DNA of 37,333 nt from Polyangiales bacterium. Its GTDB lineage: Bacteria; Myxococcota_A; Polyangia; Polyangiales; Ga0077539. The notes under the pieces were generated by a model. That model made no database searches and had not been told where the DNA came from. It saw nothing but the letters and a program-made list of their open reading frames with translations. Every line of letters begins with the position of its first letter. Within the stretch, counting starts at the first letter, position 1. This document shows, one piece after another, positions 1 to 37,333 of the stretch. A program made the translations under genes and the position numbers. The stretch is taken from assembly GCA_046351535.1 (NCBI GenBank), contig JAXLYG010000005.1:1-37333 (forward strand), in the 5' to 3' direction.

Positions 1-2
1 GC

Positions 3-722
3 GTGGTGTTCCTGTCGCCCGACGACGGCATCCGCGACCAGCACGGGCAGATCATGTCGGCGGTGAACCTCGCCGAAGACGCCGACGAGCTGCTCGCGGC
101 CCCGTGGCTCAAAGACTCGATGCGCAAGAAGCTCGTCGAGGCCCGCGCGATGCTCGAGCACCTGCCGCGCTCGTCGTCGGTGGCCATCGCGAGCCCCGAG
201 AACCTCACCCGCGAGCTCTTCACCCACAAGGGCGCGGGCACGCTGGTGCGCCTGGGCGAGCGCATCCGCCGCTACGACACCCTCGACGACATCGACCGCC
301 CGCGGCTGCGCACGCTGCTCGAAGACAGCTTCGGCCGCGCGCTGCGCGACGACTACTTCGACACCCGGCGCTTTCACCGGGTGTACCTGGCCGACAGCTA
401 CCGGGCGACGGCGATCCTCACCATGGAGCCGACGACGGCGGGCGAGGTGCCCTACCTCGACAAGTTCGCGGTGACCAGCGACGCGCAGGGCGACGGCCTC
501 GGCGCGAGCTTGTGGCAGCGCTTCGCGCGAGAGACCCCGCGGTTCTTCTGGCGCGCGCGCCCCGACAACGAGGTCAACCCCTGGTACTTCGCGCGGGCCG
601 ACGGCTCGGCGCGCGCGGGCGACTGGGTGGTGTTCTGGGTGGGCCTCGACGACTTCTCCGTGGTCGCGGCCTGCGTCGAGCGCGCGGCGTCGCTGCCGGC
701 GTCGCTGGCGCCGCCGCGGTAG
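3..722 (+). CDS. 5'-partial CDS: C-terminal GNAT/DUF619-like domain of a bifunctional N-acetylglutamate synthase/acetylglutamate kinase-type (ArgA/ArgB-like) protein
   Basis: The ORF runs off the window start. Motifs such as FTHKGAGTLV and YLDKFAV resemble the C-terminal NAT domain of NAGS/NAGK proteins. Composition is protein-like. Confidence 0.5.
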   Translation: MVFLSPDDGIRDQHGQIMSAVNLAEDADELLAAPWLKDSMRKKLVEARAMLEHLPRSSSVAIASPENLTRELFTHKGAGTLVRLGERIRRYDTLDDIDRPRLRTLLEDSFGRALRDDYFDTRRFHRVYLADSYRATAILTMEPTTAGEVPYLDKFAVTSDAQGDGLGASLWQRFARETPRFFWRARPDNEVNPWYFARADGSARAGDWVVFWVGLDDFSVVAACVERAASLPASLAPPR

Positions 723-773
723 CGCCATGGGGCTGTACACGGGTGTGGGGCGGTCCCAGAGTACGCGGCCACC

Positions 774-1106
774 ATGGCAGCGTATTTCGACGACGAAGAC
801 CTCGCGCACTTCGGAGACCTCCGGCAGCACCACCCCGCGCTCTGGGACCAGTGGATGAAATACTACGGCTCCGCCTTCGAGGCCGGGCTTTTGACGAAGC
901 GCGAGAAGATCCTCATCGGCTTCTCGGTGGCTCTCACCGAGAAGTGTCCCTACTGCCTCCACTCGTACACCACGCAGGCGCAGGCCCTCGGGCTGACCAT
1001 GCCGCACCTGGCCGAGGCCGCCCACGCCGCGGCGTCGCTGCGCGCGGGCATCACCATGGCGCACGCCCTGGTGGCCCACAACCTCGACAAGAAGACCGGG
1101 ATGTAA
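774..1106 (+). CDS. AhpD/carboxymuconolactone-decarboxylase-family protein; arsenosugar biosynthesis-associated peroxidase-like protein
   Basis: 110 aa with the AhpD-core E-x-C-P-Y-C-x-H motif (EKCPYCLHSY). It ends 47 nt upstream of the ArsS-like radical SAM gene, a known conserved pairing. Confidence 0.6.
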   Translation: MAAYFDDEDLAHFGDLRQHHPALWDQWMKYYGSAFEAGLLTKREKILIGFSVALTEKCPYCLHSYTTQAQALGLTMPHLAEAAHAAASLRAGITMAHALVAHNLDKKTGM

Positions 1107-1152
1107 CCGCCCGCGCCCCCGCGCGCGTAACCCCCTGCGACGGAACGCACTG

Positions 1153-2199
<1,047 letters not shown>

Positions 2200-2202
2200 C
2201 GC

Positions 2203-2604
2203 TCACGGAAGGCCAAACAGCGCGCGGCTCACGAGCCCGAGCGTGAGGCTGAGCGCGTTGGCCGCGAGCGACCACGCGAGCGCGCGACGCACGCCCCACG
2301 CGCGGAAGTACGCGGCCTCGACGAGCACCGCGAAGGTCTCTGCGACGACGGCCATCGCGACGTAGCGCGCCATCGGCGACGTGAGGGTCATCTGCGGCGC
2401 GCGGTCGATGACCGAGAGGTAGAGGCGCGTCCACCACGAGGGGATCACGAACCACACGACGGGGTGCGTGAGGAGGCTCGCGCCGAAGGCGATCGCGACG
2501 GTCGTGGGGAGAGAGTTCGCGATGCGCTGGCGTTCGAGGGCCCGCGCGTAGACGGGCACCTCGACGAGCTGCGTGAACGCGAAGGCGATCAGCCAGCGGT
2601 GCAA
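2203..2604 (-). CDS. Hypothetical small integral membrane protein (about 4 predicted TM helices)
   Basis: 133 aa, hydrophobic stretches (LIAFAFTQLV, VAIAFGASLLTHPVVWFVIPSWW, AMAVVAETFAVLV, LAANALSLTLGLV). High-GC native codon usage. Convergent with arsS and immediately downstream of the helicase gene. Confidence 0.4.
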   Translation of the reverse strand: MHRWLIAFAFTQLVEVPVYARALERQRIANSLPTTVAIAFGASLLTHPVVWFVIPSWWTRLYLSVIDRAPQMTLTSPMARYVAMAVVAETFAVLVEAAYFRAWGVRRALAWSLAANALSLTLGLVSRALFGLP

Positions 2605-2669
2605 CGGGGGGACCTAGGGTTTTCGTGCGAGACAAACTGCACCGCGGGCGACTGTCTCGAAGGAGGCAG

Positions 2670-5429
2670 TCATCGCCAACCACCGTGCTCGAAACAACTG
2701 CGCGCGGGTTCGAGGAGCGGGGGAAGCGTCGCATCGCAGGTCACGCCGAGGTACGTGGCCGCGCGCGTAAGGCCGACGAACAGATGCCTGTCGAAGAGGT
2801 CAGGCAGACGGGCGGCGAGCTTGTCGACTCCGACGAAGAACACCGCTTCGAACTCGAACCCCTTCACGTGCTGCACGTCGAACACGCGGATGTCGTCATC
2901 GGTGCCCTTCAGCGTGCCGTCGGGGCACGCCACGATGTTGTGGCTATGGTCCGCCAGCAGCGGGCGCAGCGAATCGACCAGCGCGTTCATCCGCGCGGGC
3001 TCATCGACGAAGATCGCGATCGGCGGCACGAACCCGAGGGCCCGCTCGATCTCGACGATGCGCTCGCACAGCCACCCGGCCAGTTCATCCTGAGCACAGT
3101 GCTCCGCCAGCAGCGGCGCGATGTTCACGTCCTCGGCGGCTCTCGGCCGTTCACTGACCGAGCATGGCGCGCCTCGAATCCGCGCGAGAACGTCGGCCAG
3201 CTCCGCGAGCCGCCGACTCTGTCGATACCCGATCTTGATGTCTCGCTTTTCGAAGTCATCGACGACCCAGTCCACGTCTCGCTCGTCTTGAACGCCGCAC
3301 GCGGTGATCCGCTGCTGGTAGTCGCCGCTGACGAAGAAAGATCGAAACGCGGGGTGGGCGAGTTCGCACATGCTCGCGAGCTCCAGCGGTGAGAAGTCCG
3401 TCGCCTCGTCGACAAGGACCTGCGCGACGTACTCGCGCCGGACCGCGTCGAGCAGCGCGACGTTGGTGCTCGCGGTGTCGCGCAGAAGGCGCCCGTTGGC
3501 ACGCGCCAGAAACCCGCGCGCGTTTCGAAGCATCATGACGATCAGCAGATCGACCTCGGCCGGCTCAAGGCGCTTCTGGTCGATCTGTCGTTGTGCGTTC
3601 GGATCGAACCATGCCCCACGCTCCCGGAGAGAGACACGGCGAAAGCGCTGATACGCCGACGGGACCCTCTCGATGAGATTCCTGTGGGGCTCCGCGAGGA
3701 AGCGAAGCTGTCGCAACGTCGCCAGACTCTGTCCCAGCGGGAGGAGCGCCTTCGCGTCGGGGATCCGCGACGCGATCTCGTCGAGCACCGTCTTGCTACG
3801 TCCTCCTTTCAACACGAGGCGCGCGTCGAAGGCGGTACGCGCGGCGTCGTCGACGGCTCGTCGAAGCGCGCGAAGCGCGACATCTCGCGCGAGGCGCTCG
3901 TCTTTGAGATCCAGCGCAGCGACGGGTTCGGCGCGCTCGTCCTGCTCGTCTTCTTCGTCCTCCTCGTCCCGCTCGAGCGCCGACCGCAGCGAGGCGGCGA
4001 TGCGCTCGAGCATCTTGCCATCCGCATCGAGAATCCGTCTCACGTGCTCGCTGCGAGCATCGCTGACGTCCTGCTCCACCTTCTTGGACACGACCGCGAT
4101 GTCCTCGCGGAGCTCGGCAAGATCGAACAGGCGATCGAACTCGGGCGTCGCGCTTTCGAGGCGACGAATCACACGCCGCGCGAGCGCCTGTACGTTCTGG
4201 TCAGGGTCCGACGACATCACCTTCAGGGTTTCGACGCAACGCGCCTCGGCGTCGCGACGGAACCAGTCCTGGAAGGCTTCAAACAGTCGGATCAGGCCCT
4301 TGCTCGTGGGGTCGGCGAGCAAAGGCGAGGCATCGTCCTGCCGGAAACCACTGCGCTGCCCCGACCGAAGAATCCCCAGAACGTTGCGCGCGAGCCGCCT
4401 TCGCTCGTCGCTCCACGTTCTCACTCGCTCATCCGACGCGGCAACGCCTTCGCGTCCAAACGCTTCTTTCAGATACACCTTGAGCGCGGGGGTCGGAGTG
4501 AACAGCGCCCAGCCGCTCGGAATGGTGGCCGCGTCGCTCACGAGCGAGCGCTCCTCGTCGCTCCACTCTTCGAATCGGCTCTTCTGAGCGATCCGCTTGA
4601 TGAGGGTCGTCGTCTTCCCCGTGCCCGGCGGACCGGTGAGCGCGAGGCGCCTGTTCAGCGGAAGCCGGAAGATCTCGTCCTGATACTTGTCGAGGATAGC
4701 CTGATCACGCAGCGCAACGGTCGCGATGACCCTGCGGCGGCGCTCGTTGCGACGCTCCTCCTCGCGTCGGGCGACCGCTTCGATTTCGCGCACAAGGTTA
4801 TCGACATCCTGCGTGCGATCGATCCGCCGGAGGAACTCGCGGAGCGATGAGAGACGCGCGGGATCTTCATTCTCGGACTCGAAGACGTTGTCCCGGCCAT
4901 CCCAGCGCCCCTCCTCCAAGCGAGGTGTGAGCCGCAAGCGCTCGAGGATCTTGAAGGTCCGCACCCCTCCCGGTGTAGCGATTTCTGCTGTATCCCCTGC
5001 TTCGAAGGATGCGAGACGTGCGAGCGGCGCGCCCCCTCGGTATCCGAGAAGTACGCCATCTGGGACCCCTCCAATATCAAGGACACCTCTTCCCCCTCGA
5101 GAGAAGTAATAAACGCTCTGCCAGCCGCTCGATTCGTTCTCGACGCAAATGCGCGCGATAAAGGGCTCCGCCTTCATCTGCCTAGCGGATTCGTAGGCCT
5201 CGGTCTTCAGGGCCAGCGCCTGGTTCGTGTACCAGCTCGGCTCCGCGTCCCCGAACCCGTTGCCCGAGACCGGCGACGCGACCATCAACCTCCCCCCCGG
5301 GCCGAGTTCCTCCGCTCGCTTCGCAGCAGCCTCGGCAACCGACTTCAAATTGTCGACCACCACGCGGGCGACGGCCATCACCGCCTCGTCTTTCCCCTCG
5401 CTCGGCCTCGTCATCTGCGCCTCTCCCAC
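2670..5429 (-). CDS. Superfamily 1 UvrD/helicase-IV (HelD)-like DNA helicase, 919 aa
   Basis: Walker A GPPGTGKTT. Motif II-like LVDEATDFSPLE. UvrD-like C-terminal signature VKGFEFEAVFFVGVD...LFVGLTRAATYL. Long N-terminal domain before the P-loop as in HelD/helicase IV, plus an acidic insert (ERDEEDEEDEQDE). Markedly lower GC than flanks. Confidence 0.8.
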   Translation of the reverse strand: MGEAQMTRPSEGKDEAVMAVARVVVDNLKSVAEAAAKRAEELGPGGRLMVASPVSGNGFGDAEPSWYTNQALALKTEAYESARQMKAEPFIARICVENESSGWQSVYYFSRGGRGVLDIGGVPDGVLLGYRGGAPLARLASFEAGDTAEIATPGGVRTFKILERLRLTPRLEEGRWDGRDNVFESENEDPARLSSLREFLRRIDRTQDVDNLVREIEAVARREEERRNERRRRVIATVALRDQAILDKYQDEIFRLPLNRRLALTGPPGTGKTTTLIKRIAQKSRFEEWSDEERSLVSDAATIPSGWALFTPTPALKVYLKEAFGREGVAASDERVRTWSDERRRLARNVLGILRSGQRSGFRQDDASPLLADPTSKGLIRLFEAFQDWFRRDAEARCVETLKVMSSDPDQNVQALARRVIRRLESATPEFDRLFDLAELREDIAVVSKKVEQDVSDARSEHVRRILDADGKMLERIAASLRSALERDEEDEEDEQDERAEPVAALDLKDERLARDVALRALRRAVDDAARTAFDARLVLKGGRSKTVLDEIASRIPDAKALLPLGQSLATLRQLRFLAEPHRNLIERVPSAYQRFRRVSLRERGAWFDPNAQRQIDQKRLEPAEVDLLIVMMLRNARGFLARANGRLLRDTASTNVALLDAVRREYVAQVLVDEATDFSPLELASMCELAHPAFRSFFVSGDYQQRITACGVQDERDVDWVVDDFEKRDIKIGYRQSRRLAELADVLARIRGAPCSVSERPRAAEDVNIAPLLAEHCAQDELAGWLCERIVEIERALGFVPPIAIFVDEPARMNALVDSLRPLLADHSHNIVACPDGTLKGTDDDIRVFDVQHVKGFEFEAVFFVGVDKLAARLPDLFDRHLFVGLTRAATYLGVTCDATLPPLLEPARSCFEHGGWR

Positions 5430-5513
5430 CCTGCGTTCGGTGCGTCTGTCGATGCAATCCCAGGCAGAGGTTCGCGCCCCCCGGCCGCGACGGTCAACCA
5501 GAACGGTGCGCGT

Positions 5514-6194
5514 TCACCCCCGCCCGGCAGCGATCTCGCGGCCGACGATGCCCCTCAACGTCGCTAGAATCGCCCACGCTTCGAGCCGTTCGCTGAACGC
5601 ACGCGACCAGCTCACGGACATCGAACGGCCAGGGGAGTTTTCGATCGGACACTCCACGGCGCGGAGGAACTTCCACGTGTCTCCGACGGTGAAGCACCCG
5701 AAGCGCTCAATCGGGTCGGTAGAGCGGCTGAGGGCCCGCTCTGCCTCGATCGACGTGAGCATCGCTGCGAGCAGTTGGGCGCGCGGATCCGTCGCGTCGA
5801 TGCCGCGCTTGGTCTCTACGACGAGCAGAAACGGCGGTGTCGCTTGGCCCCCGACAATGCCCTCCCGTGCGAGGACGCCATCGACGACGCCCACGAGATC
5901 GACGCCGCCGACCGTCGCACGTACGGGAACCTGCGACCAGGCGCGAACACGCTCCTCCTCCGCGAGCACGAGCAGGGGGTAGATGGCGCGCGCCCAGAGC
6001 GTCGACTCGTTCACGGTGACCGTATCGAAGTCGCGCAACCACCCGAGCACAACGGCGAGTTCCTGCGCGCGTGCCGTTGGAATGACGGTGTTCTCGAGCT
6101 TCTTCCAGAGCTCGGAATCATCGATGGGACCGACGAGATGGACGAGCGTCTCGAGCTGCGACTCATCGAACTGAGCGAGCGAGAACGTGGGCAT
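5514..6194 (-). CDS. PD-(D/E)xK superfamily nuclease (HsdR N-terminal/restriction-endonuclease-like fold), 226 aa
   Basis: Ordered E...D...ExK motif: LAEEE, VDLVGVVDGVLA, PFLLVVETKRG followed by helix QLLAAMLTS, characteristic of the HSDR_N-type nuclease core. Immediately upstream (same strand, 84-nt gap) of the helicase. Lower GC than the genome background. Confidence 0.6.
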   Translation of the reverse strand: MPTFSLAQFDESQLETLVHLVGPIDDSELWKKLENTVIPTARAQELAVVLGWLRDFDTVTVNESTLWARAIYPLLVLAEEERVRAWSQVPVRATVGGVDLVGVVDGVLAREGIVGGQATPPFLLVVETKRGIDATDPRAQLLAAMLTSIEAERALSRSTDPIERFGCFTVGDTWKFLRAVECPIENSPGRSMSVSWSRAFSERLEAWAILATLRGIVGREIAAGRG

Positions 6195-6247
6195 GGGTCT
6201 CTCTTCGGAAGATCTTCGCCCCTGTCAAGCGGGCGCCACCCGCAACG

Positions 6248-7912
6248 TCAGTCTGCGAGGGGGAGCGAGAAGGCGAGGTGGAAGGGAATCCCCGCGAGGG
6301 AGGCGTGCGCGGACACCTGGAGCACGACGCTGCGGTGCTCCTTCTCGGTGATGACCTGCGCCTCGAGCTTCGCGGCCTCGGCCGCCGCGGGGAAGAGGAA
6401 CACCGACGCGGCCTGCTCGAAGAGCAGCTTCACCTCGGGCTCCGGCGCCTTCGGCGGGAGCTGCGCCAGCACCCACCGCGCGAAGCGCACGATGCGACCC
6501 GTGAGGATCTGCGCGGGCAGCGGGACGAGGTCTTCGCCGTCGCGCGTCGTGGGGACGCTCTTGAGCACCAGGTTGCCCGAGTTGCGGCGGCTCCCGAAGC
6601 CGATGATGCCGAGACGCGCGAGCGTGCTCTGCGCCGTGGCCGAGTAGAACGCCTCCGTGGGCACGAGCATCCCCGCGTCGCGTCCCGTGGGCAGCTCCCA
6701 CGAACCCGGCGAGGGCATCGAGACGTTCTCGCCCACGACCTGCGCGTACGCGCCCGTGCGGTGGTAGCTCGCCGCGAGCATCGCCGCGAGCGCCATCACG
6801 GGCGAGCCGAAGACCACGCGCTTGCCCGTGCCGGTGCCCTCCTGACGGAGCACCACGCGGTTCGAAACCACCGAGATCCAGCGCGACGCCTCGTCGTGAC
6901 GAAACGCCTTCCACTCCGCGGGGAGGCCGCCGTCTTCGTCCTCGATGCGCGAGGCCACGGCGCCCGCCTCGGCGACGCCGAAGAAGCGCGGCGTGACCCC
7001 GAGCACCACGGGGATGTCATGGTCCGCGCCCACGTCGGCCCACGCCGCGATGCCCTCGATGTCATCGACGGGATCGTGGACGAAGATCGCGTCGGGGAGC
7101 TCGTCCTGCTCGGTCTCGCCGAGGTCGGCGCGCACGGCCTCGATGGCCTTCGCGGGCGCGACGTCGAGGAGGTCGACGGCCATGCCCGAACCCGACGGCG
7201 CCGTGTCGATGAGGAGCTTCAGCCCGCGCCACGCGCTCTCGAGCGCGGCGACGCCGGGCTCCTTGAGCACCTCGACGGCGGTGGCGAACACCTCGGCCTC
7301 GATGAGGTCGCGCGCGGCCCTTCCCGCGGAGGGGAGCACCACGGGCGCAGAGGGCTCACGCACGGCCTTGAGAAACGATCCGATCGCGCTCGACGCCGAG
7401 GGCTGCGCCGCGGGCGCAGGCGCCGCCGTGAGGAGCTCGTCGACGGAGATGCCAGCCGCCGCGGGCGCCGCGGGCGACGCGCTCGAAGCGGACGTGGGCG
7501 CGCTCGCGGGCTTTGAAACACCGAGCTTCGCGCGGAGGGCTGCGGAGAGCTTCCCCTCGCCGACGAGCTCGACGACCTTCGCGATGGCGCTCTCGGGGTC
7601 GGGGCGCTTCGTGGGGTCGTTCTGGGCCAGCGATGCCGCGAGGGCCGAGAGGTCCTTGAGGACCGCGACGCCCGCGACGACCTCGCTCGTCTGGAACGAT
7701 TTGAACGTCGGAAACGACACCTCGATCACGCGGGTCTTGTCACCGCCGAGGCGGTCTTCGACCGTCGCGCGCGCGCTCACCTTCGCCGCTTCGAGCGCCT
7801 GCACGAGGTCGCCCGCGCCGAGGCGCACGCGGCGCCCCGATGGAGACGCGCTGAACGCGCCCGCGACGAGCCACCGGACGCTGACCCCAGTCTTCTGTTC
7901 GCTTGCTTCCAT
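6248..7912 (-). CDS. tssC: Type VI secretion contractile sheath protein, apparent TssB-TssC (VipA-VipB) fusion
   Basis: Residues ~200-554 carry the TssC/VipB N-terminal signature ESAWRGLKLLID and a downstream PRFFGV segment. Residues ~1-130 resemble TssB (VRWLVAGAFS like LPLKVLVVGDF, and VSFPTFKSFQTSEVV like LSFKSLKDFSPEGVV). The two parts are joined by an Ala/Pro/Ser-rich linker. Confidence 0.55.
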   Translation of the reverse strand: MEASEQKTGVSVRWLVAGAFSASPSGRRVRLGAGDLVQALEAAKVSARATVEDRLGGDKTRVIEVSFPTFKSFQTSEVVAGVAVLKDLSALAASLAQNDPTKRPDPESAIAKVVELVGEGKLSAALRAKLGVSKPASAPTSASSASPAAPAAAGISVDELLTAAPAPAAQPSASSAIGSFLKAVREPSAPVVLPSAGRAARDLIEAEVFATAVEVLKEPGVAALESAWRGLKLLIDTAPSGSGMAVDLLDVAPAKAIEAVRADLGETEQDELPDAIFVHDPVDDIEGIAAWADVGADHDIPVVLGVTPRFFGVAEAGAVASRIEDEDGGLPAEWKAFRHDEASRWISVVSNRVVLRQEGTGTGKRVVFGSPVMALAAMLAASYHRTGAYAQVVGENVSMPSPGSWELPTGRDAGMLVPTEAFYSATAQSTLARLGIIGFGSRRNSGNLVLKSVPTTRDGEDLVPLPAQILTGRIVRFARWVLAQLPPKAPEPEVKLLFEQAASVFLFPAAAEAAKLEAQVITEKEHRSVVLQVSAHASLAGIPFHLAFSLPLAD

Positions 7913-7930
7913 CGATGTGTTTCTCCGCTC

Positions 7931-9145
7931 TCAGAGGCCGCCGTCGATGTAGTCACCACGGAAGTCGTCACCGGCGTCGGGCACGTCTCCGTCGGGCGCA
8001 TCGGCCGACGCGTCCCTCGGCGCGCCCGCGTCACGGATGCGATCGACGCGGGCCTCCTGCGCGAGCACGCGGCTCCAGAGCGACGGATCGGACGAGACGA
8101 AGGTGTTGCCCCGCACGTACACCGCGCGGTCCTGGCCCGCGCGACGGTACGGACGCGGCGGGTCGTCGGGACGCGACGGGTCGCGGTCCTGCACCGTGAC
8201 GGTCTCACGCACCTGCACGCCGTCCTGGCGGACCTCGATGGAGGTCGCGAGCTGGAACGTCCGCCGCCACCCCGAGTCGAGGGTCACGTTCGCGTCCTTC
8301 TGGAACTCGAAGCGCGCCGGGCCGTAGCACCGCCCGCGCACGCTCCGGAGCGGCTCCTGAAGGAAGCGCGCCCCGCCCTGCGACGACGGCCGCAGGAGCA
8401 TCAGCCGCGCGGCGCGGCGACACGTCGAGCGGTCTTCATCGTTCTCGCAGATCTCGCCCTCGTGCACGAGCACGCGGCGCTCGCCCACCGTGTCGAGCCG
8501 CATGCGCGCCCGCTTGGGATAGTTGCGCACGGTGCCGATGGCGCGCACCACGACGCGCTGGTTGTCCGCGAACTCCGCGAGCGCGACGGGCCCCACGGCC
8601 TCGCCGTTCGAGAAGCGATCGGTGATCACCCACACGAGGCGCAGCGACGGCGCGATGCGCGTCACGATCACGTCGTTCTCGGTGATGGGCCGCTGCGGGA
8701 CCACGTCGCTCATGGGCACGCGGCAGCGCTCGCCCTCGGGCCGCATCTGGTTCACGGGCTCGTCGCAGTACTCCGAGCAGTTGCCGTTGAACTCGCGCCA
8801 CTCGACGGGCTGATTGGTGCAGTCGCGCGCGTTCGCCGCGGCGAAGCCCGGGGTGTAATCCCTCAGAAGAAGCCGCGCCCACTGATCGAAGCGCAGCGTG
8901 GGAACAGCCCCCGCGACGGCGCGCGGCCCCTCGATGGAGCACAGCGCCGGAATCGGGAGCGGCGCCTGCGGGCGCTGGTTGTTGTTGCTGCTGGAGCAGG
9001 CCCCGGCCAACGACGCGATGGCCAGCGCGGACGCCGCGCCGATCCCCATCAGTCGACCCCATGCGCTCGGATGCTGACTCATGGACCCTCTGTCTCTCCC
9101 CGTAGGAAATGCGAAACGAGACGCTCGCCGACGATCAGCCGGCAC
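7931..9145 (-). CDS. Secreted, probably lipid-anchored Cys-rich protein of unknown function in the T6SS operon (true start likely 9082 or 9049)
   Basis: Signal peptide MGIGAASALAIASLAGAC followed by Ser/Asn-rich linker. Multiple Cys. Acidic C-terminal tail (DAPDGDVPDAGDDF). Diverse, protein-like composition. The antisense ORF on the opposite strand is His/Arg-rich junk. Confidence 0.5.
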   Translation of the reverse strand: MPADRRRASRFAFPTGRDRGSMSQHPSAWGRLMGIGAASALAIASLAGACSSSNNNQRPQAPLPIPALCSIEGPRAVAGAVPTLRFDQWARLLLRDYTPGFAAANARDCTNQPVEWREFNGNCSEYCDEPVNQMRPEGERCRVPMSDVVPQRPITENDVIVTRIAPSLRLVWVITDRFSNGEAVGPVALAEFADNQRVVVRAIGTVRNYPKRARMRLDTVGERRVLVHEGEICENDEDRSTCRRAARLMLLRPSSQGGARFLQEPLRSVRGRCYGPARFEFQKDANVTLDSGWRRTFQLATSIEVRQDGVQVRETVTVQDRDPSRPDDPPRPYRRAGQDRAVYVRGNTFVSSDPSLWSRVLAQEARVDRIRDAGAPRDASADAPDGDVPDAGDDFRGDYIDGGL

Positions 9146-10610
9146 CTATACGCCGAGGCCCGGCGTCGGCGAAGTTTTCTCCGAGGGCCCTCGCGTAGGC
9201 CTTCGCGAAGACCTTTCCGAAGACCGCCGTGGTGAGCTCCCTGTCCTCCGAGAGGTCGTCGTGCTCCTTGAGGTACTGGCGCCAGAAGAGCCCCGTCTTG
9301 AAGGGCCACACCTTCCAGAACCCCTCGGATTTCTCGTCGGCCACGCGCGCGATTCGCTCGGGCGAGAGCCGCTCTGAGAGGAGCCTCCGAACGCCCTCCA
9401 TGAGCCCGCTGAGGAGGGCCACCTGGTGCGTCATGATCTCTGCGTACTGGCTCGTGAGGTTGTGCGCCCTCACCTGCGCGTCCTGCGCGTGCCAGTCGAG
9501 CAGGTACGCGAGCACGGCGCGCGGGTCGGTGGCCTCTTCGACGGGCGAGGGCTGCGCGCTCTTGCGCGACCCGCCGACCATCTCGGCCTCGAACTGCTCG
9601 TGCCCCTGACGCAGCCCCACGAACGCCGTCGCGAAGGCGTCGAGCGACGTGAGGATCCGCACGAGGAAGCCCTCCATCTCCTCGGGCGTCTGCGGCGGCG
9701 CCTGCGCCGGGAGGAGGGCCTGCGCGAGCCGCGCGATGAGCTGCGAGCCCGCGCCGCCGCCAACACCCGCGGGCAGCGCAACGCCCTGCGACTGCGCGAG
9801 CGCCTGCATCTGCGGCTCGTTCGCGGCGTCGGGAAACTGCTCCAGAAAGAGCTGCACGGCCGCGGGCACGAGATGCGGCGGCGTCTGCTGGAGCACGCCG
9901 TAGAGCGTGGCGTAGAGGTCGTTCCACGACTGGCGGTAGGCCGTGACGCGACCGCCGAGCGCGAGGATCTGCCCCCGCGTCGGACCGAGCTGCCCGGCGC
10001 CCGCCGCGGGCCTCGGAGCCTGCTGCGCCTGCGGCGCCTGCGGCGACGGACCGCCCGTGATCCCCGCGAGGATGGCGCTCCCGTCGATCATCATCGTCGA
10101 CGATCCGCCGTCGCCCAGGGAGGGATGTCCCCCCATGAGCCCCTCGGACATCATCGTGTGCTCGCCGACGCCGGGGTCACCGCCCGACGGCACCATGCTC
10201 AGCCGCTGCTGCGCGGCCATCGCCTCGGAGACGTGCGCGCGCGAGAACGTGATGCGCACCGCGCCGACGCGGAGGTCTTCGGTGCCCGTGAGCCCGACGG
10301 GCGCGTTCTTCTCGAGCCTCCGACCGTTGCAGGTCGTGCCGTTGGTCGACCCGAGGTCGTAGAAGGCCGCGCTGTTGTCGTCGAACTGCACCACCGCGTG
10401 CCACTGCGACACGAAGGGGCGCGCGATCGAGAGGTCGTTCAGGGGGTTGCGCCCGATGCGAACGGGCGACCGCGTGAACGTGTACGTGCGCGACGAGCCG
10501 TCGTCGAGGCTGTCTACACGTACAAGCAGGGCGAGCATCGGGCGACCGGAGGTCCTTTCGGGGAGCGAACGCGTCGTGTCGGGGCGCCCCAACGCGGTCG
10601 AGTTCGTCAC
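9135..10610 (-). CDS. tagH: T6SS-associated FHA-domain protein (TagH/Fha-like); true start possibly 10538
   Basis: N-terminal FHA domain (YTFTRSPVRIGRNPLNDLSI...GSTNGTTCNGRRL). Long Gln/Pro/Ala-rich linker and a C-terminal domain as in TagH. Sits between clpV and the sheath gene. Confidence 0.65.
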   Translation of the reverse strand: MTNSTALGRPDTTRSLPERTSGRPMLALLVRVDSLDDGSSRTYTFTRSPVRIGRNPLNDLSIARPFVSQWHAVVQFDDNSAAFYDLGSTNGTTCNGRRLEKNAPVGLTGTEDLRVGAVRITFSRAHVSEAMAAQQRLSMVPSGGDPGVGEHTMMSEGLMGGHPSLGDGGSSTMMIDGSAILAGITGGPSPQAPQAQQAPRPAAGAGQLGPTRGQILALGGRVTAYRQSWNDLYATLYGVLQQTPPHLVPAAVQLFLEQFPDAANEPQMQALAQSQGVALPAGVGGGAGSQLIARLAQALLPAQAPPQTPEEMEGFLVRILTSLDAFATAFVGLRQGHEQFEAEMVGGSRKSAQPSPVEEATDPRAVLAYLLDWHAQDAQVRAHNLTSQYAEIMTHQVALLSGLMEGVRRLLSERLSPERIARVADEKSEGFWKVWPFKTGLFWRQYLKEHDDLSEDRELTTAVFGKVFAKAYARALGENFADAGPRRIGAG

Positions 10611-10740
10611 CGCAGGGTCGCGACGTTATCAGGGTCGGGGCCGCGAATGCACGGGCTTTTCTCGGCGCCCGTGACGCCCTCTCCCGATCCTGCGAGAGAG
10701 GGCGTCGCTGGGGGTGTGGCTCTTCGAGGCGGCGCCTCGA

Positions 10741-13422
10741 CTACGCCGCGGGGGCCTCGACCTCGCGGAACTCGATGCGCCATCCGCCGTCGGGCGAGAG
10801 CGACACGTCGAGGTGCTTGGGCAGCGGGCCCTCGGCCATGCGCTCGAGGATCACGCGCGACACCGCGGGGATCAGCGAGCCTCGCATGATGTGCTCGACG
10901 TTGCGCGCGCCGGTCTCGGCCTCGGTGCAGCGGCGCGTGATCTCGTCGATGAGCTCCGCGGCGAAGTGCGTCTCGACGCGGTGGCTCGTGTAGAGGCGCT
11001 TGCCGAGGCCCTTGAGGCGCATCTCGGTGATCTCGCGCATGATCGTCCGCGGGATGGGCGCGTAGGGGATGATCGTCATGCGCGCGAGGAGCGCGGGCTT
11101 GAAGTGCTTCGAGAGCACCGGGCGGATCTGGGCGACGACCTCGTCGACGGGGGGCACGTCGTCGCGGTCGTAGAGCTTCATGATCGCGTCGGTGGCGAGG
11201 TTCGACGTGAGGATGATGATCGTGTTGCGGAAGTTGATCTGACGACCCTCTCCGTCGGCGCACGAGCCCTTGTCGAACACCTGGTAGAACAGGTTCATGA
11301 TGTTGACGTCGGCCTTCTCGCACTCGTCGAGGAGCACCACGGAGTACGGGCGCTGACGCACCGCCTCGGTGAGCACGCCGCCCTCGCCGTAGCCCACGTA
11401 GCCCGCCGACGCGCCGATGAGCCTCGACAGCGCCGCCTGCTCCTGGAACTCCGACATGTTGATCACGGTCATGAAGCGCTCGCCGCCGTACATGGCCTCG
11501 GCGAGGGCGATGGCCGTCTCGGTCTTGCCGACGCCCGACGGGCCCACGAAGAGCAGCACGCCCACGGGCTGGTTCGGGTTCGACACGCCCGCCTGCGACG
11601 CGCGGATGGTCTCCGCGACGATCTTCATGGCGTGGTCCTGGCCGCGCACGCGCTCGCGGAGCTTGTCCTCGAGGGTGAGCAGCGTGGCGACGTCGTCCTT
11701 CTGCATCTTGCTGACGGGGATGCCCGTCCAGTTCTCGATGATGCGCGCGACGGTGTCGGGGTCGACGTCGGCGGAGACGAGCGCGGGCTTGCTCTTGACC
11801 TTGTCGTAGGCCTCGATCGAGTCGGTGAGGGCCTTGCGCGCGGCCTCGGCCTCCTCCGCGGGCGTGTCCTTCGTGAGCGCGTGCACCCTGGCGCGCGCCT
11901 CTCGCACGAGCTTCACGGCGTCGCGCTCGGCGTTCCACTTCGCGGTGAGCTCGTCGATCGACGACTTCGTGCGGTCGATCGTCGTGAGGAGCTTCTCGTA
12001 GTGCTCCTGATCGATCTTGAAGCCCGACGACACGTCGCGGTCGAGGGCCTCCTTCTCGCGCAGCGACGCGGCGAGCGTCACGTCGAGGTTCACGAGGTCC
12101 TCGGGGCGCGCGTCGAGGTTGATCTTCACGCGCGCGGTGGCCGTGTCGAGCAGGTCGACGGCCTTGTCGGGCAGGAGCCTCCCCGAGATGAAGCGGTTCG
12201 AGAGCTTCACCGCCGCCACGATGGCCTCATCGCGGATCGTGATGTTGTGCGCCTTCTCGAACACGGGCCTCAGCCCGCGGAGCATGAGAATGGCGTTCTC
12301 CTCCGAGGGCTCGTCGACGGCCACGGGCTGAAAGCGCCGCGCGAGGGCCGCGTCTTTCTCGAAGTACTTCTTGTACTCCGACCACGTCGTCGCCGCGATG
12401 GTGCGGAGCTCGCCGCGCGCGAGCGCCGGCTTGAGGATGTTCGCCGCGTCGGAGCCGCCCTGCTGACCGCCCGCGCCGATGATGGTGTGCGCCTCGTCGA
12501 TGAAGAGCACGATGGGCTTGGGCGAGCCCTTCACCTCGGAGATGACGTTCTTCATGCGGTTTTCGAACTCGCCCTTGACGCCCGCGCCCGCTTGAAGCGC
12601 GCCGAGGTCGAGGTTGAGGAGCTCGACGTTCTTGAGGTGCTCGGGCACGTTGCCCGCCACGATCTCGAGCGCGAGGCCCTCGGCGAGGGCGCTCTTGCCG
12701 GTGCCCGGATCGCCCACGATGATCGGGTTGTTCTTGCGGCGCCGCGAGAGGATGTCGATGAGCTGACGGATCTCGGTGTGGCGCCCGAAGATGGGGTCGA
12801 TCTTGCCGTCGCGGGCCTTCTGCGTGAGGTTCTCGGTGAAGCGCTGGAGGTTCTCGGCGCCCGCCGTGGGACCGCCCTGCGCGCCGGGGACGCCCGCGCC
12901 GCTGGCCGACTGCGTCGCGCCCGACGAGGCCACGCCGACCTCGATGGACTCCTTCGAGGGCGCCACGATGTCGAGGAACTCGCGCTTGAGCGCGTCGCGC
13001 GGGATCGCTTCGAGCTCGGGGAAGGTCTCCGCCGAGTAGCGCCCCGGGTTGTTGATGAACTGCCACACGAGCGCGCCCGTGCGGAGCTTCGTCGCGTCGG
13101 TCGAGAGCGAGGCGAGCGTCCAGGCGTCTTCGCAGAGCTGAAAGATGCTCTCCGAGAGCACGGGCTTGCCCGCGTTGCCCGTGCGCAGACGGCTCAGGGC
13201 CTTCTGGATGCGCCCCACGAGCCGCGTGCGGTCCTGCTCGAACTGGTGGAGGATCCGCGCGAGGTCGCCGTCCTCCTTCTCCGCGAGCACGAGGAGCACG
13301 TGCTCGACCATCACCTCGTAGCCCTGCGAGCTGACCACCTTCGCGGCGGCGCCGTTGAGGGCCTCCTTGCAGGTGGGGGTGAGCCGATCGATGAGGACCT
13401 TCCTGTCGACGAGCAGCGCCAT
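10741..13422 (-). CDS. clpV: T6SS AAA+ ATPase ClpV (TssH)
   Basis: 893 aa. ClpV-type N-domain. Two AAA+ modules with Walker A GDPGTGKSA and GPSGVGKTE, Walker B FIDEAH and VLLDECEKA, and a sensor region. Lies downstream of tssF-tssG as in canonical T6SS loci. Confidence 0.9.
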   Translation of the reverse strand: MALLVDRKVLIDRLTPTCKEALNGAAAKVVSSQGYEVMVEHVLLVLAEKEDGDLARILHQFEQDRTRLVGRIQKALSRLRTGNAGKPVLSESIFQLCEDAWTLASLSTDATKLRTGALVWQFINNPGRYSAETFPELEAIPRDALKREFLDIVAPSKESIEVGVASSGATQSASGAGVPGAQGGPTAGAENLQRFTENLTQKARDGKIDPIFGRHTEIRQLIDILSRRRKNNPIIVGDPGTGKSALAEGLALEIVAGNVPEHLKNVELLNLDLGALQAGAGVKGEFENRMKNVISEVKGSPKPIVLFIDEAHTIIGAGGQQGGSDAANILKPALARGELRTIAATTWSEYKKYFEKDAALARRFQPVAVDEPSEENAILMLRGLRPVFEKAHNITIRDEAIVAAVKLSNRFISGRLLPDKAVDLLDTATARVKINLDARPEDLVNLDVTLAASLREKEALDRDVSSGFKIDQEHYEKLLTTIDRTKSSIDELTAKWNAERDAVKLVREARARVHALTKDTPAEEAEAARKALTDSIEAYDKVKSKPALVSADVDPDTVARIIENWTGIPVSKMQKDDVATLLTLEDKLRERVRGQDHAMKIVAETIRASQAGVSNPNQPVGVLLFVGPSGVGKTETAIALAEAMYGGERFMTVINMSEFQEQAALSRLIGASAGYVGYGEGGVLTEAVRQRPYSVVLLDECEKADVNIMNLFYQVFDKGSCADGEGRQINFRNTIIILTSNLATDAIMKLYDRDDVPPVDEVVAQIRPVLSKHFKPALLARMTIIPYAPIPRTIMREITEMRLKGLGKRLYTSHRVETHFAAELIDEITRRCTEAETGARNVEHIMRGSLIPAVSRVILERMAEGPLPKHLDVSLSPDGGWRIEFREVEAPAA

Positions 13423-13467
13423 GGTCGTGCTCTCTCCTTTCGCGGTGTAACTGTGGGAGGGGGGACG

Positions 13468-14586
13468 TTAGGGTGTCTTCGCCTCGGAGCTTGCGGGCTC
13501 CGACGCGGTGGAAGATGTCGCTTGCGGGACCTGCACGATCATGTGCACCTCGCGGTCTGCACCGACGGTGAGCCACGAGTCGAAGCCGAGGCGTGATGCA
13601 TCTTTGGGAGAAGACCCGAGGCGCATCGACGGGGCCTCGCCGGGCGCGAGGATGAGCTCCACGTCGAACTCCAGCGGGTCGCGGACGTAGAGCGTCACCA
13701 CCTCGCGGAGCAGCTCCAGCCCGGCTTTGCCCGGCTGGAGCTCTTCGAAGGCCTTGCGGCGCAGGGGTCCGAGGATCACCCGGAACTTCCCCCCGCGGTC
13801 GAAGACCTTGCGGCCCACGGTGGCGTCTTCGCCGAGCGTGGTGTTCGCCACGCCGAGCCGCAGGAGCTGCCGCTCCTCGATGGACACCCAGCGCCCCACG
13901 AACTGATCGACGGAGACGGTGGCGCCGTTGAGGGTCTTCGCGAGCACGTCGGAGAGCACCGCGACGAGGCCCTCGGAGGTGCGCGCCCTGCGCGCCATGA
14001 GCGGCGCCAGACGCAGGAGGTGAGGGATGCTGAGGCTCGTCGGGAGGCGATCGCCGAAGCCGTCGAAGCCCGCGAGGCACAGCGACCGGCGAGACCACGG
14101 GTCCCGCGAGTCCGAGGTGTAGTCCGTGAGGAACGAGTACTTCGTGTGCGCGCGGTAGAAGAGCGACAGCACGCGGTGGTGAAACAGGTCGAGGAACTCG
14201 CGCTGCGCGGGGTGATCGGCGTCCTCGTGGATGACGTCTTCGACGAAGTACGTCGGCAGCGGCGAGACCGTGCCCGTGAGCCCGAGAAAGGTCGTCGTGA
14301 CCTCGTAGTAGGGCTCCTCGTTGGCGCCGTGCGCGACGTCGTCGACCTTGCGCTTGCGCACGACGATGTTGGTCACGTCGCTGGCGCTGAAGGCGAGCGA
14401 CGGGTCGTGCCTGAAGCGAATGGCCTCGCGGCCCACGGGCCCCGCGTCGCCCACGCGCACGGCGTTGGGCGTCGCGCGCTCGAGCAGCTCGACGGCGCGA
14501 TAGAACCCGACCCGCTGCGGCGACGCGAGGAGCGCCGTCAGGCTCGGCGTCACAGAATCGTCTGTCTTCCGCTCTTCGCCGTCCAC
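13468..14586 (-). CDS. tssG: T6SS baseplate subunit TssG (ImpH/VasB family)
   Basis: 372 aa. N-terminal GFYRAVELLER motif typical of TssG. Overlaps the 3' end of tssF by 37 nt. Confidence 0.75.
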   Translation of the reverse strand: MDGEERKTDDSVTPSLTALLASPQRVGFYRAVELLERATPNAVRVGDAGPVGREAIRFRHDPSLAFSASDVTNIVVRKRKVDDVAHGANEEPYYEVTTTFLGLTGTVSPLPTYFVEDVIHEDADHPAQREFLDLFHHRVLSLFYRAHTKYSFLTDYTSDSRDPWSRRSLCLAGFDGFGDRLPTSLSIPHLLRLAPLMARRARTSEGLVAVLSDVLAKTLNGATVSVDQFVGRWVSIEERQLLRLGVANTTLGEDATVGRKVFDRGGKFRVILGPLRRKAFEELQPGKAGLELLREVVTLYVRDPLEFDVELILAPGEAPSMRLGSSPKDASRLGFDSWLTVGADREVHMIVQVPQATSSTASEPASSEAKTP

Positions 14587-16301
14587 TGGTACTCCGCCTG
14601 GGAGGGGTGCGCCTTGGCCTTGAGTTCGCTGAACGTGTTGATGCCCGCGTGCGCCGCGAGCACCTCATCGACCACCGAGGCGAAGAGGTAGAGGTCCCCT
14701 TCGCCCGCGAAGCCCTGCTCGTCGAGCTCGATCGTGGTGCCCACGCCGCGCACGGGGACGCCCTTCACGAGGCGCTCGACGGGCCGCGTGCCGACGCCGC
14801 GGATGGCCTCGATGCGCAGGCGATTCGCGCGCCCCGCCTGACGGTCGACGGCCGCTTGAAAGTTGTAGAGGTCGAGCACCGAGCGCAGCGCCTCGGCGTC
14901 GGCGAGGGAGCGGTAGTTGAGCGCGAGGTGCGACACGAGGCGCCAGTGCAGCGACTTGCCGAAGGGCGGGCGCACGGGCACCGACACGGGGGTGATGTTC
15001 TTGAAGCGCGCGAAGGGCGGAGAGCCCGGCGCGGGCACCGAGATGTCACCGAGGCGCAGCTGCGCGGGCAGCGCGCGGTTGGTCACCGTCACCTCGATGG
15101 AGAGGGTCTCCTCCACGGGGTTGTTGGGCACGTCCCTCGGCGTGTGGATCGAGAGCCACGTGTCGATGCCGTCGTCGAGGGGCGAGGTCGAGCGCCGCAC
15201 GCGGTAGTACGCGGGGACGTCCTCGGGCGTGAGCGCGTGCAGGAAGTCGAAGAAGGGCCGGTACTCCTTGCGGTCGGTGCGGCCCGCTTGCAGGCCCGTC
15301 ACGCGGTCGATGGAGTACAGCTCCATGTGCCGCGGATCGATCTCCGACGCGCGGAGGAGGTACTCGTGCGCGTTGGGGTCGACCTTGATGGGGTCGGCGT
15401 CCGTCGCGAAGAGGTTGATCACCGGCGAGCAGTGCAGCTTGATGACGTTCTTGTCGATCTGCGCGGGCAGCGGCGGCGGTCGCTCGAAGTTGAGCACGAT
15501 CTCGAAGCGGTCTTCGGCGCGGGCCGCGAAGGCGTCGAGGCCGCGGATGTCGAAGAAGTAGAACTTCGACGGGAGCGTGAAATACTCCTGCAGGAGCCGG
15601 TATCCGCCGGGGGCGAACTTGGGCCACGGGAGGAGCGCGCACTCGGGGTCGAAGCCCACCGAGCGGATCGCGCGCTTGCCGATGTCGACGCCCTTGGCGC
15701 CCGCCGAGAGCCCCCGCACGCTGACGTTGCGGCAGTAGTGCGAGAGCCAGAGAAAGAGCATCGACGCCGTGCCCGGGTCGCCGTGCAGAAAGATGCGGAT
15801 CCCGTCGGGGTGAAAGACCGCGCTGCGACCGGCTTCATGCGTCTGGAGCTGGATGCGGATGGCGGGCTGCGACGGCTTCGACTGGTCGAGGATGACGTCT
15901 TGAAGCGTGACCGGCAGGAGGTCGACGTCGGCCGAGGTGCGGAAGCGGCACGCGGTCCCCTCGGCGGGCGAGGCCGCGAGCTCGGTGCCGCGCGCGATCT
16001 TCTGGCGCGTGCGGAGGGCGCCCGCGACGGGGGTGAACTCCACGATCGAGCACGCGGGCAGCGTCCGCAGGTAGTGCGGGAGCAGCAGGTCGCAGAGCGT
16101 GTGGATGATCTCGGGGACGTCGTCGTCGAGGCGCTCCCGCACGCGCGCCGTGAGGAACGAGAAGCCTTCCAGCAGGCGCTCGACGTCGGGGTCACCGCTG
16201 CGCTCCGCGAGCAGGCCGGCGACGGCGGGGTAGGCCCTGCCGAACTCGCGCCCGAGCTCGCGGAGGTACGTGAGCTCGCTCTGGTAGTACTTGCTGAACA
16301 C
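14550..16301 (-). CDS. tssF: T6SS baseplate subunit TssF (ImpG/VasA family)
   Basis: 583 aa. N-terminus MFSKYYQSELTYLRELGREFGRAYPAVAGLL matches the TssF consensus (YY..EL.YLRELG.EFA..HP). Confidence 0.8.
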   Translation of the reverse strand: MFSKYYQSELTYLRELGREFGRAYPAVAGLLAERSGDPDVERLLEGFSFLTARVRERLDDDVPEIIHTLCDLLLPHYLRTLPACSIVEFTPVAGALRTRQKIARGTELAASPAEGTACRFRTSADVDLLPVTLQDVILDQSKPSQPAIRIQLQTHEAGRSAVFHPDGIRIFLHGDPGTASMLFLWLSHYCRNVSVRGLSAGAKGVDIGKRAIRSVGFDPECALLPWPKFAPGGYRLLQEYFTLPSKFYFFDIRGLDAFAARAEDRFEIVLNFERPPPLPAQIDKNVIKLHCSPVINLFATDADPIKVDPNAHEYLLRASEIDPRHMELYSIDRVTGLQAGRTDRKEYRPFFDFLHALTPEDVPAYYRVRRSTSPLDDGIDTWLSIHTPRDVPNNPVEETLSIEVTVTNRALPAQLRLGDISVPAPGSPPFARFKNITPVSVPVRPPFGKSLHWRLVSHLALNYRSLADAEALRSVLDLYNFQAAVDRQAGRANRLRIEAIRGVGTRPVERLVKGVPVRGVGTTIELDEQGFAGEGDLYLFASVVDEVLAAHAGINTFSELKAKAHPSQAEYQWTAKSGRQTIL

Positions 16302-16449
16302 CGACTCGCTCCCAGGTGTTTGAGGGCGCGGAGCTTACAGCCACCCCGGCAACGTCGTCACCATATCAAGACCGGCCGCAACGCCACCACCAATCTGTCA
16401 CCGCCGTCTACCGGTTTCGTGAGAGCCTCACGCGACGGTTGACCCTGCG
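16302..16449. promoter_or_regulatory. Divergent intergenic region between tssF (minus) and the patatin-like gene (plus); likely carries both promoters
   Basis: 148-nt non-coding gap. Locally lower GC (e.g. caccatatcaagaccgg, caccaatctgtcacc) between divergently transcribed genes. No specific sigma motif identified. Confidence 0.3.
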
Positions 16450-17208
16450 ATGACGGCGATGACCCTTCGAGCGTGGCTCCGCGAGGCGCCCTTCACCCTG
16501 GCGATGTCGTCGGGCTTCTTCGGCTTCTACGCCCACGCGGGCGCCCTCACGGCCCTCGCCGCCGCGGGCTTCACCCCCTCGGGCTACGCGGGCTCCTCCG
16601 CGGGCGCCCTGGTCACGGGGCTCAGGGCCGGAGGGTGCTCCCTCGACGAGCTGCGTCAGACCCTCTCGTCGCTTCGAAGAGAAGACTTCTGGGACCCCGG
16701 ACCCGGTCTGGGCCTCCTCCGCGGGCGGCGCTTTCGCGAGCGCCTCGAGGCGATGGTTCGGCACCGAACGATCGAGAGCTGCCCGACGCCCTACACGGCC
16801 TCGGTCTTCGAGCTCTCCGCGCGCCGCACGCGCAGCCTCCACCGCGGATCGCTCACGACGGCCATCCACGCCTCGTGCGCGGTGCCGGGGCTCTTTCACC
16901 CCGTGCGCATCGAAGGCTCGCTCTACGCCGACGGAGGCATCGCCGATCGCCCCGGGATCCACGGCCTCCACTACGGGAGCCGCGTGCTGCACCACCACCT
17001 CGCGTCGCGCTCTCCGTGGCGCCGCGAGGGGAGCGCCTCGACGCTCCCGCCGAAGCGGAACAACCTCGTGGCGGTCTCGATCGAGGGGATCACGCGCCTC
17101 AACCCCTTCGCCCTCGACCGCGGCATGAAGGCCTTTCGCGAGGGTGAAGACGGCATGCGCCGCGCCCTCGACCTGCCCGTGCACGACGGCCTCGTGTCGG
17201 TGCGATAG
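16450..17208 (+). CDS. Patatin-like phospholipase (PNPLA family)
   Basis: GxSxG nucleophile motif (GSSAG) and catalytic Asp in a DGG motif (YADGGIAD). The N-terminal oxyanion region is SSGFFGFYAHAG, a degenerate form of GGGxRG. Confidence 0.7.
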   Translation: MTAMTLRAWLREAPFTLAMSSGFFGFYAHAGALTALAAAGFTPSGYAGSSAGALVTGLRAGGCSLDELRQTLSSLRREDFWDPGPGLGLLRGRRFRERLEAMVRHRTIESCPTPYTASVFELSARRTRSLHRGSLTTAIHASCAVPGLFHPVRIEGSLYADGGIADRPGIHGLHYGSRVLHHHLASRSPWRREGSASTLPPKRNNLVAVSIEGITRLNPFALDRGMKAFREGEDGMRRALDLPVHDGLVSVR

Positions 17209-17226
17209 GATCGCGACACCTTTCCG

Positions 17227-18184
17227 ATGCTTCGAAGCGTGACCGTGCGGAGTGTGCTCGCCTTGCTCGCGCTCGCGCTCGGGTGCGTCTCGAACGTGCC
17301 GCAGGGGAGCTGCCCCGCGGGTCAGATCAGCGTGTGCCGCGCGGTCGGTGACTGTCACTGCGGCCCCCCGTGCACGCTGGGCTCGCGCTGTCCGTCAGGC
17401 ATCGCGGGCACGCCCATGTGCCTCGAGCTCTCGGACTCGCCGGGCATGGGCGTCTGCGTCGACGTCTCGTGGGCCACGGGCGCGCCCCCCGGAATGCTCC
17501 GCTGCGGCACCGAGCTCTGCACCGCCACCACGCCCTGCGTCGACTGGGGAACCGGGGGCATCCACTGCGCCCCCGCGTGCACGTCGAACACGATGTGCCG
17601 CTCGGGGTGCTGCGCGACGGTGAGCGACCGCGACACGATGCGCACGTCGACGGTGTGCGCGCCCAACGCGGGCTTCCGCTGCCTCCCCGGCATGGCCGCG
17701 GGGACGCGGTGCGAGCCCGCGTGCGAGAGCGGCCAGACGTGCATCGCGAAGCTCCGCGGGCGCGCGCTGCGTGGCGCCCTGCTCGACGGACGCCGACTGC
17801 GCAGGCGGGTGCTGCCTCGACGTCACCGGCGGCGGACGCGCGTGCGCCGCCGCGCGTGCGGACTGCACCCGCGGACCGCTGACGCCCGCGTGCTCCAATC
17901 TCGACCCCTGCGTGACGGTGACCTACGCCGCGCGCGGAGACCACTGCGGAGGCTCCGCCGACAGCGTCGAGGTGCGCGTTCGAAACGACTGCACGCGCGC
18001 GGCCGACGTCGAGATCTGCTACGAGCGCCGCGACGGGACGTGCGAGTGCGGGCTGCACCGCAACGTCGCCCCCGGCGCCGAGGGAACGCCCGCATTCTGG
18101 GCCTGCGACCTCACGGGGAACTTCAGGGTCTCGTCGCGCGCCGCGGGCGACGCCGAGGGCTGCCACCCCCACGCGTGCAACTGA
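17227..18184 (+). CDS. Cys-rich secreted lipoprotein with an apparent +1 frameshift near 17745-17770 (pseudogene or sequencing error)
   Basis: Lipobox signal LALALGC. Cys-rich repeats (CxxxxC, CC) run in frame 1 up to ...CIAKL (about 17755) and continue in the +1 frame from ...CVAPCSTDADCAGGCC (ORF 17771..18184). The frame-1 tail after 17760 is Arg-rich junk. Confidence 0.45.
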
Positions 18185-18274
18185 GTCGCAGCGCGTTCAA
18201 CGCGGCGCGTGGCTCCGACGACGAACGCCGGCGGCGCTCACGCAAGCGCGCGATGCGGAGATAGACTCGGCGCC

Positions 18275-19438
18275 ATGCGCTCCGTCCGGCTCTGGTTGGT
18301 CGCCTCCCTCGCGCTCACCGCGTGCGGTTCGAACACCGTGCAGTCTCCGCCGACGGGCGCCGACGTCCCCGCGGTGAACCCCGACGGGAGCGTCGGCGAC
18401 GCGGTCACGCCCGGTGACGGCCCCATCACCACCGACGTGATCCCCACGACGGACGGCCCGCCCGGAACCGACGGCGCCCCGGCCTTTCCGCTGACGGGGC
18501 TCTGGCGGCTCACGCGCTATGAGTTTCACGAGGCCAGCACGGGTCGCGCGGTCACGCTCACCGACCGCGACTCGGACTACACCAACCCCGAGACGATGAT
18601 GACGACGGCGCTGCGCGTGAACGGGCTCGCGCAGATCGACAGCACGCACCTCGCGCTCACCTTCGGCAACCTCGCGGCGGGACACTTCTACGCCTCGATT
18701 CCGACCTCGGCGACGGACACGGGCTACGGCGCGAACGGCTTCGGCACGGCGGGCCTGCTCGACGAGGCGCGCGGCGAGTTCGCCGTGACGGGCACGACGG
18801 AGCCCACGCGCATCGAGCGCAACGCCGACGGCACGATCTCGATCGTCTTCGCGAACAGCGACACGACCACGCGGGCCTCGTGGAGCCGCGCGACGGACAG
18901 CGGCCCGGCGCTCCCGTCGATCAACGCGGTCGGCCTCGCCATGACGCGCGGGGCCTCGTACCAGGGGACGCGCCCCCGCCTCGCGCTCTTCTGGGACGTG
19001 CGCGGTGAGACGCGACGGATCGAGACCAACGGCACCGCGCTGCGCTTCGTCGGACGCTTCGCCACGTACCCCGTCACGCTCGCGGGGACGCCTCCCGCCG
19101 AGGCGATCGGCGCGTGGATGGGCAGCCAGATCGCCATCGCCTACCTCGCCGTGTACGACGACGTCGACGACAACACCCGCTACGACCAGGGGACCGACCA
19201 CCTCGACGGCCTCTCGCCCGTGGTGATCACCTGGCGCGCGGCGACGCCCTTCACGGCCCCTGCGGGCGGCGGACATTTTCCGTTGCGCCTCGTGGGCGAC
19301 GGATGGCGCTTCGGTCACGTTCACCTCGACTACGGCCTCGGCCGCGCCGACGTGGTGGGCTACGACGGAACCGTCCCCGTGTCGCCGGATCTCCCCGTGG
19401 CGCGTGACATCTCGGTGGGCATCCCGAACGTGCTGTGA
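18275..19438 (+). CDS. Secreted lipoprotein of unknown function
   Basis: The internal Met gives signal MRSVRLWLVASLALTAC with canonical lipobox LTAC. Thr/Asp/Gly-rich mature protein with balanced composition. Confidence 0.55.
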   Translation: MRSVRLWLVASLALTACGSNTVQSPPTGADVPAVNPDGSVGDAVTPGDGPITTDVIPTTDGPPGTDGAPAFPLTGLWRLTRYEFHEASTGRAVTLTDRDSDYTNPETMMTTALRVNGLAQIDSTHLALTFGNLAAGHFYASIPTSATDTGYGANGFGTAGLLDEARGEFAVTGTTEPTRIERNADGTISIVFANSDTTTRASWSRATDSGPALPSINAVGLAMTRGASYQGTRPRLALFWDVRGETRRIETNGTALRFVGRFATYPVTLAGTPPAEAIGAWMGSQIAIAYLAVYDDVDDNTRYDQGTDHLDGLSPVVITWRAATPFTAPAGGGHFPLRLVGDGWRFGHVHLDYGLGRADVVGYDGTVPVSPDLPVARDISVGIPNVL

Positions 19439-19600
19439 GGCGCTTCCGAGCGCGTATCCGAAACGCCGTGACCGCGCTCCACGCGGCGCGCGTCGAAGTG
19501 CCCCGGCGGTGCGCTCCGCGAGATGCCTCGCGAGCGCTACGAGCACCTCCGTGCCCGAAGCCTCTGGAAAATCATGCGTGTTTCGTGCACAACGCGCAGC

Positions 19601-20536
19601 ATGAACGTTTCCCGACTCAACGCTCCGCGCGGTACGCGCTGGAACGTCCTCTTCATGCTGACCGCACTCGGCGGGTCTGCTCTCCTTGCAGGCTGCGGTG
19701 ATTCCACGCCGACCACCACCCCGGACGCCGCCGCTGACACGGTGACGACCGACACGCCTGCGACCGACACGCCCGCGACTGACACGCCCGCGACCGACAC
19801 GCCCGCGACCGACACGCCCGCGACCGACACGCCCGCGACCGACGTGCCTGCGACCGACACGCCGGCCACCGACGTGCCTGCGACCGACACGCCCACCACC
19901 GACGTGCCCGTCACCGACACGCCTGCGACCGACACGCCTGCGACCGACACGCCTGCGACCGACACGCCCGCGACCGATGCGCCTGCGACCGATGCGCCTG
20001 CGACCGACGCTGCGACCGACGCCGCGACCGACGCCGCGACCGATGCGCCTGCGACGCCGACCTGCATGGCGTACTGCGCTGCGATCCAGAGCGCCTGCAC
20101 GGGCGACAACCAGCAGTACAGCTCGATGGAGTCCTGCCTCGGCGCGTGCGCCAACTTCGCCGTCGGAACCGCGGGCGCCACGTCGGGCAACACCCTCGCG
20201 TGCCGCACCTACCACGCGGGCGCCGCCGCGACGGGACCGGCCACCCACTGCACGCACGCCGGCCCCGGCGGCGACGGCCCCTGCGGCACCAACTGCGAGG
20301 GCTTCTGCACCATCGCGCAGGGCGTCTGCACCGGCGCGAACCAGCAGTTCGCCAGCATGGCCGTGTGCATGACGGCCTGCGCCGGCTTCGCCACGGGCAC
20401 CCGCTACAACAGCATGCAGACGTCGGGAAACACCTTCGCCTGCCGCCTCTATCACCTCTCGGTCGCCGCCTCGAGCGCAGCCTCGGCCACGACCCACTGC
20501 CCGCACATCGTCGCCGCGTCGCCCGTCTGCCGCTGA
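19601..20536 (+). CDS. Lipoprotein with an (A)TDTP pentapeptide tandem-repeat linker and two duplicated six-Cys C-terminal domains
   Basis: Signal MNVSRLNAPRGTRWNVLFMLTALGGSALLAGC (lipobox LAGC). About 21 TDTPA/TDVPA/TDAPA repeats. Two homologous ~75-aa Cys modules (C..YC..I...CTG.NQQ..SM..C...CA.FA.GT......SGNT.ACR.YH). Confidence 0.65.
   Translation: MNVSRLNAPRGTRWNVLFMLTALGGSALLAGCGDSTPTTTPDAAADTVTTDTPATDTPATDTPATDTPATDTPATDTPATDVPATDTPATDVPATDTPTTDVPVTDTPATDTPATDTPATDTPATDAPATDAPATDAATDAATDAATDAPATPTCMAYCAAIQSACTGDNQQYSSMESCLGACANFAVGTAGATSGNTLACRTYHAGAAATGPATHCTHAGPGGDGPCGTNCEGFCTIAQGVCTGANQQFASMAVCMTACAGFATGTRYNSMQTSGNTFACRLYHLSVAASSAASATTHCPHIVAASPVCR
19741..20060. repeat. Coding tandem repeat, 15-bp unit (accgacacgcc[c/t]gcg) x ~21 with degenerate 12-bp units at the 3' end
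   Basis: Directly visible periodicity gaccgacacgcccgcgaccgacacgcccgcg... encoding TDTPA. The antisense ORF 19537..20208 (SVAG repeats) is its mirror artefact. Confidence 0.8.
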
Positions 20537-20581
20537 GCGACAGCACCTCAGCCCCCATTCTCGCGGGCTGAGCGCCCCCCT

Positions 20582-21199
20582 TCACCCGCCGTCGAGACGC
20601 TGCGCTTCGAGCGTCGTGATCGTCAGCGAGTACCCCATCCAGCCGTTGCGAAACTCCACCACGCGCGGGGGCGTGTCGCCCTCCATGCCGCCCTCGTAGC
20701 GCACGTCGATGGTGCTCGCGGGAACGCCGTCGAGCCGTCGGAAGTGACGCTCCATGAGCCTCCCCGCGCGCCACACCTCGCGGATCTCTTCACCATCGCG
20801 CGTGCCTCTGCGCTCACCGTCGACGGCGGGCGCGGGGCCGAGCCCGATGAAGAGCGTGCGGTGGATGTCGAGCAGCATGTACCGCGGCGGAAAGGGGAGC
20901 TCGCCCGGCATGTGCGACGTGAAGCTCACCTCGGTTCCGCGCTGCTGGAGCACGAACGCGCGCGTGCCGAAGGGCGTGAGGCCGAGGAGCGTGAGCGTGT
21001 CTCCCTGCTTCTGGAGCACGGCGTCGAAGGACACGTCGCGCCCCGGATAGTGCGCCTCGACGCGCTGCCGAAACATGAACGCGCCGCGGATCTCCGACGT
21101 GGGGAGGAGCGTCCCCGGATGCGTCACGACAGGCATCGCGGGCGGCCGTCGCGAGGCGCACGCGAGCGCGAGACACGCGGCGAGGATCGATCGCTTCAC
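20582..21199 (-). CDS. DUF3261-like outer-membrane lipoprotein (aryl-polyene-cluster-associated), start at GTG 21199 overlapping the MMPL stop (GTGA)
   Basis: Internal start VKRSILAACLALAC gives lipobox ILAAC. About 205 aa mature protein. The upstream part of the listed ORF is junk overlapping the MMPL gene. Sits in a conserved MMPL/LolA neighbourhood. Confidence 0.5.
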   Translation of the reverse strand: MKRSILAACLALACASRRPPAMPVVTHPGTLLPTSEIRGAFMFRQRVEAHYPGRDVSFDAVLQKQGDTLTLLGLTPFGTRAFVLQQRGTEVSFTSHMPGELPFPPRYMLLDIHRTLFIGLGPAPAVDGERRGTRDGEEIREVWRAGRLMERHFRRLDGVPASTIDVRYEGGMEGDTPPRVVEFRNGWMGYSLTITTLEAQRLDGG

Positions 21200-23562
21200 G
21201 GTGACCTCCGCGCCGAGAGGAGGTGATGCGTGGCGGGCGCGAGCAGCATGCTGAAGGTGAGCCCGACGCCGGTGGTGAGCCCGATCGCGCGCAGCGACGG
21301 GTTCGACGACACCGCGAGGAGTCCGAACGAGAGCAGCGCCGAGGCCCACGCCACGGTCACGCTGAGCAGCGTCTCGGAGGTCGCCTCGGGGTGTCGCGTG
21401 GTCTCGGCCACGAAGATCCCATAGTCGACGCCGGTGCTCAGCACCATGAGCAGGCCGAGCAGGTGCATGAGGTTGGCGGGGATTCCGAGGAGGCCCACGA
21501 CGGCGATCGCGGTGGCGCCCGCGAGCACCGATGGGGCGAAGGCCGCGAGCGAGGTGCCGATCGTACGGTACCGAACGAACAGCATCAGGAGCACCGCGCC
21601 GAGCCCCGCGACGATGACCTCCAACGTGCGACGGCGATATCGCCCGTAGGTCTCGCGGAGAAAGAGCGACTGGTCGAAGTACGCCACGCCGTCGAGGTCG
21701 CCGACGCGCGCCGCCACGGCCCTCGCGTCACGCACGCCTTCGAGAAAGGTCAGATACCCCACGCGCTCCCCGACGCGCACGCGGAAGGGCCGCGCGAGCT
21801 CGATGAGGGGCGTGCGCGCAAGGGTCTCCCAGGTGAGCGCTTCGGGGGCGGGCTCTGCGAGCGCGCGGGTGAATCCGTCGAGCGCGCCCGCGCGAAATCC
21901 CTCGCGCTCGAAGGCCGCGGCGGCTCTCCCGGCGAGGCGAGGCGAGGCGCGCACGAGGTCCTCGTTGCGGCGTTGCAGATCGCGCGACCACAGCATCGCG
22001 TGAAGCGACCGGAAGGCCCGCACGTCACCCGCGGCGCGCGCGTCGGCGAGGCGCATCGCGACGCGGTCGTTGCGCTGGAGGGCCTCCTCATCGGTGGCGC
22101 CCGTGGCGATCACGAAGCGCCCCTCGTCGAGCCGCGAGACCAGCGCGCGGACCTCGCGCTCCTCGCGCATCATCGCGGGGTCGACCTCGGTGAGCGCGCG
22201 CGCGTCGTCGACCCAGCGCACCCGCGGAATCCCCACGACGCAGAGCAGGAGCGCCGTGAGGGGGACCACCAGCGCGAGGCCCCTCCGCCGTCGCAGCGCG
22301 TCGACCGCGCGCGTCACGGCGTCGGCCAGCGCGCGCTGAAACCTCACCGGGATGGGCTCCTTCGGGAGCAGCGGCGCCACGAGGTAGCGCGTCGCGAGGA
22401 GCGCCCCGCCGACGCCGAAGGTGGCGAACACGGCGATCTCGCGCAGCCCGGGGAAGCTCGTGTACGCGAGGCCCGCGAGGCCCGCCATCGTCGTGAGCGC
22501 GCCGAGCCGCACGGCGGGCCACACGCGCATGAGCGTCGCGTGCGGCCCCTCGGGCGACGGGCGCAGCGTGTGGTGGTTGATGAGAAACACCGGGTAGTCG
22601 AAGCACACGCCGATGAGCGACGCGCCGAACGCGAGCGTGAGCCCGTGCAGCTTGCCGAACACCGCGAGGCCCGCGGTCATCGCGACGAGCATCCCCGCGC
22701 CGAGCGGGAGCGACGCGAGCACGAGGTACCGCAGCGACCTGTGGATGAGCATGAAGAGCGCGACGACGCCCGCGGTCGAGAGGATCGAGATGCGCTCGGT
22801 GTCTCCGCGGATCTGCCCTTCTGCAGCGACGGCGATGCGATGCGCGCCGCTCTGTCGCAAGCGGAGCGCGTGGGCGTGGGCGCCGTTCACGCGCTCGAAG
22901 GCGCGGTTGATCGCGGCGATGAACGGGCGCTGTCGCGCGCCATCGAAGGCCGAGTGGCGCGTCGCGAGAAAGATCACGCCGTCGCGTCCGTCGGCGGAGA
23001 CGAACTGCCCGTCGCGCAGCGTGAGGGCGCCCGCCTGCGCGCTTCGAAGCCGCGTGAGCTCGGTGAGAAAGCCGAGGAGAGGGTCGCTCCCCGCGACGCG
23101 CGCGACGAGCGTTCCTGCGGGGGAGGCGAGCTGGCGTTTGACCTCGCGCGCGGCGTCGACGAGGCCCGCGTCGGTGAGCCTCGCGGGGAGTTCCTCTTCG
23201 GGTCGATCGGAGAGGAACGCGTGCCTCCGCGGGAACCACACGTCGTGGAAGGCGCGCTCCATCGAGGGGTCGACGCCCGCGCGCAGCCACGCCACCTCGG
23301 GGTTCGCGCGCAGCGCGTCGGCGAGCTCCCTCGCGGAGGTCGCGGCGGTCTCTGCGTCGGGCGCTCCGACGGCGAGCACCATCGTGCGAGAGAGCTCGCT
23401 CTCGGCCACGGCGCGCGAGACCCACGCGAGGCGCGCGTCCTCGCCCGCGGGGAGAAAGTGGGTGATCTCGTTGCCGACGCGCATCCGTCGCGCGGAGAAG
23501 ATCGCCATCGCGGCGAGGAGCGCGAAGCCCGCGATGAGCTGAGTGCGTTCTCGTCGTTGCAT
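21196..23562 (-). CDS. MMPL/RND-superfamily exporter (ApeM-like)
   Basis: 788 aa. Two hydrophobic 5-6 TM bundles (around LVLASLPLGAGMLVAMTAGLAVFGKL and LAAFAPSVLAGATAIAVVGLLGIP) separated by large soluble domains, as in MMPL family exporters. Confidence 0.75.
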   Translation of the reverse strand: MQRRERTQLIAGFALLAAMAIFSARRMRVGNEITHFLPAGEDARLAWVSRAVAESELSRTMVLAVGAPDAETAATSARELADALRANPEVAWLRAGVDPSMERAFHDVWFPRRHAFLSDRPEEELPARLTDAGLVDAAREVKRQLASPAGTLVARVAGSDPLLGFLTELTRLRSAQAGALTLRDGQFVSADGRDGVIFLATRHSAFDGARQRPFIAAINRAFERVNGAHAHALRLRQSGAHRIAVAAEGQIRGDTERISILSTAGVVALFMLIHRSLRYLVLASLPLGAGMLVAMTAGLAVFGKLHGLTLAFGASLIGVCFDYPVFLINHHTLRPSPEGPHATLMRVWPAVRLGALTTMAGLAGLAYTSFPGLREIAVFATFGVGGALLATRYLVAPLLPKEPIPVRFQRALADAVTRAVDALRRRRGLALVVPLTALLLCVVGIPRVRWVDDARALTEVDPAMMREEREVRALVSRLDEGRFVIATGATDEEALQRNDRVAMRLADARAAGDVRAFRSLHAMLWSRDLQRRNEDLVRASPRLAGRAAAAFEREGFRAGALDGFTRALAEPAPEALTWETLARTPLIELARPFRVRVGERVGYLTFLEGVRDARAVAARVGDLDGVAYFDQSLFLRETYGRYRRRTLEVIVAGLGAVLLMLFVRYRTIGTSLAAFAPSVLAGATAIAVVGLLGIPANLMHLLGLLMVLSTGVDYGIFVAETTRHPEATSETLLSVTVAWASALLSFGLLAVSSNPSLRAIGLTTGVGLTFSMLLAPATHHLLSARRSP

Positions 23563-23577
23563 CGGGGCGTCGGGGTC

Positions 23578-24303
23578 TCAGGGCGAGAGTCGAAAGACGC
23601 GCGCGGCCTCGTCGGGCGCGTATCTGCGCGCGGCGTCGACCTCGGTGAAGCGCGTCGAGGTCTCGTCTCCGCTCGTCTCTCGCAGGGTCATCGCGTCGAG
23701 GATCACGCCCGCGCCTCGGAGCTCGATGTCGCGGAACACGCGCTGAATGGTGGCCACGCGAGGACGGAGCGTGAGCGTCCACGCCTCGGGACGCTGCGCG
23801 TCGGGGACGCGAAAATCGATCTCGTAGCTCCGCTCCAGGGCCGCACGATCGCCCGCGACGAGCGCGAGAAAGCTGTCGACGAACTGCCGCACCACGGGCG
23901 TCGCGTTCATGTCGATCGACTGCTCTCCGCGGCCATCCCCGAAGCGGAGGTGAGAGCCCTCGATGAGCACCGTCGAGGGCGCGGGCGTCGCGGTGCGACG
24001 CACGAGGCGAGAGGGCGGCGCGTAGTCGAGGGTCCCTTCGCTCACGAGCGGCGCGGCGAGGAGCTGCACGCGCTTCTCTTCGCGAAACCGCGCGTGGAGA
24101 CCGGGCACCGCGGCGAAGCGGCGGAGCAGCGCGTCGAGCGTCACGGGCGCGGCCACGGGCGCCGCGGGCGCGACGGGCGCGGTCACGGGCGTGCGGGTCG
24201 GACGGTTGCGCGGAGGGCGACGCGGCTGCGACGACGCGAGCGCCGAGAGGGCCACGAGCGACAGCGCGAGCGCGCTACGCGACGATGCGGGAACGGATGG
24301 CAT
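23578..24303 (-). CDS. LolA-like outer-membrane lipoprotein carrier family protein (ApeL-like)
   Basis: Signal peptide MPSVPASSRSALALSLVALSALASS. About 240 aa. Position between the MMPL exporter and thioesterase matches APE-type clusters. Confidence 0.55.
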   Translation of the reverse strand: MPSVPASSRSALALSLVALSALASSQPRRPPRNRPTRTPVTAPVAPAAPVAAPVTLDALLRRFAAVPGLHARFREEKRVQLLAAPLVSEGTLDYAPPSRLVRRTATPAPSTVLIEGSHLRFGDGRGEQSIDMNATPVVRQFVDSFLALVAGDRAALERSYEIDFRVPDAQRPEAWTLTLRPRVATIQRVFRDIELRGAGVILDAMTLRETSGDETSTRFTEVDAARRYAPDEAARVFRLSP

Positions 24304-24670
24304 CGGGGGTCTCCATGAGCAGCTCGCCGGCGGGCGTGGTGGTGACGAGGACGGTGCGCGCCCGCGCGACGCGGCGGTCGTGCGTGACGCTGTGGAGGTC
24401 GTAGAAGACCACGATGCGCTGCTCGACGTCGCCGAAGCGCGCCGTCACGCGCACGCGCTCGCCGTAGCGCAACGGGCGCATGTAGCGGCAGTGCGCGTCG
24501 ACGACCATCATGTGAAGGCCGAGCTCCATGAGGTCGGGCACGTCGAGGCGGTGGACGCGCATGAGCTCGGTGCGCGCGAGCTCGAGGTACTTGAAGTAGT
24601 TGCCGTGCCACACGACGCGCAGCCCGTCGACGTCGTGAAAGGGCACGGTGAGCTCGATGGAGGCGCTCAC
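24275..24670 (-). CDS. Hotdog-fold acyl-CoA/acyl-ACP thioesterase (4HBT/YbgC-like)
   Basis: About 131 aa from GTG start VSASIELTVPFHDVD...HGNYFKYLE, with conserved Asp and HGN typical of 4HBT thioesterases. GTGA overlap with the upstream acyltransferase stop. The longer listed ORF's N-terminus is Arg-rich junk. Confidence 0.6.
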   Translation of the reverse strand: MSASIELTVPFHDVDGLRVVWHGNYFKYLELARTELMRVHRLDVPDLMELGLHMMVVDAHCRYMRPLRYGERVRVTARFGDVEQRIVVFYDLHSVTHDRRVARARTVLVTTTPAGELLMETPDAIRSRIVA

Positions 24671-25575
24671 GGCGAGGGCCTCCAGAAGTCGTAGAAGTTG
24701 AACCAGTTGTCGGGCGCGAGGCGGCAGTAGTGCTCGAGGCGCTCGGCGTAGCGGCGCGCCCACGCGGCGAGGGAAGCGTCGCGGTCGCGTCGATCGACCA
24801 CGAGCGGATCGGCGAAGGGCTCGCAGTAGAGGTCGTAGCGATCGGGCTCGGTGAACACGCCGAAGGTGAGGAACACCGGGCACCGCAGCGACGACGCGAG
24901 CAGGTACGGCCCCACGGGGAAGAGCGCCTTTCCGCCGAGAAAATCGATCTCCGCGGTGCGCGCGTTGAGGCCCGTGCGGTCGGCGAGGAGCGCGACGAAC
25001 TCGCCCCTCTCGACGCGCTCCTTGAGCGCGAGGATGTAGTCGAAGCCCTCGGGCTCGATCTCGACGACGCGCGTCGACGCCTCGGGGTTCACGGCCGCGA
25101 GCGCCGCGTTGATCATCTTCGCGTTGCGAAAGTACCCGACGATGTTGACCGCGAAGTCGCGGCTGCGCCCCTGGGCGCGCATCGCTTCGAAGCTCCCGAG
25201 GTGCGCGCCGATGAGCACGGCCCCTCGGCCCGCCTCACGCGCCGCGCGGAGGTGCTCGGTGCCGTGGCTCTCGATGGTGAAGAGGTCGCGCCGCCCCTTG
25301 AGCAGAAAGAACCGATCGAGCGCGCAGTGCGCGAAGGTCAGCACGTGGCGGTACACGTCACCGAGCGAGGCGCCGCCGCGGACGCGCGTGAGGTAGTCGC
25401 GCGAGCACCGCCGCACGCGCCCGTGGAGCCCCACGTAGTACACGCACAGCGCCGCGAGGAAGAGCCGCGCGGGGCCGCGCCCGAAGGCCGTGCAGAGCCA
25501 CACGACGAAGCGGATGCCGAGCACCGCGCCCTTCTCGCGCGTCTCGAGCCAGCCCTTCGGCGCGTCGTCGCTCAC
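24667..25575 (-). CDS. LpxL/HtrB-type lipid A biosynthesis acyltransferase family protein (lysophospholipid acyltransferase)
   Basis: Real start VSDDAPKGWLETREKGAVLGIRFVVWL at GTG overlapping the GT2 stop (GTGA). TM anchor then acyltransferase domain. The first 91 aa of the listed ORF overlap the upstream gene and are junk. Confidence 0.6.
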   Translation of the reverse strand: MSDDAPKGWLETREKGAVLGIRFVVWLCTAFGRGPARLFLAALCVYYVGLHGRVRRCSRDYLTRVRGGASLGDVYRHVLTFAHCALDRFFLLKGRRDLFTIESHGTEHLRAAREAGRGAVLIGAHLGSFEAMRAQGRSRDFAVNIVGYFRNAKMINAALAAVNPEASTRVVEIEPEGFDYILALKERVERGEFVALLADRTGLNARTAEIDFLGGKALFPVGPYLLASSLRCPVFLTFGVFTEPDRYDLYCEPFADPLVVDRRDRDASLAAWARRYAERLEHYCRLAPDNWFNFYDFWRPSP

Positions 25576-26309
25576 GGCGCCGCCTCCCGTCGCGGCGCGA
25601 AGAAGCGCGCGATGCGGGTGAGCATGAGCCGCGTGTGCATCCAGCTGATGAGGGCGTTGTCGCGCACCATGCGAAAGTGCGACACGCCGCCGTCTTCGCG
25701 CGAGATGTAGCGCACGCGCGTCGGGAGGTTGATCACCGGGACGCCCGCCCACACCATGCGCACGGCGATCTCGGGGTCGAAGTCCATCGCGTCGCCGCGG
25801 GTGTTCGACGCGAGGGCCGCGCGCAGCGGGTACACGCGAAAGCCGCACATGGGGTCGGCGATCACGGGTCCGCCCGCCTCGACGTTGGTCCAGAAGCGGG
25901 TGATCTCGCGCGCGGCGCGCCGTGATTTGGGCGCGCTCTCGTCGAAGACGGGCTGCCCGAGCACCAGCGCCTCGGGCCTCTCGCGCGCGGCTTCGAGGAA
26001 GCGCGGGATGTCTTCGAAGGTGTGCTGTCCGTCGGCGTCGACCTGGAGCGCGTGCGTGTACCCGAGCGCGAGCGCGGCGCGGAAGCCGTCCTTCACGGCG
26101 GCTCCCTTTCCCCCGTTCTGCGCGCGTCGGTGGAGGTGCGCGAGGCCCTCCGAGGCGATGGCGTCGAGCACGGCGCGGGCCTCGGGTCCGCTGCCGTCAT
26201 CGACGACGACGACGTCGCCGAGGTGCTCCCGCGCGCGCTCGACGACGGCGCGCACGGTGGCGGGGTTGTTGTACGTGGGGATGAGCACGCAGGGCTTGAA
26301 CTCGCTCAC
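25572..26309 (-). CDS. Family 2 glycosyltransferase (ApeJ-like)
   Basis: MSEFKPCVLIPTYNNPATV...VVVDDGS...QVDADGQH: GT-A fold DxD/DAD motifs. 245 aa. Confidence 0.7.
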   Translation of the reverse strand: MSEFKPCVLIPTYNNPATVRAVVERAREHLGDVVVVDDGSGPEARAVLDAIASEGLAHLHRRAQNGGKGAAVKDGFRAALALGYTHALQVDADGQHTFEDIPRFLEAARERPEALVLGQPVFDESAPKSRRAAREITRFWTNVEAGGPVIADPMCGFRVYPLRAALASNTRGDAMDFDPEIAVRMVWAGVPVINLPTRVRYISREDGGVSHFRMVRDNALISWMHTRLMLTRIARFFAPRREAAP

Positions 26310-26677
26310 GGCGAAGCCTCTCCGAAATGGAGGGTCCCCGCCGAGGCGACGCCTCCTCCGAGCTCGATGACGAAGGCGACGGCGGCGCGCGCGCGGGTGT
26401 GTTCGAGGCGCAGCGAGAGGTCGTCGCCGGGCCTGATGGGCTTGTGAAACTTGAGCTTCGTCGCGCGTCGGAGCGGGGGCATCGCGGGCCAGGCCCGATG
26501 AACGAGCGGCAGCACGAGGTTGTTCAACTGCGCGACGGCGGGTAGCACCGGGTCTCCCTCGAAGTGCCCGAGGAAGTAGCAGAGCCCCGCGGGGACGTGC
26601 ACCGCAAAGTCCGCGCGCGCCACGCCGTCGGCCTCGCTCTGCGCCTCGCTGCGCACCTCGAACGCGCGCTCATCCAT
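26306..26677 (-). CDS. FabA/FabZ-like hotdog 3-hydroxyacyl-ACP dehydratase (ApeI/ApeP-like)
   Basis: Start MDERAFEV. Motif LCYFLGHFEGDPVLPAVAQ matches the FabZ F-x-GHFP-x-x-PV-xPGV motif. About 123 aa. The upstream 67 aa of the listed ORF are Arg/Ser junk. Confidence 0.6.
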   Translation of the reverse strand: MDERAFEVRSEAQSEADGVARADFAVHVPAGLCYFLGHFEGDPVLPAVAQLNNLVLPLVHRAWPAMPPLRRATKLKFHKPIRPGDDLSLRLEHTRARAAVAFVIELGGGVASAGTLHFGEASP

Positions 26678-27305
26678 CGCGCACCGCCGTCTCGGTGATG
26701 GGCGGAAAGAGCCTCGCCATGAGCCTGTCGTGGGGCGCGTTCCCGTAGCGCCTGAAGCGCATCGAGCGGAGCACGTACTCCACCGTGAACATCGCGCCGA
26801 GGAGCCCATACGAGAGCGCGCCCGTGTAGAGCGCCCACCACGCGACGGGCGCCGCGAGCGCGAGCACCGCGGAGACAACAGCGTTCACGGCGAAGAACAC
26901 ACACCACGCGACGGTGACCTTGCGACACCACGCTCTCTCGGGCTCCGAGAGGGTCGCGACCTGCATCCTCGCGAAGCGCTCGATGATCGGGGTGTCTCCG
27001 CGGAGCGTCGCGGCGAAGTGAACGAGCATCGCGGCGTTCACGAGCGAGGGCATCGCGAGCATGAAGCGCGCGTCGCGGAGCACCGCGGCGCACAGGGCCA
27101 GCGCGCCGATCGTGAGAGGGACCCGCAGCGCGTGGGCGAGGTCGTCGCGGCGGGCGTTCTTCGCGGCGACGAGGGCGCGCGGGACGGCGACGACGAGCAC
27201 GGCGAGGCCCACGGCGCGCGGACCCCAGCGGGTCACGCCGAGGTACACCGCGAAGGGGTACGCGAGCGTGGCGAGCACGCGGAGTGCGATCGCGAGCGCG
27301 CGCAT
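26670..27305 (-). CDS. Polytopic membrane protein of unknown function (ApeA-like position)
   Basis: 211 aa from MRALAIALRVLATLAYPFAVYL with 5-6 hydrophobic helices. Remainder of the listed 463-aa ORF is off-frame junk overlapping the halogenase gene. Confidence 0.5.
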   Translation of the reverse strand: MRALAIALRVLATLAYPFAVYLGVTRWGPRAVGLAVLVVAVPRALVAAKNARRDDLAHALRVPLTIGALALCAAVLRDARFMLAMPSLVNAAMLVHFAATLRGDTPIIERFARMQVATLSEPERAWCRKVTVAWCVFFAVNAVVSAVLALAAPVAWWALYTGALSYGLLGAMFTVEYVLRSMRFRRYGNAPHDRLMARLFPPITETAVRDG

Positions 27306-27325
27306 CTGCGTAGGGCGGAGTCCCT

Positions 27326-28519
27326 TCAGCTCGCGAGAGACGCCGCGCGATGGGCTTCCCAGGAGCGCACCATCGAGGCGAGCTCGCCCATGCGGTCGGC
27401 CATGTCGTGCGGCGAGCGCCGCGTGGTGTTGTACACGTCGCCCGCGAGGAGCGTCACGATCCCCATGCGCAGGTAGGGCTTCTGGAGCTCGCGCGGCGCG
27501 AGCGCGACGGTCATGAAGTCGTCGGCGTACCAGTGGTCGATGACCTTGCGGAACACGCTCGCGCCGTCGCAGTACTCGCGCTGCCACGCGTCGAGGTCGC
27601 CGCCGTCGAGGGCCGCCGCGAGCTGGCGCGCGCCGTAGAGCCCGAGCAGCACGCCGGAGCTGAACACCGGGTCGATGAAGGTCGCCGCGTCGCCGCAGAG
27701 CGCGAAGCCCTCGCCGTGAAACGTCGTCGAGGTCGCGGTGTAGTCCTGCACGCCGCGGAAGGGGAAGAGCCGCTCGGCCTCGTCGAGCCGCGCCGTCGCG
27801 TCGGGCGACATGGCGATGGCGGCCTTGAAGCGCTCCTCCGCGGTGCCCTTGAGCGGACACGACGGAGACATCACCACGCCCACCGAGGCCACGCCTCCGC
27901 CGAAGGGAATGATCCAGATCCAGCCGCCGGGGATGCAGCAGATCGTGATGTCGCCGGGCTGGTCGGGCGCGAGCTGCTTGACGCCCTTGCAGCGCGTTCC
28001 GATGGCGGCGTTCTTGAGCCGCGCGTCGCCCACGCGCAGGCCGAGCTTGCGAGAGAGCCACATCGTGCGACCGCCCGCGTCGATGATCCGCTCGCCCGTG
28101 AGCGAGCCCGCGGAGGTGTCGAGCCGCCGCGCGGCCACGTCGGCGTCGCGCGCCTCGCCGTACACGATGCGGCAGCCGGCGGCGCGCGCGGCGTCACGCC
28201 AGCGGAGGTCGAAGACCTCGCGCTGCACCTGCCACGCCCACTTGTAGCGAACGGCCTCGGCCTCGGAGAAGTCGAAGCGCACCGACGCGCCGTCGCGGCA
28301 GAACACGGCGCCGTGCTTGACGATGAAGCCGCTCATGTCGAGGCCGCACTCTTCGAAGATGAGCGTCGAGCCGGGGAGCATCGACTCGCCGACGACGCTC
28401 TCGGGACGCTCGACGGACTCGACGAGCGTCACCTTCGCGCCGCGCTTCGAGAGGTAGGTGCCGAGGGCGCACCCCGTGGGGCCTGCGCCGACGATGACGA
28501 AATCGCTCGTGAGGGTCAT
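27326..28519 (-). CDS. Flavin-dependent halogenase (tryptophan-halogenase-like FAD enzyme)
   Basis: FAD-binding VIVGAGPTGCALG (GxGxxG). Halogenase-diagnostic WxWxIP motif (GGWIWIIPF). C-terminal FxxPxxSxG (FIDPVFSSG). 397 aa. Confidence 0.7.
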   Translation of the reverse strand: MTLTSDFVIVGAGPTGCALGTYLSKRGAKVTLVESVERPESVVGESMLPGSTLIFEECGLDMSGFIVKHGAVFCRDGASVRFDFSEAEAVRYKWAWQVQREVFDLRWRDAARAAGCRIVYGEARDADVAARRLDTSAGSLTGERIIDAGGRTMWLSRKLGLRVGDARLKNAAIGTRCKGVKQLAPDQPGDITICCIPGGWIWIIPFGGGVASVGVVMSPSCPLKGTAEERFKAAIAMSPDATARLDEAERLFPFRGVQDYTATSTTFHGEGFALCGDAATFIDPVFSSGVLLGLYGARQLAAALDGGDLDAWQREYCDGASVFRKVIDHWYADDFMTVALAPRELQKPYLRMGIVTLLAGDVYNTTRRSPHDMADRMGELASMVRSWEAHRAASLAS

Positions 28520-28767
28520 GTCGCTCCTTGGAGGTTCTTCGCGACGAGGTCGACGAGGTCGGCCACCGTGCGGATCTTTCGGAGCTCGCGCTCCTCGACG
28601 CGGCGGCCGGTCATCTCCTTGACCTTGACGGCCATGTCGATGGCGTCGATGGAGTCGAGCTCGAGGTCTTCGTAGAGCCTCGCGTCGAGGCGCACGGCGT
28701 CGGGGTCGACCTCGAAGCGGTCGACGAGCGTGCGGGCCATCTCGGCGAAGATCTGCTCGCGGTTCAT
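28516..28767 (-). CDS. Acyl carrier protein (ApeE/ApeF-like) 1
   Basis: 83 aa from MNREQIFAEM. Phosphopantetheine-attachment motif LELDSIDAIDM. ATGA overlap with the halogenase start. Confidence 0.7.
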   Translation of the reverse strand: MNREQIFAEMARTLVDRFEVDPDAVRLDARLYEDLELDSIDAIDMAVKVKEMTGRRVEERELRKIRTVADLVDLVAKNLQGAT

Positions 28768-29030
28768 TTGCCAGCCGGACGGTGCGCCGCGACGTGGGCC
28801 GCGAGGGCGCGCACCGAGGCGAAGATCGCGCGGTTGTTCTCGTCGTCGGCGCGGAGCTTCACGCCGTAGCGCCGCTCGACGGCCATCGCGAGCTCGAGGG
28901 CGTCGATGGAGTCGAGGCCGAGGCCGGTGCCGAAGAGGGCTGCGGCGCTGTCGATCTCCTCGGGACGCACGCTGTCGAGCATGAGTGACTCGACGATCAG
29001 CCGCTTCATTTCGAGTTCGAGGTCTTCCAT
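28764..29030 (-). CDS. Acyl carrier protein 2
   Basis: 88 aa. LGLDSIDALELAMAVE Ser-attachment motif. 4-nt overlap with ACP 1. Confidence 0.75.
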   Translation of the reverse strand: MEDLELEMKRLIVESLMLDSVRPEEIDSAAALFGTGLGLDSIDALELAMAVERRYGVKLRADDENNRAIFASVRALAAHVAAHRPAGK

Positions 29031-29036
29031 GGCGGA

Positions 29037-29870
29037 TCAGGCTTCTACTCCCTCTTTGGGCGCATCGGAAGGCGCTGCGGGGACGTCCTCCGGGTGCGCC
29101 GCCCGCCAGGCGTCGAGGCGCGCGCGGTACATCTCCTGCGCGGCCTTCGCGAGGCGCCGCGCGTCGCCGTCGAAGTCCTCGGGGCGCAGCGTGGCGATGG
29201 GCTCGACCGCGAGCCGCACGAGGCGCTTGGGCAGCGCGTACCAGGGGACGCCCTTCATCAACGTGGGCGGCGTACACGTCACGAGCACGAGCGCCACGGG
29301 CACGCCGGCCCTGCACGCGACCTCGAAGGCTCCGCGCCTGAAGCGCCTCACCCCGCCGGGCGGAGAGCGCGTCCCCTCGGGGAAGATCAGCACGCGGAAG
29401 CCCGCCTCGATGCGCTCGATCGCGCCCTGAATCACCGCCGCGCCCGACATCGCGGCGCCCTCTCCCGCGTCGATGTGCCAGCACGCGCGGAGGATCCGTC
29501 CGACGAAGGGGTTCTCGAAGAGGTCGCTGCGCACGACGGTGCACGCGCCGCCGAGGGCTGCGCCGAGGGCCGTCACGTCGACCAGCGTGGGGTGATTCGC
29601 CACGACCACGCAGGGTCCCTCGGGGAGGCTCAGCGACACCTCGCGCGGGTCGTACCGCATGAGCCGCAGGTGGTGCATGAGCGCGTGAAACTGCTTGAAT
29701 CCACGGCTGATGAGGCTCTGCGCGCGGCGCACGCGCTCGCGCTCGTCGGTGACGCCGCGGCGCGCGAGCGGCAGGAGCGCGTACGACAGCACCAGCGATC
29801 CGACGCCGAAGTACACGAACATCGCGCCGATCAAGACGAGGCGTACGATCCATTCGAGGGGGCGCAGCAT
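29037..29870 (-). CDS. PlsC-type 1-acyl-sn-glycerol-3-phosphate acyltransferase family protein
   Basis: N-terminal TM helices. HxxxxD acyltransferase motif (VVANHPTLVDV). FPEGTRS motif III. Confidence 0.7.
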   Translation of the reverse strand: MLRPLEWIVRLVLIGAMFVYFGVGSLVLSYALLPLARRGVTDERERVRRAQSLISRGFKQFHALMHHLRLMRYDPREVSLSLPEGPCVVVANHPTLVDVTALGAALGGACTVVRSDLFENPFVGRILRACWHIDAGEGAAMSGAAVIQGAIERIEAGFRVLIFPEGTRSPPGGVRRFRRGAFEVACRAGVPVALVLVTCTPPTLMKGVPWYALPKRLVRLAVEPIATLRPEDFDGDARRLAKAAQEMYRARLDAWRAAHPEDVPAAPSDAPKEGVEA

Positions 29871-29921
29871 CGGCGTGTCGTCCAGCGCGGCGCGAGTGAT
29901 ATCACACGCGCTCCGCGGCCG

Positions 29922-30749
29922 TCAGCGACACAGGCGCAGCGCGCCCAGGCGCCCCGAGGCGCAGCGGACCTCGTGTTCGAAGCGCGCTTCTCGGGAAGGG
30001 TCATCGAGCCACGCGGCGAGCTCCACCGCGCCCGACGCGCCGAGCCAGTCGGGGTGCGCGTCGTCGCCGCCGTCGTGCGCACGGAGCGAAGCGTGTTCGA
30101 GCGTCGCGAGGGGCGCACGGCCGCGCGCGCGTACGGCCTCGACAGGTTCGAGCACGAGCGCGACGACGGCCTCCGCGGCAGCGGGTTGCGCGCGTTCGGA
30201 GCGCAGCCGCGCGCGGTCGGGGCCGAGGGTGTCTCCCGCGATGACGAGGGCTCCCTCTGCGCGGCCGAGGGCGATGGCGCGACGGGCCTCGACGAGCGCG
30301 GCGACGGCCGACGCGCGCCCTGCCATCACGGTCGTCGCGTGGCCTCTCACGCCGAGCGCGATGGCGATCTCGCCCGCGGGCGCCGACGGAATCGTCTGCG
30401 CGAAGAGGATCGGGGATGCCCCCTCGGCGCCGCGCTCCACGAGCCCGCGGTGGTATCGCTCGTTGACCTCGGCACAACCGAGCGCGGTGCCCACCACGAC
30501 GGCGAGCGACCGCACGCGATCGGCTTCAATCTCCGCGCGAGAGAGCGCCCGCTGCGCCACGAGGAGCGCGTGGGCGCTCGCGCGATCCATGCGACCCGTG
30601 CGCTCGGGCGCGGCGGGCCAGAGCGCGCGAATGGAGGCCGTGATGCGCGAGGTCTTCACGCCGTCGACCTCGGCCCAGCGCGGCGCGCGCGGAGCCCCTT
30701 CGCCTGCGGCCGAGAGCGCGGCCCACGCGGTGATCGCGAGGTCGCTCAC
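29922..30749 (-). CDS. Beta-ketoacyl synthase-like chain-length-factor-type protein (no obvious active-site Cys); start at GTG 30749 overlapping the KS stop
   Basis: About 275 aa from VSDLAITAWAALSAAG. Thiolase-fold-like sequence (VVVGTALGCAEV...GVRGHATTVMAG) lacking the T-A-C-S/T catalytic context. The upstream 35 aa of the listed ORF are junk. Confidence 0.55.
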   Translation of the reverse strand: MSDLAITAWAALSAAGEGAPRAPRWAEVDGVKTSRITASIRALWPAAPERTGRMDRASAHALLVAQRALSRAEIEADRVRSLAVVVGTALGCAEVNERYHRGLVERGAEGASPILFAQTIPSAPAGEIAIALGVRGHATTVMAGRASAVAALVEARRAIALGRAEGALVIAGDTLGPDRARLRSERAQPAAAEAVVALVLEPVEAVRARGRAPLATLEHASLRAHDGGDDAHPDWLGASGAVELAAWLDDPSREARFEHEVRCASGRLGALRLCR

Positions 30750-31936
30750 GGGGCACCGATCACGAGCGCGGTGTTGTGTCCCGCCATCGCGGCGTTGAGC
30801 GAGAGCGCGACGCCCTCTCGCATCGCCGTGGGCGCGGGGTCGACGGTGAGCCACGCGAGCGAAGGGTCACGCTCCCGCGGCGTGTGCGTCGGCGGACGTA
30901 CGCGGTGACGCAGCGCCTCGACGCAGAGCGCGACCTCGACGAGCCCCGAGGCGCCGAGGGTGTGTCCCGTCACGGGCTTCAAGCCGTGTACGGGCGGCGC
31001 CGTGTCGCCGAAGACCGCTCGCAGCGCGGCGGCCTCCATCGCGTCGTTGAAGCGCGTCGAGGTCGCGTGCGCGCTCACCCACGCGACGTCGGCGTTCGAT
31101 GCGTTCGCCTCGCGCAGCGCGTGTGTGACGGCCCGCGCGAGCCCGGCCCCCGTGCGATCGGGCGCGGTCATGTGAACGCCGTCGCCCGAGGTTCCGCCGC
31201 CGAGGTAGCGCGCCACCGCGGGGCCGTCGCGCGTGAGGAGCACCGCGGCCGCGGCCTCGCCGAGCCACATGCCCGCGCGATCCACGGCGAAGGGAGCGGG
31301 CGGCGCCGTGTCGGGCGTGAGCGCGCAGAGCCGATCGAAGCCCGCGTGGACGAAGCGGCAGAGCACATCGACGCCGATCACCAGCGCGGCGTCGATCTCG
31401 CCGAGCCGCAGCGCGTCGGCGGCCTGCATGAGCGCGGCTGCCGAAGAGGTACACGCGGTGCTCACGGTGACCACCTCGCCGCGAAGTCCGAGGGCGCGCG
31501 CCACGGCGGGCGCGGTGTCGTCGTGGCCCACGCGCGAGGGCGCGACGGGAAGCGCCTCTCCGCGCGTGAGGGCGCGGTGCCAGGGCTCCCACGCGACGAC
31601 AGCGCCGAGGCTCGTCCCGACGAAGAGGGCGGTGTCGGGCGAGAGCGCTTGACCGCGGAGCGCGTCGTCGACGGCGGCGAGCGCGAGCTGCGTGGCGCGG
31701 TCGAGGCCGGGCCAGCGCGCGTCGATGGCGGCCCAGATCGACGGCGCGATGAGGGCCGCGTTGCGCACCGCGAAATCGTGGGTGTCGTAGCGGTCGACGG
31801 GGGCGGCGAGGGGCGCGGCGGCGAGGGTGGCGCGCCAGAGGGCGTCGAGGCCCACGCCCGCGGCGGAGACCGCGCCGACGCGACGGATCGAGAGCGGCGC
31901 GCGCGCGTGTGTGGCGTCGGGCTTCTCGTGGGTCAT
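30746..31936 (-). CDS. Beta-ketoacyl-ACP synthase (type II KS, ApeO/ApeR-like)
   Basis: 396 aa. Active-site Cys in VSTACTSS. His residues in GDGVHMTAP and GHTLGASG. C-terminal GHNTALVIG. Confidence 0.8.
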   Translation of the reverse strand: MTHEKPDATHARAPLSIRRVGAVSAAGVGLDALWRATLAAAPLAAPVDRYDTHDFAVRNAALIAPSIWAAIDARWPGLDRATQLALAAVDDALRGQALSPDTALFVGTSLGAVVAWEPWHRALTRGEALPVAPSRVGHDDTAPAVARALGLRGEVVTVSTACTSSAAALMQAADALRLGEIDAALVIGVDVLCRFVHAGFDRLCALTPDTAPPAPFAVDRAGMWLGEAAAAVLLTRDGPAVARYLGGGTSGDGVHMTAPDRTGAGLARAVTHALREANASNADVAWVSAHATSTRFNDAMEAAALRAVFGDTAPPVHGLKPVTGHTLGASGLVEVALCVEALRHRVRPPTHTPRERDPSLAWLTVDPAPTAMREGVALSLNAAMAGHNTALVIGAP

Positions 31937-32057
31937 CGGCGGGGTGCCGGCGACGCTACGACCGCGCGAAATGCGGCGTCAACGGAGACCCTCGGACGAA
32001 GGCCGCCGGGTCGCTGGCGGCGCAGCGAGAAACCGCGCAGAATCCCGGGCTGCGCTT
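31937..32057. promoter_or_regulatory. Divergent intergenic region between the KS operon (minus) and a lipoprotein gene (plus)
   Basis: 121-nt gap between divergent starts. Likely contains the promoter of the long minus-strand biosynthetic operon. No motif confidently identified. Confidence 0.25.
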
Positions 32058-33023
32058 ATGAACGTACGAACGATCGCGTGGGTAGGCATGGCGGTGGCCT
32101 CGCTCGGATGCGCGAGCACCGTCGACGGGACCTGGGGCAGCGCGCGGGACGCCGGTCGCGACGTGCCGCCGGGGGTGAACCCCACGGGCGTAGACCCGTT
32201 TCGGCCCGTCGACGCGGGGCCGATCCTCGTCGATGGGAGCACCGACACGGGGACGTGGCAGCTCCCCGACGCGTCGGTCTTCGACCAGCGCTACGCGTAC
32301 CTCTACGTCGGGAGCTACCTCAACACGGGCCTCGAAGGGGCCTATGCGAGCGCGGAGTTCCGGTTGTTTCCGAGGCCCGAAGACACGCGCTGCGAGTACG
32401 TGAGCGCGGGCAACTGGGACATGCTCACCTGCGACGAGGAGGCCGAGGCCCCGCGCGACACGCACCCGGAGCCCTTCCCCCAAGCGGGTCCCATCACCGT
32501 TCGCGGCGGCACCGAGCCCGTCTCGCTCAACCCCAACCGCAACGGGCAGTACGCGTACTTCTACGAGCCGCGCCCCGTGTTTCACGGCCCCGCTCGCATC
32601 GAGATCCGCGCCGTCGGCACGGCCTCCGTGCCCGCGTTCTCGGTCATGGTCGACGTGCCGTCGCCCCTCACGCTCACGTCCCCGGTCATCACCCGCGGCG
32701 TGCCCGTCCCCATCTCGACGACCCAGGACCTCACGATCTCGTGGGTGCCCTCCGACGCGCGGTCGATCTACGTGAACATCTCTGCGATCGGCCGTGTTTC
32801 AGGGCGTCGCCACTCGGTGCGCGCGCTCGCGGAGTTCCCCGGCGCGGCGGGTCGAGGCACCATCCCCGCCCGCGCGCTGCGGGCCTTCACCACGCTCTCG
32901 GCGTTGGAGTCTCAGAACTTCAGCGTGTCGCCGCAGAACCTCAGCACGCAGCGCATCGGCGCCTGGCCCGTGCAGGTCACCACCTCGGGCCTCGGCGTCA
33001 GCGTCGACGCCTCGATCCGCTGA
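32058..33023 (+). CDS. Secreted lipoprotein of unknown function
   Basis: Internal Met gives MNVRTIAWVGMAVASLGC (lipobox LGC). About 320 aa, Pro/Thr/Val-rich, protein-like composition. The upstream 77 aa of the listed ORF are Arg-rich junk. Confidence 0.5.
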   Translation: MNVRTIAWVGMAVASLGCASTVDGTWGSARDAGRDVPPGVNPTGVDPFRPVDAGPILVDGSTDTGTWQLPDASVFDQRYAYLYVGSYLNTGLEGAYASAEFRLFPRPEDTRCEYVSAGNWDMLTCDEEAEAPRDTHPEPFPQAGPITVRGGTEPVSLNPNRNGQYAYFYEPRPVFHGPARIEIRAVGTASVPAFSVMVDVPSPLTLTSPVITRGVPVPISTTQDLTISWVPSDARSIYVNISAIGRVSGRRHSVRALAEFPGAAGRGTIPARALRAFTTLSALESQNFSVSPQNLSTQRIGAWPVQVTTSGLGVSVDASIR

Positions 33024-33027
33024 ACCT

Positions 33028-34404
33028 TCACCGAAGCGGCGTCTGGCTGGGAGGCGTCGGCGGCGTGTCGTGCGCGTGCGAGCGCCGACGGAGCGCGCGC
33101 GGGACCGTGTCGACCGGGGAATGCGGCGCCGTCGCTTCGACGGGCGCGATGCGCGTGTCGGGGATGAGCTCCACCGAGGCGTCGACGCGGAGCTCGGGGC
33201 CCATGAAGGCCGCCGACGAGGGCGCCACGACGCGCGCCACCGGGACGACCAGCGCCGGCGCGCCCGACGGAGACGAGCGCCACTGCGCCGCGAGCATCCC
33301 CGCGGCGGCGGCCACGACGAGCGAGGCCACGAACGAGCGCTTCGACCGCTGGCTGAGCTTCACCGCCGAGGGGCGCGACGAGCGCGTGGTGGGCACGTTG
33401 CTCGCGACGCGCTCGGGGATCGCCGCGAGGGCGGCCTCGATCATCGCGGGGGGCACGAGCGGCGTGGGCATCTCCGAGGGGTGCTGCCCGGCGCGCGGTT
33501 CGAAGACGGGCATCCACGCGGCGCGGGTGCGGCGCGGCGCCAGCGGCAGCAGCTCGCGCGCCATGTGAGCCACCGTGGGAAAGCGGTCGACGGCCTCGCG
33601 CTGGAGCGCACGATCGACGACGCCCACGAACTCGATGGGGACGAGCACCGAGACCGAGCGCAGCGAGCGCGGCGTGCCCTCGACGATCTCCTTCATGAGC
33701 CCGTACATCGACTCGCTTTCGAAGGGCAGGATGCCCGTCACGCATTCGAAGAGGATCACCCCGAGCGCGAACTGATCGGCGCGCGCGTCGACCTCGCGAG
33801 GGTTCGCGATCTGCTCGGGCGACATGTACTCGGGCGTTCCGAAGACGTTGTCGGTGGCCGTGAGCCGCGCCGTGCGGCCCTGGATGTTGAGCTTCGAAAT
33901 ACCGAAGTCGACCACCTTGGGCACCACCACCCCGTCGCGCGTCGTCGAGAGAAAGATGTTCTCTGGCTTGAGATCGCGGTGCACGATGTCCTCGTTGTGC
34001 GCCGCGTTCACGGCCGCCAGCACGGGGATCATCACCTCGAGCGTGCGGCCCACGCTGAGCCTCCGCTCGCGGCCGATCATGTCCGCGAGCGACTCGCCTT
34101 CGAGGTACTCCATCACGAGGTAGGCGAGGTTGCCGTGGCGCCCCACGTCGAACACGTCGACCGCGTGGGGGTGGCGGATCTTCGAGGCGGCGATGCCCTC
34201 GCGCAGAAAGCGCTCCTTGATCTCGGCGTTCTTCGCGAACTCGGGCTTGAGCGTCTTGATCGCGACGCGCTTCTTCAGCTCGACGTGCTCGGCCTCGTAG
34301 ACGGCACCCATGCCTCCGGTGCCGATCATGCGAACGATCTTGAAGTGCCCGATCTTCGTGCCCGGCAGCAGTCCCAACGTCTCCAGGTCCATCGGAGCCT
34401 CCAA
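33028..34404 (-). CDS. Hanks-type Ser/Thr protein kinase with C-terminal TM segment and Pro-rich tail
   Basis: GTGGMGAVYEA (GxGxxG). VAIK. HRDLKPENIFL catalytic loop. DFGIS. GTPEYMSPE activation/P+1 loop. Hydrophobic FVASLVVAAAAGMLAAQW later. Confidence 0.8.
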   Translation of the reverse strand: MEAPMDLETLGLLPGTKIGHFKIVRMIGTGGMGAVYEAEHVELKKRVAIKTLKPEFAKNAEIKERFLREGIAASKIRHPHAVDVFDVGRHGNLAYLVMEYLEGESLADMIGRERRLSVGRTLEVMIPVLAAVNAAHNEDIVHRDLKPENIFLSTTRDGVVVPKVVDFGISKLNIQGRTARLTATDNVFGTPEYMSPEQIANPREVDARADQFALGVILFECVTGILPFESESMYGLMKEIVEGTPRSLRSVSVLVPIEFVGVVDRALQREAVDRFPTVAHMARELLPLAPRRTRAAWMPVFEPRAGQHPSEMPTPLVPPAMIEAALAAIPERVASNVPTTRSSRPSAVKLSQRSKRSFVASLVVAAAAGMLAAQWRSSPSGAPALVVPVARVVAPSSAAFMGPELRVDASVELIPDTRIAPVEATAPHSPVDTVPRALRRRSHAHDTPPTPPSQTPLR

Positions 34405-34491
34405 GGGGACAGAACGGCCACCGATGGCGTTTCTTGAACGAGGAACGAACGATTCTCGCGAGATGCTGAAATCCCTTGAATTCCAGCGCTC

Positions 34492-35814
34492 CTACTCGGC
34501 GAATCGGTAGAGTGCGCCGTCTCTCTGACCGCCCGCGTAGAGGGCGTTCTGGTAGACCGCGAGGGGCGCCGCGCAGAACACGTCGGTCACGTCGAAGGGC
34601 CCCCGACCGCGCGCGTCGACGGGAACCTCGGCCACGCGCGACGGCATCGTGGTGTCGATGCGCCACAGGCCCCGCGAGGTGAGCACCACGAGCGCGTCGC
34701 GGAAGCGCGTCACGTCCGTCGGCACCCCGGCCCCCTCGGGCAGCGCGACGTAGCTCCACCGGTCGCCGTCCTCGGTGACGCGCAGCGAGACGACGTTGGT
34801 GCCGCGCTCGTACGCGAGCCAGTAGAGCCTCCCCCGGTCGGCGTACCAGCGGAGGGTGAGGGCGCCGCCGTTGGTGGTGACCCTCGCGGGGTGCATGTCC
34901 ATGCGCGTGAGGTTCGTCGCGCGCGCCGGAGGCTGCGCCCACACGTAGTCGTTCTGCTCCGCGCCCGCGTAGTCCTGGATGCCCATGAAGAGCCTCCCCC
35001 GGAAGCGCACCATGTAGCCCAGGCGCCACACGCCCTGCGGCCAGGGGTAGGGATAATCGACCTCGTAGGTCCATCGCGCGAGCGTCGCGTCGGCCACGTG
35101 GAGCGCCCCCGGCGAGGGCCCGTACCACGCCCGCTCGCGCGGAGGCACGGAGCCCGTCGCGGCGTAGAGCCGCCCGCGAAAACGGATCACATCGAGGACG
35201 TGGTAGGCCCTCGGGAGCACGGCCGCGCCCGCTCTCCCCGCGGCGTCGGGGGCCGCGGGAGGTCTCAGCCGCGGGCCGCGCGGAGGCGCGAAGACGCCGC
35301 TGCGATCGGAGATGAAGACGAAGCCCTCGGTGCCCGGGTCCGAGATCCCGAAGCCGTTGTAGGGCGGGTCGGCGTCGGGCACGAAGAGTCGCCCGTCGAT
35401 GGCGTGCACGCGCACGAAGCCCTGGCCGCCACCTCCGCCGTTGGTGGGCTGCCCCGGTCGGTTCCAATCGAAGGCGATGGAGAACGGCTCTGGCGTACCG
35501 GGCGCGTAGCGCGTGAGCGTCGCGCCGTCGGATCCGAGCGGCGCGTTCGCGTGCGCCGCGTAGAGCGCGCCGCCGAAGGGCGTGAGGTCGCACACCCGCC
35601 GCAGCGCCCGCGGCGCCCTGCCGACGCGCTCGAGCCTCAACCTCGCGGGGAGCGCGCCGGTGCCCGTGTCCTCGGGGTCGTCGTTGCCGTCGACGTCGCC
35701 CGCGGCCTCATCCTGCGGGTTGCGCTGCGCCGACGCGGTCGACGCGCCGCCCATGGCGAGGCAGAACCACGACAACCAAAGAACCGTCGCGCGCGACGCC
35801 AGCATGCGGCGCAT
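34492..35814 (-). CDS. Secreted protein of unknown function (start at internal Met with signal peptide)
   Basis: MRRMLASRATVLWLSWFCLAMGGASTASAQ signal peptide. Trp/Tyr/Gly-rich repeats (WYADRGRLYWLAYE, YAATGS) suggest a beta-rich fold. Gly run GGGGGQG. Confidence 0.45.
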   Translation of the reverse strand: MRRMLASRATVLWLSWFCLAMGGASTASAQRNPQDEAAGDVDGNDDPEDTGTGALPARLRLERVGRAPRALRRVCDLTPFGGALYAAHANAPLGSDGATLTRYAPGTPEPFSIAFDWNRPGQPTNGGGGGQGFVRVHAIDGRLFVPDADPPYNGFGISDPGTEGFVFISDRSGVFAPPRGPRLRPPAAPDAAGRAGAAVLPRAYHVLDVIRFRGRLYAATGSVPPRERAWYGPSPGALHVADATLARWTYEVDYPYPWPQGVWRLGYMVRFRGRLFMGIQDYAGAEQNDYVWAQPPARATNLTRMDMHPARVTTNGGALTLRWYADRGRLYWLAYERGTNVVSLRVTEDGDRWSYVALPEGAGVPTDVTRFRDALVVLTSRGLWRIDTTMPSRVAEVPVDARGRGPFDVTDVFCAAPLAVYQNALYAGGQRDGALYRFAE

Positions 35815-35932
35815 CGTACCGCGGGCACCCCGATCTCGGCGACGGATCGACGCCGTGTGGCGTTCGCGCGCGAACGATGCGATCACCCAACGCCCCAACG
35901 TCTCCTACACCCCGCTTCAAAGGTCTCACCGA
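35815..35932. promoter_or_regulatory. Divergent intergenic region between the secreted-protein gene (minus) and the MFS transporter gene (plus)
   Basis: 118-nt non-coding gap between divergent start codons. Confidence 0.2.
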
Positions 35933-37333
35933 ATGCCTGGCGCTCGCAGAGGTCTCGTCGTCGCTGCGATCCTTCTCTCGATGTTCATGTCGGCGATGGA
36001 GGCCACCGTGGTCGCCACGGCGATGCCTACTGTCGTCGCTGACCTCCACGGCATCGAGCTCTACGGCTGGGTCGGGTCGATCTACATGCTCTCGTCGACC
36101 GTGACGATCCCGCTGTGGGGGAGCCTCGCGGACATCCGCGGCCGCAAGCCCGTGATGCTCGCGGGCCTCGCGTTCTTTCTCCTCGGCTCGGTGCTGAGCG
36201 GCGCCGCGACGTCGATGCCCGCGCTCGTCGTCGCGAGGGCCGTGCAGGGCATCGGCGCGGGCTCGCTGCAGCCCGTCGCGATCACCATCGTGGGCGACCT
36301 CTACACCGTCGAGGAGCGCGGCCGCGTGCAGGGGCTCTTCGGCGCGATCTGGGGCTCGGCGGGCATCGCGGGGCCGCTGCTCGGGGGGCTCATCGTGAAG
36401 GCCCTCTCGTGGCGCTGGGTGTTCTACGTGAACCTCCCCTTCGGGCTCTTCTCGGGCGCGATGCTCGTGGCCTTCTTCGAAGAGCGAACGGAGCGGCTCC
36501 ACAAGGGGCGTCGCCTCGACCTCGCGGGCGCCGCGGCGCTCACGGTCGCCGTGCTCTCGCTCCTGCTCGGGGTCGGAGGGCGGCACAGCGCCGTGGCGCT
36601 CCCGATGGCGGCGCTCGCGTTCGTGGGCTTTCTCGCGATCGAGCGCCGCGCGCCGGAGCCCGTGGTGCCGCTCTCGCTCTTCGCGAACAAGGCCATCGCC
36701 GTGGCGAGCGCCGCGGGGACGCTCATGGGCGTCGCGATGATGTCGTCGCTGATGTTCCTGCCGCTCTACGCGCAGGCCGCGATGGGCGCGACGCCCACGG
36801 CGGCGGGCGCGATGGTGGCCCCGACGCTCATCGGCTGGCCCCTCGCCAGCACCACGAGCGGACGGCTCCTCCCGCGCGTCGGCCCGCGGATCCTCGTGCG
36901 CTCGGGGCTCGCCCTCGTCGCCGCGGGCACGCTCGCCGTGTGGCTCCTCGTGCGCTCGGGGAGCGCCGCCTGGTGGCTCCGCGTCGCGATGTTCACCTTC
37001 GGCGCGGGGATGGGCTTCGCGAACACGGCCCTGCTCATCGCCGCGCAGGAGAGCGTCGGGTGGTCGCAGCGCGGCATCGCCACGGCCACGACGATGTTCT
37101 CCCGCAGCATCGGCGGCGCGGTGGCCCTCGGCGCCCTCGGCGCGCTGCTCGCGCACCGCCTCGCGGGCGTCGTCGACGAGCGGATCCTCAACGCCATGCT
37201 CGGCCCCGAGCGAGGCCGCGGGCTCGACCCGAGCGTGATCTCCGCGGTGTCGTCGTCCGTGGGCCACGGGATGCTCCCGATCTTCTCGATCATCGCCGTG
37301 GCCGGTGCGCTCAGCCTCGCCGTGGGGATGACC
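35933..37333 (+). CDS. MFS transporter (DHA2-like drug:H+ antiporter family), 3'-truncated by the window end
   Basis: ATG at 35933, not in the ORF track because no stop lies within the window. 467 codons of hydrophobic TM-rich sequence. MFS signature GSLADIRGRKPVMLAGLAFFLLG. More than 12 TM segments. Reading frame reaches the last base. Confidence 0.75.
   Translation, partial: MPGARRGLVVAAILLSMFMSAMEATVVATAMPTVVADLHGIELYGWVGSIYMLSSTVTIPLWGSLADIRGRKPVMLAGLAFFLLGSVLSGAATSMPALVVARAVQGIGAGSLQPVAITIVGDLYTVEERGRVQGLFGAIWGSAGIAGPLLGGLIVKALSWRWVFYVNLPFGLFSGAMLVAFFEERTERLHKGRRLDLAGAAALTVAVLSLLLGVGGRHSAVALPMAALAFVGFLAIERRAPEPVVPLSLFANKAIAVASAAGTLMGVAMMSSLMFLPLYAQAAMGATPTAAGAMVAPTLIGWPLASTTSGRLLPRVGPRILVRSGLALVAAGTLAVWLLVRSGSAAWWLRVAMFTFGAGMGFANTALLIAAQESVGWSQRGIATATTMFSRSIGGAVALGALGALLAHRLAGVVDERILNAMLGPERGRGLDPSVISAVSSSVGHGMLPIFSIIAVAGALSLAVGMT

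Follow-up and report, generated by a model that had tools for sequence, protein, structure and literature searches.

HelD proteins combine an SF1 UvrD-type motor of domains 1A and 2A with an N-terminal antiparallel coiled coil and an arm that splits domain 1A, and have no 2B insert. The HelD domain scheme and the classes I-III used here are taken from PMC8655204, according to which a DWR[A/S]P Trp-cage motif (DWRX[A/S]P in class III) in the N-terminal domain defines all HelD classes and myxobacteria carry several HelD genes. Among the defence systems that join a motor to a nuclease, Gabija pairs the UvrD-type SF1 ATPase GajB with GajA, an OLD/TOPRIM ATPase-nuclease, Hachiman consists of HamA (DUF1837) and the SF2 protein HamB, and Nhi is a single nuclease-helicase polypeptide. 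In the BREX locus of pEFER, BrxU/GmrSD sits between brxC and pglX (PMC8565348). The auxiliary effectors of BREX loci have been catalogued in PMC12839542, where BrxHII of type 3 BREX is likened to the RNA polymerase recycling factor RapA.

Locus organization and base composition

The window (the whole 37,333-nt stretch of DNA analysed) contains two co-directional genes that a first-pass annotation had proposed as a low-GC nuclease-helicase module for anti-phage defence, encoding proteins of 226 and 919 aa separated by 84 nt. Their coordinates and strand were reproduced, and the features of the locus are as follows.

5514..6194, (-) strand: PD-(D/E)xK nuclease-fold gene, 226 aa, ATG start
2670..5429, (-) strand: HelD-like SF1 (UvrD-type) ATPase gene, 919 aa with a GTG start, or 914 aa from the ATG at 5414
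5430..5513, (-) strand: intergenic spacer, 84 nt, or 99 nt if the ATPase starts at ATG 5414
2605..6247, no strand: compositionally foreign islet of ~3.6 kb with both genes inside, by GC, GC3 and codon usage
2203-2604: native 133-aa ORF left of the islet, GC3 0.95
6248-7912, same strand as the pair: VipB/TssC-like T6SS sheath gene right of the islet, GC3 0.93

The identical protein in NCBI has 914 aa, which places the ATPase start at the ATG at 5414. As the annotation had stated, the pair lies between an arsS locus, represented on the left by a radical-SAM/DUF3641 (ArsS-type) gene, and T6SS genes, represented on the right and on the same strand by the VipB/TssC-like sheath gene, an FHA-T6SS gene, ClpV, TssG and TssF; the nuclease gene begins 53 nt downstream of the sheath gene. 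A consensus scan of 2100-6400 turned up neither promoter-like nor terminator-like sites. Convincing flanking repeats, whether direct or inverted, are missing from the islet, and the window as a whole has no tRNA that could mark an islet border. In addition, a scan of ORFs along the window detected no methyltransferase or other defence gene, and no BREX genes lie near its ATPase copy.

The GC contents of the ATPase gene (0.653) and the nuclease gene (0.659) are below those of the flanking genes (0.685-0.722) and the window (0.709), and their GC3 values (0.79 and 0.81, respectively) fall below the 0.89-0.98 of the flanking genes. The codon-usage distance to the flanking-gene pool was 0.151 for the ATPase gene (920 codons) and 0.215 for the nuclease gene (227 codons), compared with 0.044-0.10 for native genes of more than 350 codons and 0.096-0.150 for three shorter native genes. 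The comparison with the flanks thus bears out the claimed deviation in GC, GC3 and codon usage, although its size is smaller than had been estimated. The segment 2605-6247 is foreign in composition, with both genes deviating alike. Elsewhere, nuclease-family genes are compositionally native (median GC difference -0.007), and one ATPase relative has a GC of 0.56 within a contig of 0.69, which was taken as a sign of mobility.

The 226-aa protein and its family

The AF2 model of the 226-aa protein (pLDDT 93) predicts a PD-(D/E)xK fold, with a helical N-terminal part (~1-77) followed by an alpha-beta-beta-beta-alpha-beta core. The restriction-endonuclease-like E/D/ExK core read from the sequence in the first pass was recovered: the candidate catalytic residues are E79, D105, E127, K129 and Q140, and E79, D105 and the E127-x-K129 signature (E127-T-K129) are invariant or at least 90% conserved across 42 family members, so that core and ordered E...D...ExK residues place the protein in the PD-(D/E)xK superfamily. 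The closest known proteins are Uma2/DUF820 and the N-terminal nuclease domains of HsdR and type IIG enzymes, with no PF05685 match to assign it to Uma2/DUF820 itself. Identity with DUF4391, the usual upstream partner of the ATPase family, was rejected (BLASTP E 0.30, HMM E 0.14, hhalign probability 0.2%). Judging by fold and motif only, the protein is most likely a Mg2+-dependent DNA endonuclease that would work alone.

Members of this family are stand-alone, solitary proteins of ~220 aa in Polyangiales, cyanobacteria, Poribacteria, Chloroflexota and Thiotrichaceae, often present as several diverged copies or in tandem arrays, and no conserved neighbour family was found around their genes in the sampled loci. 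A search of 1.84 billion representatives returned 442 matches, the best 150 of which are almost all ~220-aa single-domain proteins or fragments; because the longest of these 150 has 434 aa, too short to include a helicase, no nuclease-helicase fusion exists among them.

Architecture of the ATPase and comparison with HelD

The sequence motifs on which the first-pass annotation had based its assignment of the large protein to the HelD/UvrD-like SF1 group are present, with Walker A (GPPGTGKTT) at 266-274 and VKGFEFEAVF at 855-864, and Walker A, Walker B and motifs III, IV and VI are invariant in 34 ATPase-family sequences, as expected of a UvrD-type SF1 1A/2A core. The layout was derived from the AF2 prediction, in which the tip of the arm is of low confidence. 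The model predicts an N-terminal antiparallel coiled coil at 11-87 (helices 11-42 and 66-87), a beta domain at 92-195, a linker helix at 208-254, a domain 1A (261-350 plus 658-750) split by an all-helical arm of ~300 aa at 376-650, and a domain 2A at ~770-919 (about 170 aa) without a 2B insert. It thus reproduces the HelD combination of a secondary-channel arm, a helical clamp arm splitting 1A and a missing 2B. Conservation within the family is lowest in the arms, with column homogeneity of 0.23 and 0.31 versus 0.55-0.60 in the motor.

Consistent with this layout, HelD was the best solved-structure match by sequence (E 3.5e-12 and 1.3e-9) and accounted for all of the top 7 Foldseek matches, the HelD/HelR reference structures being 6WVK from B. 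subtilis and 6YXU from M. smegmatis. The ATPase differs from HelD in being ~150-200 aa longer, and its family differs in its occurrence across Proteobacteria, Myxococcota and others, inside BREX or restriction-modification (R-M) operons and on plasmids. Moreover, the ATPase scores 18.2 bits against the NCBIfam HelD model (HelD_BACSU), compared with a cut-off of 419, and DWR occurs nowhere in its sequence; the ATPase family instead has an invariant W176-D177 in a beta domain. Since the DWR motif is absent, a HelD-like mechanism can be proposed only by analogy. The missing 2B and a conserved motor bearing two long arms that evolve fast nevertheless lead us to expect HelD-like action.

Comparison with known defence systems

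The distinction from Gabija, Hachiman and Nhi drawn in the first-pass annotation is upheld, as for both proteins PADLOC v2 gave only weak, generic matches to these or any of its other systems. The window resembles Gabija in having a UvrD-type SF1 ATPase beside a nuclease gene, but the partial matches of the ATPase to GajB models (best 6e-6, 23 bits, residues 661-748) are limited to generic motor motifs, the coiled coil and ~300-aa arm set it apart, the partner is a PD-(D/E)xK protein without OLD/TOPRIM match rather than an adjoining GajA, and the pair is not conserved across loci. Hachiman and Nhi share with the window the general logic of a motor with a PD-(D/E)xK-type nuclease, whereas HamB belongs to SF2 and the window ATPase to SF1, and Nhi is one polypeptide where the window has two separate genes; the HamA, HamB and Nhi models of PADLOC v2 gave no match at E<=1.

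PADLOC v2 holds no model for the ATPase family, and no paper describing it was found in the literature on HelD, BREX, DUF4391 and defence. The slot between brxC and pglX is taken by BREX accessory genes such as BrxU/GmrSD as well as by relatives of the ATPase, which, in contrast to BrxU/GmrSD, is not a nuclease effector. The family is mentioned neither in PMC8565348 nor in PMC12839542, the latter of which contains "UvrD" 0 times and "SF1" once.

Genomic distribution of the ATPase family

The family consists of proteins of ~900 aa and comprises more than 1,200 protein clusters; in the sample, BREX and type III R-M operons house more than half of its members. Type 1 BREX accounts for 26/86 sampled loci, and wherever both brxC and pglX are present, as in the complete loci, the ATPase gene stands between them (e.g., L103, L107, L115, L121-L124), often with BrxR and a GmrSD gene in the same locus. 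A further 21/86 loci have a BrxR-SNF2-DUF4391-[ATPase]-type III Mod-Res cluster (L001 and L175 are examples of SNF2-DUF4391-ATPase-Mod-Res); among E. coli strains, 0H26 (NZ_CP081782, at ~1.25 Mb) has the ATPase and DUF4391. The closest relative (56% identity) is encoded downstream of HsdM-HsdS-HsdR and a 142-aa ORF, and other neighbours include type I R-M genes, BrxL, HEPN-DUF499 with DUF1156 ("BREX-related"), DUF6079, Abi_C and a TOTE NERD-UvrD protein. The nuclease-bearing partners in the usual operons are type III Res, HsdR and GmrSD. On plasmids, a solitary copy was found between T4CP and MobQ (Caulobacter), a copy within the five-gene cluster (Raoultella, IncFII; plasmid p3045-3), and a copy with a different PD-(D/E)xK gene directly upstream (Aminobacter). 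The Enterobacteriaceae copy matched 52/5,426 complete E. coli genomes (~1%), with at least 80% of the gene covered in only 8. The window copy has neither brxC/pglX nor SNF2-DUF4391 and Mod-Res as flanks.

This undescribed family is mobile and defence-linked, with methylation-based immunity operons as a recurrent home. Guilt by association, and that only, suggests that the window ATPase is probably an immunity-associated motor.

Two identifications with named components were considered and rejected: BrxT of pEFER, encoded upstream of brxA, is small and hypothetical and was not taken for the ATPase, and the components of MANTIS/Gao_RL (AAA+ ATPase MtsA, MtsB, MTase MtsC and helicase-nuclease MtsD) do not match the SNF2-DUF4391 cluster. 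Neither protein of the window gave a tblastn match in 50,697 phage records, and a phage origin was discarded, as the sole PHROG matches (best 1.8e-8) span just the Walker A stretch.

Association of the two genes across genomes

Co-occurrence of the orthologues as a pair, which the first-pass annotation had offered as a check on its proposal, was examined from both sides. The samples were 80 of the 237 genomic nuclease matches with 10 kb flanks (69 with at least 3 kb downstream), and 86 ATPase loci (73 with at least 1 kb upstream) that include the best 80 of at least 506 metagenomic matches. Tblastn found the ATPase at 0/80 nuclease-family loci, and a tblastn query together with the nuclease-family HMM found the nuclease at 0/86 ATPase-family loci, so that orthologues of the two genes adjoin at none of the ~170 loci sampled. 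The ATPase is likewise missing beside three close nuclease relatives (74%, 72% and 71% identity) and beside a Sorangium homologue (54%, partial match). Furthermore, nuclease relatives reach 84% identity to the window protein while the nearest ATPase relative is 56% identical, a difference in divergence depth that points to different histories for the two genes.

The pair in the window is therefore probably not a conserved system. Set against this, the co-direction, the 84-nt gap and the common compositional deviation give it the look of a jointly acquired operon, and a rare, lineage-specific pairing could escape samples that are large but capped in this way. A functional coupling of the two proteins in the window is possible but unsupported. 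The link to anti-phage defence made in the first-pass annotation consequently holds in part: the ATPase family does occur in defence islands elsewhere, but a conserved nuclease-helicase module is lacking.

Origin and possible function of the islet

The explanation favoured here, with a probability of about 0.6, is that 2605-6247 is a small acquired islet holding two independently distributed genes, one for an ATPase of an orphan HelD-like, immunity-associated type and one for a solitary nuclease. The islet would have been gained horizontally, the adjacency of the two genes would reflect co-location in one acquired patch, and the ATPase would be an orphan copy without its usual BREX or R-M partners. 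It may use ATP to pry apart or remodel a protein-nucleic acid complex, as HelD does, rather than for processive unwinding; it could act on RNA polymerase or on a restriction/modification complex bound to DNA, and its role would be that of an accessory or stand-alone immunity factor. The biochemical activities of both proteins and the HelD-like mode of the ATPase are deduced from sequence and by analogy.

As the window pair is probably no system, experimental support would be needed before it is pursued further as a candidate for nuclease-helicase defence. The lead is instead at the family level, namely a HelD-like SF1 ATPase in the brxC-pglX slot and in the BrxR-SNF2-DUF4391-X-Mod-Res cluster. 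If this ATPase works like HelD, it would connect methylation-based immunity with the displacement of DNA-bound machines, whether polymerases or others, and such an eviction role would parallel the BrxHII-RapA resemblance in type 3 BREX (PMC12839542).

Alternative explanations

An unlikely alternative to two independent genes is a lineage-specific two-gene defence system, in which the HelD-like motor would sense or process foreign nucleic acid or a stalled complex and the PD-(D/E)xK protein would serve as effector nuclease, comparable to Hachiman, Gabija and Nhi. The operon-like arrangement and common foreign composition of the genes, the intact catalytic motifs of both proteins, the home of the ATPase family in defence islands and the nuclease-bearing partners in its usual operons are in keeping with such a system, and the Aminobacter plasmid copy makes the recruitment of a nuclease not absurd. 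The pairing is nevertheless missing from all 80 + 86 sampled loci, the closest nuclease relatives included, fusions are missing from the best 150 of 442 representatives, the nearest relatives differ in identity (84% versus 56%), and the nuclease is autonomous and solitary everywhere else sampled.

There is also little probability that the ATPase is a HelD paralogue of the housekeeping type, acting in the recycling of stalled RNA polymerase (cf. myxobacterial class III HelD), beside an unrelated repair or recombination nuclease, with no part in immunity. The HelD matches by sequence and Foldseek, the several HelD genes of myxobacteria (PMC8655204) and a window free of methyltransferase or other defence genes fit this reading, whereas the absent DWR[A/S]P motif, the NCBIfam score of 18 bits against 419, the foreign composition of the ATPase gene, the BREX and type III R-M setting of over half the sampled family and the ~1% occurrence in E. 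coli speak against it. A broader proposal, similarly doubtful, is that the ATPase class represents immunity motors whose HelD-style arms would strip or remodel RNA polymerase or restriction/modification complexes on foreign DNA and which are integrated into systems of the BREX, type III/SNF2-DUF4391, type I and DUF499 kinds, the orphan copy in the window being newly coupled to a solitary nuclease as a minimal two-gene defence system.

Finally, T6SS cargo, such as an effector nuclease plus accessory protein sharing the expression of the upstream sheath gene, is suggested by the strand and the 53-nt distance from that gene but is very improbable, as no T6SS gene lies near the 80 other sampled nuclease loci or the ATPase loci, neither gene is fused to PAAR, VgrG or Rhs, and their composition is unlike that of the T6SS genes. 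Homologues of arsS were likewise found near none of the other nuclease-family members.

Nuclease paralogues within genomes

The nearest relative of the window nuclease is a paralogue in the same MAG (P0002, 84% identity). The idea that the nuclease is a recently active mobile element was rejected, as same-genome paralogues are mostly 65-73% identical in DNA and their similarity ends at the CDS ends. Two paralogue pairs, each within one genome, are more alike at the DNA level (88% and 95%).

Composition and flanks of the two-gene patch

The two co-directional genes proposed by the first-pass annotation, separated by a gap of 84 nt, were found on the minus strand of the window within a low-GC patch (2605-6247), and the flanks were as that annotation described, with an arsS locus on one side and type VI secretion system (T6SS) genes on the other:

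Left flank: N-acetyltransferase-type gene, CMD-family gene, radical-SAM/DUF3641 (ArsS-type) gene, then the 133-aa ORF
2203-2604, minus strand: 133-aa ORF flanking the patch, compositionally native, without Pfam or PHROG match
2670..5429, minus strand: helicase ORF, 919 aa, GTG start
5514..6194, minus strand: nuclease ORF, 226 aa, ATG start
Right flank, same strand: VipB/TssC-like gene, 404-aa unknown, FHA-T6SS protein, ClpV, TssG, TssF
7931-9145, minus strand: the 404-aa ORF, compositionally native, beside the sheath-like gene, without Pfam match

The identical helicase protein at NCBI is 914 aa long, equivalent to an ATG start at 5414. The low G+C content held on computing, with a smaller deviation than had been guessed: the two genes had GC values of 0.653 and 0.659 (neighbouring genes, 0.685-0.722; window, 0.709) and GC3 values of 0.79 and 0.81, compared with 0.89-0.98 in the neighbours. 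In addition, codon usage departed from that of the pooled flanking genes by a distance of 0.151 for the helicase gene (920 codons) and 0.215 for the nuclease gene (227 codons), compared with 0.044-0.10 for native genes of more than 350 codons and 0.096-0.150 for the three shorter ones.

The 226-aa nuclease and its family

No Pfam or NCBIfam assignment was found for the 226-aa protein, and it matched the CRISPR-associated PD_DExK profile of PADLOC (3.4e-7). Its ordered E/D/ExK core was located at E79, D105, and E127-T-K129. Alignment with 42 relatives (29-83% identity) revealed that E79, G106, E127, and K129 were invariant and that D105 and Q140 were conserved in at least 90% of them, and the AlphaFold model was confident (pLDDT 93.1, pTM 0.91). 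The profile match, conserved residues, and model thus make the earlier label "HsdR-N-like PD-(D/E)xK" a fair description.

At 90% identity the nuclease family formed 111 clusters, and at 50% identity it had 442 representatives, the best 150 of which were nearly all single-domain proteins of ~220 aa or fragments (longest, 434 aa). A one-genome-per-species scan recovered 237 relatives. Locus samples were limited to 80 per scan, and the 79 best loci here belonged to Polyangiales, cyanobacteria, Poribacteria, Chloroflexota, Thiotrichaceae, a Trueperaceae MAG, and an Armatimonas MAG; multiple copies in one genome were common. Tandem arrays and diverged paralogues within genomes were observed in large-genome lineages (Thiotrichaceae, Poribacteria, Chloroflexota, cyanobacteria, and Polyangiales), e.g., at ~8586-15322 of locus L032 (Thiotrichaceae MAG S06.Bin195) and at the multi-copy loci L029/L053, L015/L023, and L054/L058; their DNA identity was mostly 65-73% (two pairs, 88% and 95%) and limited to the CDS. 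This multi-copy habit is similar to that of Uma2/DUF820; in L169, the 74%-identical relative had a Uma2 gene 2.2 kb away.

The 919-aa protein as a HelD-like ATPase

The 919-aa protein was an SF1 ATPase with a UvrD-type C-terminus, as first read, with a Pfam UvrD_C_2 match (1.3e-10), a borderline UvrD N-terminal match, and the quoted motifs GPPGTGKTT (Walker A, 266-274) and VKGFEFEAVF (855-864). The SF1 motifs, namely Walker A, Walker B (D674-E675), G702-D703..Q706-R707, Y735-R736-Q737, and R889, were invariant in 34 relatives. A profile search of PDB sequences returned HelD, an RNA-polymerase recycling SF1 ATPase, as the first matches (M. smegmatis, 3.5e-12; B. subtilis, 1.3e-9). In the predicted structure (pLDDT 84.3), on which the HelD-likeness of the arms depends, residues 11-42 and 66-87 paired as an antiparallel coiled coil at the N-terminus, followed by a beta domain (92-195) and a long linker helix, while motor domain 1A was split by an all-helical insert of ~300 residues (376-650) and 2A was short, without a 2B insert. 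This predicted arrangement follows the overall HelD plan of a secondary-channel arm, a clamp arm, and a motor (PMC8655204). Conservation was lowest in the two arms (0.23 and 0.31), compared with 0.55-0.60 for the motor. Fold and nearest neighbours agree with HelD, whereas the DWR[A/S]P motif defining all HelD classes was absent, the family's beta domain carrying an invariant W176-D177 instead, and the NCBIfam HelD model gave 18 bits where its cut-off is 419. Because of the missing motif and low score, the protein is HelD-like and is not classed as HelD.

Independent occurrence of the two genes

The first-pass annotation had proposed that the two genes form a module, a proposal that the co-occurrence of orthologues did not support from either side. 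Searches by tblastn detected the window helicase within 10 kb of 0/80 nuclease loci (69 of which had at least 3 kb of downstream sequence), and all-against-all clustering of neighbours at these loci found no partner gene conserved beside the nuclease. The closest nuclease relatives with readable context (74%, 72%, and 71% identity) were solitary, as was a Sorangium homologue (54% identity, partial match). Conversely, tblastn and an HMM of the nuclease family found a nuclease-family gene in 0/86 helicase loci, comprising the 80 best metagenomic matches and six more reached through the closest homologues and through one from Enterobacteriaceae (at least 1 kb of upstream sequence in 73/86); ORFs in the compared loci were longest-ORF calls. 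Further signs of independence were the unequal identity to nearest relatives (84-69% for the nuclease, 56% for the helicase) and the native composition of nuclease genes elsewhere (median GC difference, -0.007). By this comparison of loci, the pair is not a new system. It is also unlike Gabija, Hachiman, and Nhi, as had been argued, since the PADLOC search and architecture placed it in none of the three. A lineage-specific functional nuclease-helicase pair, consistent with the closeness, shared direction, and common composition of the genes and with one plasmid carrying the helicase beside another PD-(D/E)xK gene, is an unlikely reading given their separate occurrence elsewhere.

Genomic settings of the helicase family

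The helicase family, with more than 1,221 clusters, was most often encountered among the 86 loci in type 1 BREX (26/86), in the order BrxR(WYL), 170-aa ORF, BrxA, BrxB, BrxC, helicase, PglX, PglZ, and often a GmrSD gene; genes of a second, conserved cluster occurred in 21/86, consisting of BrxR(WYL), SNF2 (~1,094 aa), DUF4391 (~233 aa), the HelD-like ATPase (~900 aa), type III Mod and Res, and often then GmrSD:

BREX with the helicase between brxC and pglX (at ~8001-10500 where flanks were complete): L103, L107, L115, L121-L125, L129, L133, L153, L158, L168
SNF2-DUF4391-type III cluster: L001, 3163-15842; L175, 3916-16759 (Raoultella plasmid p3045-3, IncFII)
Further SNF2-DUF4391-type III loci: L101, L113, L119, L130, L142, L150, L154, L157

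On pEFER, the brxC-pglX slot is occupied by the type IV enzyme BrxU (PMC8565348). Other helicase copies followed BrxL (in L090, in place of the brxC-pglX slot) or a DUF1156 methyltransferase and HEPN-DUF499, which constitute "BREX-related" systems (PMC12839542). The nearest relative (56%) was located after HsdM-HsdS-HsdR and a 142-aa ORF and before a resolvase, and a Vibrio plasmid carried the helicase near a type I R-M system. Additional neighbours included a TOTE NERD-UvrD protein, a DUF6079 ATPase, an Abi_C protein, and WYL regulators. Of 5,426 complete E. coli genomes, 52 contained DNA matching the Enterobacteriaceae helicase, the match spanning at least 80% of the gene in 8 of them, and a DUF4391 gene was annotated alongside in the E. 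coli records listed.

On the Aminobacter plasmid pANY103c (L177, 1877-9676), the genes upstream of the helicase encoded a WYL regulator, a TM0106-type RecB-like nuclease (1,123 aa), and a PDDEXK_4-like protein (316 aa), a nuclease partner different from that of the window. Moreover, the Caulobacter sp. FWC26 conjugative plasmid p1 (L174, 8995-11703) carried a solitary copy flanked by the genes for a type IV coupling protein and a MobQ relaxase, which suggests that the gene is able to act, or at minimum to move, by itself. In L086 (4554-7286), a 53%-identical relative had GC 0.56 and GC3 0.59, compared with GC 0.69 for its contig, a strong sign of recent transfer in the family. No phage matches were found for the helicase. 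PADLOC v2 held no model for it or for DUF4391, the helicase weakly matching the GajB and NERD+UvrD models, and the literature search found no paper describing the helicase family and no defence context for DUF4391 in papers mentioning it. The new element is a HelD-like SF1 ATPase living in defence islands, the HelD kind itself being already known. The most interesting by-product is this link between the helicase family and BREX, type III/SNF2-DUF4391, type I, and DUF499 systems, which is directly testable in E. coli.

Proposed roles

The segment 2605-6247 is interpreted, with a probability of roughly 0.6, as a small acquired patch with two autonomous genes, an orphan immunity-associated motor and an endonuclease that is most likely self-sufficient. 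Judging by the settings of its family elsewhere, the helicase would be an orphan copy of a mobile, immunity-associated motor. Its architecture suggests that, instead of unwinding DNA processively, it would work as HelD does, with ATP and two variable arms serving to open or strip protein-nucleic acid complexes; candidate clients are RNA polymerase and restriction or modification machines bound to DNA. Housekeeping recycling of the HelD type, without an immune role, seems improbable, slightly more so than a functional pair. The nuclease would most likely act as a Mg2+-dependent endonuclease whose family expands as solitary paralogues. The T6SS-linked cargo suggested in the first-pass annotation is very improbable, as neither family was accompanied by T6SS genes at the other loci sampled.

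Other genes in the window

The sheath-like protein matched VipB only partially (residues 278-456, E 1.8e-16), and the T6SS of the window may therefore be of a divergent type. The remaining window ORFs scanned included no methyltransferase or defence gene; they belonged to patatin, MMPL, LolA, acyltransferase, halogenase, carrier-protein, and Ser/Thr kinase families, with three lacking a match. The patatin-like phospholipase gene (16450-17208, plus strand) followed the T6SS block, and the MMPL, LolA-like, lipid A-type acyltransferase, Trp-halogenase-like flavoenzyme, and carrier-protein family genes at 21196-29853 (minus strand) may together constitute a biosynthetic cluster of the lipid or aryl-polyene type. 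The Ser/Thr kinase gene was located at 33028-34404 (minus strand).

Follow-up and report, generated by a model that had tools for sequence, protein, structure and literature searches.

In canonical T6SS, the sheath proteins TssB and TssC are encoded by separate genes. The window, by which we mean the whole stretch of 37,333 nucleotides that was analysed, contains a single ORF in which a TssB-like and a TssC-like part appear to be joined into one chain. This raises two questions, namely whether the fusion is natural and, if so, whether its product takes the place of the TssB/TssC sheath or exists besides it.

The gene and its operon

The 554-aa ORF described in the earlier note, including all of the motifs quoted there, is indeed present in the translation. 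It starts with ATG and is the last gene of an operon on the minus strand, which runs in the order tssF, tssG, clpV, fha, X and fused gene:

14550 to 16301, minus strand: tssF, the first gene of the operon in the window (PF05947, 547 bits)
13468 to 14586, minus strand: tssG (PF06996, 295 bits)
10741 to 13422, minus strand: clpV (tssH; Pfam AAA_2, AAA_lid_9, ClpB_D2-small and Clp_N)
9135 to 10610, minus strand: fha, TagH/Fha-type (Pfam FHA domain and T6SS_FHA_C), conserved 5' of X and the fused gene
7931 to 9082, minus strand: gene X, a conserved lipoprotein with an ACSS lipobox, six or more conserved Cys and a C-terminal tail that is acidic
7921 to 7926, minus strand: Shine-Dalgarno sequence GGAGAA, 8 nt 5' of the ATG of the fused gene, as read from the sequence
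6248 to 7912, minus strand: the fused TssB-TssC-like gene (MXAN_0113 family, class 1), 554 aa
6248 to 6250, minus strand: stop codon of the fused gene

The stop codon of gene X (7931-7933) lies 18 nt from the fused gene. The product of gene X has a length of 383-404 aa (the longest possible ORF begins at 9145) and is all-beta, with a fold for which no match was found. At the other end of the operon, a divergent patatin-like gene occupies the place of tssE 5' of tssF, and none of tssB, tssC, tssE, hcp, vgrG, tssK and tssJLM was found within the 37 kb of the window; the T6SS operon of this lineage appears to be truncated at tssF. A search of the window for the sigma-54 promoter TGGCAC-N5-TTGC (one mismatch allowed) gave no match, a scan for sigma-70 promoters and intrinsic terminators around the fused gene returned nothing, and the hairpin 3' of its stop codon did not stand out against shuffled sequence (z=0.43). 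PADLOC gave zero matches for the fused protein and the product of gene X.

A natural fusion conserved in Myxococcota

Scored by itself, the fused protein exceeds the cutoff of PF05943, the VipB N-terminal domain (60.5 bits versus 27), and stays below those of PF05591 (VipA; cutoff 24, versus 18.4 bits for the complete protein and 22.2 bits if only the N-terminal 135 aa are scored), TIGR03358 (TssB; 13 bits versus 97) and TIGR03355 (TssC equivalog; 45 bits versus 271.5), while the C-terminal gpW/gp25-like domain PF18945 gave no match in it at E≤1. A profile of 22 N-terminal modules of the family, compared with the PDB, matches M. xanthus TssB (5urw_1A, E=1.3e-13), VipA (~1e-11) and HsiB1 (1e-7), and PF05591 is matched by 21 of these 22 modules (best E=2.9e-10), which upholds the TssB-like N-terminal module that had been proposed. 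The TssC-like body is likewise established, both by its PF05943 score and by its end-to-end alignment with canonical TssC, and the full-length family profile matches both chains of the same sheath entries (3e-26 for TssC/VipB and 1.5e-11 for TssB/VipA). The AlphaFold2 model, for which 38 family sequences were used, has a pLDDT of 88 and a pTM of 0.85, with values below 50 only in the first eight residues and in junction stretches within residues 141-192. As modelled, the fused protein has the full three-domain fold of a sheath protomer.

The homolog search returned 113 clusters (at 90% identity), mostly full-length at ~525-600 aa, and all homologs with an organism name belong to the Myxococcota. 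A scan of genomes, both isolates and MAGs, gave about 80-84 loci in Myxococcaceae, Archangiaceae, Nannocystaceae, Sandaracinaceae and Polyangiales, one of which (L005, a Myxococcota MAG) is 98% identical to the window; some genomes, including those of Archangiaceae, have a second, shorter fused paralog. By these searches the family is conserved and Myxococcota-specific. Its member in M. xanthus DK1622 is MXAN_0113, annotated as 'hypothetical protein', while the NCBI names of other members are inconsistent (sheath 'large subunit', 'small subunit' or 'domain-containing protein'). A literature search found no paper on a natural TssB-TssC fusion, MXAN_0113 or LILAB_08185.

It could be argued that the ORF is a mis-assembled or frameshifted tssB plus tssC, or a pseudogene, which would agree with its low Pfam and NCBIfam scores. 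This is ruled out by the same architecture and length in 113 clusters and 80-84 loci, where the TssB-like and TssC-like parts lie in one frame in all family members, the TssB-like part being no separate polypeptide of ~160 aa. The motifs are moreover conserved over the full length, the fold is predicted with confidence, and the GC3 of 0.92 is like that of the other real genes of the window (70% GC), so that the chance of an artefact or remnant is practically nil. The fusion is therefore natural, as the earlier note had proposed, and does not stem from a missing stop or frameshift; the gene is confirmed as a genuine, conserved and uncharacterised TssB-TssC fusion.

Anatomy of the fused protein

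The fused protein was mapped with MAFFT, the family being aligned to a concatenation of the two canonical proteins from related clusters, TssB with 161 aa and TssC with 491 aa. The fusion is end-to-end and, as had been noted, shorter than the canonical pair (554 aa versus 161+491 aa), with ~18% identity over 545 aligned positions; beyond the short Ala/Pro-rich insertion, the TssC-like part sets in with the N-terminal helices that are natural to TssC. Along the gene, its parts are as follows:

7508 to 7912, minus strand: TssB/VipA-like module, residues 1-135 (family profile, PF05591, MAFFT map and comparison of N-termini)
7445 to 7507, minus strand: Ala/Pro/Ser-rich low-complexity junction, residues 136-156 (family alignment and pLDDT)
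7418 to 7444, minus strand: motif ISVDELLTA, residues 157-165 (profile alignment to residues 2-14 of 5mxn_A, and MAFFT)
6251 to 7417, minus strand: TssC/VipB-like body, residues 166-554, including ESAWRGLKLL, with three canonical TssC loops absent
6260 to 6283, minus strand: C-terminal beta-strand PFHLAFSL, residues 544-551 (DSSP strand E544-551, and alignment)

The TssB-like module begins its core strand, VRWLVAGAF, at residue 12 and reaches the natural C-terminus of TssB (GKLSAALRAKLGV versus the canonical ARDKLLAELGA). In the MAFFT map, TssB residues 1-19 (MAKEGSVAPKERVNIVYKP), which comprise the N-terminal donor strand and linker, have no counterpart in the fused protein, and positions 5-97 of the family profile align to residues 25-125 of TssB (5urw_1A). 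The 11 residues that precede the core strand are polar and unconserved, with a pLDDT of 40. An error in the start codon that would hide an N-terminal arm was considered and ruled out, as there are only six in-frame codons 5' of the ATG. In the canonical sheath, each subunit donates both a TssB N-terminal and a TssC C-terminal beta-strand linker to the ring nearer to the baseplate (PMC5813253). The second of these has been kept: PFHLAFSLPL matches the C-terminal donor strand of canonical TssC (ASFTLSLVGKL), with PFxLxFxLPL as the pattern in the family. Further canonical segments that are missing are TssB 46-51 and TssC 147-166, 247-262 and 368-383, besides two small gaps; the three TssC segments are loops of 16-20 aa each.

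The Ala/Pro-rich linker that had been described between the two modules is seen in the family alignment as well, where both its length and its sequence vary. It is predicted to be disordered (pLDDT <50 at residues 141-156), and relative to the canonical pair the insertion proper covers residues 139-144 in the MAFFT map. [quoted passage not shown] In V. cholerae VipB, the N-terminal helix LLDEII binds ClpV (PMC4239648). From this resemblance we infer that GISVDELLTAAP is a putative peptide of the fused protein for binding the ClpV N-domain; the motif is only moderately conserved in the family and is modelled with low confidence.

Coexistence with the canonical sheath

The conserved physical linkage of the fused gene to T6SS core genes is found across divergent genomes. 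The order tssF-tssG-clpV-fha-X-fused occurs in seven complete loci with target identities down to 34%, and the smaller module fha-X-fused, in which X lies directly 5' of the fused gene, in ~26 distinct loci. In five loci (L019, L055, L059, L066 and L073) tssE lies just 5' of tssF, preceded by hcp in L055, L059 and L066. L073 starts with the 3' end of a canonical tssC (85% identical to TssC of Nannocystaceae), followed by tssE-tssF-tssG-clpV-fha-X-fused. The Nannocystaceae have another arrangement, with canonical tssB, canonical tssC, tssA, the fused gene and hcp in this order in eight complete loci (L042, L027, L029, L035, L044, L045, L062 and L065); L042, for example, contains clpV, tssB (PF05591, 186 bits), tssC (PF05943, 409 bits, and PF18945, 151 bits), tssA, the fused gene and hcp. 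Four further loci, cut by contig ends, have tssA-fused-hcp.

In Myxococcaceae and Archangiaceae the fused gene lies as an orphan far away from the T6SS cluster. In 10 loci (Myxococcus/Corallococcus, Polyangiales and one locus of the class-2 fusions discussed below), the ~10-kb flanks of the fused gene contain an FHA-sigma54 activator. Ser/Thr kinases and PP2C also often adjoin it, kinases being abundant in Myxococcota in general. A 371-aa neighbour in M. fulvus is of doubtful homology to X (20% identity, no tblastn match).

The canonical TssB and TssC of M. xanthus are MXAN_4807 and MXAN_4808, with MXAN_4813 also belonging to its canonical T6SS (PMC4239648). The same genome thus has a canonical sheath, the structure of which has been solved (PDB 5URW/5URX), plus the fused MXAN_0113. 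Because of the co-occurrence in Nannocystaceae, L073 and M. xanthus, the fused protein is additional to the normal sheath wherever this can be checked. This scope is that of the family, i.e. of related clusters and genomes, the organism of the window being covered for 37 kb only. Since related bacteria have the canonical two-gene sheath alongside, the fused protein is most likely accessory rather than a single-chain replacement, and we regard it as very probably an accessory paralog of the canonical T6SS. The interpretation in the earlier note is therefore to be divided at the level of the family: its structural part, the fusion, stands, whereas its functional part, a single-chain sheath in place of TssB and TssC, finds no support, in view of the co-occurring canonical pair and the missing arm. 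Similarly, the survey of related Myxococcota that the note had called for shows fused and split sheath genes to occur together, not as alternatives, wherever this can be checked.

The two kinds of sheath gene also differ in divergence. In the same pairs of genomes, the mean identity is 59% for the fused protein versus 82% for canonical TssC, and at the deepest splits it is 40-45% versus 72-75%. Judged by these sequence comparisons, the fused gene is under purifying selection, yet about twice as divergent as canonical TssC.

Related fusions and other sheaths

A HMMER search with the family profile against 1.84 billion representatives gave at least 320 representative clusters at E≤1e-30, and ~100 of the matches listed belong to the MXAN_0113 family (class 1). 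A second class consists of proteins of 600-650 aa that are covered end to end by the family profile and exceed the thresholds of both Pfam domains, with scores as high as 267 bits for VipB and 77 bits for VipA. Its hosts are Ca. Manganitrophus noduliformans and other Nitrospiria, Rhodothermaceae and a Gammaproteobacteria MAG. Like class 1, these are natural single-chain TssB-TssC proteins whose genes lie either at the margin of T6SS loci (in the order clpV-vgrG-PAAR-toxin/immunity-HEAT-fused) or by themselves as orphans, one of them without any T6SS context, and their neighbours include an FHA-sigma54 activator, PP2C and a kinase; in the four contexts that were read, no fha-X partner genes were found beside them.

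Unlike class 1, class-2 fusions are full length, closer to the canonical proteins and have kept an N-terminal arm-like strand. Class 2 and canonical TssB have ~25-35 residues before the core, in the form of a strand, versus only 3-15, polar residues in class 1, and the loss of the arm is therefore specific to the MXAN_0113 family. Mean identities are 19% for class 1 versus canonical, 23% for class 1 versus class 2, and 31% for class 2 versus canonical TssC. In a rough NJ tree, with saturated distances and a narrow canonical sample, class 1 forms a long branch inside a class-2 grade, apart from canonical TssC. Because of this saturation, the tree is no more than suggestive of a single origin for the two classes.

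Compared with the canonical sheath (TssB/TssC or VipA/VipB; PDB 5URW/5URX, 3J9G, 5N8N), which consists of two chains, the fused protein is one chain and lacks the TssB arm, three TssC loops and the PF18945 match. The sheath proteins T4 gp18, pyocin R2, Afp2/3/4 and Pvc2/3/4 are single-chain as well, but these are no fusions of TssB and TssC and both of their arms are present; the likeness of the fused protein to such phage and extracellular injection-system sheaths is at the level of the fold only (9-13% identity). In functional terms, the closest analogue of an arm-less subunit is the engineered VipA-N3 sheath with its lengthened linker, in which rings are joined only via the VipB C-terminal linkers, and which assembles without contracting (PMC5797969, PMC5813253). 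VipA-N3 is, however, an artificial insertion of three residues in a two-chain sheath, whereas the fused family is a natural paralog from which the arm has been deleted.

Possible role of the fused protein

The explanation that fits best overall is that the fused protein is a conserved paralog that is accessory to a canonical T6SS and is not its main sheath; taken as a whole, with the mode of action outlined below, we give this explanation a probability of roughly 60%. A point against the accessory reading is that no canonical tssB, tssC, tssE or hcp lies within the 37 kb of the window. This same absence, together with the predicted co-transcription with tssF, tssG and clpV, would favour a protein that acts as the sole sheath here, i.e. 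one that takes the place of TssB and TssC, forms a contractile polymer around Hcp and relies on the ClpV of its own operon for recycling; the full sheath fold, the C-terminal donor strand and the ClpV-helix-like motif would also suit such a protein. As tssE and hcp are absent from the window too, the genes for the remainder of the machine must in any case lie elsewhere. The family furthermore co-occurs with canonical tssB/tssC wherever this can be checked, it lacks the N-terminal arm on which contraction and the linkage between rings depend, and the fused protein has diverged extremely, in contrast to the canonical TssF, TssG and ClpV. A sole single-chain sheath is therefore improbable.

How an accessory paralog might act is a more tentative matter. 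It would have its place in or on the TssBC lattice, which is plausible for a protein that has lost the N-terminal arm but retains the fold and acceptor domain as well as the C-terminal arm and the ClpV-helix-like motif. The fused protein would dock onto the lattice by its remaining C-terminal arm and acceptor sheet, and could then form or seed a specialised ring, either at the baseplate-proximal end, at the distal end, or as a ring at which the propagation of contraction is interrupted. Like the normal sheath, the fused protein would be a substrate that ClpV recognises and removes, and its expression or use would probably be tied to the neighbouring genes for Fha, Ser/Thr kinases or the FHA-sigma54 activator. 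To this specific co-assembly mechanism we would give somewhat less than an even chance: with an identity of 18%, the fused protein may have lattice interfaces that do not fit TssBC, the region of the ClpV motif is of low model confidence and moderate conservation, and the orphan position in Myxococcaceae and Archangiaceae is just as compatible with a regulator or an independent role.

Such a regulator would be a soluble mimic of the sheath that stays outside the lattice and binds ClpV, TssA, Hcp or the baseplate, thereby gating, timing or limiting the assembly or disassembly of the sheath under control of Fha and kinases. In line with this are the reduction from two polymerisation arms to one, the faster evolution relative to the structural sheath, the conserved fha-X-fused module, the ClpV-helix-like motif on a flexible linker and, in Myxococcus, an orphan gene that has kinases and an FHA-sigma54 activator as neighbours. 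Nevertheless, a three-domain fold and a C-terminal donor strand that are conserved this far exceed what a simple binding decoy needs, and a mimic of this kind seems rather unlikely to us. An independent polymer, a tube or filament of its own that is possibly non-contractile and functions apart from T6SS firing, would agree with orphan copies far from T6SS genes, with the short second paralogs in Archangiaceae, with the class-2 fusion that has no T6SS context, and with the VipA-N3 sheath, which assembles via VipB linkers alone and is non-contractile. In several deep lineages and again in class 2, however, the fused gene is linked to T6SS genes, which makes a function apart from T6SS very improbable. 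In its boldest form, the accessory reading would make the MXAN_0113 family a single-chain, arm-less sheath subunit that is dedicated to a terminal or 'stop' ring, baseplate-proximal or distal, and determines the point at which the sheath begins, terminates or ceases to contract, as part of a wider superfamily of natural TssB-TssC fusions in several phyla; this we put forward as speculative and rather doubtful.

Implications

To our knowledge, current T6SS models all treat the sheath as a homogeneous copolymer of TssB and TssC, and we know of specialised sheath paralogs otherwise only from extracellular injection systems. If the accessory reading is true, an additional protein with the sheath fold, from which the very arm that joins rings and governs contraction has been lost, would amount to an unrecognised layer of T6SS sheath architecture or control. 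In practical terms, the inconsistent database names of the family could mislead automated T6SS typing, and the natural fusion shows that the C-terminus of TssB and the N-terminus of TssC can be tethered, which may be of use for engineered single-chain sheaths. The fused gene is encoded with T6SS core genes across the whole phylum, including the model organism M. xanthus, for which in-situ T6SS structures reportedly already exist.

Surroundings of the fused gene in the window

Directly 3' of the gene for the TssB-TssC fusion lies a stretch of lower GC content (0.64-0.67, versus about 0.70), in which two genes are found that are both absent from all 84 related loci, i.e. the loci carrying relatives of the fused gene:

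2670-6194, minus strand, lower-GC stretch
within 2670-6194, minus strand, PD-(D/E)xK nuclease-like gene, 226 aa (PADLOC PDLC01472, E = 3e-7)
within 2670-6194, minus strand, UvrD-like/AAA protein, 919 aa (weak GajB and NERD+UvrD matches)

The stretch has the appearance of a defence or mobile island that was inserted here.

At the other end of the operon, a patatin-like phospholipase gene (16450-17208, plus strand) is located divergently upstream of tssF, at the position that is held by tssE in related operons. The same gene is present in L005, the Myxococcota MAG locus that is 98% identical to the window. It might encode a lipase effector of the T6SS, or be a mere marker of a rearrangement breakpoint.

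Further along, a biosynthetic cluster of the lipid or polyketide type, similar to aryl-polyene-type clusters, is without relation to the TssB-TssC fusion:

about 20500-32000, DUF3261, MMPL, a LolA-like protein, a lipid-A-type acyltransferase and a glycosyltransferase
about 20500-32000, further content: a FAD halogenase-like enzyme, an ACP, an acyltransferase and two ketosynthases

Related loci and other fusions

In Nannocystaceae, the TssA encoded beside the fused gene is of unusual length (~1050 aa; L042:6590-9748): three ImpA_N domains, with Pro/Ala-rich linkers between them, precede a VasJ domain. Equivalents occur in L027, L029, L044, L062 and L065. In one Myxococcales MAG, clpV is separated from fha within the operon by an insertion (L017:3922-7165) that contains a response-regulator-type sigma-54 activator, a histidine-kinase fragment and an Hsp20 gene.

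Two loci carry family members and yet have non-myxobacterial labels, namely L057 (record title Comamonas sp. KCTC 72670) and L060 (a Nocardioides sp. MAG). The proteins neighbouring the family member in L057 share 91-96% identity with those encoded at L002, the locus of Corallococcus macrosporus (formerly M. fulvus) HW-1. L060 is a contig-end fragment. Both labels likely reflect mislabelling or binning contamination.

A shorter version of the fused gene (~430-480 aa, 31-33% identity to the 554-aa protein) is found in Archangiaceae, i.e. in Archangium, Vitiosangium, Hyalangium, Cystobacter and Melittangium (loci L074, L075, L078 and L080-L083; proteins P0105, P0108, P0113 and P0195). It is a second copy in at least three Archangiaceae genomes, being those from which both loci were recovered, and P0195, the sole short member that was given a Pfam scan, keeps the TssB-like module.

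Class-2 natural TssB-TssC fusions are 600-650 aa long (P0249, P0254, P0316 and others; loci L085-L090), score above threshold for both Pfam domains and have kept the N-terminal arm. Their hosts are Ca. Manganitrophus and other Nitrospiria, Rhodothermaceae and one Gammaproteobacteria MAG, where the genes are either orphans or located at the edge of vgrG/PAAR/effector modules.

Follow-up and report, generated by a model that had tools for sequence, protein, structure and literature searches.

The window, a stretch of 37,333 nucleotides from an uncultured myxobacterium (Polyangiales), carries at positions 20582-31936, on the minus strand, a single operon of 14 tightly coupled genes, arranged as apeO-apeC-apeD-apeE-apeF-FDH-apeG-apeI-apeJ(GT2)-apeJ(acyltransferase)-apeK-apeL-apeM-apeN. 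The names refer to the ape (aryl polyene, APE) genes, and FDH is a flavin-dependent halogenase homologue (percentages are identities):

30746..31936, minus: elongating ketosynthase (KS), ApeO-like, 396 aa; PF00109 and PF02801; reciprocal best hit of E. coli ApeO, 37%
29922..30749, minus: chain-length-factor (CLF)-like half-KS, ApeC-type, 275 aa; PF00109 and PF13723, N-terminal half only
29037..29870, minus: PlsC/LPLAT acyltransferase, ApeD-like, 277 aa; PF01553; reciprocal best hit of ApeD, 32%
28764..29030, minus: acyl carrier protein (ACP), ApeE-type, 88 aa, DSI serine; PF00550; 54% to ApeE
28516..28767, minus: ACP, ApeF-type, 83 aa; PF00550; 46% to ApeF
27326..28519, minus: FDH homologue, 397 aa; PF04820
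26670..27305, minus: ApeG-like integral membrane protein, 211 aa; 32% to E. coli ApeG, E = 2e-20, reciprocal
26306..26677, minus: hotdog dehydratase, ApeI-like, 123 aa; PF07977 (FabA) above cut-off, PF22818 (ApeI-like) below
25572..26309, minus: GT2 glycosyltransferase, 245 aa; PF00535; 47% to ApeJ residues 4-238 (N-terminal half)
24667..25575, minus: LpxL-type acyltransferase, 302 aa, HX4E; PF03279; 32% to ApeJ residues 250-550 (C-terminal half)
24275..24670, minus: 4HBT hotdog thioesterase, ApeK-like, 131 aa; PF13279 and PF03061; 35% to ApeK, reciprocal
23578..24303, minus: LolA-like periplasmic carrier (LolA_3), ApeL-like, 241 aa; PF19574 and PF03548; 28% to ApeL, reciprocal
21196..23562, minus: MMPL/RND-type exporter, ApeM-like, 788 aa; PF03176; 25% to ApeM over 742 residues
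20582..21199, minus: DUF3261 protein, ApeN-like, 205 aa; PF11659; partial ApeN match, 32% over 60 residues

Nine gene junctions overlap, seven of them as 4-nt start/stop overlaps (ATGA or GTGA) and the other two by 8 and 29 nt. The CLF gene starts at a GTG (30749) that forms a GTGA overlap with the KS stop codon, the ApeF-type ACP gene shares an ATGA with both the upstream ApeE-type ACP gene and the downstream FDH gene, and the ApeN-like gene, which closes the operon, has a GTG start (21199). All 14 reading frames are intact and retain their catalytic motifs. An earlier sequence-only reading had listed this gene set; its observation is confirmed, each listed gene lying on the minus strand at the coordinates given and having a Pfam match above the curated cut-off. 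The ApeG-like gene (26670-27305) had been missed. Pfam and NCBIfam assignments together cover 14/14 genes, the ApeG-like protein through weak IspA and VC0807-family matches. Several other long ORFs were rejected as genes because they are high-GC shadow ORFs, among them one of 445 aa (28516-29853) and one of 1031 aa on the plus strand (21223-24318).

The KS has its active-site cysteine in TACTSS and, by alignment, the downstream histidines in HATST and GHTLG; it scores 229 bits against NCBIfam PRK09185, below cut-off. The CLF has neither the catalytic cysteine nor the C-terminal KS domain, and reads AGRAS where the KS has TACTS, in alignment with SAGRD of ApeC at the KS cysteine position. BLAST pairs it weakly with ApeC (E = 0.12), and its placement rests on PF13723 and gene position. 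The ApeE-type ACP (113 bits, PRK09184, cut-off 70) and the ApeF-type ACP (101 bits, PRK05350, cut-off 65) both exceed their NCBIfam cut-offs. The ApeD-like acyltransferase carries an HX4D motif (HPTLVD), and the ApeI-like dehydratase, a reciprocal best hit of ApeI (25%, E = 4e-8), a FabZ-type GHF...P motif. Among the export proteins, the N-terminus of the ApeL-like protein is signal-peptide-like, that of the ApeN-like protein is hydrophobic and contains a cysteine, and the ApeM-like exporter matches ApeM reciprocally (E = 2e-39).

Across the operon, dN/dS is 0.16 in comparison with a MAG locus that is 93-99% identical (L008), which denotes purifying selection; the corresponding value for FDH is 0.18. 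An identical gene order is found, at 50-75% identity, in four further loci (L009, L025, L026 and L029).

A reduced relative of the ape cluster

The ape cluster of E. coli CFT073 (c1186-c1204), which together with that of Xenorhabdus doucetiae is among the closest known systems, served as reference for reciprocal BLASTP. Twelve operon proteins are reciprocal best hits of E. coli ApeO, ApeD-ApeG and ApeI-ApeN (25-54% identity, ApeJ being counted as two genes), and apeD to apeN are colinear. Both clusters pair a KS-CLF of type II with ACPs in tandem, use acyltransferases for lipid anchoring and export through LolA, MMPL and DUF3261 proteins, and the apeC to apeN order is common to both, the ApeC match being weak. 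The operon differs in having no ApeA, ApeB, ApeH, ApeP, ApeQ or ApeR. Its apeO precedes apeC, whereas E. coli apeO follows apeN; ApeJ, a fusion in E. coli, is divided between separate, translationally coupled GT2 and LpxL-type genes; and FDH lies between apeF and apeG, where E. coli has none.

Among the window ORFs scanned there is no ketoreductase (KR; ApeQ), second dehydratase (ApeP), initiating KS (ApeR), aryl-acid:ACP ligase/loader (ApeH/XanA2/ArcT type), ammonia-lyase, chorismatase or flavin reductase. The ApeI-like dehydratase is alone, unlike Xenorhabdus ApeI, which reportedly acts in complex with ApeP (Grammbitter et al. 2019). ApeQ and ApeH homologues are also absent within ~10 kb of FDH in all 23 related loci, which come from MAGs mostly labelled Polyangiales or Myxococcota, so that supply in trans is assumed rather than seen. 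Since KR, loader and starter functions are absent, neither a polyene nor an aryl head can be read from the operon alone: a true aryl polyene must obtain its aryl starter, loading enzyme, initiating KS, KR and second dehydratase in trans. A precedent for genes located elsewhere is the Azoarcus arc pigment, whose genes form two unlinked loci, both essential, with a halogenase homologue included (PMC3949708).

These results support the sequence-only interpretation in part. It had recognized the architecture of APE, xanthomonadin and flexirubin clusters, and the 12 reciprocal ape hits do mark a true relative, but one in which the KR, ApeP, ApeR, ApeH-type and starter genes are absent. The halogenated aryl polyene that it proposed is not supported as worded, because both the polyene and the aryl head depend on functions in trans.

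The halogenase homologue

The FDH carries GAGPTG (GxGxxG), GES...K68, W200-x-W202-x-I-P205 (WxWxIP, in GGWIWIIPF) and F281-x-D-P-x-x-S-x-G289 (FxxPxxSxG, in FIDPVFSSG), and K68 aligns with CmlS K71. W200, W202, P205, F281, D283, P284, S287, G289 and K68 are invariant among 28 homologues (57-91% identity). WxWxIP and the lysine distinguish halogenases from flavin monooxygenases. A geranylgeranyl (GG) reductase identity was rejected, as profile, PDB and fold scores all favour halogenases: 143 bits with the CmlS model versus 94 with the GG-reductase model, and, among PDB sequences, 151 (3NIX), 123 (CmlS) and 116 bits (PltA) versus 35 for the GG-reductase-type 3OZ2, with Mpy16, ChlB4, CndH and Bmp2 also matched. 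The top 39 Foldseek matches of the AlphaFold model (pLDDT 91) are 3NIX, an uncharacterised flavoprotein, and then named halogenases, all of FDH fold; the best are 3NIX (TM 0.87), ChlB4, FasV, PltA, Mpy16, CmlS and Bmp2. The earlier choice of a halogenase over a GG reductase is thus upheld: by sequence, motifs and modelled fold the flavoenzyme belongs to the halogenase family and looks genuine, and halogenation is its predicted activity. It is only ~30% identical to any FDH of a complete APE cluster, no nearer than it is to PltA or CmlS, and is not assigned as the orthologue of a pigment halogenase in particular; no biochemically characterised halogenase from an APE-type cluster was found in the accessible literature.

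In all of the 23 related loci whose contig extends that far (every one except L015), an ACP gene lies immediately upstream of FDH and an ApeE-type ACP is always among the ACPs on that side. The ACP directly upstream is ApeE-type in most relatives and ApeF-type in the window. The start/stop overlap of the FDH and ACP genes is as expected of an enzyme working on a tethered substrate; the substrates of PltA, Mpy16 and Bmp2 are carrier-protein-bound. Near FDH, two Polyangiales relatives have ApeR-like and ApeP-like genes (L029) or an ApeB-like methyltransferase (L016, 40% identity). One locus (L005) has a minimal KS-CLF-ApeD-ACP(-ACP)-FDH block without export genes, and two (L010, L011) have a shortened block without KS-CLF. 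FDH homologues of ~31% identity occur inside complete APE/flexirubin-type clusters that have an AMP-ligase, KR and ApeP (L003 from Nevskia; L033), one of which, L033, includes an aromatic ammonia-lyase.

Proposed pathway and alternatives

An ape-family pathway for lipid synthesis and export is the best reading of the operon, and probably the right one: a single 14-gene unit, a reduced and rearranged relative of the ape cluster, that would halogenate an ACP-bound intermediate and receive the missing steps in trans. Its proposed mechanism is modelled on the systems of Xenorhabdus and E. coli (gene roles: bioRxiv 10.1101/2020.12.19.423268; PMC8253772). The KS-CLF pair would lengthen an acyl chain with malonyl units on the ApeE/ApeF-type ACPs. 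The chain would become conjugated and polyene-type through the ApeI-type dehydratase and a ketoreductase encoded outside the operon, either housekeeping FabG or one from a second locus. FDH, supplied with FADH2 by an unlinked flavin reductase, might then chlorinate or brominate an electron-rich ACP-tethered intermediate. The most likely carrier would be the ApeE-type ACP, the bearer of the aryl chromophore in Xenorhabdus (bioRxiv 10.1101/2020.12.19.423268; PMC8253772). ApeK, ApeD and the split ApeJ may place the chain(s) on a glycerophospholipid or sugar anchor, and ApeG, ApeL, ApeM and ApeN may carry the lipid to the outer membrane. An aryl head group on the product is plausible. Points against this reading are the genes missing from the window and from the 23 loci, the ApeI-like dehydratase without an ApeP partner, the distance of the FDH from those of complete APE clusters, and an Azoarcus paper that is silent on halogen in arcuflavin.

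A product without an aryl group is a less likely possibility. The KS-CLF and ACPs would make either a fatty-acyl chain that is conjugated or beta-oxygenated, resembling the conjugated C26:5 acyl group in the APE lipids of Xenorhabdus, or a KR-less poly-beta-keto chain cyclising to a phenolic/pyrone head; FDH would halogenate the chain on the ACP, ApeD would transfer it straight to phospholipid, and ApeG/L/M/N would export it. The absence of the ApeH-type loader, aryl-starter enzymes and KR from the window and all 23 loci is consistent with this, as are the minimal L005 block, the L010/L011 blocks, the coupling of the window FDH to the ApeF-type ACP, and the deposition of CmlS, a close structural relative, as an alkylhalidase. 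APE lipids moreover include a non-aryl conjugated acyl chain, with proposed synthesis on ApeF and transfer by ApeD (bioRxiv 10.1101/2020.12.19.423268). Against it, the aryl-chain carrier type, ApeE rather than ApeF, adjoins FDH in most relatives, L016 has an ApeB-like ring methyltransferase, the KS is an ApeO reciprocal best hit, and the nearest FDHs outside the Polyangiales clade lie in clusters with an aromatic ammonia-lyase or AMP-ligase.

It is rather more doubtful that the product is a non-halogenated ape-type lipid, the flavoenzyme being inactive at natural halide, performing cryptic halogenation only, or catalysing another flavin-dependent oxidation. Lake waters are halide-poor, and the source MAGs have lake-derived names; no flavin reductase gene lies nearby, and the protein that matches best in structure (3NIX) is a 'flavoprotein/dehydrogenase' that is itself uncharacterised. 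Halogenase homologues are also found in the Azoarcus arc and Variovorax clusters (PMC3949708; PMC3691225, Fig. 5 legend), and the Azoarcus paper, which lists the homologue in the arc cluster, does not mention halogen in arcuflavin (PMC3949708). On the other side, xanthomonadins are brominated where the cluster includes a halogenase gene (PMC3691225), and all four FDH signature features, among them the WxWxIP and lysine that mark halogenases off from flavin monooxygenases, are kept in a gene maintained under selection. That the operon is a product-less, decaying remnant of a formerly complete APE cluster is very improbable: five genes held core or essential in one published definition are absent (apeH, apeP, apeQ, apeR and starter supply), but intact frames and motifs, translational coupling, the dN/dS and the recurrence of the same reduced gene set in divergent Polyangiales MAGs (L008, L009, L025, L026, L029) all argue against decay.

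Comparison with known systems

On the preferred reading, a trimmed APE-type operon with a genuine-looking halogenating flavoenzyme, the locus is a credible though rather ordinary starting point for finding a halogenated lipid pigment of the outer membrane. Its novelty for the lineage, asserted in the sequence-only reading, holds in part, as APE clusters in marine myxobacteria had been reported from genome mining (PMC6226438) and xanthomonadin-type clusters with halogenase genes were already known (PMC3691225, PMC3949708).

With xanthomonadin-type clusters (Xanthomonas pig, Azoarcus arc, Nevskia L003) the operon shares a KS and half-size CLF, ACPs, the halogenase homologue, PlsC- and LpxL-type acyltransferases, GT2, thioesterase, LolA, MMPL exporter and DUF3261 protein (PMC3691225; PMC3949708). 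Those clusters have an AMP-ligase (XanA2/ArcT type), KR and ApeP-type dehydratase, whereas the window has none of the three, nor the XanB2 chorismatase of Xanthomonas and Azoarcus. The Nevskia FDH, 32% identical, lies between the PlsC- and LpxL-type genes, the window FDH after the ACPs. Flexirubin-type clusters supply the closest FDH outside the Polyangiales clade, P0081 of the Bacteroidota locus L033 (177 bits, 31%). The other close one is the flavoprotein 3NIX of Cytophaga hutchinsonii. L033 resembles the operon in its KS, CLF, ACPs, LpxL, thioesterase, LolA and ApeI-like genes, has an ApeP-like gene, and has in addition an aromatic ammonia-lyase, AMP-ligase, KR and O-methyltransferase. The general ORF scans of the window brought up no DarA/DarB (dialkylresorcinol) genes. 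With the carrier-protein-dependent halogenases PltA, Mpy16, Bmp2, CndH and ChlB4, and with CmlS, the FDH shares its fold, the motif for FAD binding, WxWxIP, FxxPxxSxG and the catalytic lysine, at 24-29% identity by Foldseek; it is shorter, at 397 aa, than PltA, CmlS and CndH. Its partner in the operon is not an NRPS-type carrier but an ACP of the type II PKS/FAS kind, within a lipid pathway.

Gene content of the operon

Because the window is about 71% G+C, long spurious ORFs occur in all its frames. Coding frames were resolved by third-position GC analysis together with the translations, which left a single series of minus-strand genes running from 31936 to 20582. In order of transcription, Pfam and NCBIfam identify a complete ketosynthase (KS), a half-size KS, a PlsC-type acyltransferase, two acyl carrier proteins (ACPs), a Trp_halogenase-family flavoprotein and a small membrane protein, then a FabA/ApeI-like hotdog dehydratase (DH), a GT2 protein, an LpxL-type protein, a 4HBT thioesterase (TE), a LolA-like protein, an MMPL protein and a DUF3261 protein. 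The half-size KS (275 aa, PF13723) adjoins the KS and lacks the catalytic Cys; it is referred to here as the chain-length-factor-like protein (CLF). Start-codon analysis revealed 4-nt ATGA or GTGA overlaps at seven junctions (KS/CLF, ACP/ACP, ACP/FDH, DH/GT2, GT2/LpxL, LpxL/TE and MMPL/DUF3261, where FDH is the flavoprotein gene) and overlaps of 8 and 29 nt at two more; the genes from 31936 to 20582 constitute one operon. The gene set proposed in the sequence-only reading is borne out, the membrane protein being the one gene which that reading had not listed.

The catalytic motifs are intact: the KS Cys in TACTSS, PlsC HX4D, LpxL HX4E, GT2 DxD, the DS serines of the ACPs and the GHF motif of the hotdog DH. 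A 445-aa ORF across the ACP/PlsC region (28516-29853) was rejected as a frame artefact by GC3 frame analysis and Pfam, being coding only in its last 83 codons, which belong to the second ACP, while PlsC and the first ACP sit in another frame. No confidently conserved Gln of the window CLF corresponds to Q166, the essential Gln of Lysobacter ORF16 (PMC3691225), the alignment with ApeC and the CLF of a Nevskia cluster being too divergent. A scan of 20200-32300 returned no sigma-70 promoter-like site, and intrinsic terminator-like sites at chance level.

The operon proteins were compared by BLASTP, in both directions, with those of the aryl polyene (APE) cluster of E. coli CFT073. Reciprocal best hits were obtained for the KS with ApeO (37% identity), PlsC with ApeD (32%), the first ACP with ApeE (54%), the second ACP with ApeF (46%), the membrane protein with ApeG (32%), the hotdog DH with ApeI (25%), the thioesterase with ApeK (35%), LolA with ApeL (28%), MMPL with ApeM (25% over 742 residues) and, as a partial match, DUF3261 with ApeN. 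The N-terminal half of ApeJ corresponds to the GT2 protein (47%) and its C-terminal half to the LpxL-type protein (32%), again as reciprocal best hits, while the CLF matches ApeC weakly (E = 0.12). Both ACPs exceed the NCBIfam cut-offs of their types, PRK09184 (ApeE) and PRK05350 (ApeF). The window therefore contains the KS-CLF pair (ApeO with ApeC), the tandem ACPs (ApeE with ApeF) and ApeM accompanied, in the same order, by ApeG, ApeL, ApeN and the attachment enzymes ApeD, ApeJ and ApeK. The E. coli order apeC-D-E-F-G-(H)-I-J-K-L-M-N is kept, with four differences: apeO precedes apeC, ApeJ is encoded by two separate coupled genes, apeH is missing, and the FDH gene is inserted between apeF and apeG.

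Flanking genes

The genes on either side have no relation to the operon: upstream, a divergent lipoprotein-like gene, a Ser/Thr kinase and an MFS transporter; downstream, a repeat-rich secreted protein, a patatin and type VI secretion genes. The predicted secreted protein (19523-20536), encoded on the plus strand, opposite to the operon and next to its downstream end, contains a tandem repeat (19746-20055) in which a 15-nt unit for (T/A)DTPA occurs about 21 times, followed by a duplicated Cys-rich C-terminal segment. The genes at 6248-16301 on the minus strand are a partial type VI secretion gene set:

14550-16301, minus strand, TssF
13468-14586, minus strand, TssG
10741-13422, minus strand, ClpV-like double AAA+ ATPase
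9135-10610, minus strand, FHA protein with a T6SS_FHA_C domain
7931-9145, minus strand, 404-aa protein with no Pfam match
6248-7912, minus strand, 554-aa protein with weak VipA and VipB matches in one polypeptide

The 554-aa protein could represent a fused sheath protein. At 2670-5429 on the minus strand, a 919-aa UvrD_C_2/AAA helicase-like protein, whose long N-terminal region lacks any assignment, overlaps the stretch of lowest GC in the window (64-67% at 3001-6000, against about 71% elsewhere), which may be acquired DNA. Three genes stand in a row at 3-2199:

3-722, plus strand, fragment of a NAT-family N-acetyltransferase
774-1106, plus strand, carboxymuconolactone-decarboxylase-family protein
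1153-2199, plus strand, radical SAM protein with a DUF3641 C-terminal domain

The flavoenzyme

The sequence-only reading had assigned the 397-aa FDH protein (27326-28519) to the flavin-dependent halogenases, a call that would fall if the protein belonged with non-halogenating reductases such as geranylgeranyl (GG) reductases. Its PF04820 match exceeds the Pfam cut-off. Among NCBIfam models the CmlS halogenase scores 143 bits against 94 for the GG-reductase superfamily, both below their family cut-offs. Ranked by sequence, its PDB matches are 3NIX (a Cytophaga hutchinsonii flavoprotein, 151 bits), CmlS, PltA, Mpy16, ChlB4, 8ZOP (FasV, deposited simply as 'Halogenase'), CndH, Bmp2 and RadH; the archaeal GG-reductase-like structure 3OZ2 reaches 35 bits, against 115-151 for 3NIX, CmlS and PltA.

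The motifs agree. In an alignment with 28 homologues (57-91% identical), the GxGxxG FAD-binding motif (GAGPTG, residues 11-16) is conserved in at least 90%. W200, W202 and P205 of WxWxIP (W200-I-W202-I-I-P205) are invariant, as are F281, D283, P284, S287 and G289 of FxxPxxSxG (F281-I-D-P-V-F-S-S-G289). So too is K68, which in the PDB sequence search lines up with the KxGA/KxSA lysine of 3NIX, CmlS and PltA. The CmlS residue is numbered K71 here after subtraction of what I presume to be a 20-residue tag.

The AlphaFold model (pLDDT 91) was compared with the PDB using Foldseek. All of the top 39 chains are flavin-dependent halogenases or 3NIX; the best is 3NIX (TM 0.87), and 33 further halogenase chains follow it before the first non-halogenase. 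Squalene epoxidase ranks 40th and a GG-reductase-like protein 48th. The reductase alternative thus fails on HMM, PDB, motif and fold evidence alike, and the halogenase assignment stands because bit scores, motifs and fold all favour it. By these measures FDH belongs to the PltA/CmlS/Bmp2 branch of the halogenase family, with halogenation as its predicted activity. Its exact sequence had no record in the assembly index; literature searches found no work treating 3NIX together with halogenase, and nothing usable on halogenation of Variovorax aryl polyenes.

Related Polyangiales loci

The FDH family is densely populated at 56-99% identity and, after a gap, contains a few members at 40-44% and many at or below 35%. 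A scan of species-representative genomes yielded 23 related loci, all from metagenome-assembled genomes (MAGs), most of them labelled Polyangiales or Myxococcota and many of lake-metagenome origin. Two records, L012 and L024, are titled Klebsiella pneumoniae and Bifidobacterium breve; their FDHs are 71-74% identical to that of the window and their loci are of Polyangiales type, and these labels are probably wrong.

The closest relative, L008 (contig JBPOHC010000424.1), has the same 14 genes and flanks at 93-99% protein identity, and the gene order of the window is kept at 50-75% identity in L009, L025, L026 and L029. L029 also encodes proteins resembling ApeR and ApeP, along with a second KS-CLF pair. 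Shorter versions exist: L005 consists of KS-CLF-ApeD-ACP-FDH, and L010 and L011 of ApeD-ACP-ACP-FDH, each followed by unrelated genes. A common arrangement (L001, L007, L012, L014 and L016-L019; FDH at about 10001-11170) begins with an ApeE-type ACP, FDH, DUF2062, a polysaccharide deacetylase, an ApeO-like KS of about 550 aa and a hotdog DH, and continues with an amine-oxidase/phytoene-desaturase-like flavoprotein, an ApeR-like KS and an ApeF-type ACP; in loci long enough to show it, a divergent gene for a GT2+LpxL fusion (ApeJ-like) lies nearby. L001 and L007 further encode a PF03417-matching protein longer than 1300 aa, and L016 an ApeB-like methyltransferase (40% identity). Wherever the contig extends far enough, an ACP gene directly precedes FDH; in L005 and in the common arrangement this ACP is of the ApeE type, which bears the aryl chromophore in Xenorhabdus (bioRxiv 10.1101/2020.12.19.423268).

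In the stretch 6684-7793 of L009, a tblastn scan requiring at least 50% query coverage found, after GT2, ape-type matches to the thioesterase only and no LpxL-type match between; only a short part of the contig follows. Some members may therefore do without the acyltransferase half of ApeJ or encode it elsewhere. L010 contains an O-methyltransferase of the caffeoyl-CoA type (PF01596) together with an AMP-binding enzyme (12970-15313), some 8 kb downstream of FDH and separated from it by a penicillin-amidase-family gene and a TSP3-repeat protein; the methyltransferase and the AMP-binding enzyme might process an aromatic acid.

Functions missing from the operon

The core of an ape cluster has been defined as apeO, apeR, apeE, apeF, apeC, apeI, apeP, apeQ and apeM (Grammbitter et al., bioRxiv 10.1101/2020.12.19.423268). 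A Pfam scan of the window ORFs and BLASTP revealed no ApeR, ApeP, ApeQ, ApeH, ApeB, ammonia-lyase or chorismatase in the window, and since unrelated genes bound the operon on both sides, these gaps are not an accident of the window edge. Three scanned ORFs (17227-18264, 18209-19438 and 34492-35898) had no Pfam match at all. The sequence-only reading, which had matched the operon to the architecture of APE, xanthomonadin and flexirubin clusters, was largely right but overstated the likeness to complete APE-type clusters, ApeR, ApeP, ApeQ and ApeH being absent.

Ketoreductase (KR), ApeH, ApeP, ApeR and ApeB were sought by tblastn with E. coli and Nevskia queries in the window and 30 fetched loci. 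No Polyangiales locus contained a KR or ApeH, the ApeE-FDH-DUF2062 loci included, and ApeH matched Nevskia loci only. For ApeQ, the window ORFs had no SDR/KR Pfam match and tblastn was null in the window; across the 23 related loci there was no full-length match and one weak partial one (27% over 114/243 residues, L015), and, that match aside, no homologue of either ApeQ or ApeH lay less than about 10 kb from FDH in any of the 23. Instead of the dehydratase pair ApeI and ApeP the window has an ApeI-like protein only; among the related loci, L029 alone has an ApeP homologue. The initiating KS ApeR is likewise absent from the window. Its only KS genes in the general Pfam scan, which identified no DarA/DarB dialkylresorcinol genes of the flexirubin type either, encode the ApeO-like protein and the CLF-like half-KS. 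ApeR-like KS genes (40-42% identity by tblastn) are present in other Polyangiales loci.

As to starter supply, the scanned window ORFs included no AMP-binding protein that could act as an aryl-acid:ACP ligase (the role of ApeH, which loads 4-hydroxybenzoate), no XanB2-type chorismatase (3-HBA/4-HBA supply) or XanA2-type AMP-ligase and no aromatic ammonia-lyase (PF00221). The AMP-binding genes near L010 and L026 were rejected as loaders: they resemble general acyl- or acetyl-CoA synthetases and stand apart from the cluster. The window also has no flavin reductase gene.

Proposed pathway and alternatives

I favour, at somewhat better than even confidence, an ape-type lipid pathway with halogenation on the ACP and, more probably than a non-aryl one, an aryl head group. 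The KS-CLF pair would elongate a chain on the ApeE- and ApeF-type ACPs, and the ApeI-type DH, with a KR supplied in trans, would introduce conjugated unsaturation. FDH, fed by an unlinked flavin reductase, would halogenate an electron-rich ACP-tethered intermediate. ApeK, ApeD and the split ApeJ would then join the chain or chains to a glycerophospholipid or sugar anchor, and ApeG, ApeL, ApeM and ApeN would carry the lipid to the outer membrane; attachment and export are modelled here on the functions suggested for the systems of Xenorhabdus and E. coli (bioRxiv 10.1101/2020.12.19.423268; PMC8253772).

An aryl head is the likelier case because FDH is paired with an ApeE-type ACP, because a relative has an ApeB-like methyltransferase, and because outgroup FDHs lie in aryl-polyene clusters, though the operon has no linked starter-loading enzyme. 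A halogenated acyl lipid of non-aryl type, in keeping with that gap, is an unlikely alternative. A product that carries no halogen despite the FDH homologue seems less likely again. That the cluster is a decayed remnant is highly improbable, its frames being intact and its sequence under purifying selection (dN/dS against L008 of 0.16 for the operon and 0.18 for FDH).

A more radical proposal, which I regard as doubtful, is that freshwater Polyangiales use KS-CLF, LPLAT, ApeE- and ApeF-type ACPs and FDH as a self-sufficient module that needs neither an aryl starter nor a dedicated KR, the ape export set either adjoining it or lying elsewhere. The product would be a polyketide-type acyl chain (conjugated, beta-oxygenated or cyclised to a phenolic head), halogenated on the ACP and installed directly in outer-membrane phospholipid; such a halogenated membrane lipid class would be distinct from aryl polyenes.

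Should the favoured ape-type reading hold, the outer membrane of uncultured Polyangiales, represented by MAGs with lake-derived names, is decorated with a halogenated lipid of ape type, halogenated APE-like pigments reach beyond Xanthomonas-type Proteobacteria and Bacteroidota, and enzymology gains a compact FDH, 397 aa long and coupled to an ACP. The FDH-bearing Polyangiales loci examined consistently lack both a KR and an aryl loader, so that the main question is how the pathway runs without a linked KR or starter loader. A modest, testable form of it is how far primary fatty-acid synthesis or a second locus can stand in for parts of an ape pathway.

Comparison with known clusters

At 31-32% identity, the FDH family recurs within complete clusters. 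That of Nevskia (L003) comprises an AMP-ligase, KS-CLF, ApeI, ApeP, KR, GT2, thioesterase, LolA, MMPL and DUF3261, and a distant flexirubin-type locus (L033) an aromatic ammonia-lyase (PF00221), an AMP-ligase, KR, an O-methyltransferase, KS-CLF, LolA and ApeI. Xanthomonas pigment clusters contain halogenase genes, while the non-brominated Lysobacter cluster does not (PMC3691225). The Azoarcus arc genes, which include a halogenase homologue, occupy two unlinked loci, each of them essential (PMC3949708), and genome mining has reported APE clusters in the marine myxobacteria Enhygromyxa and Plesiocystis (PMC6226438). Since the cluster family and the presence of halogenase genes within it are already described, the finding is incremental: the Polyangiales operon is a variant of a well-known cluster family in an uncultured lineage, and its accessory enzyme, too, has precedents among the members of that family.
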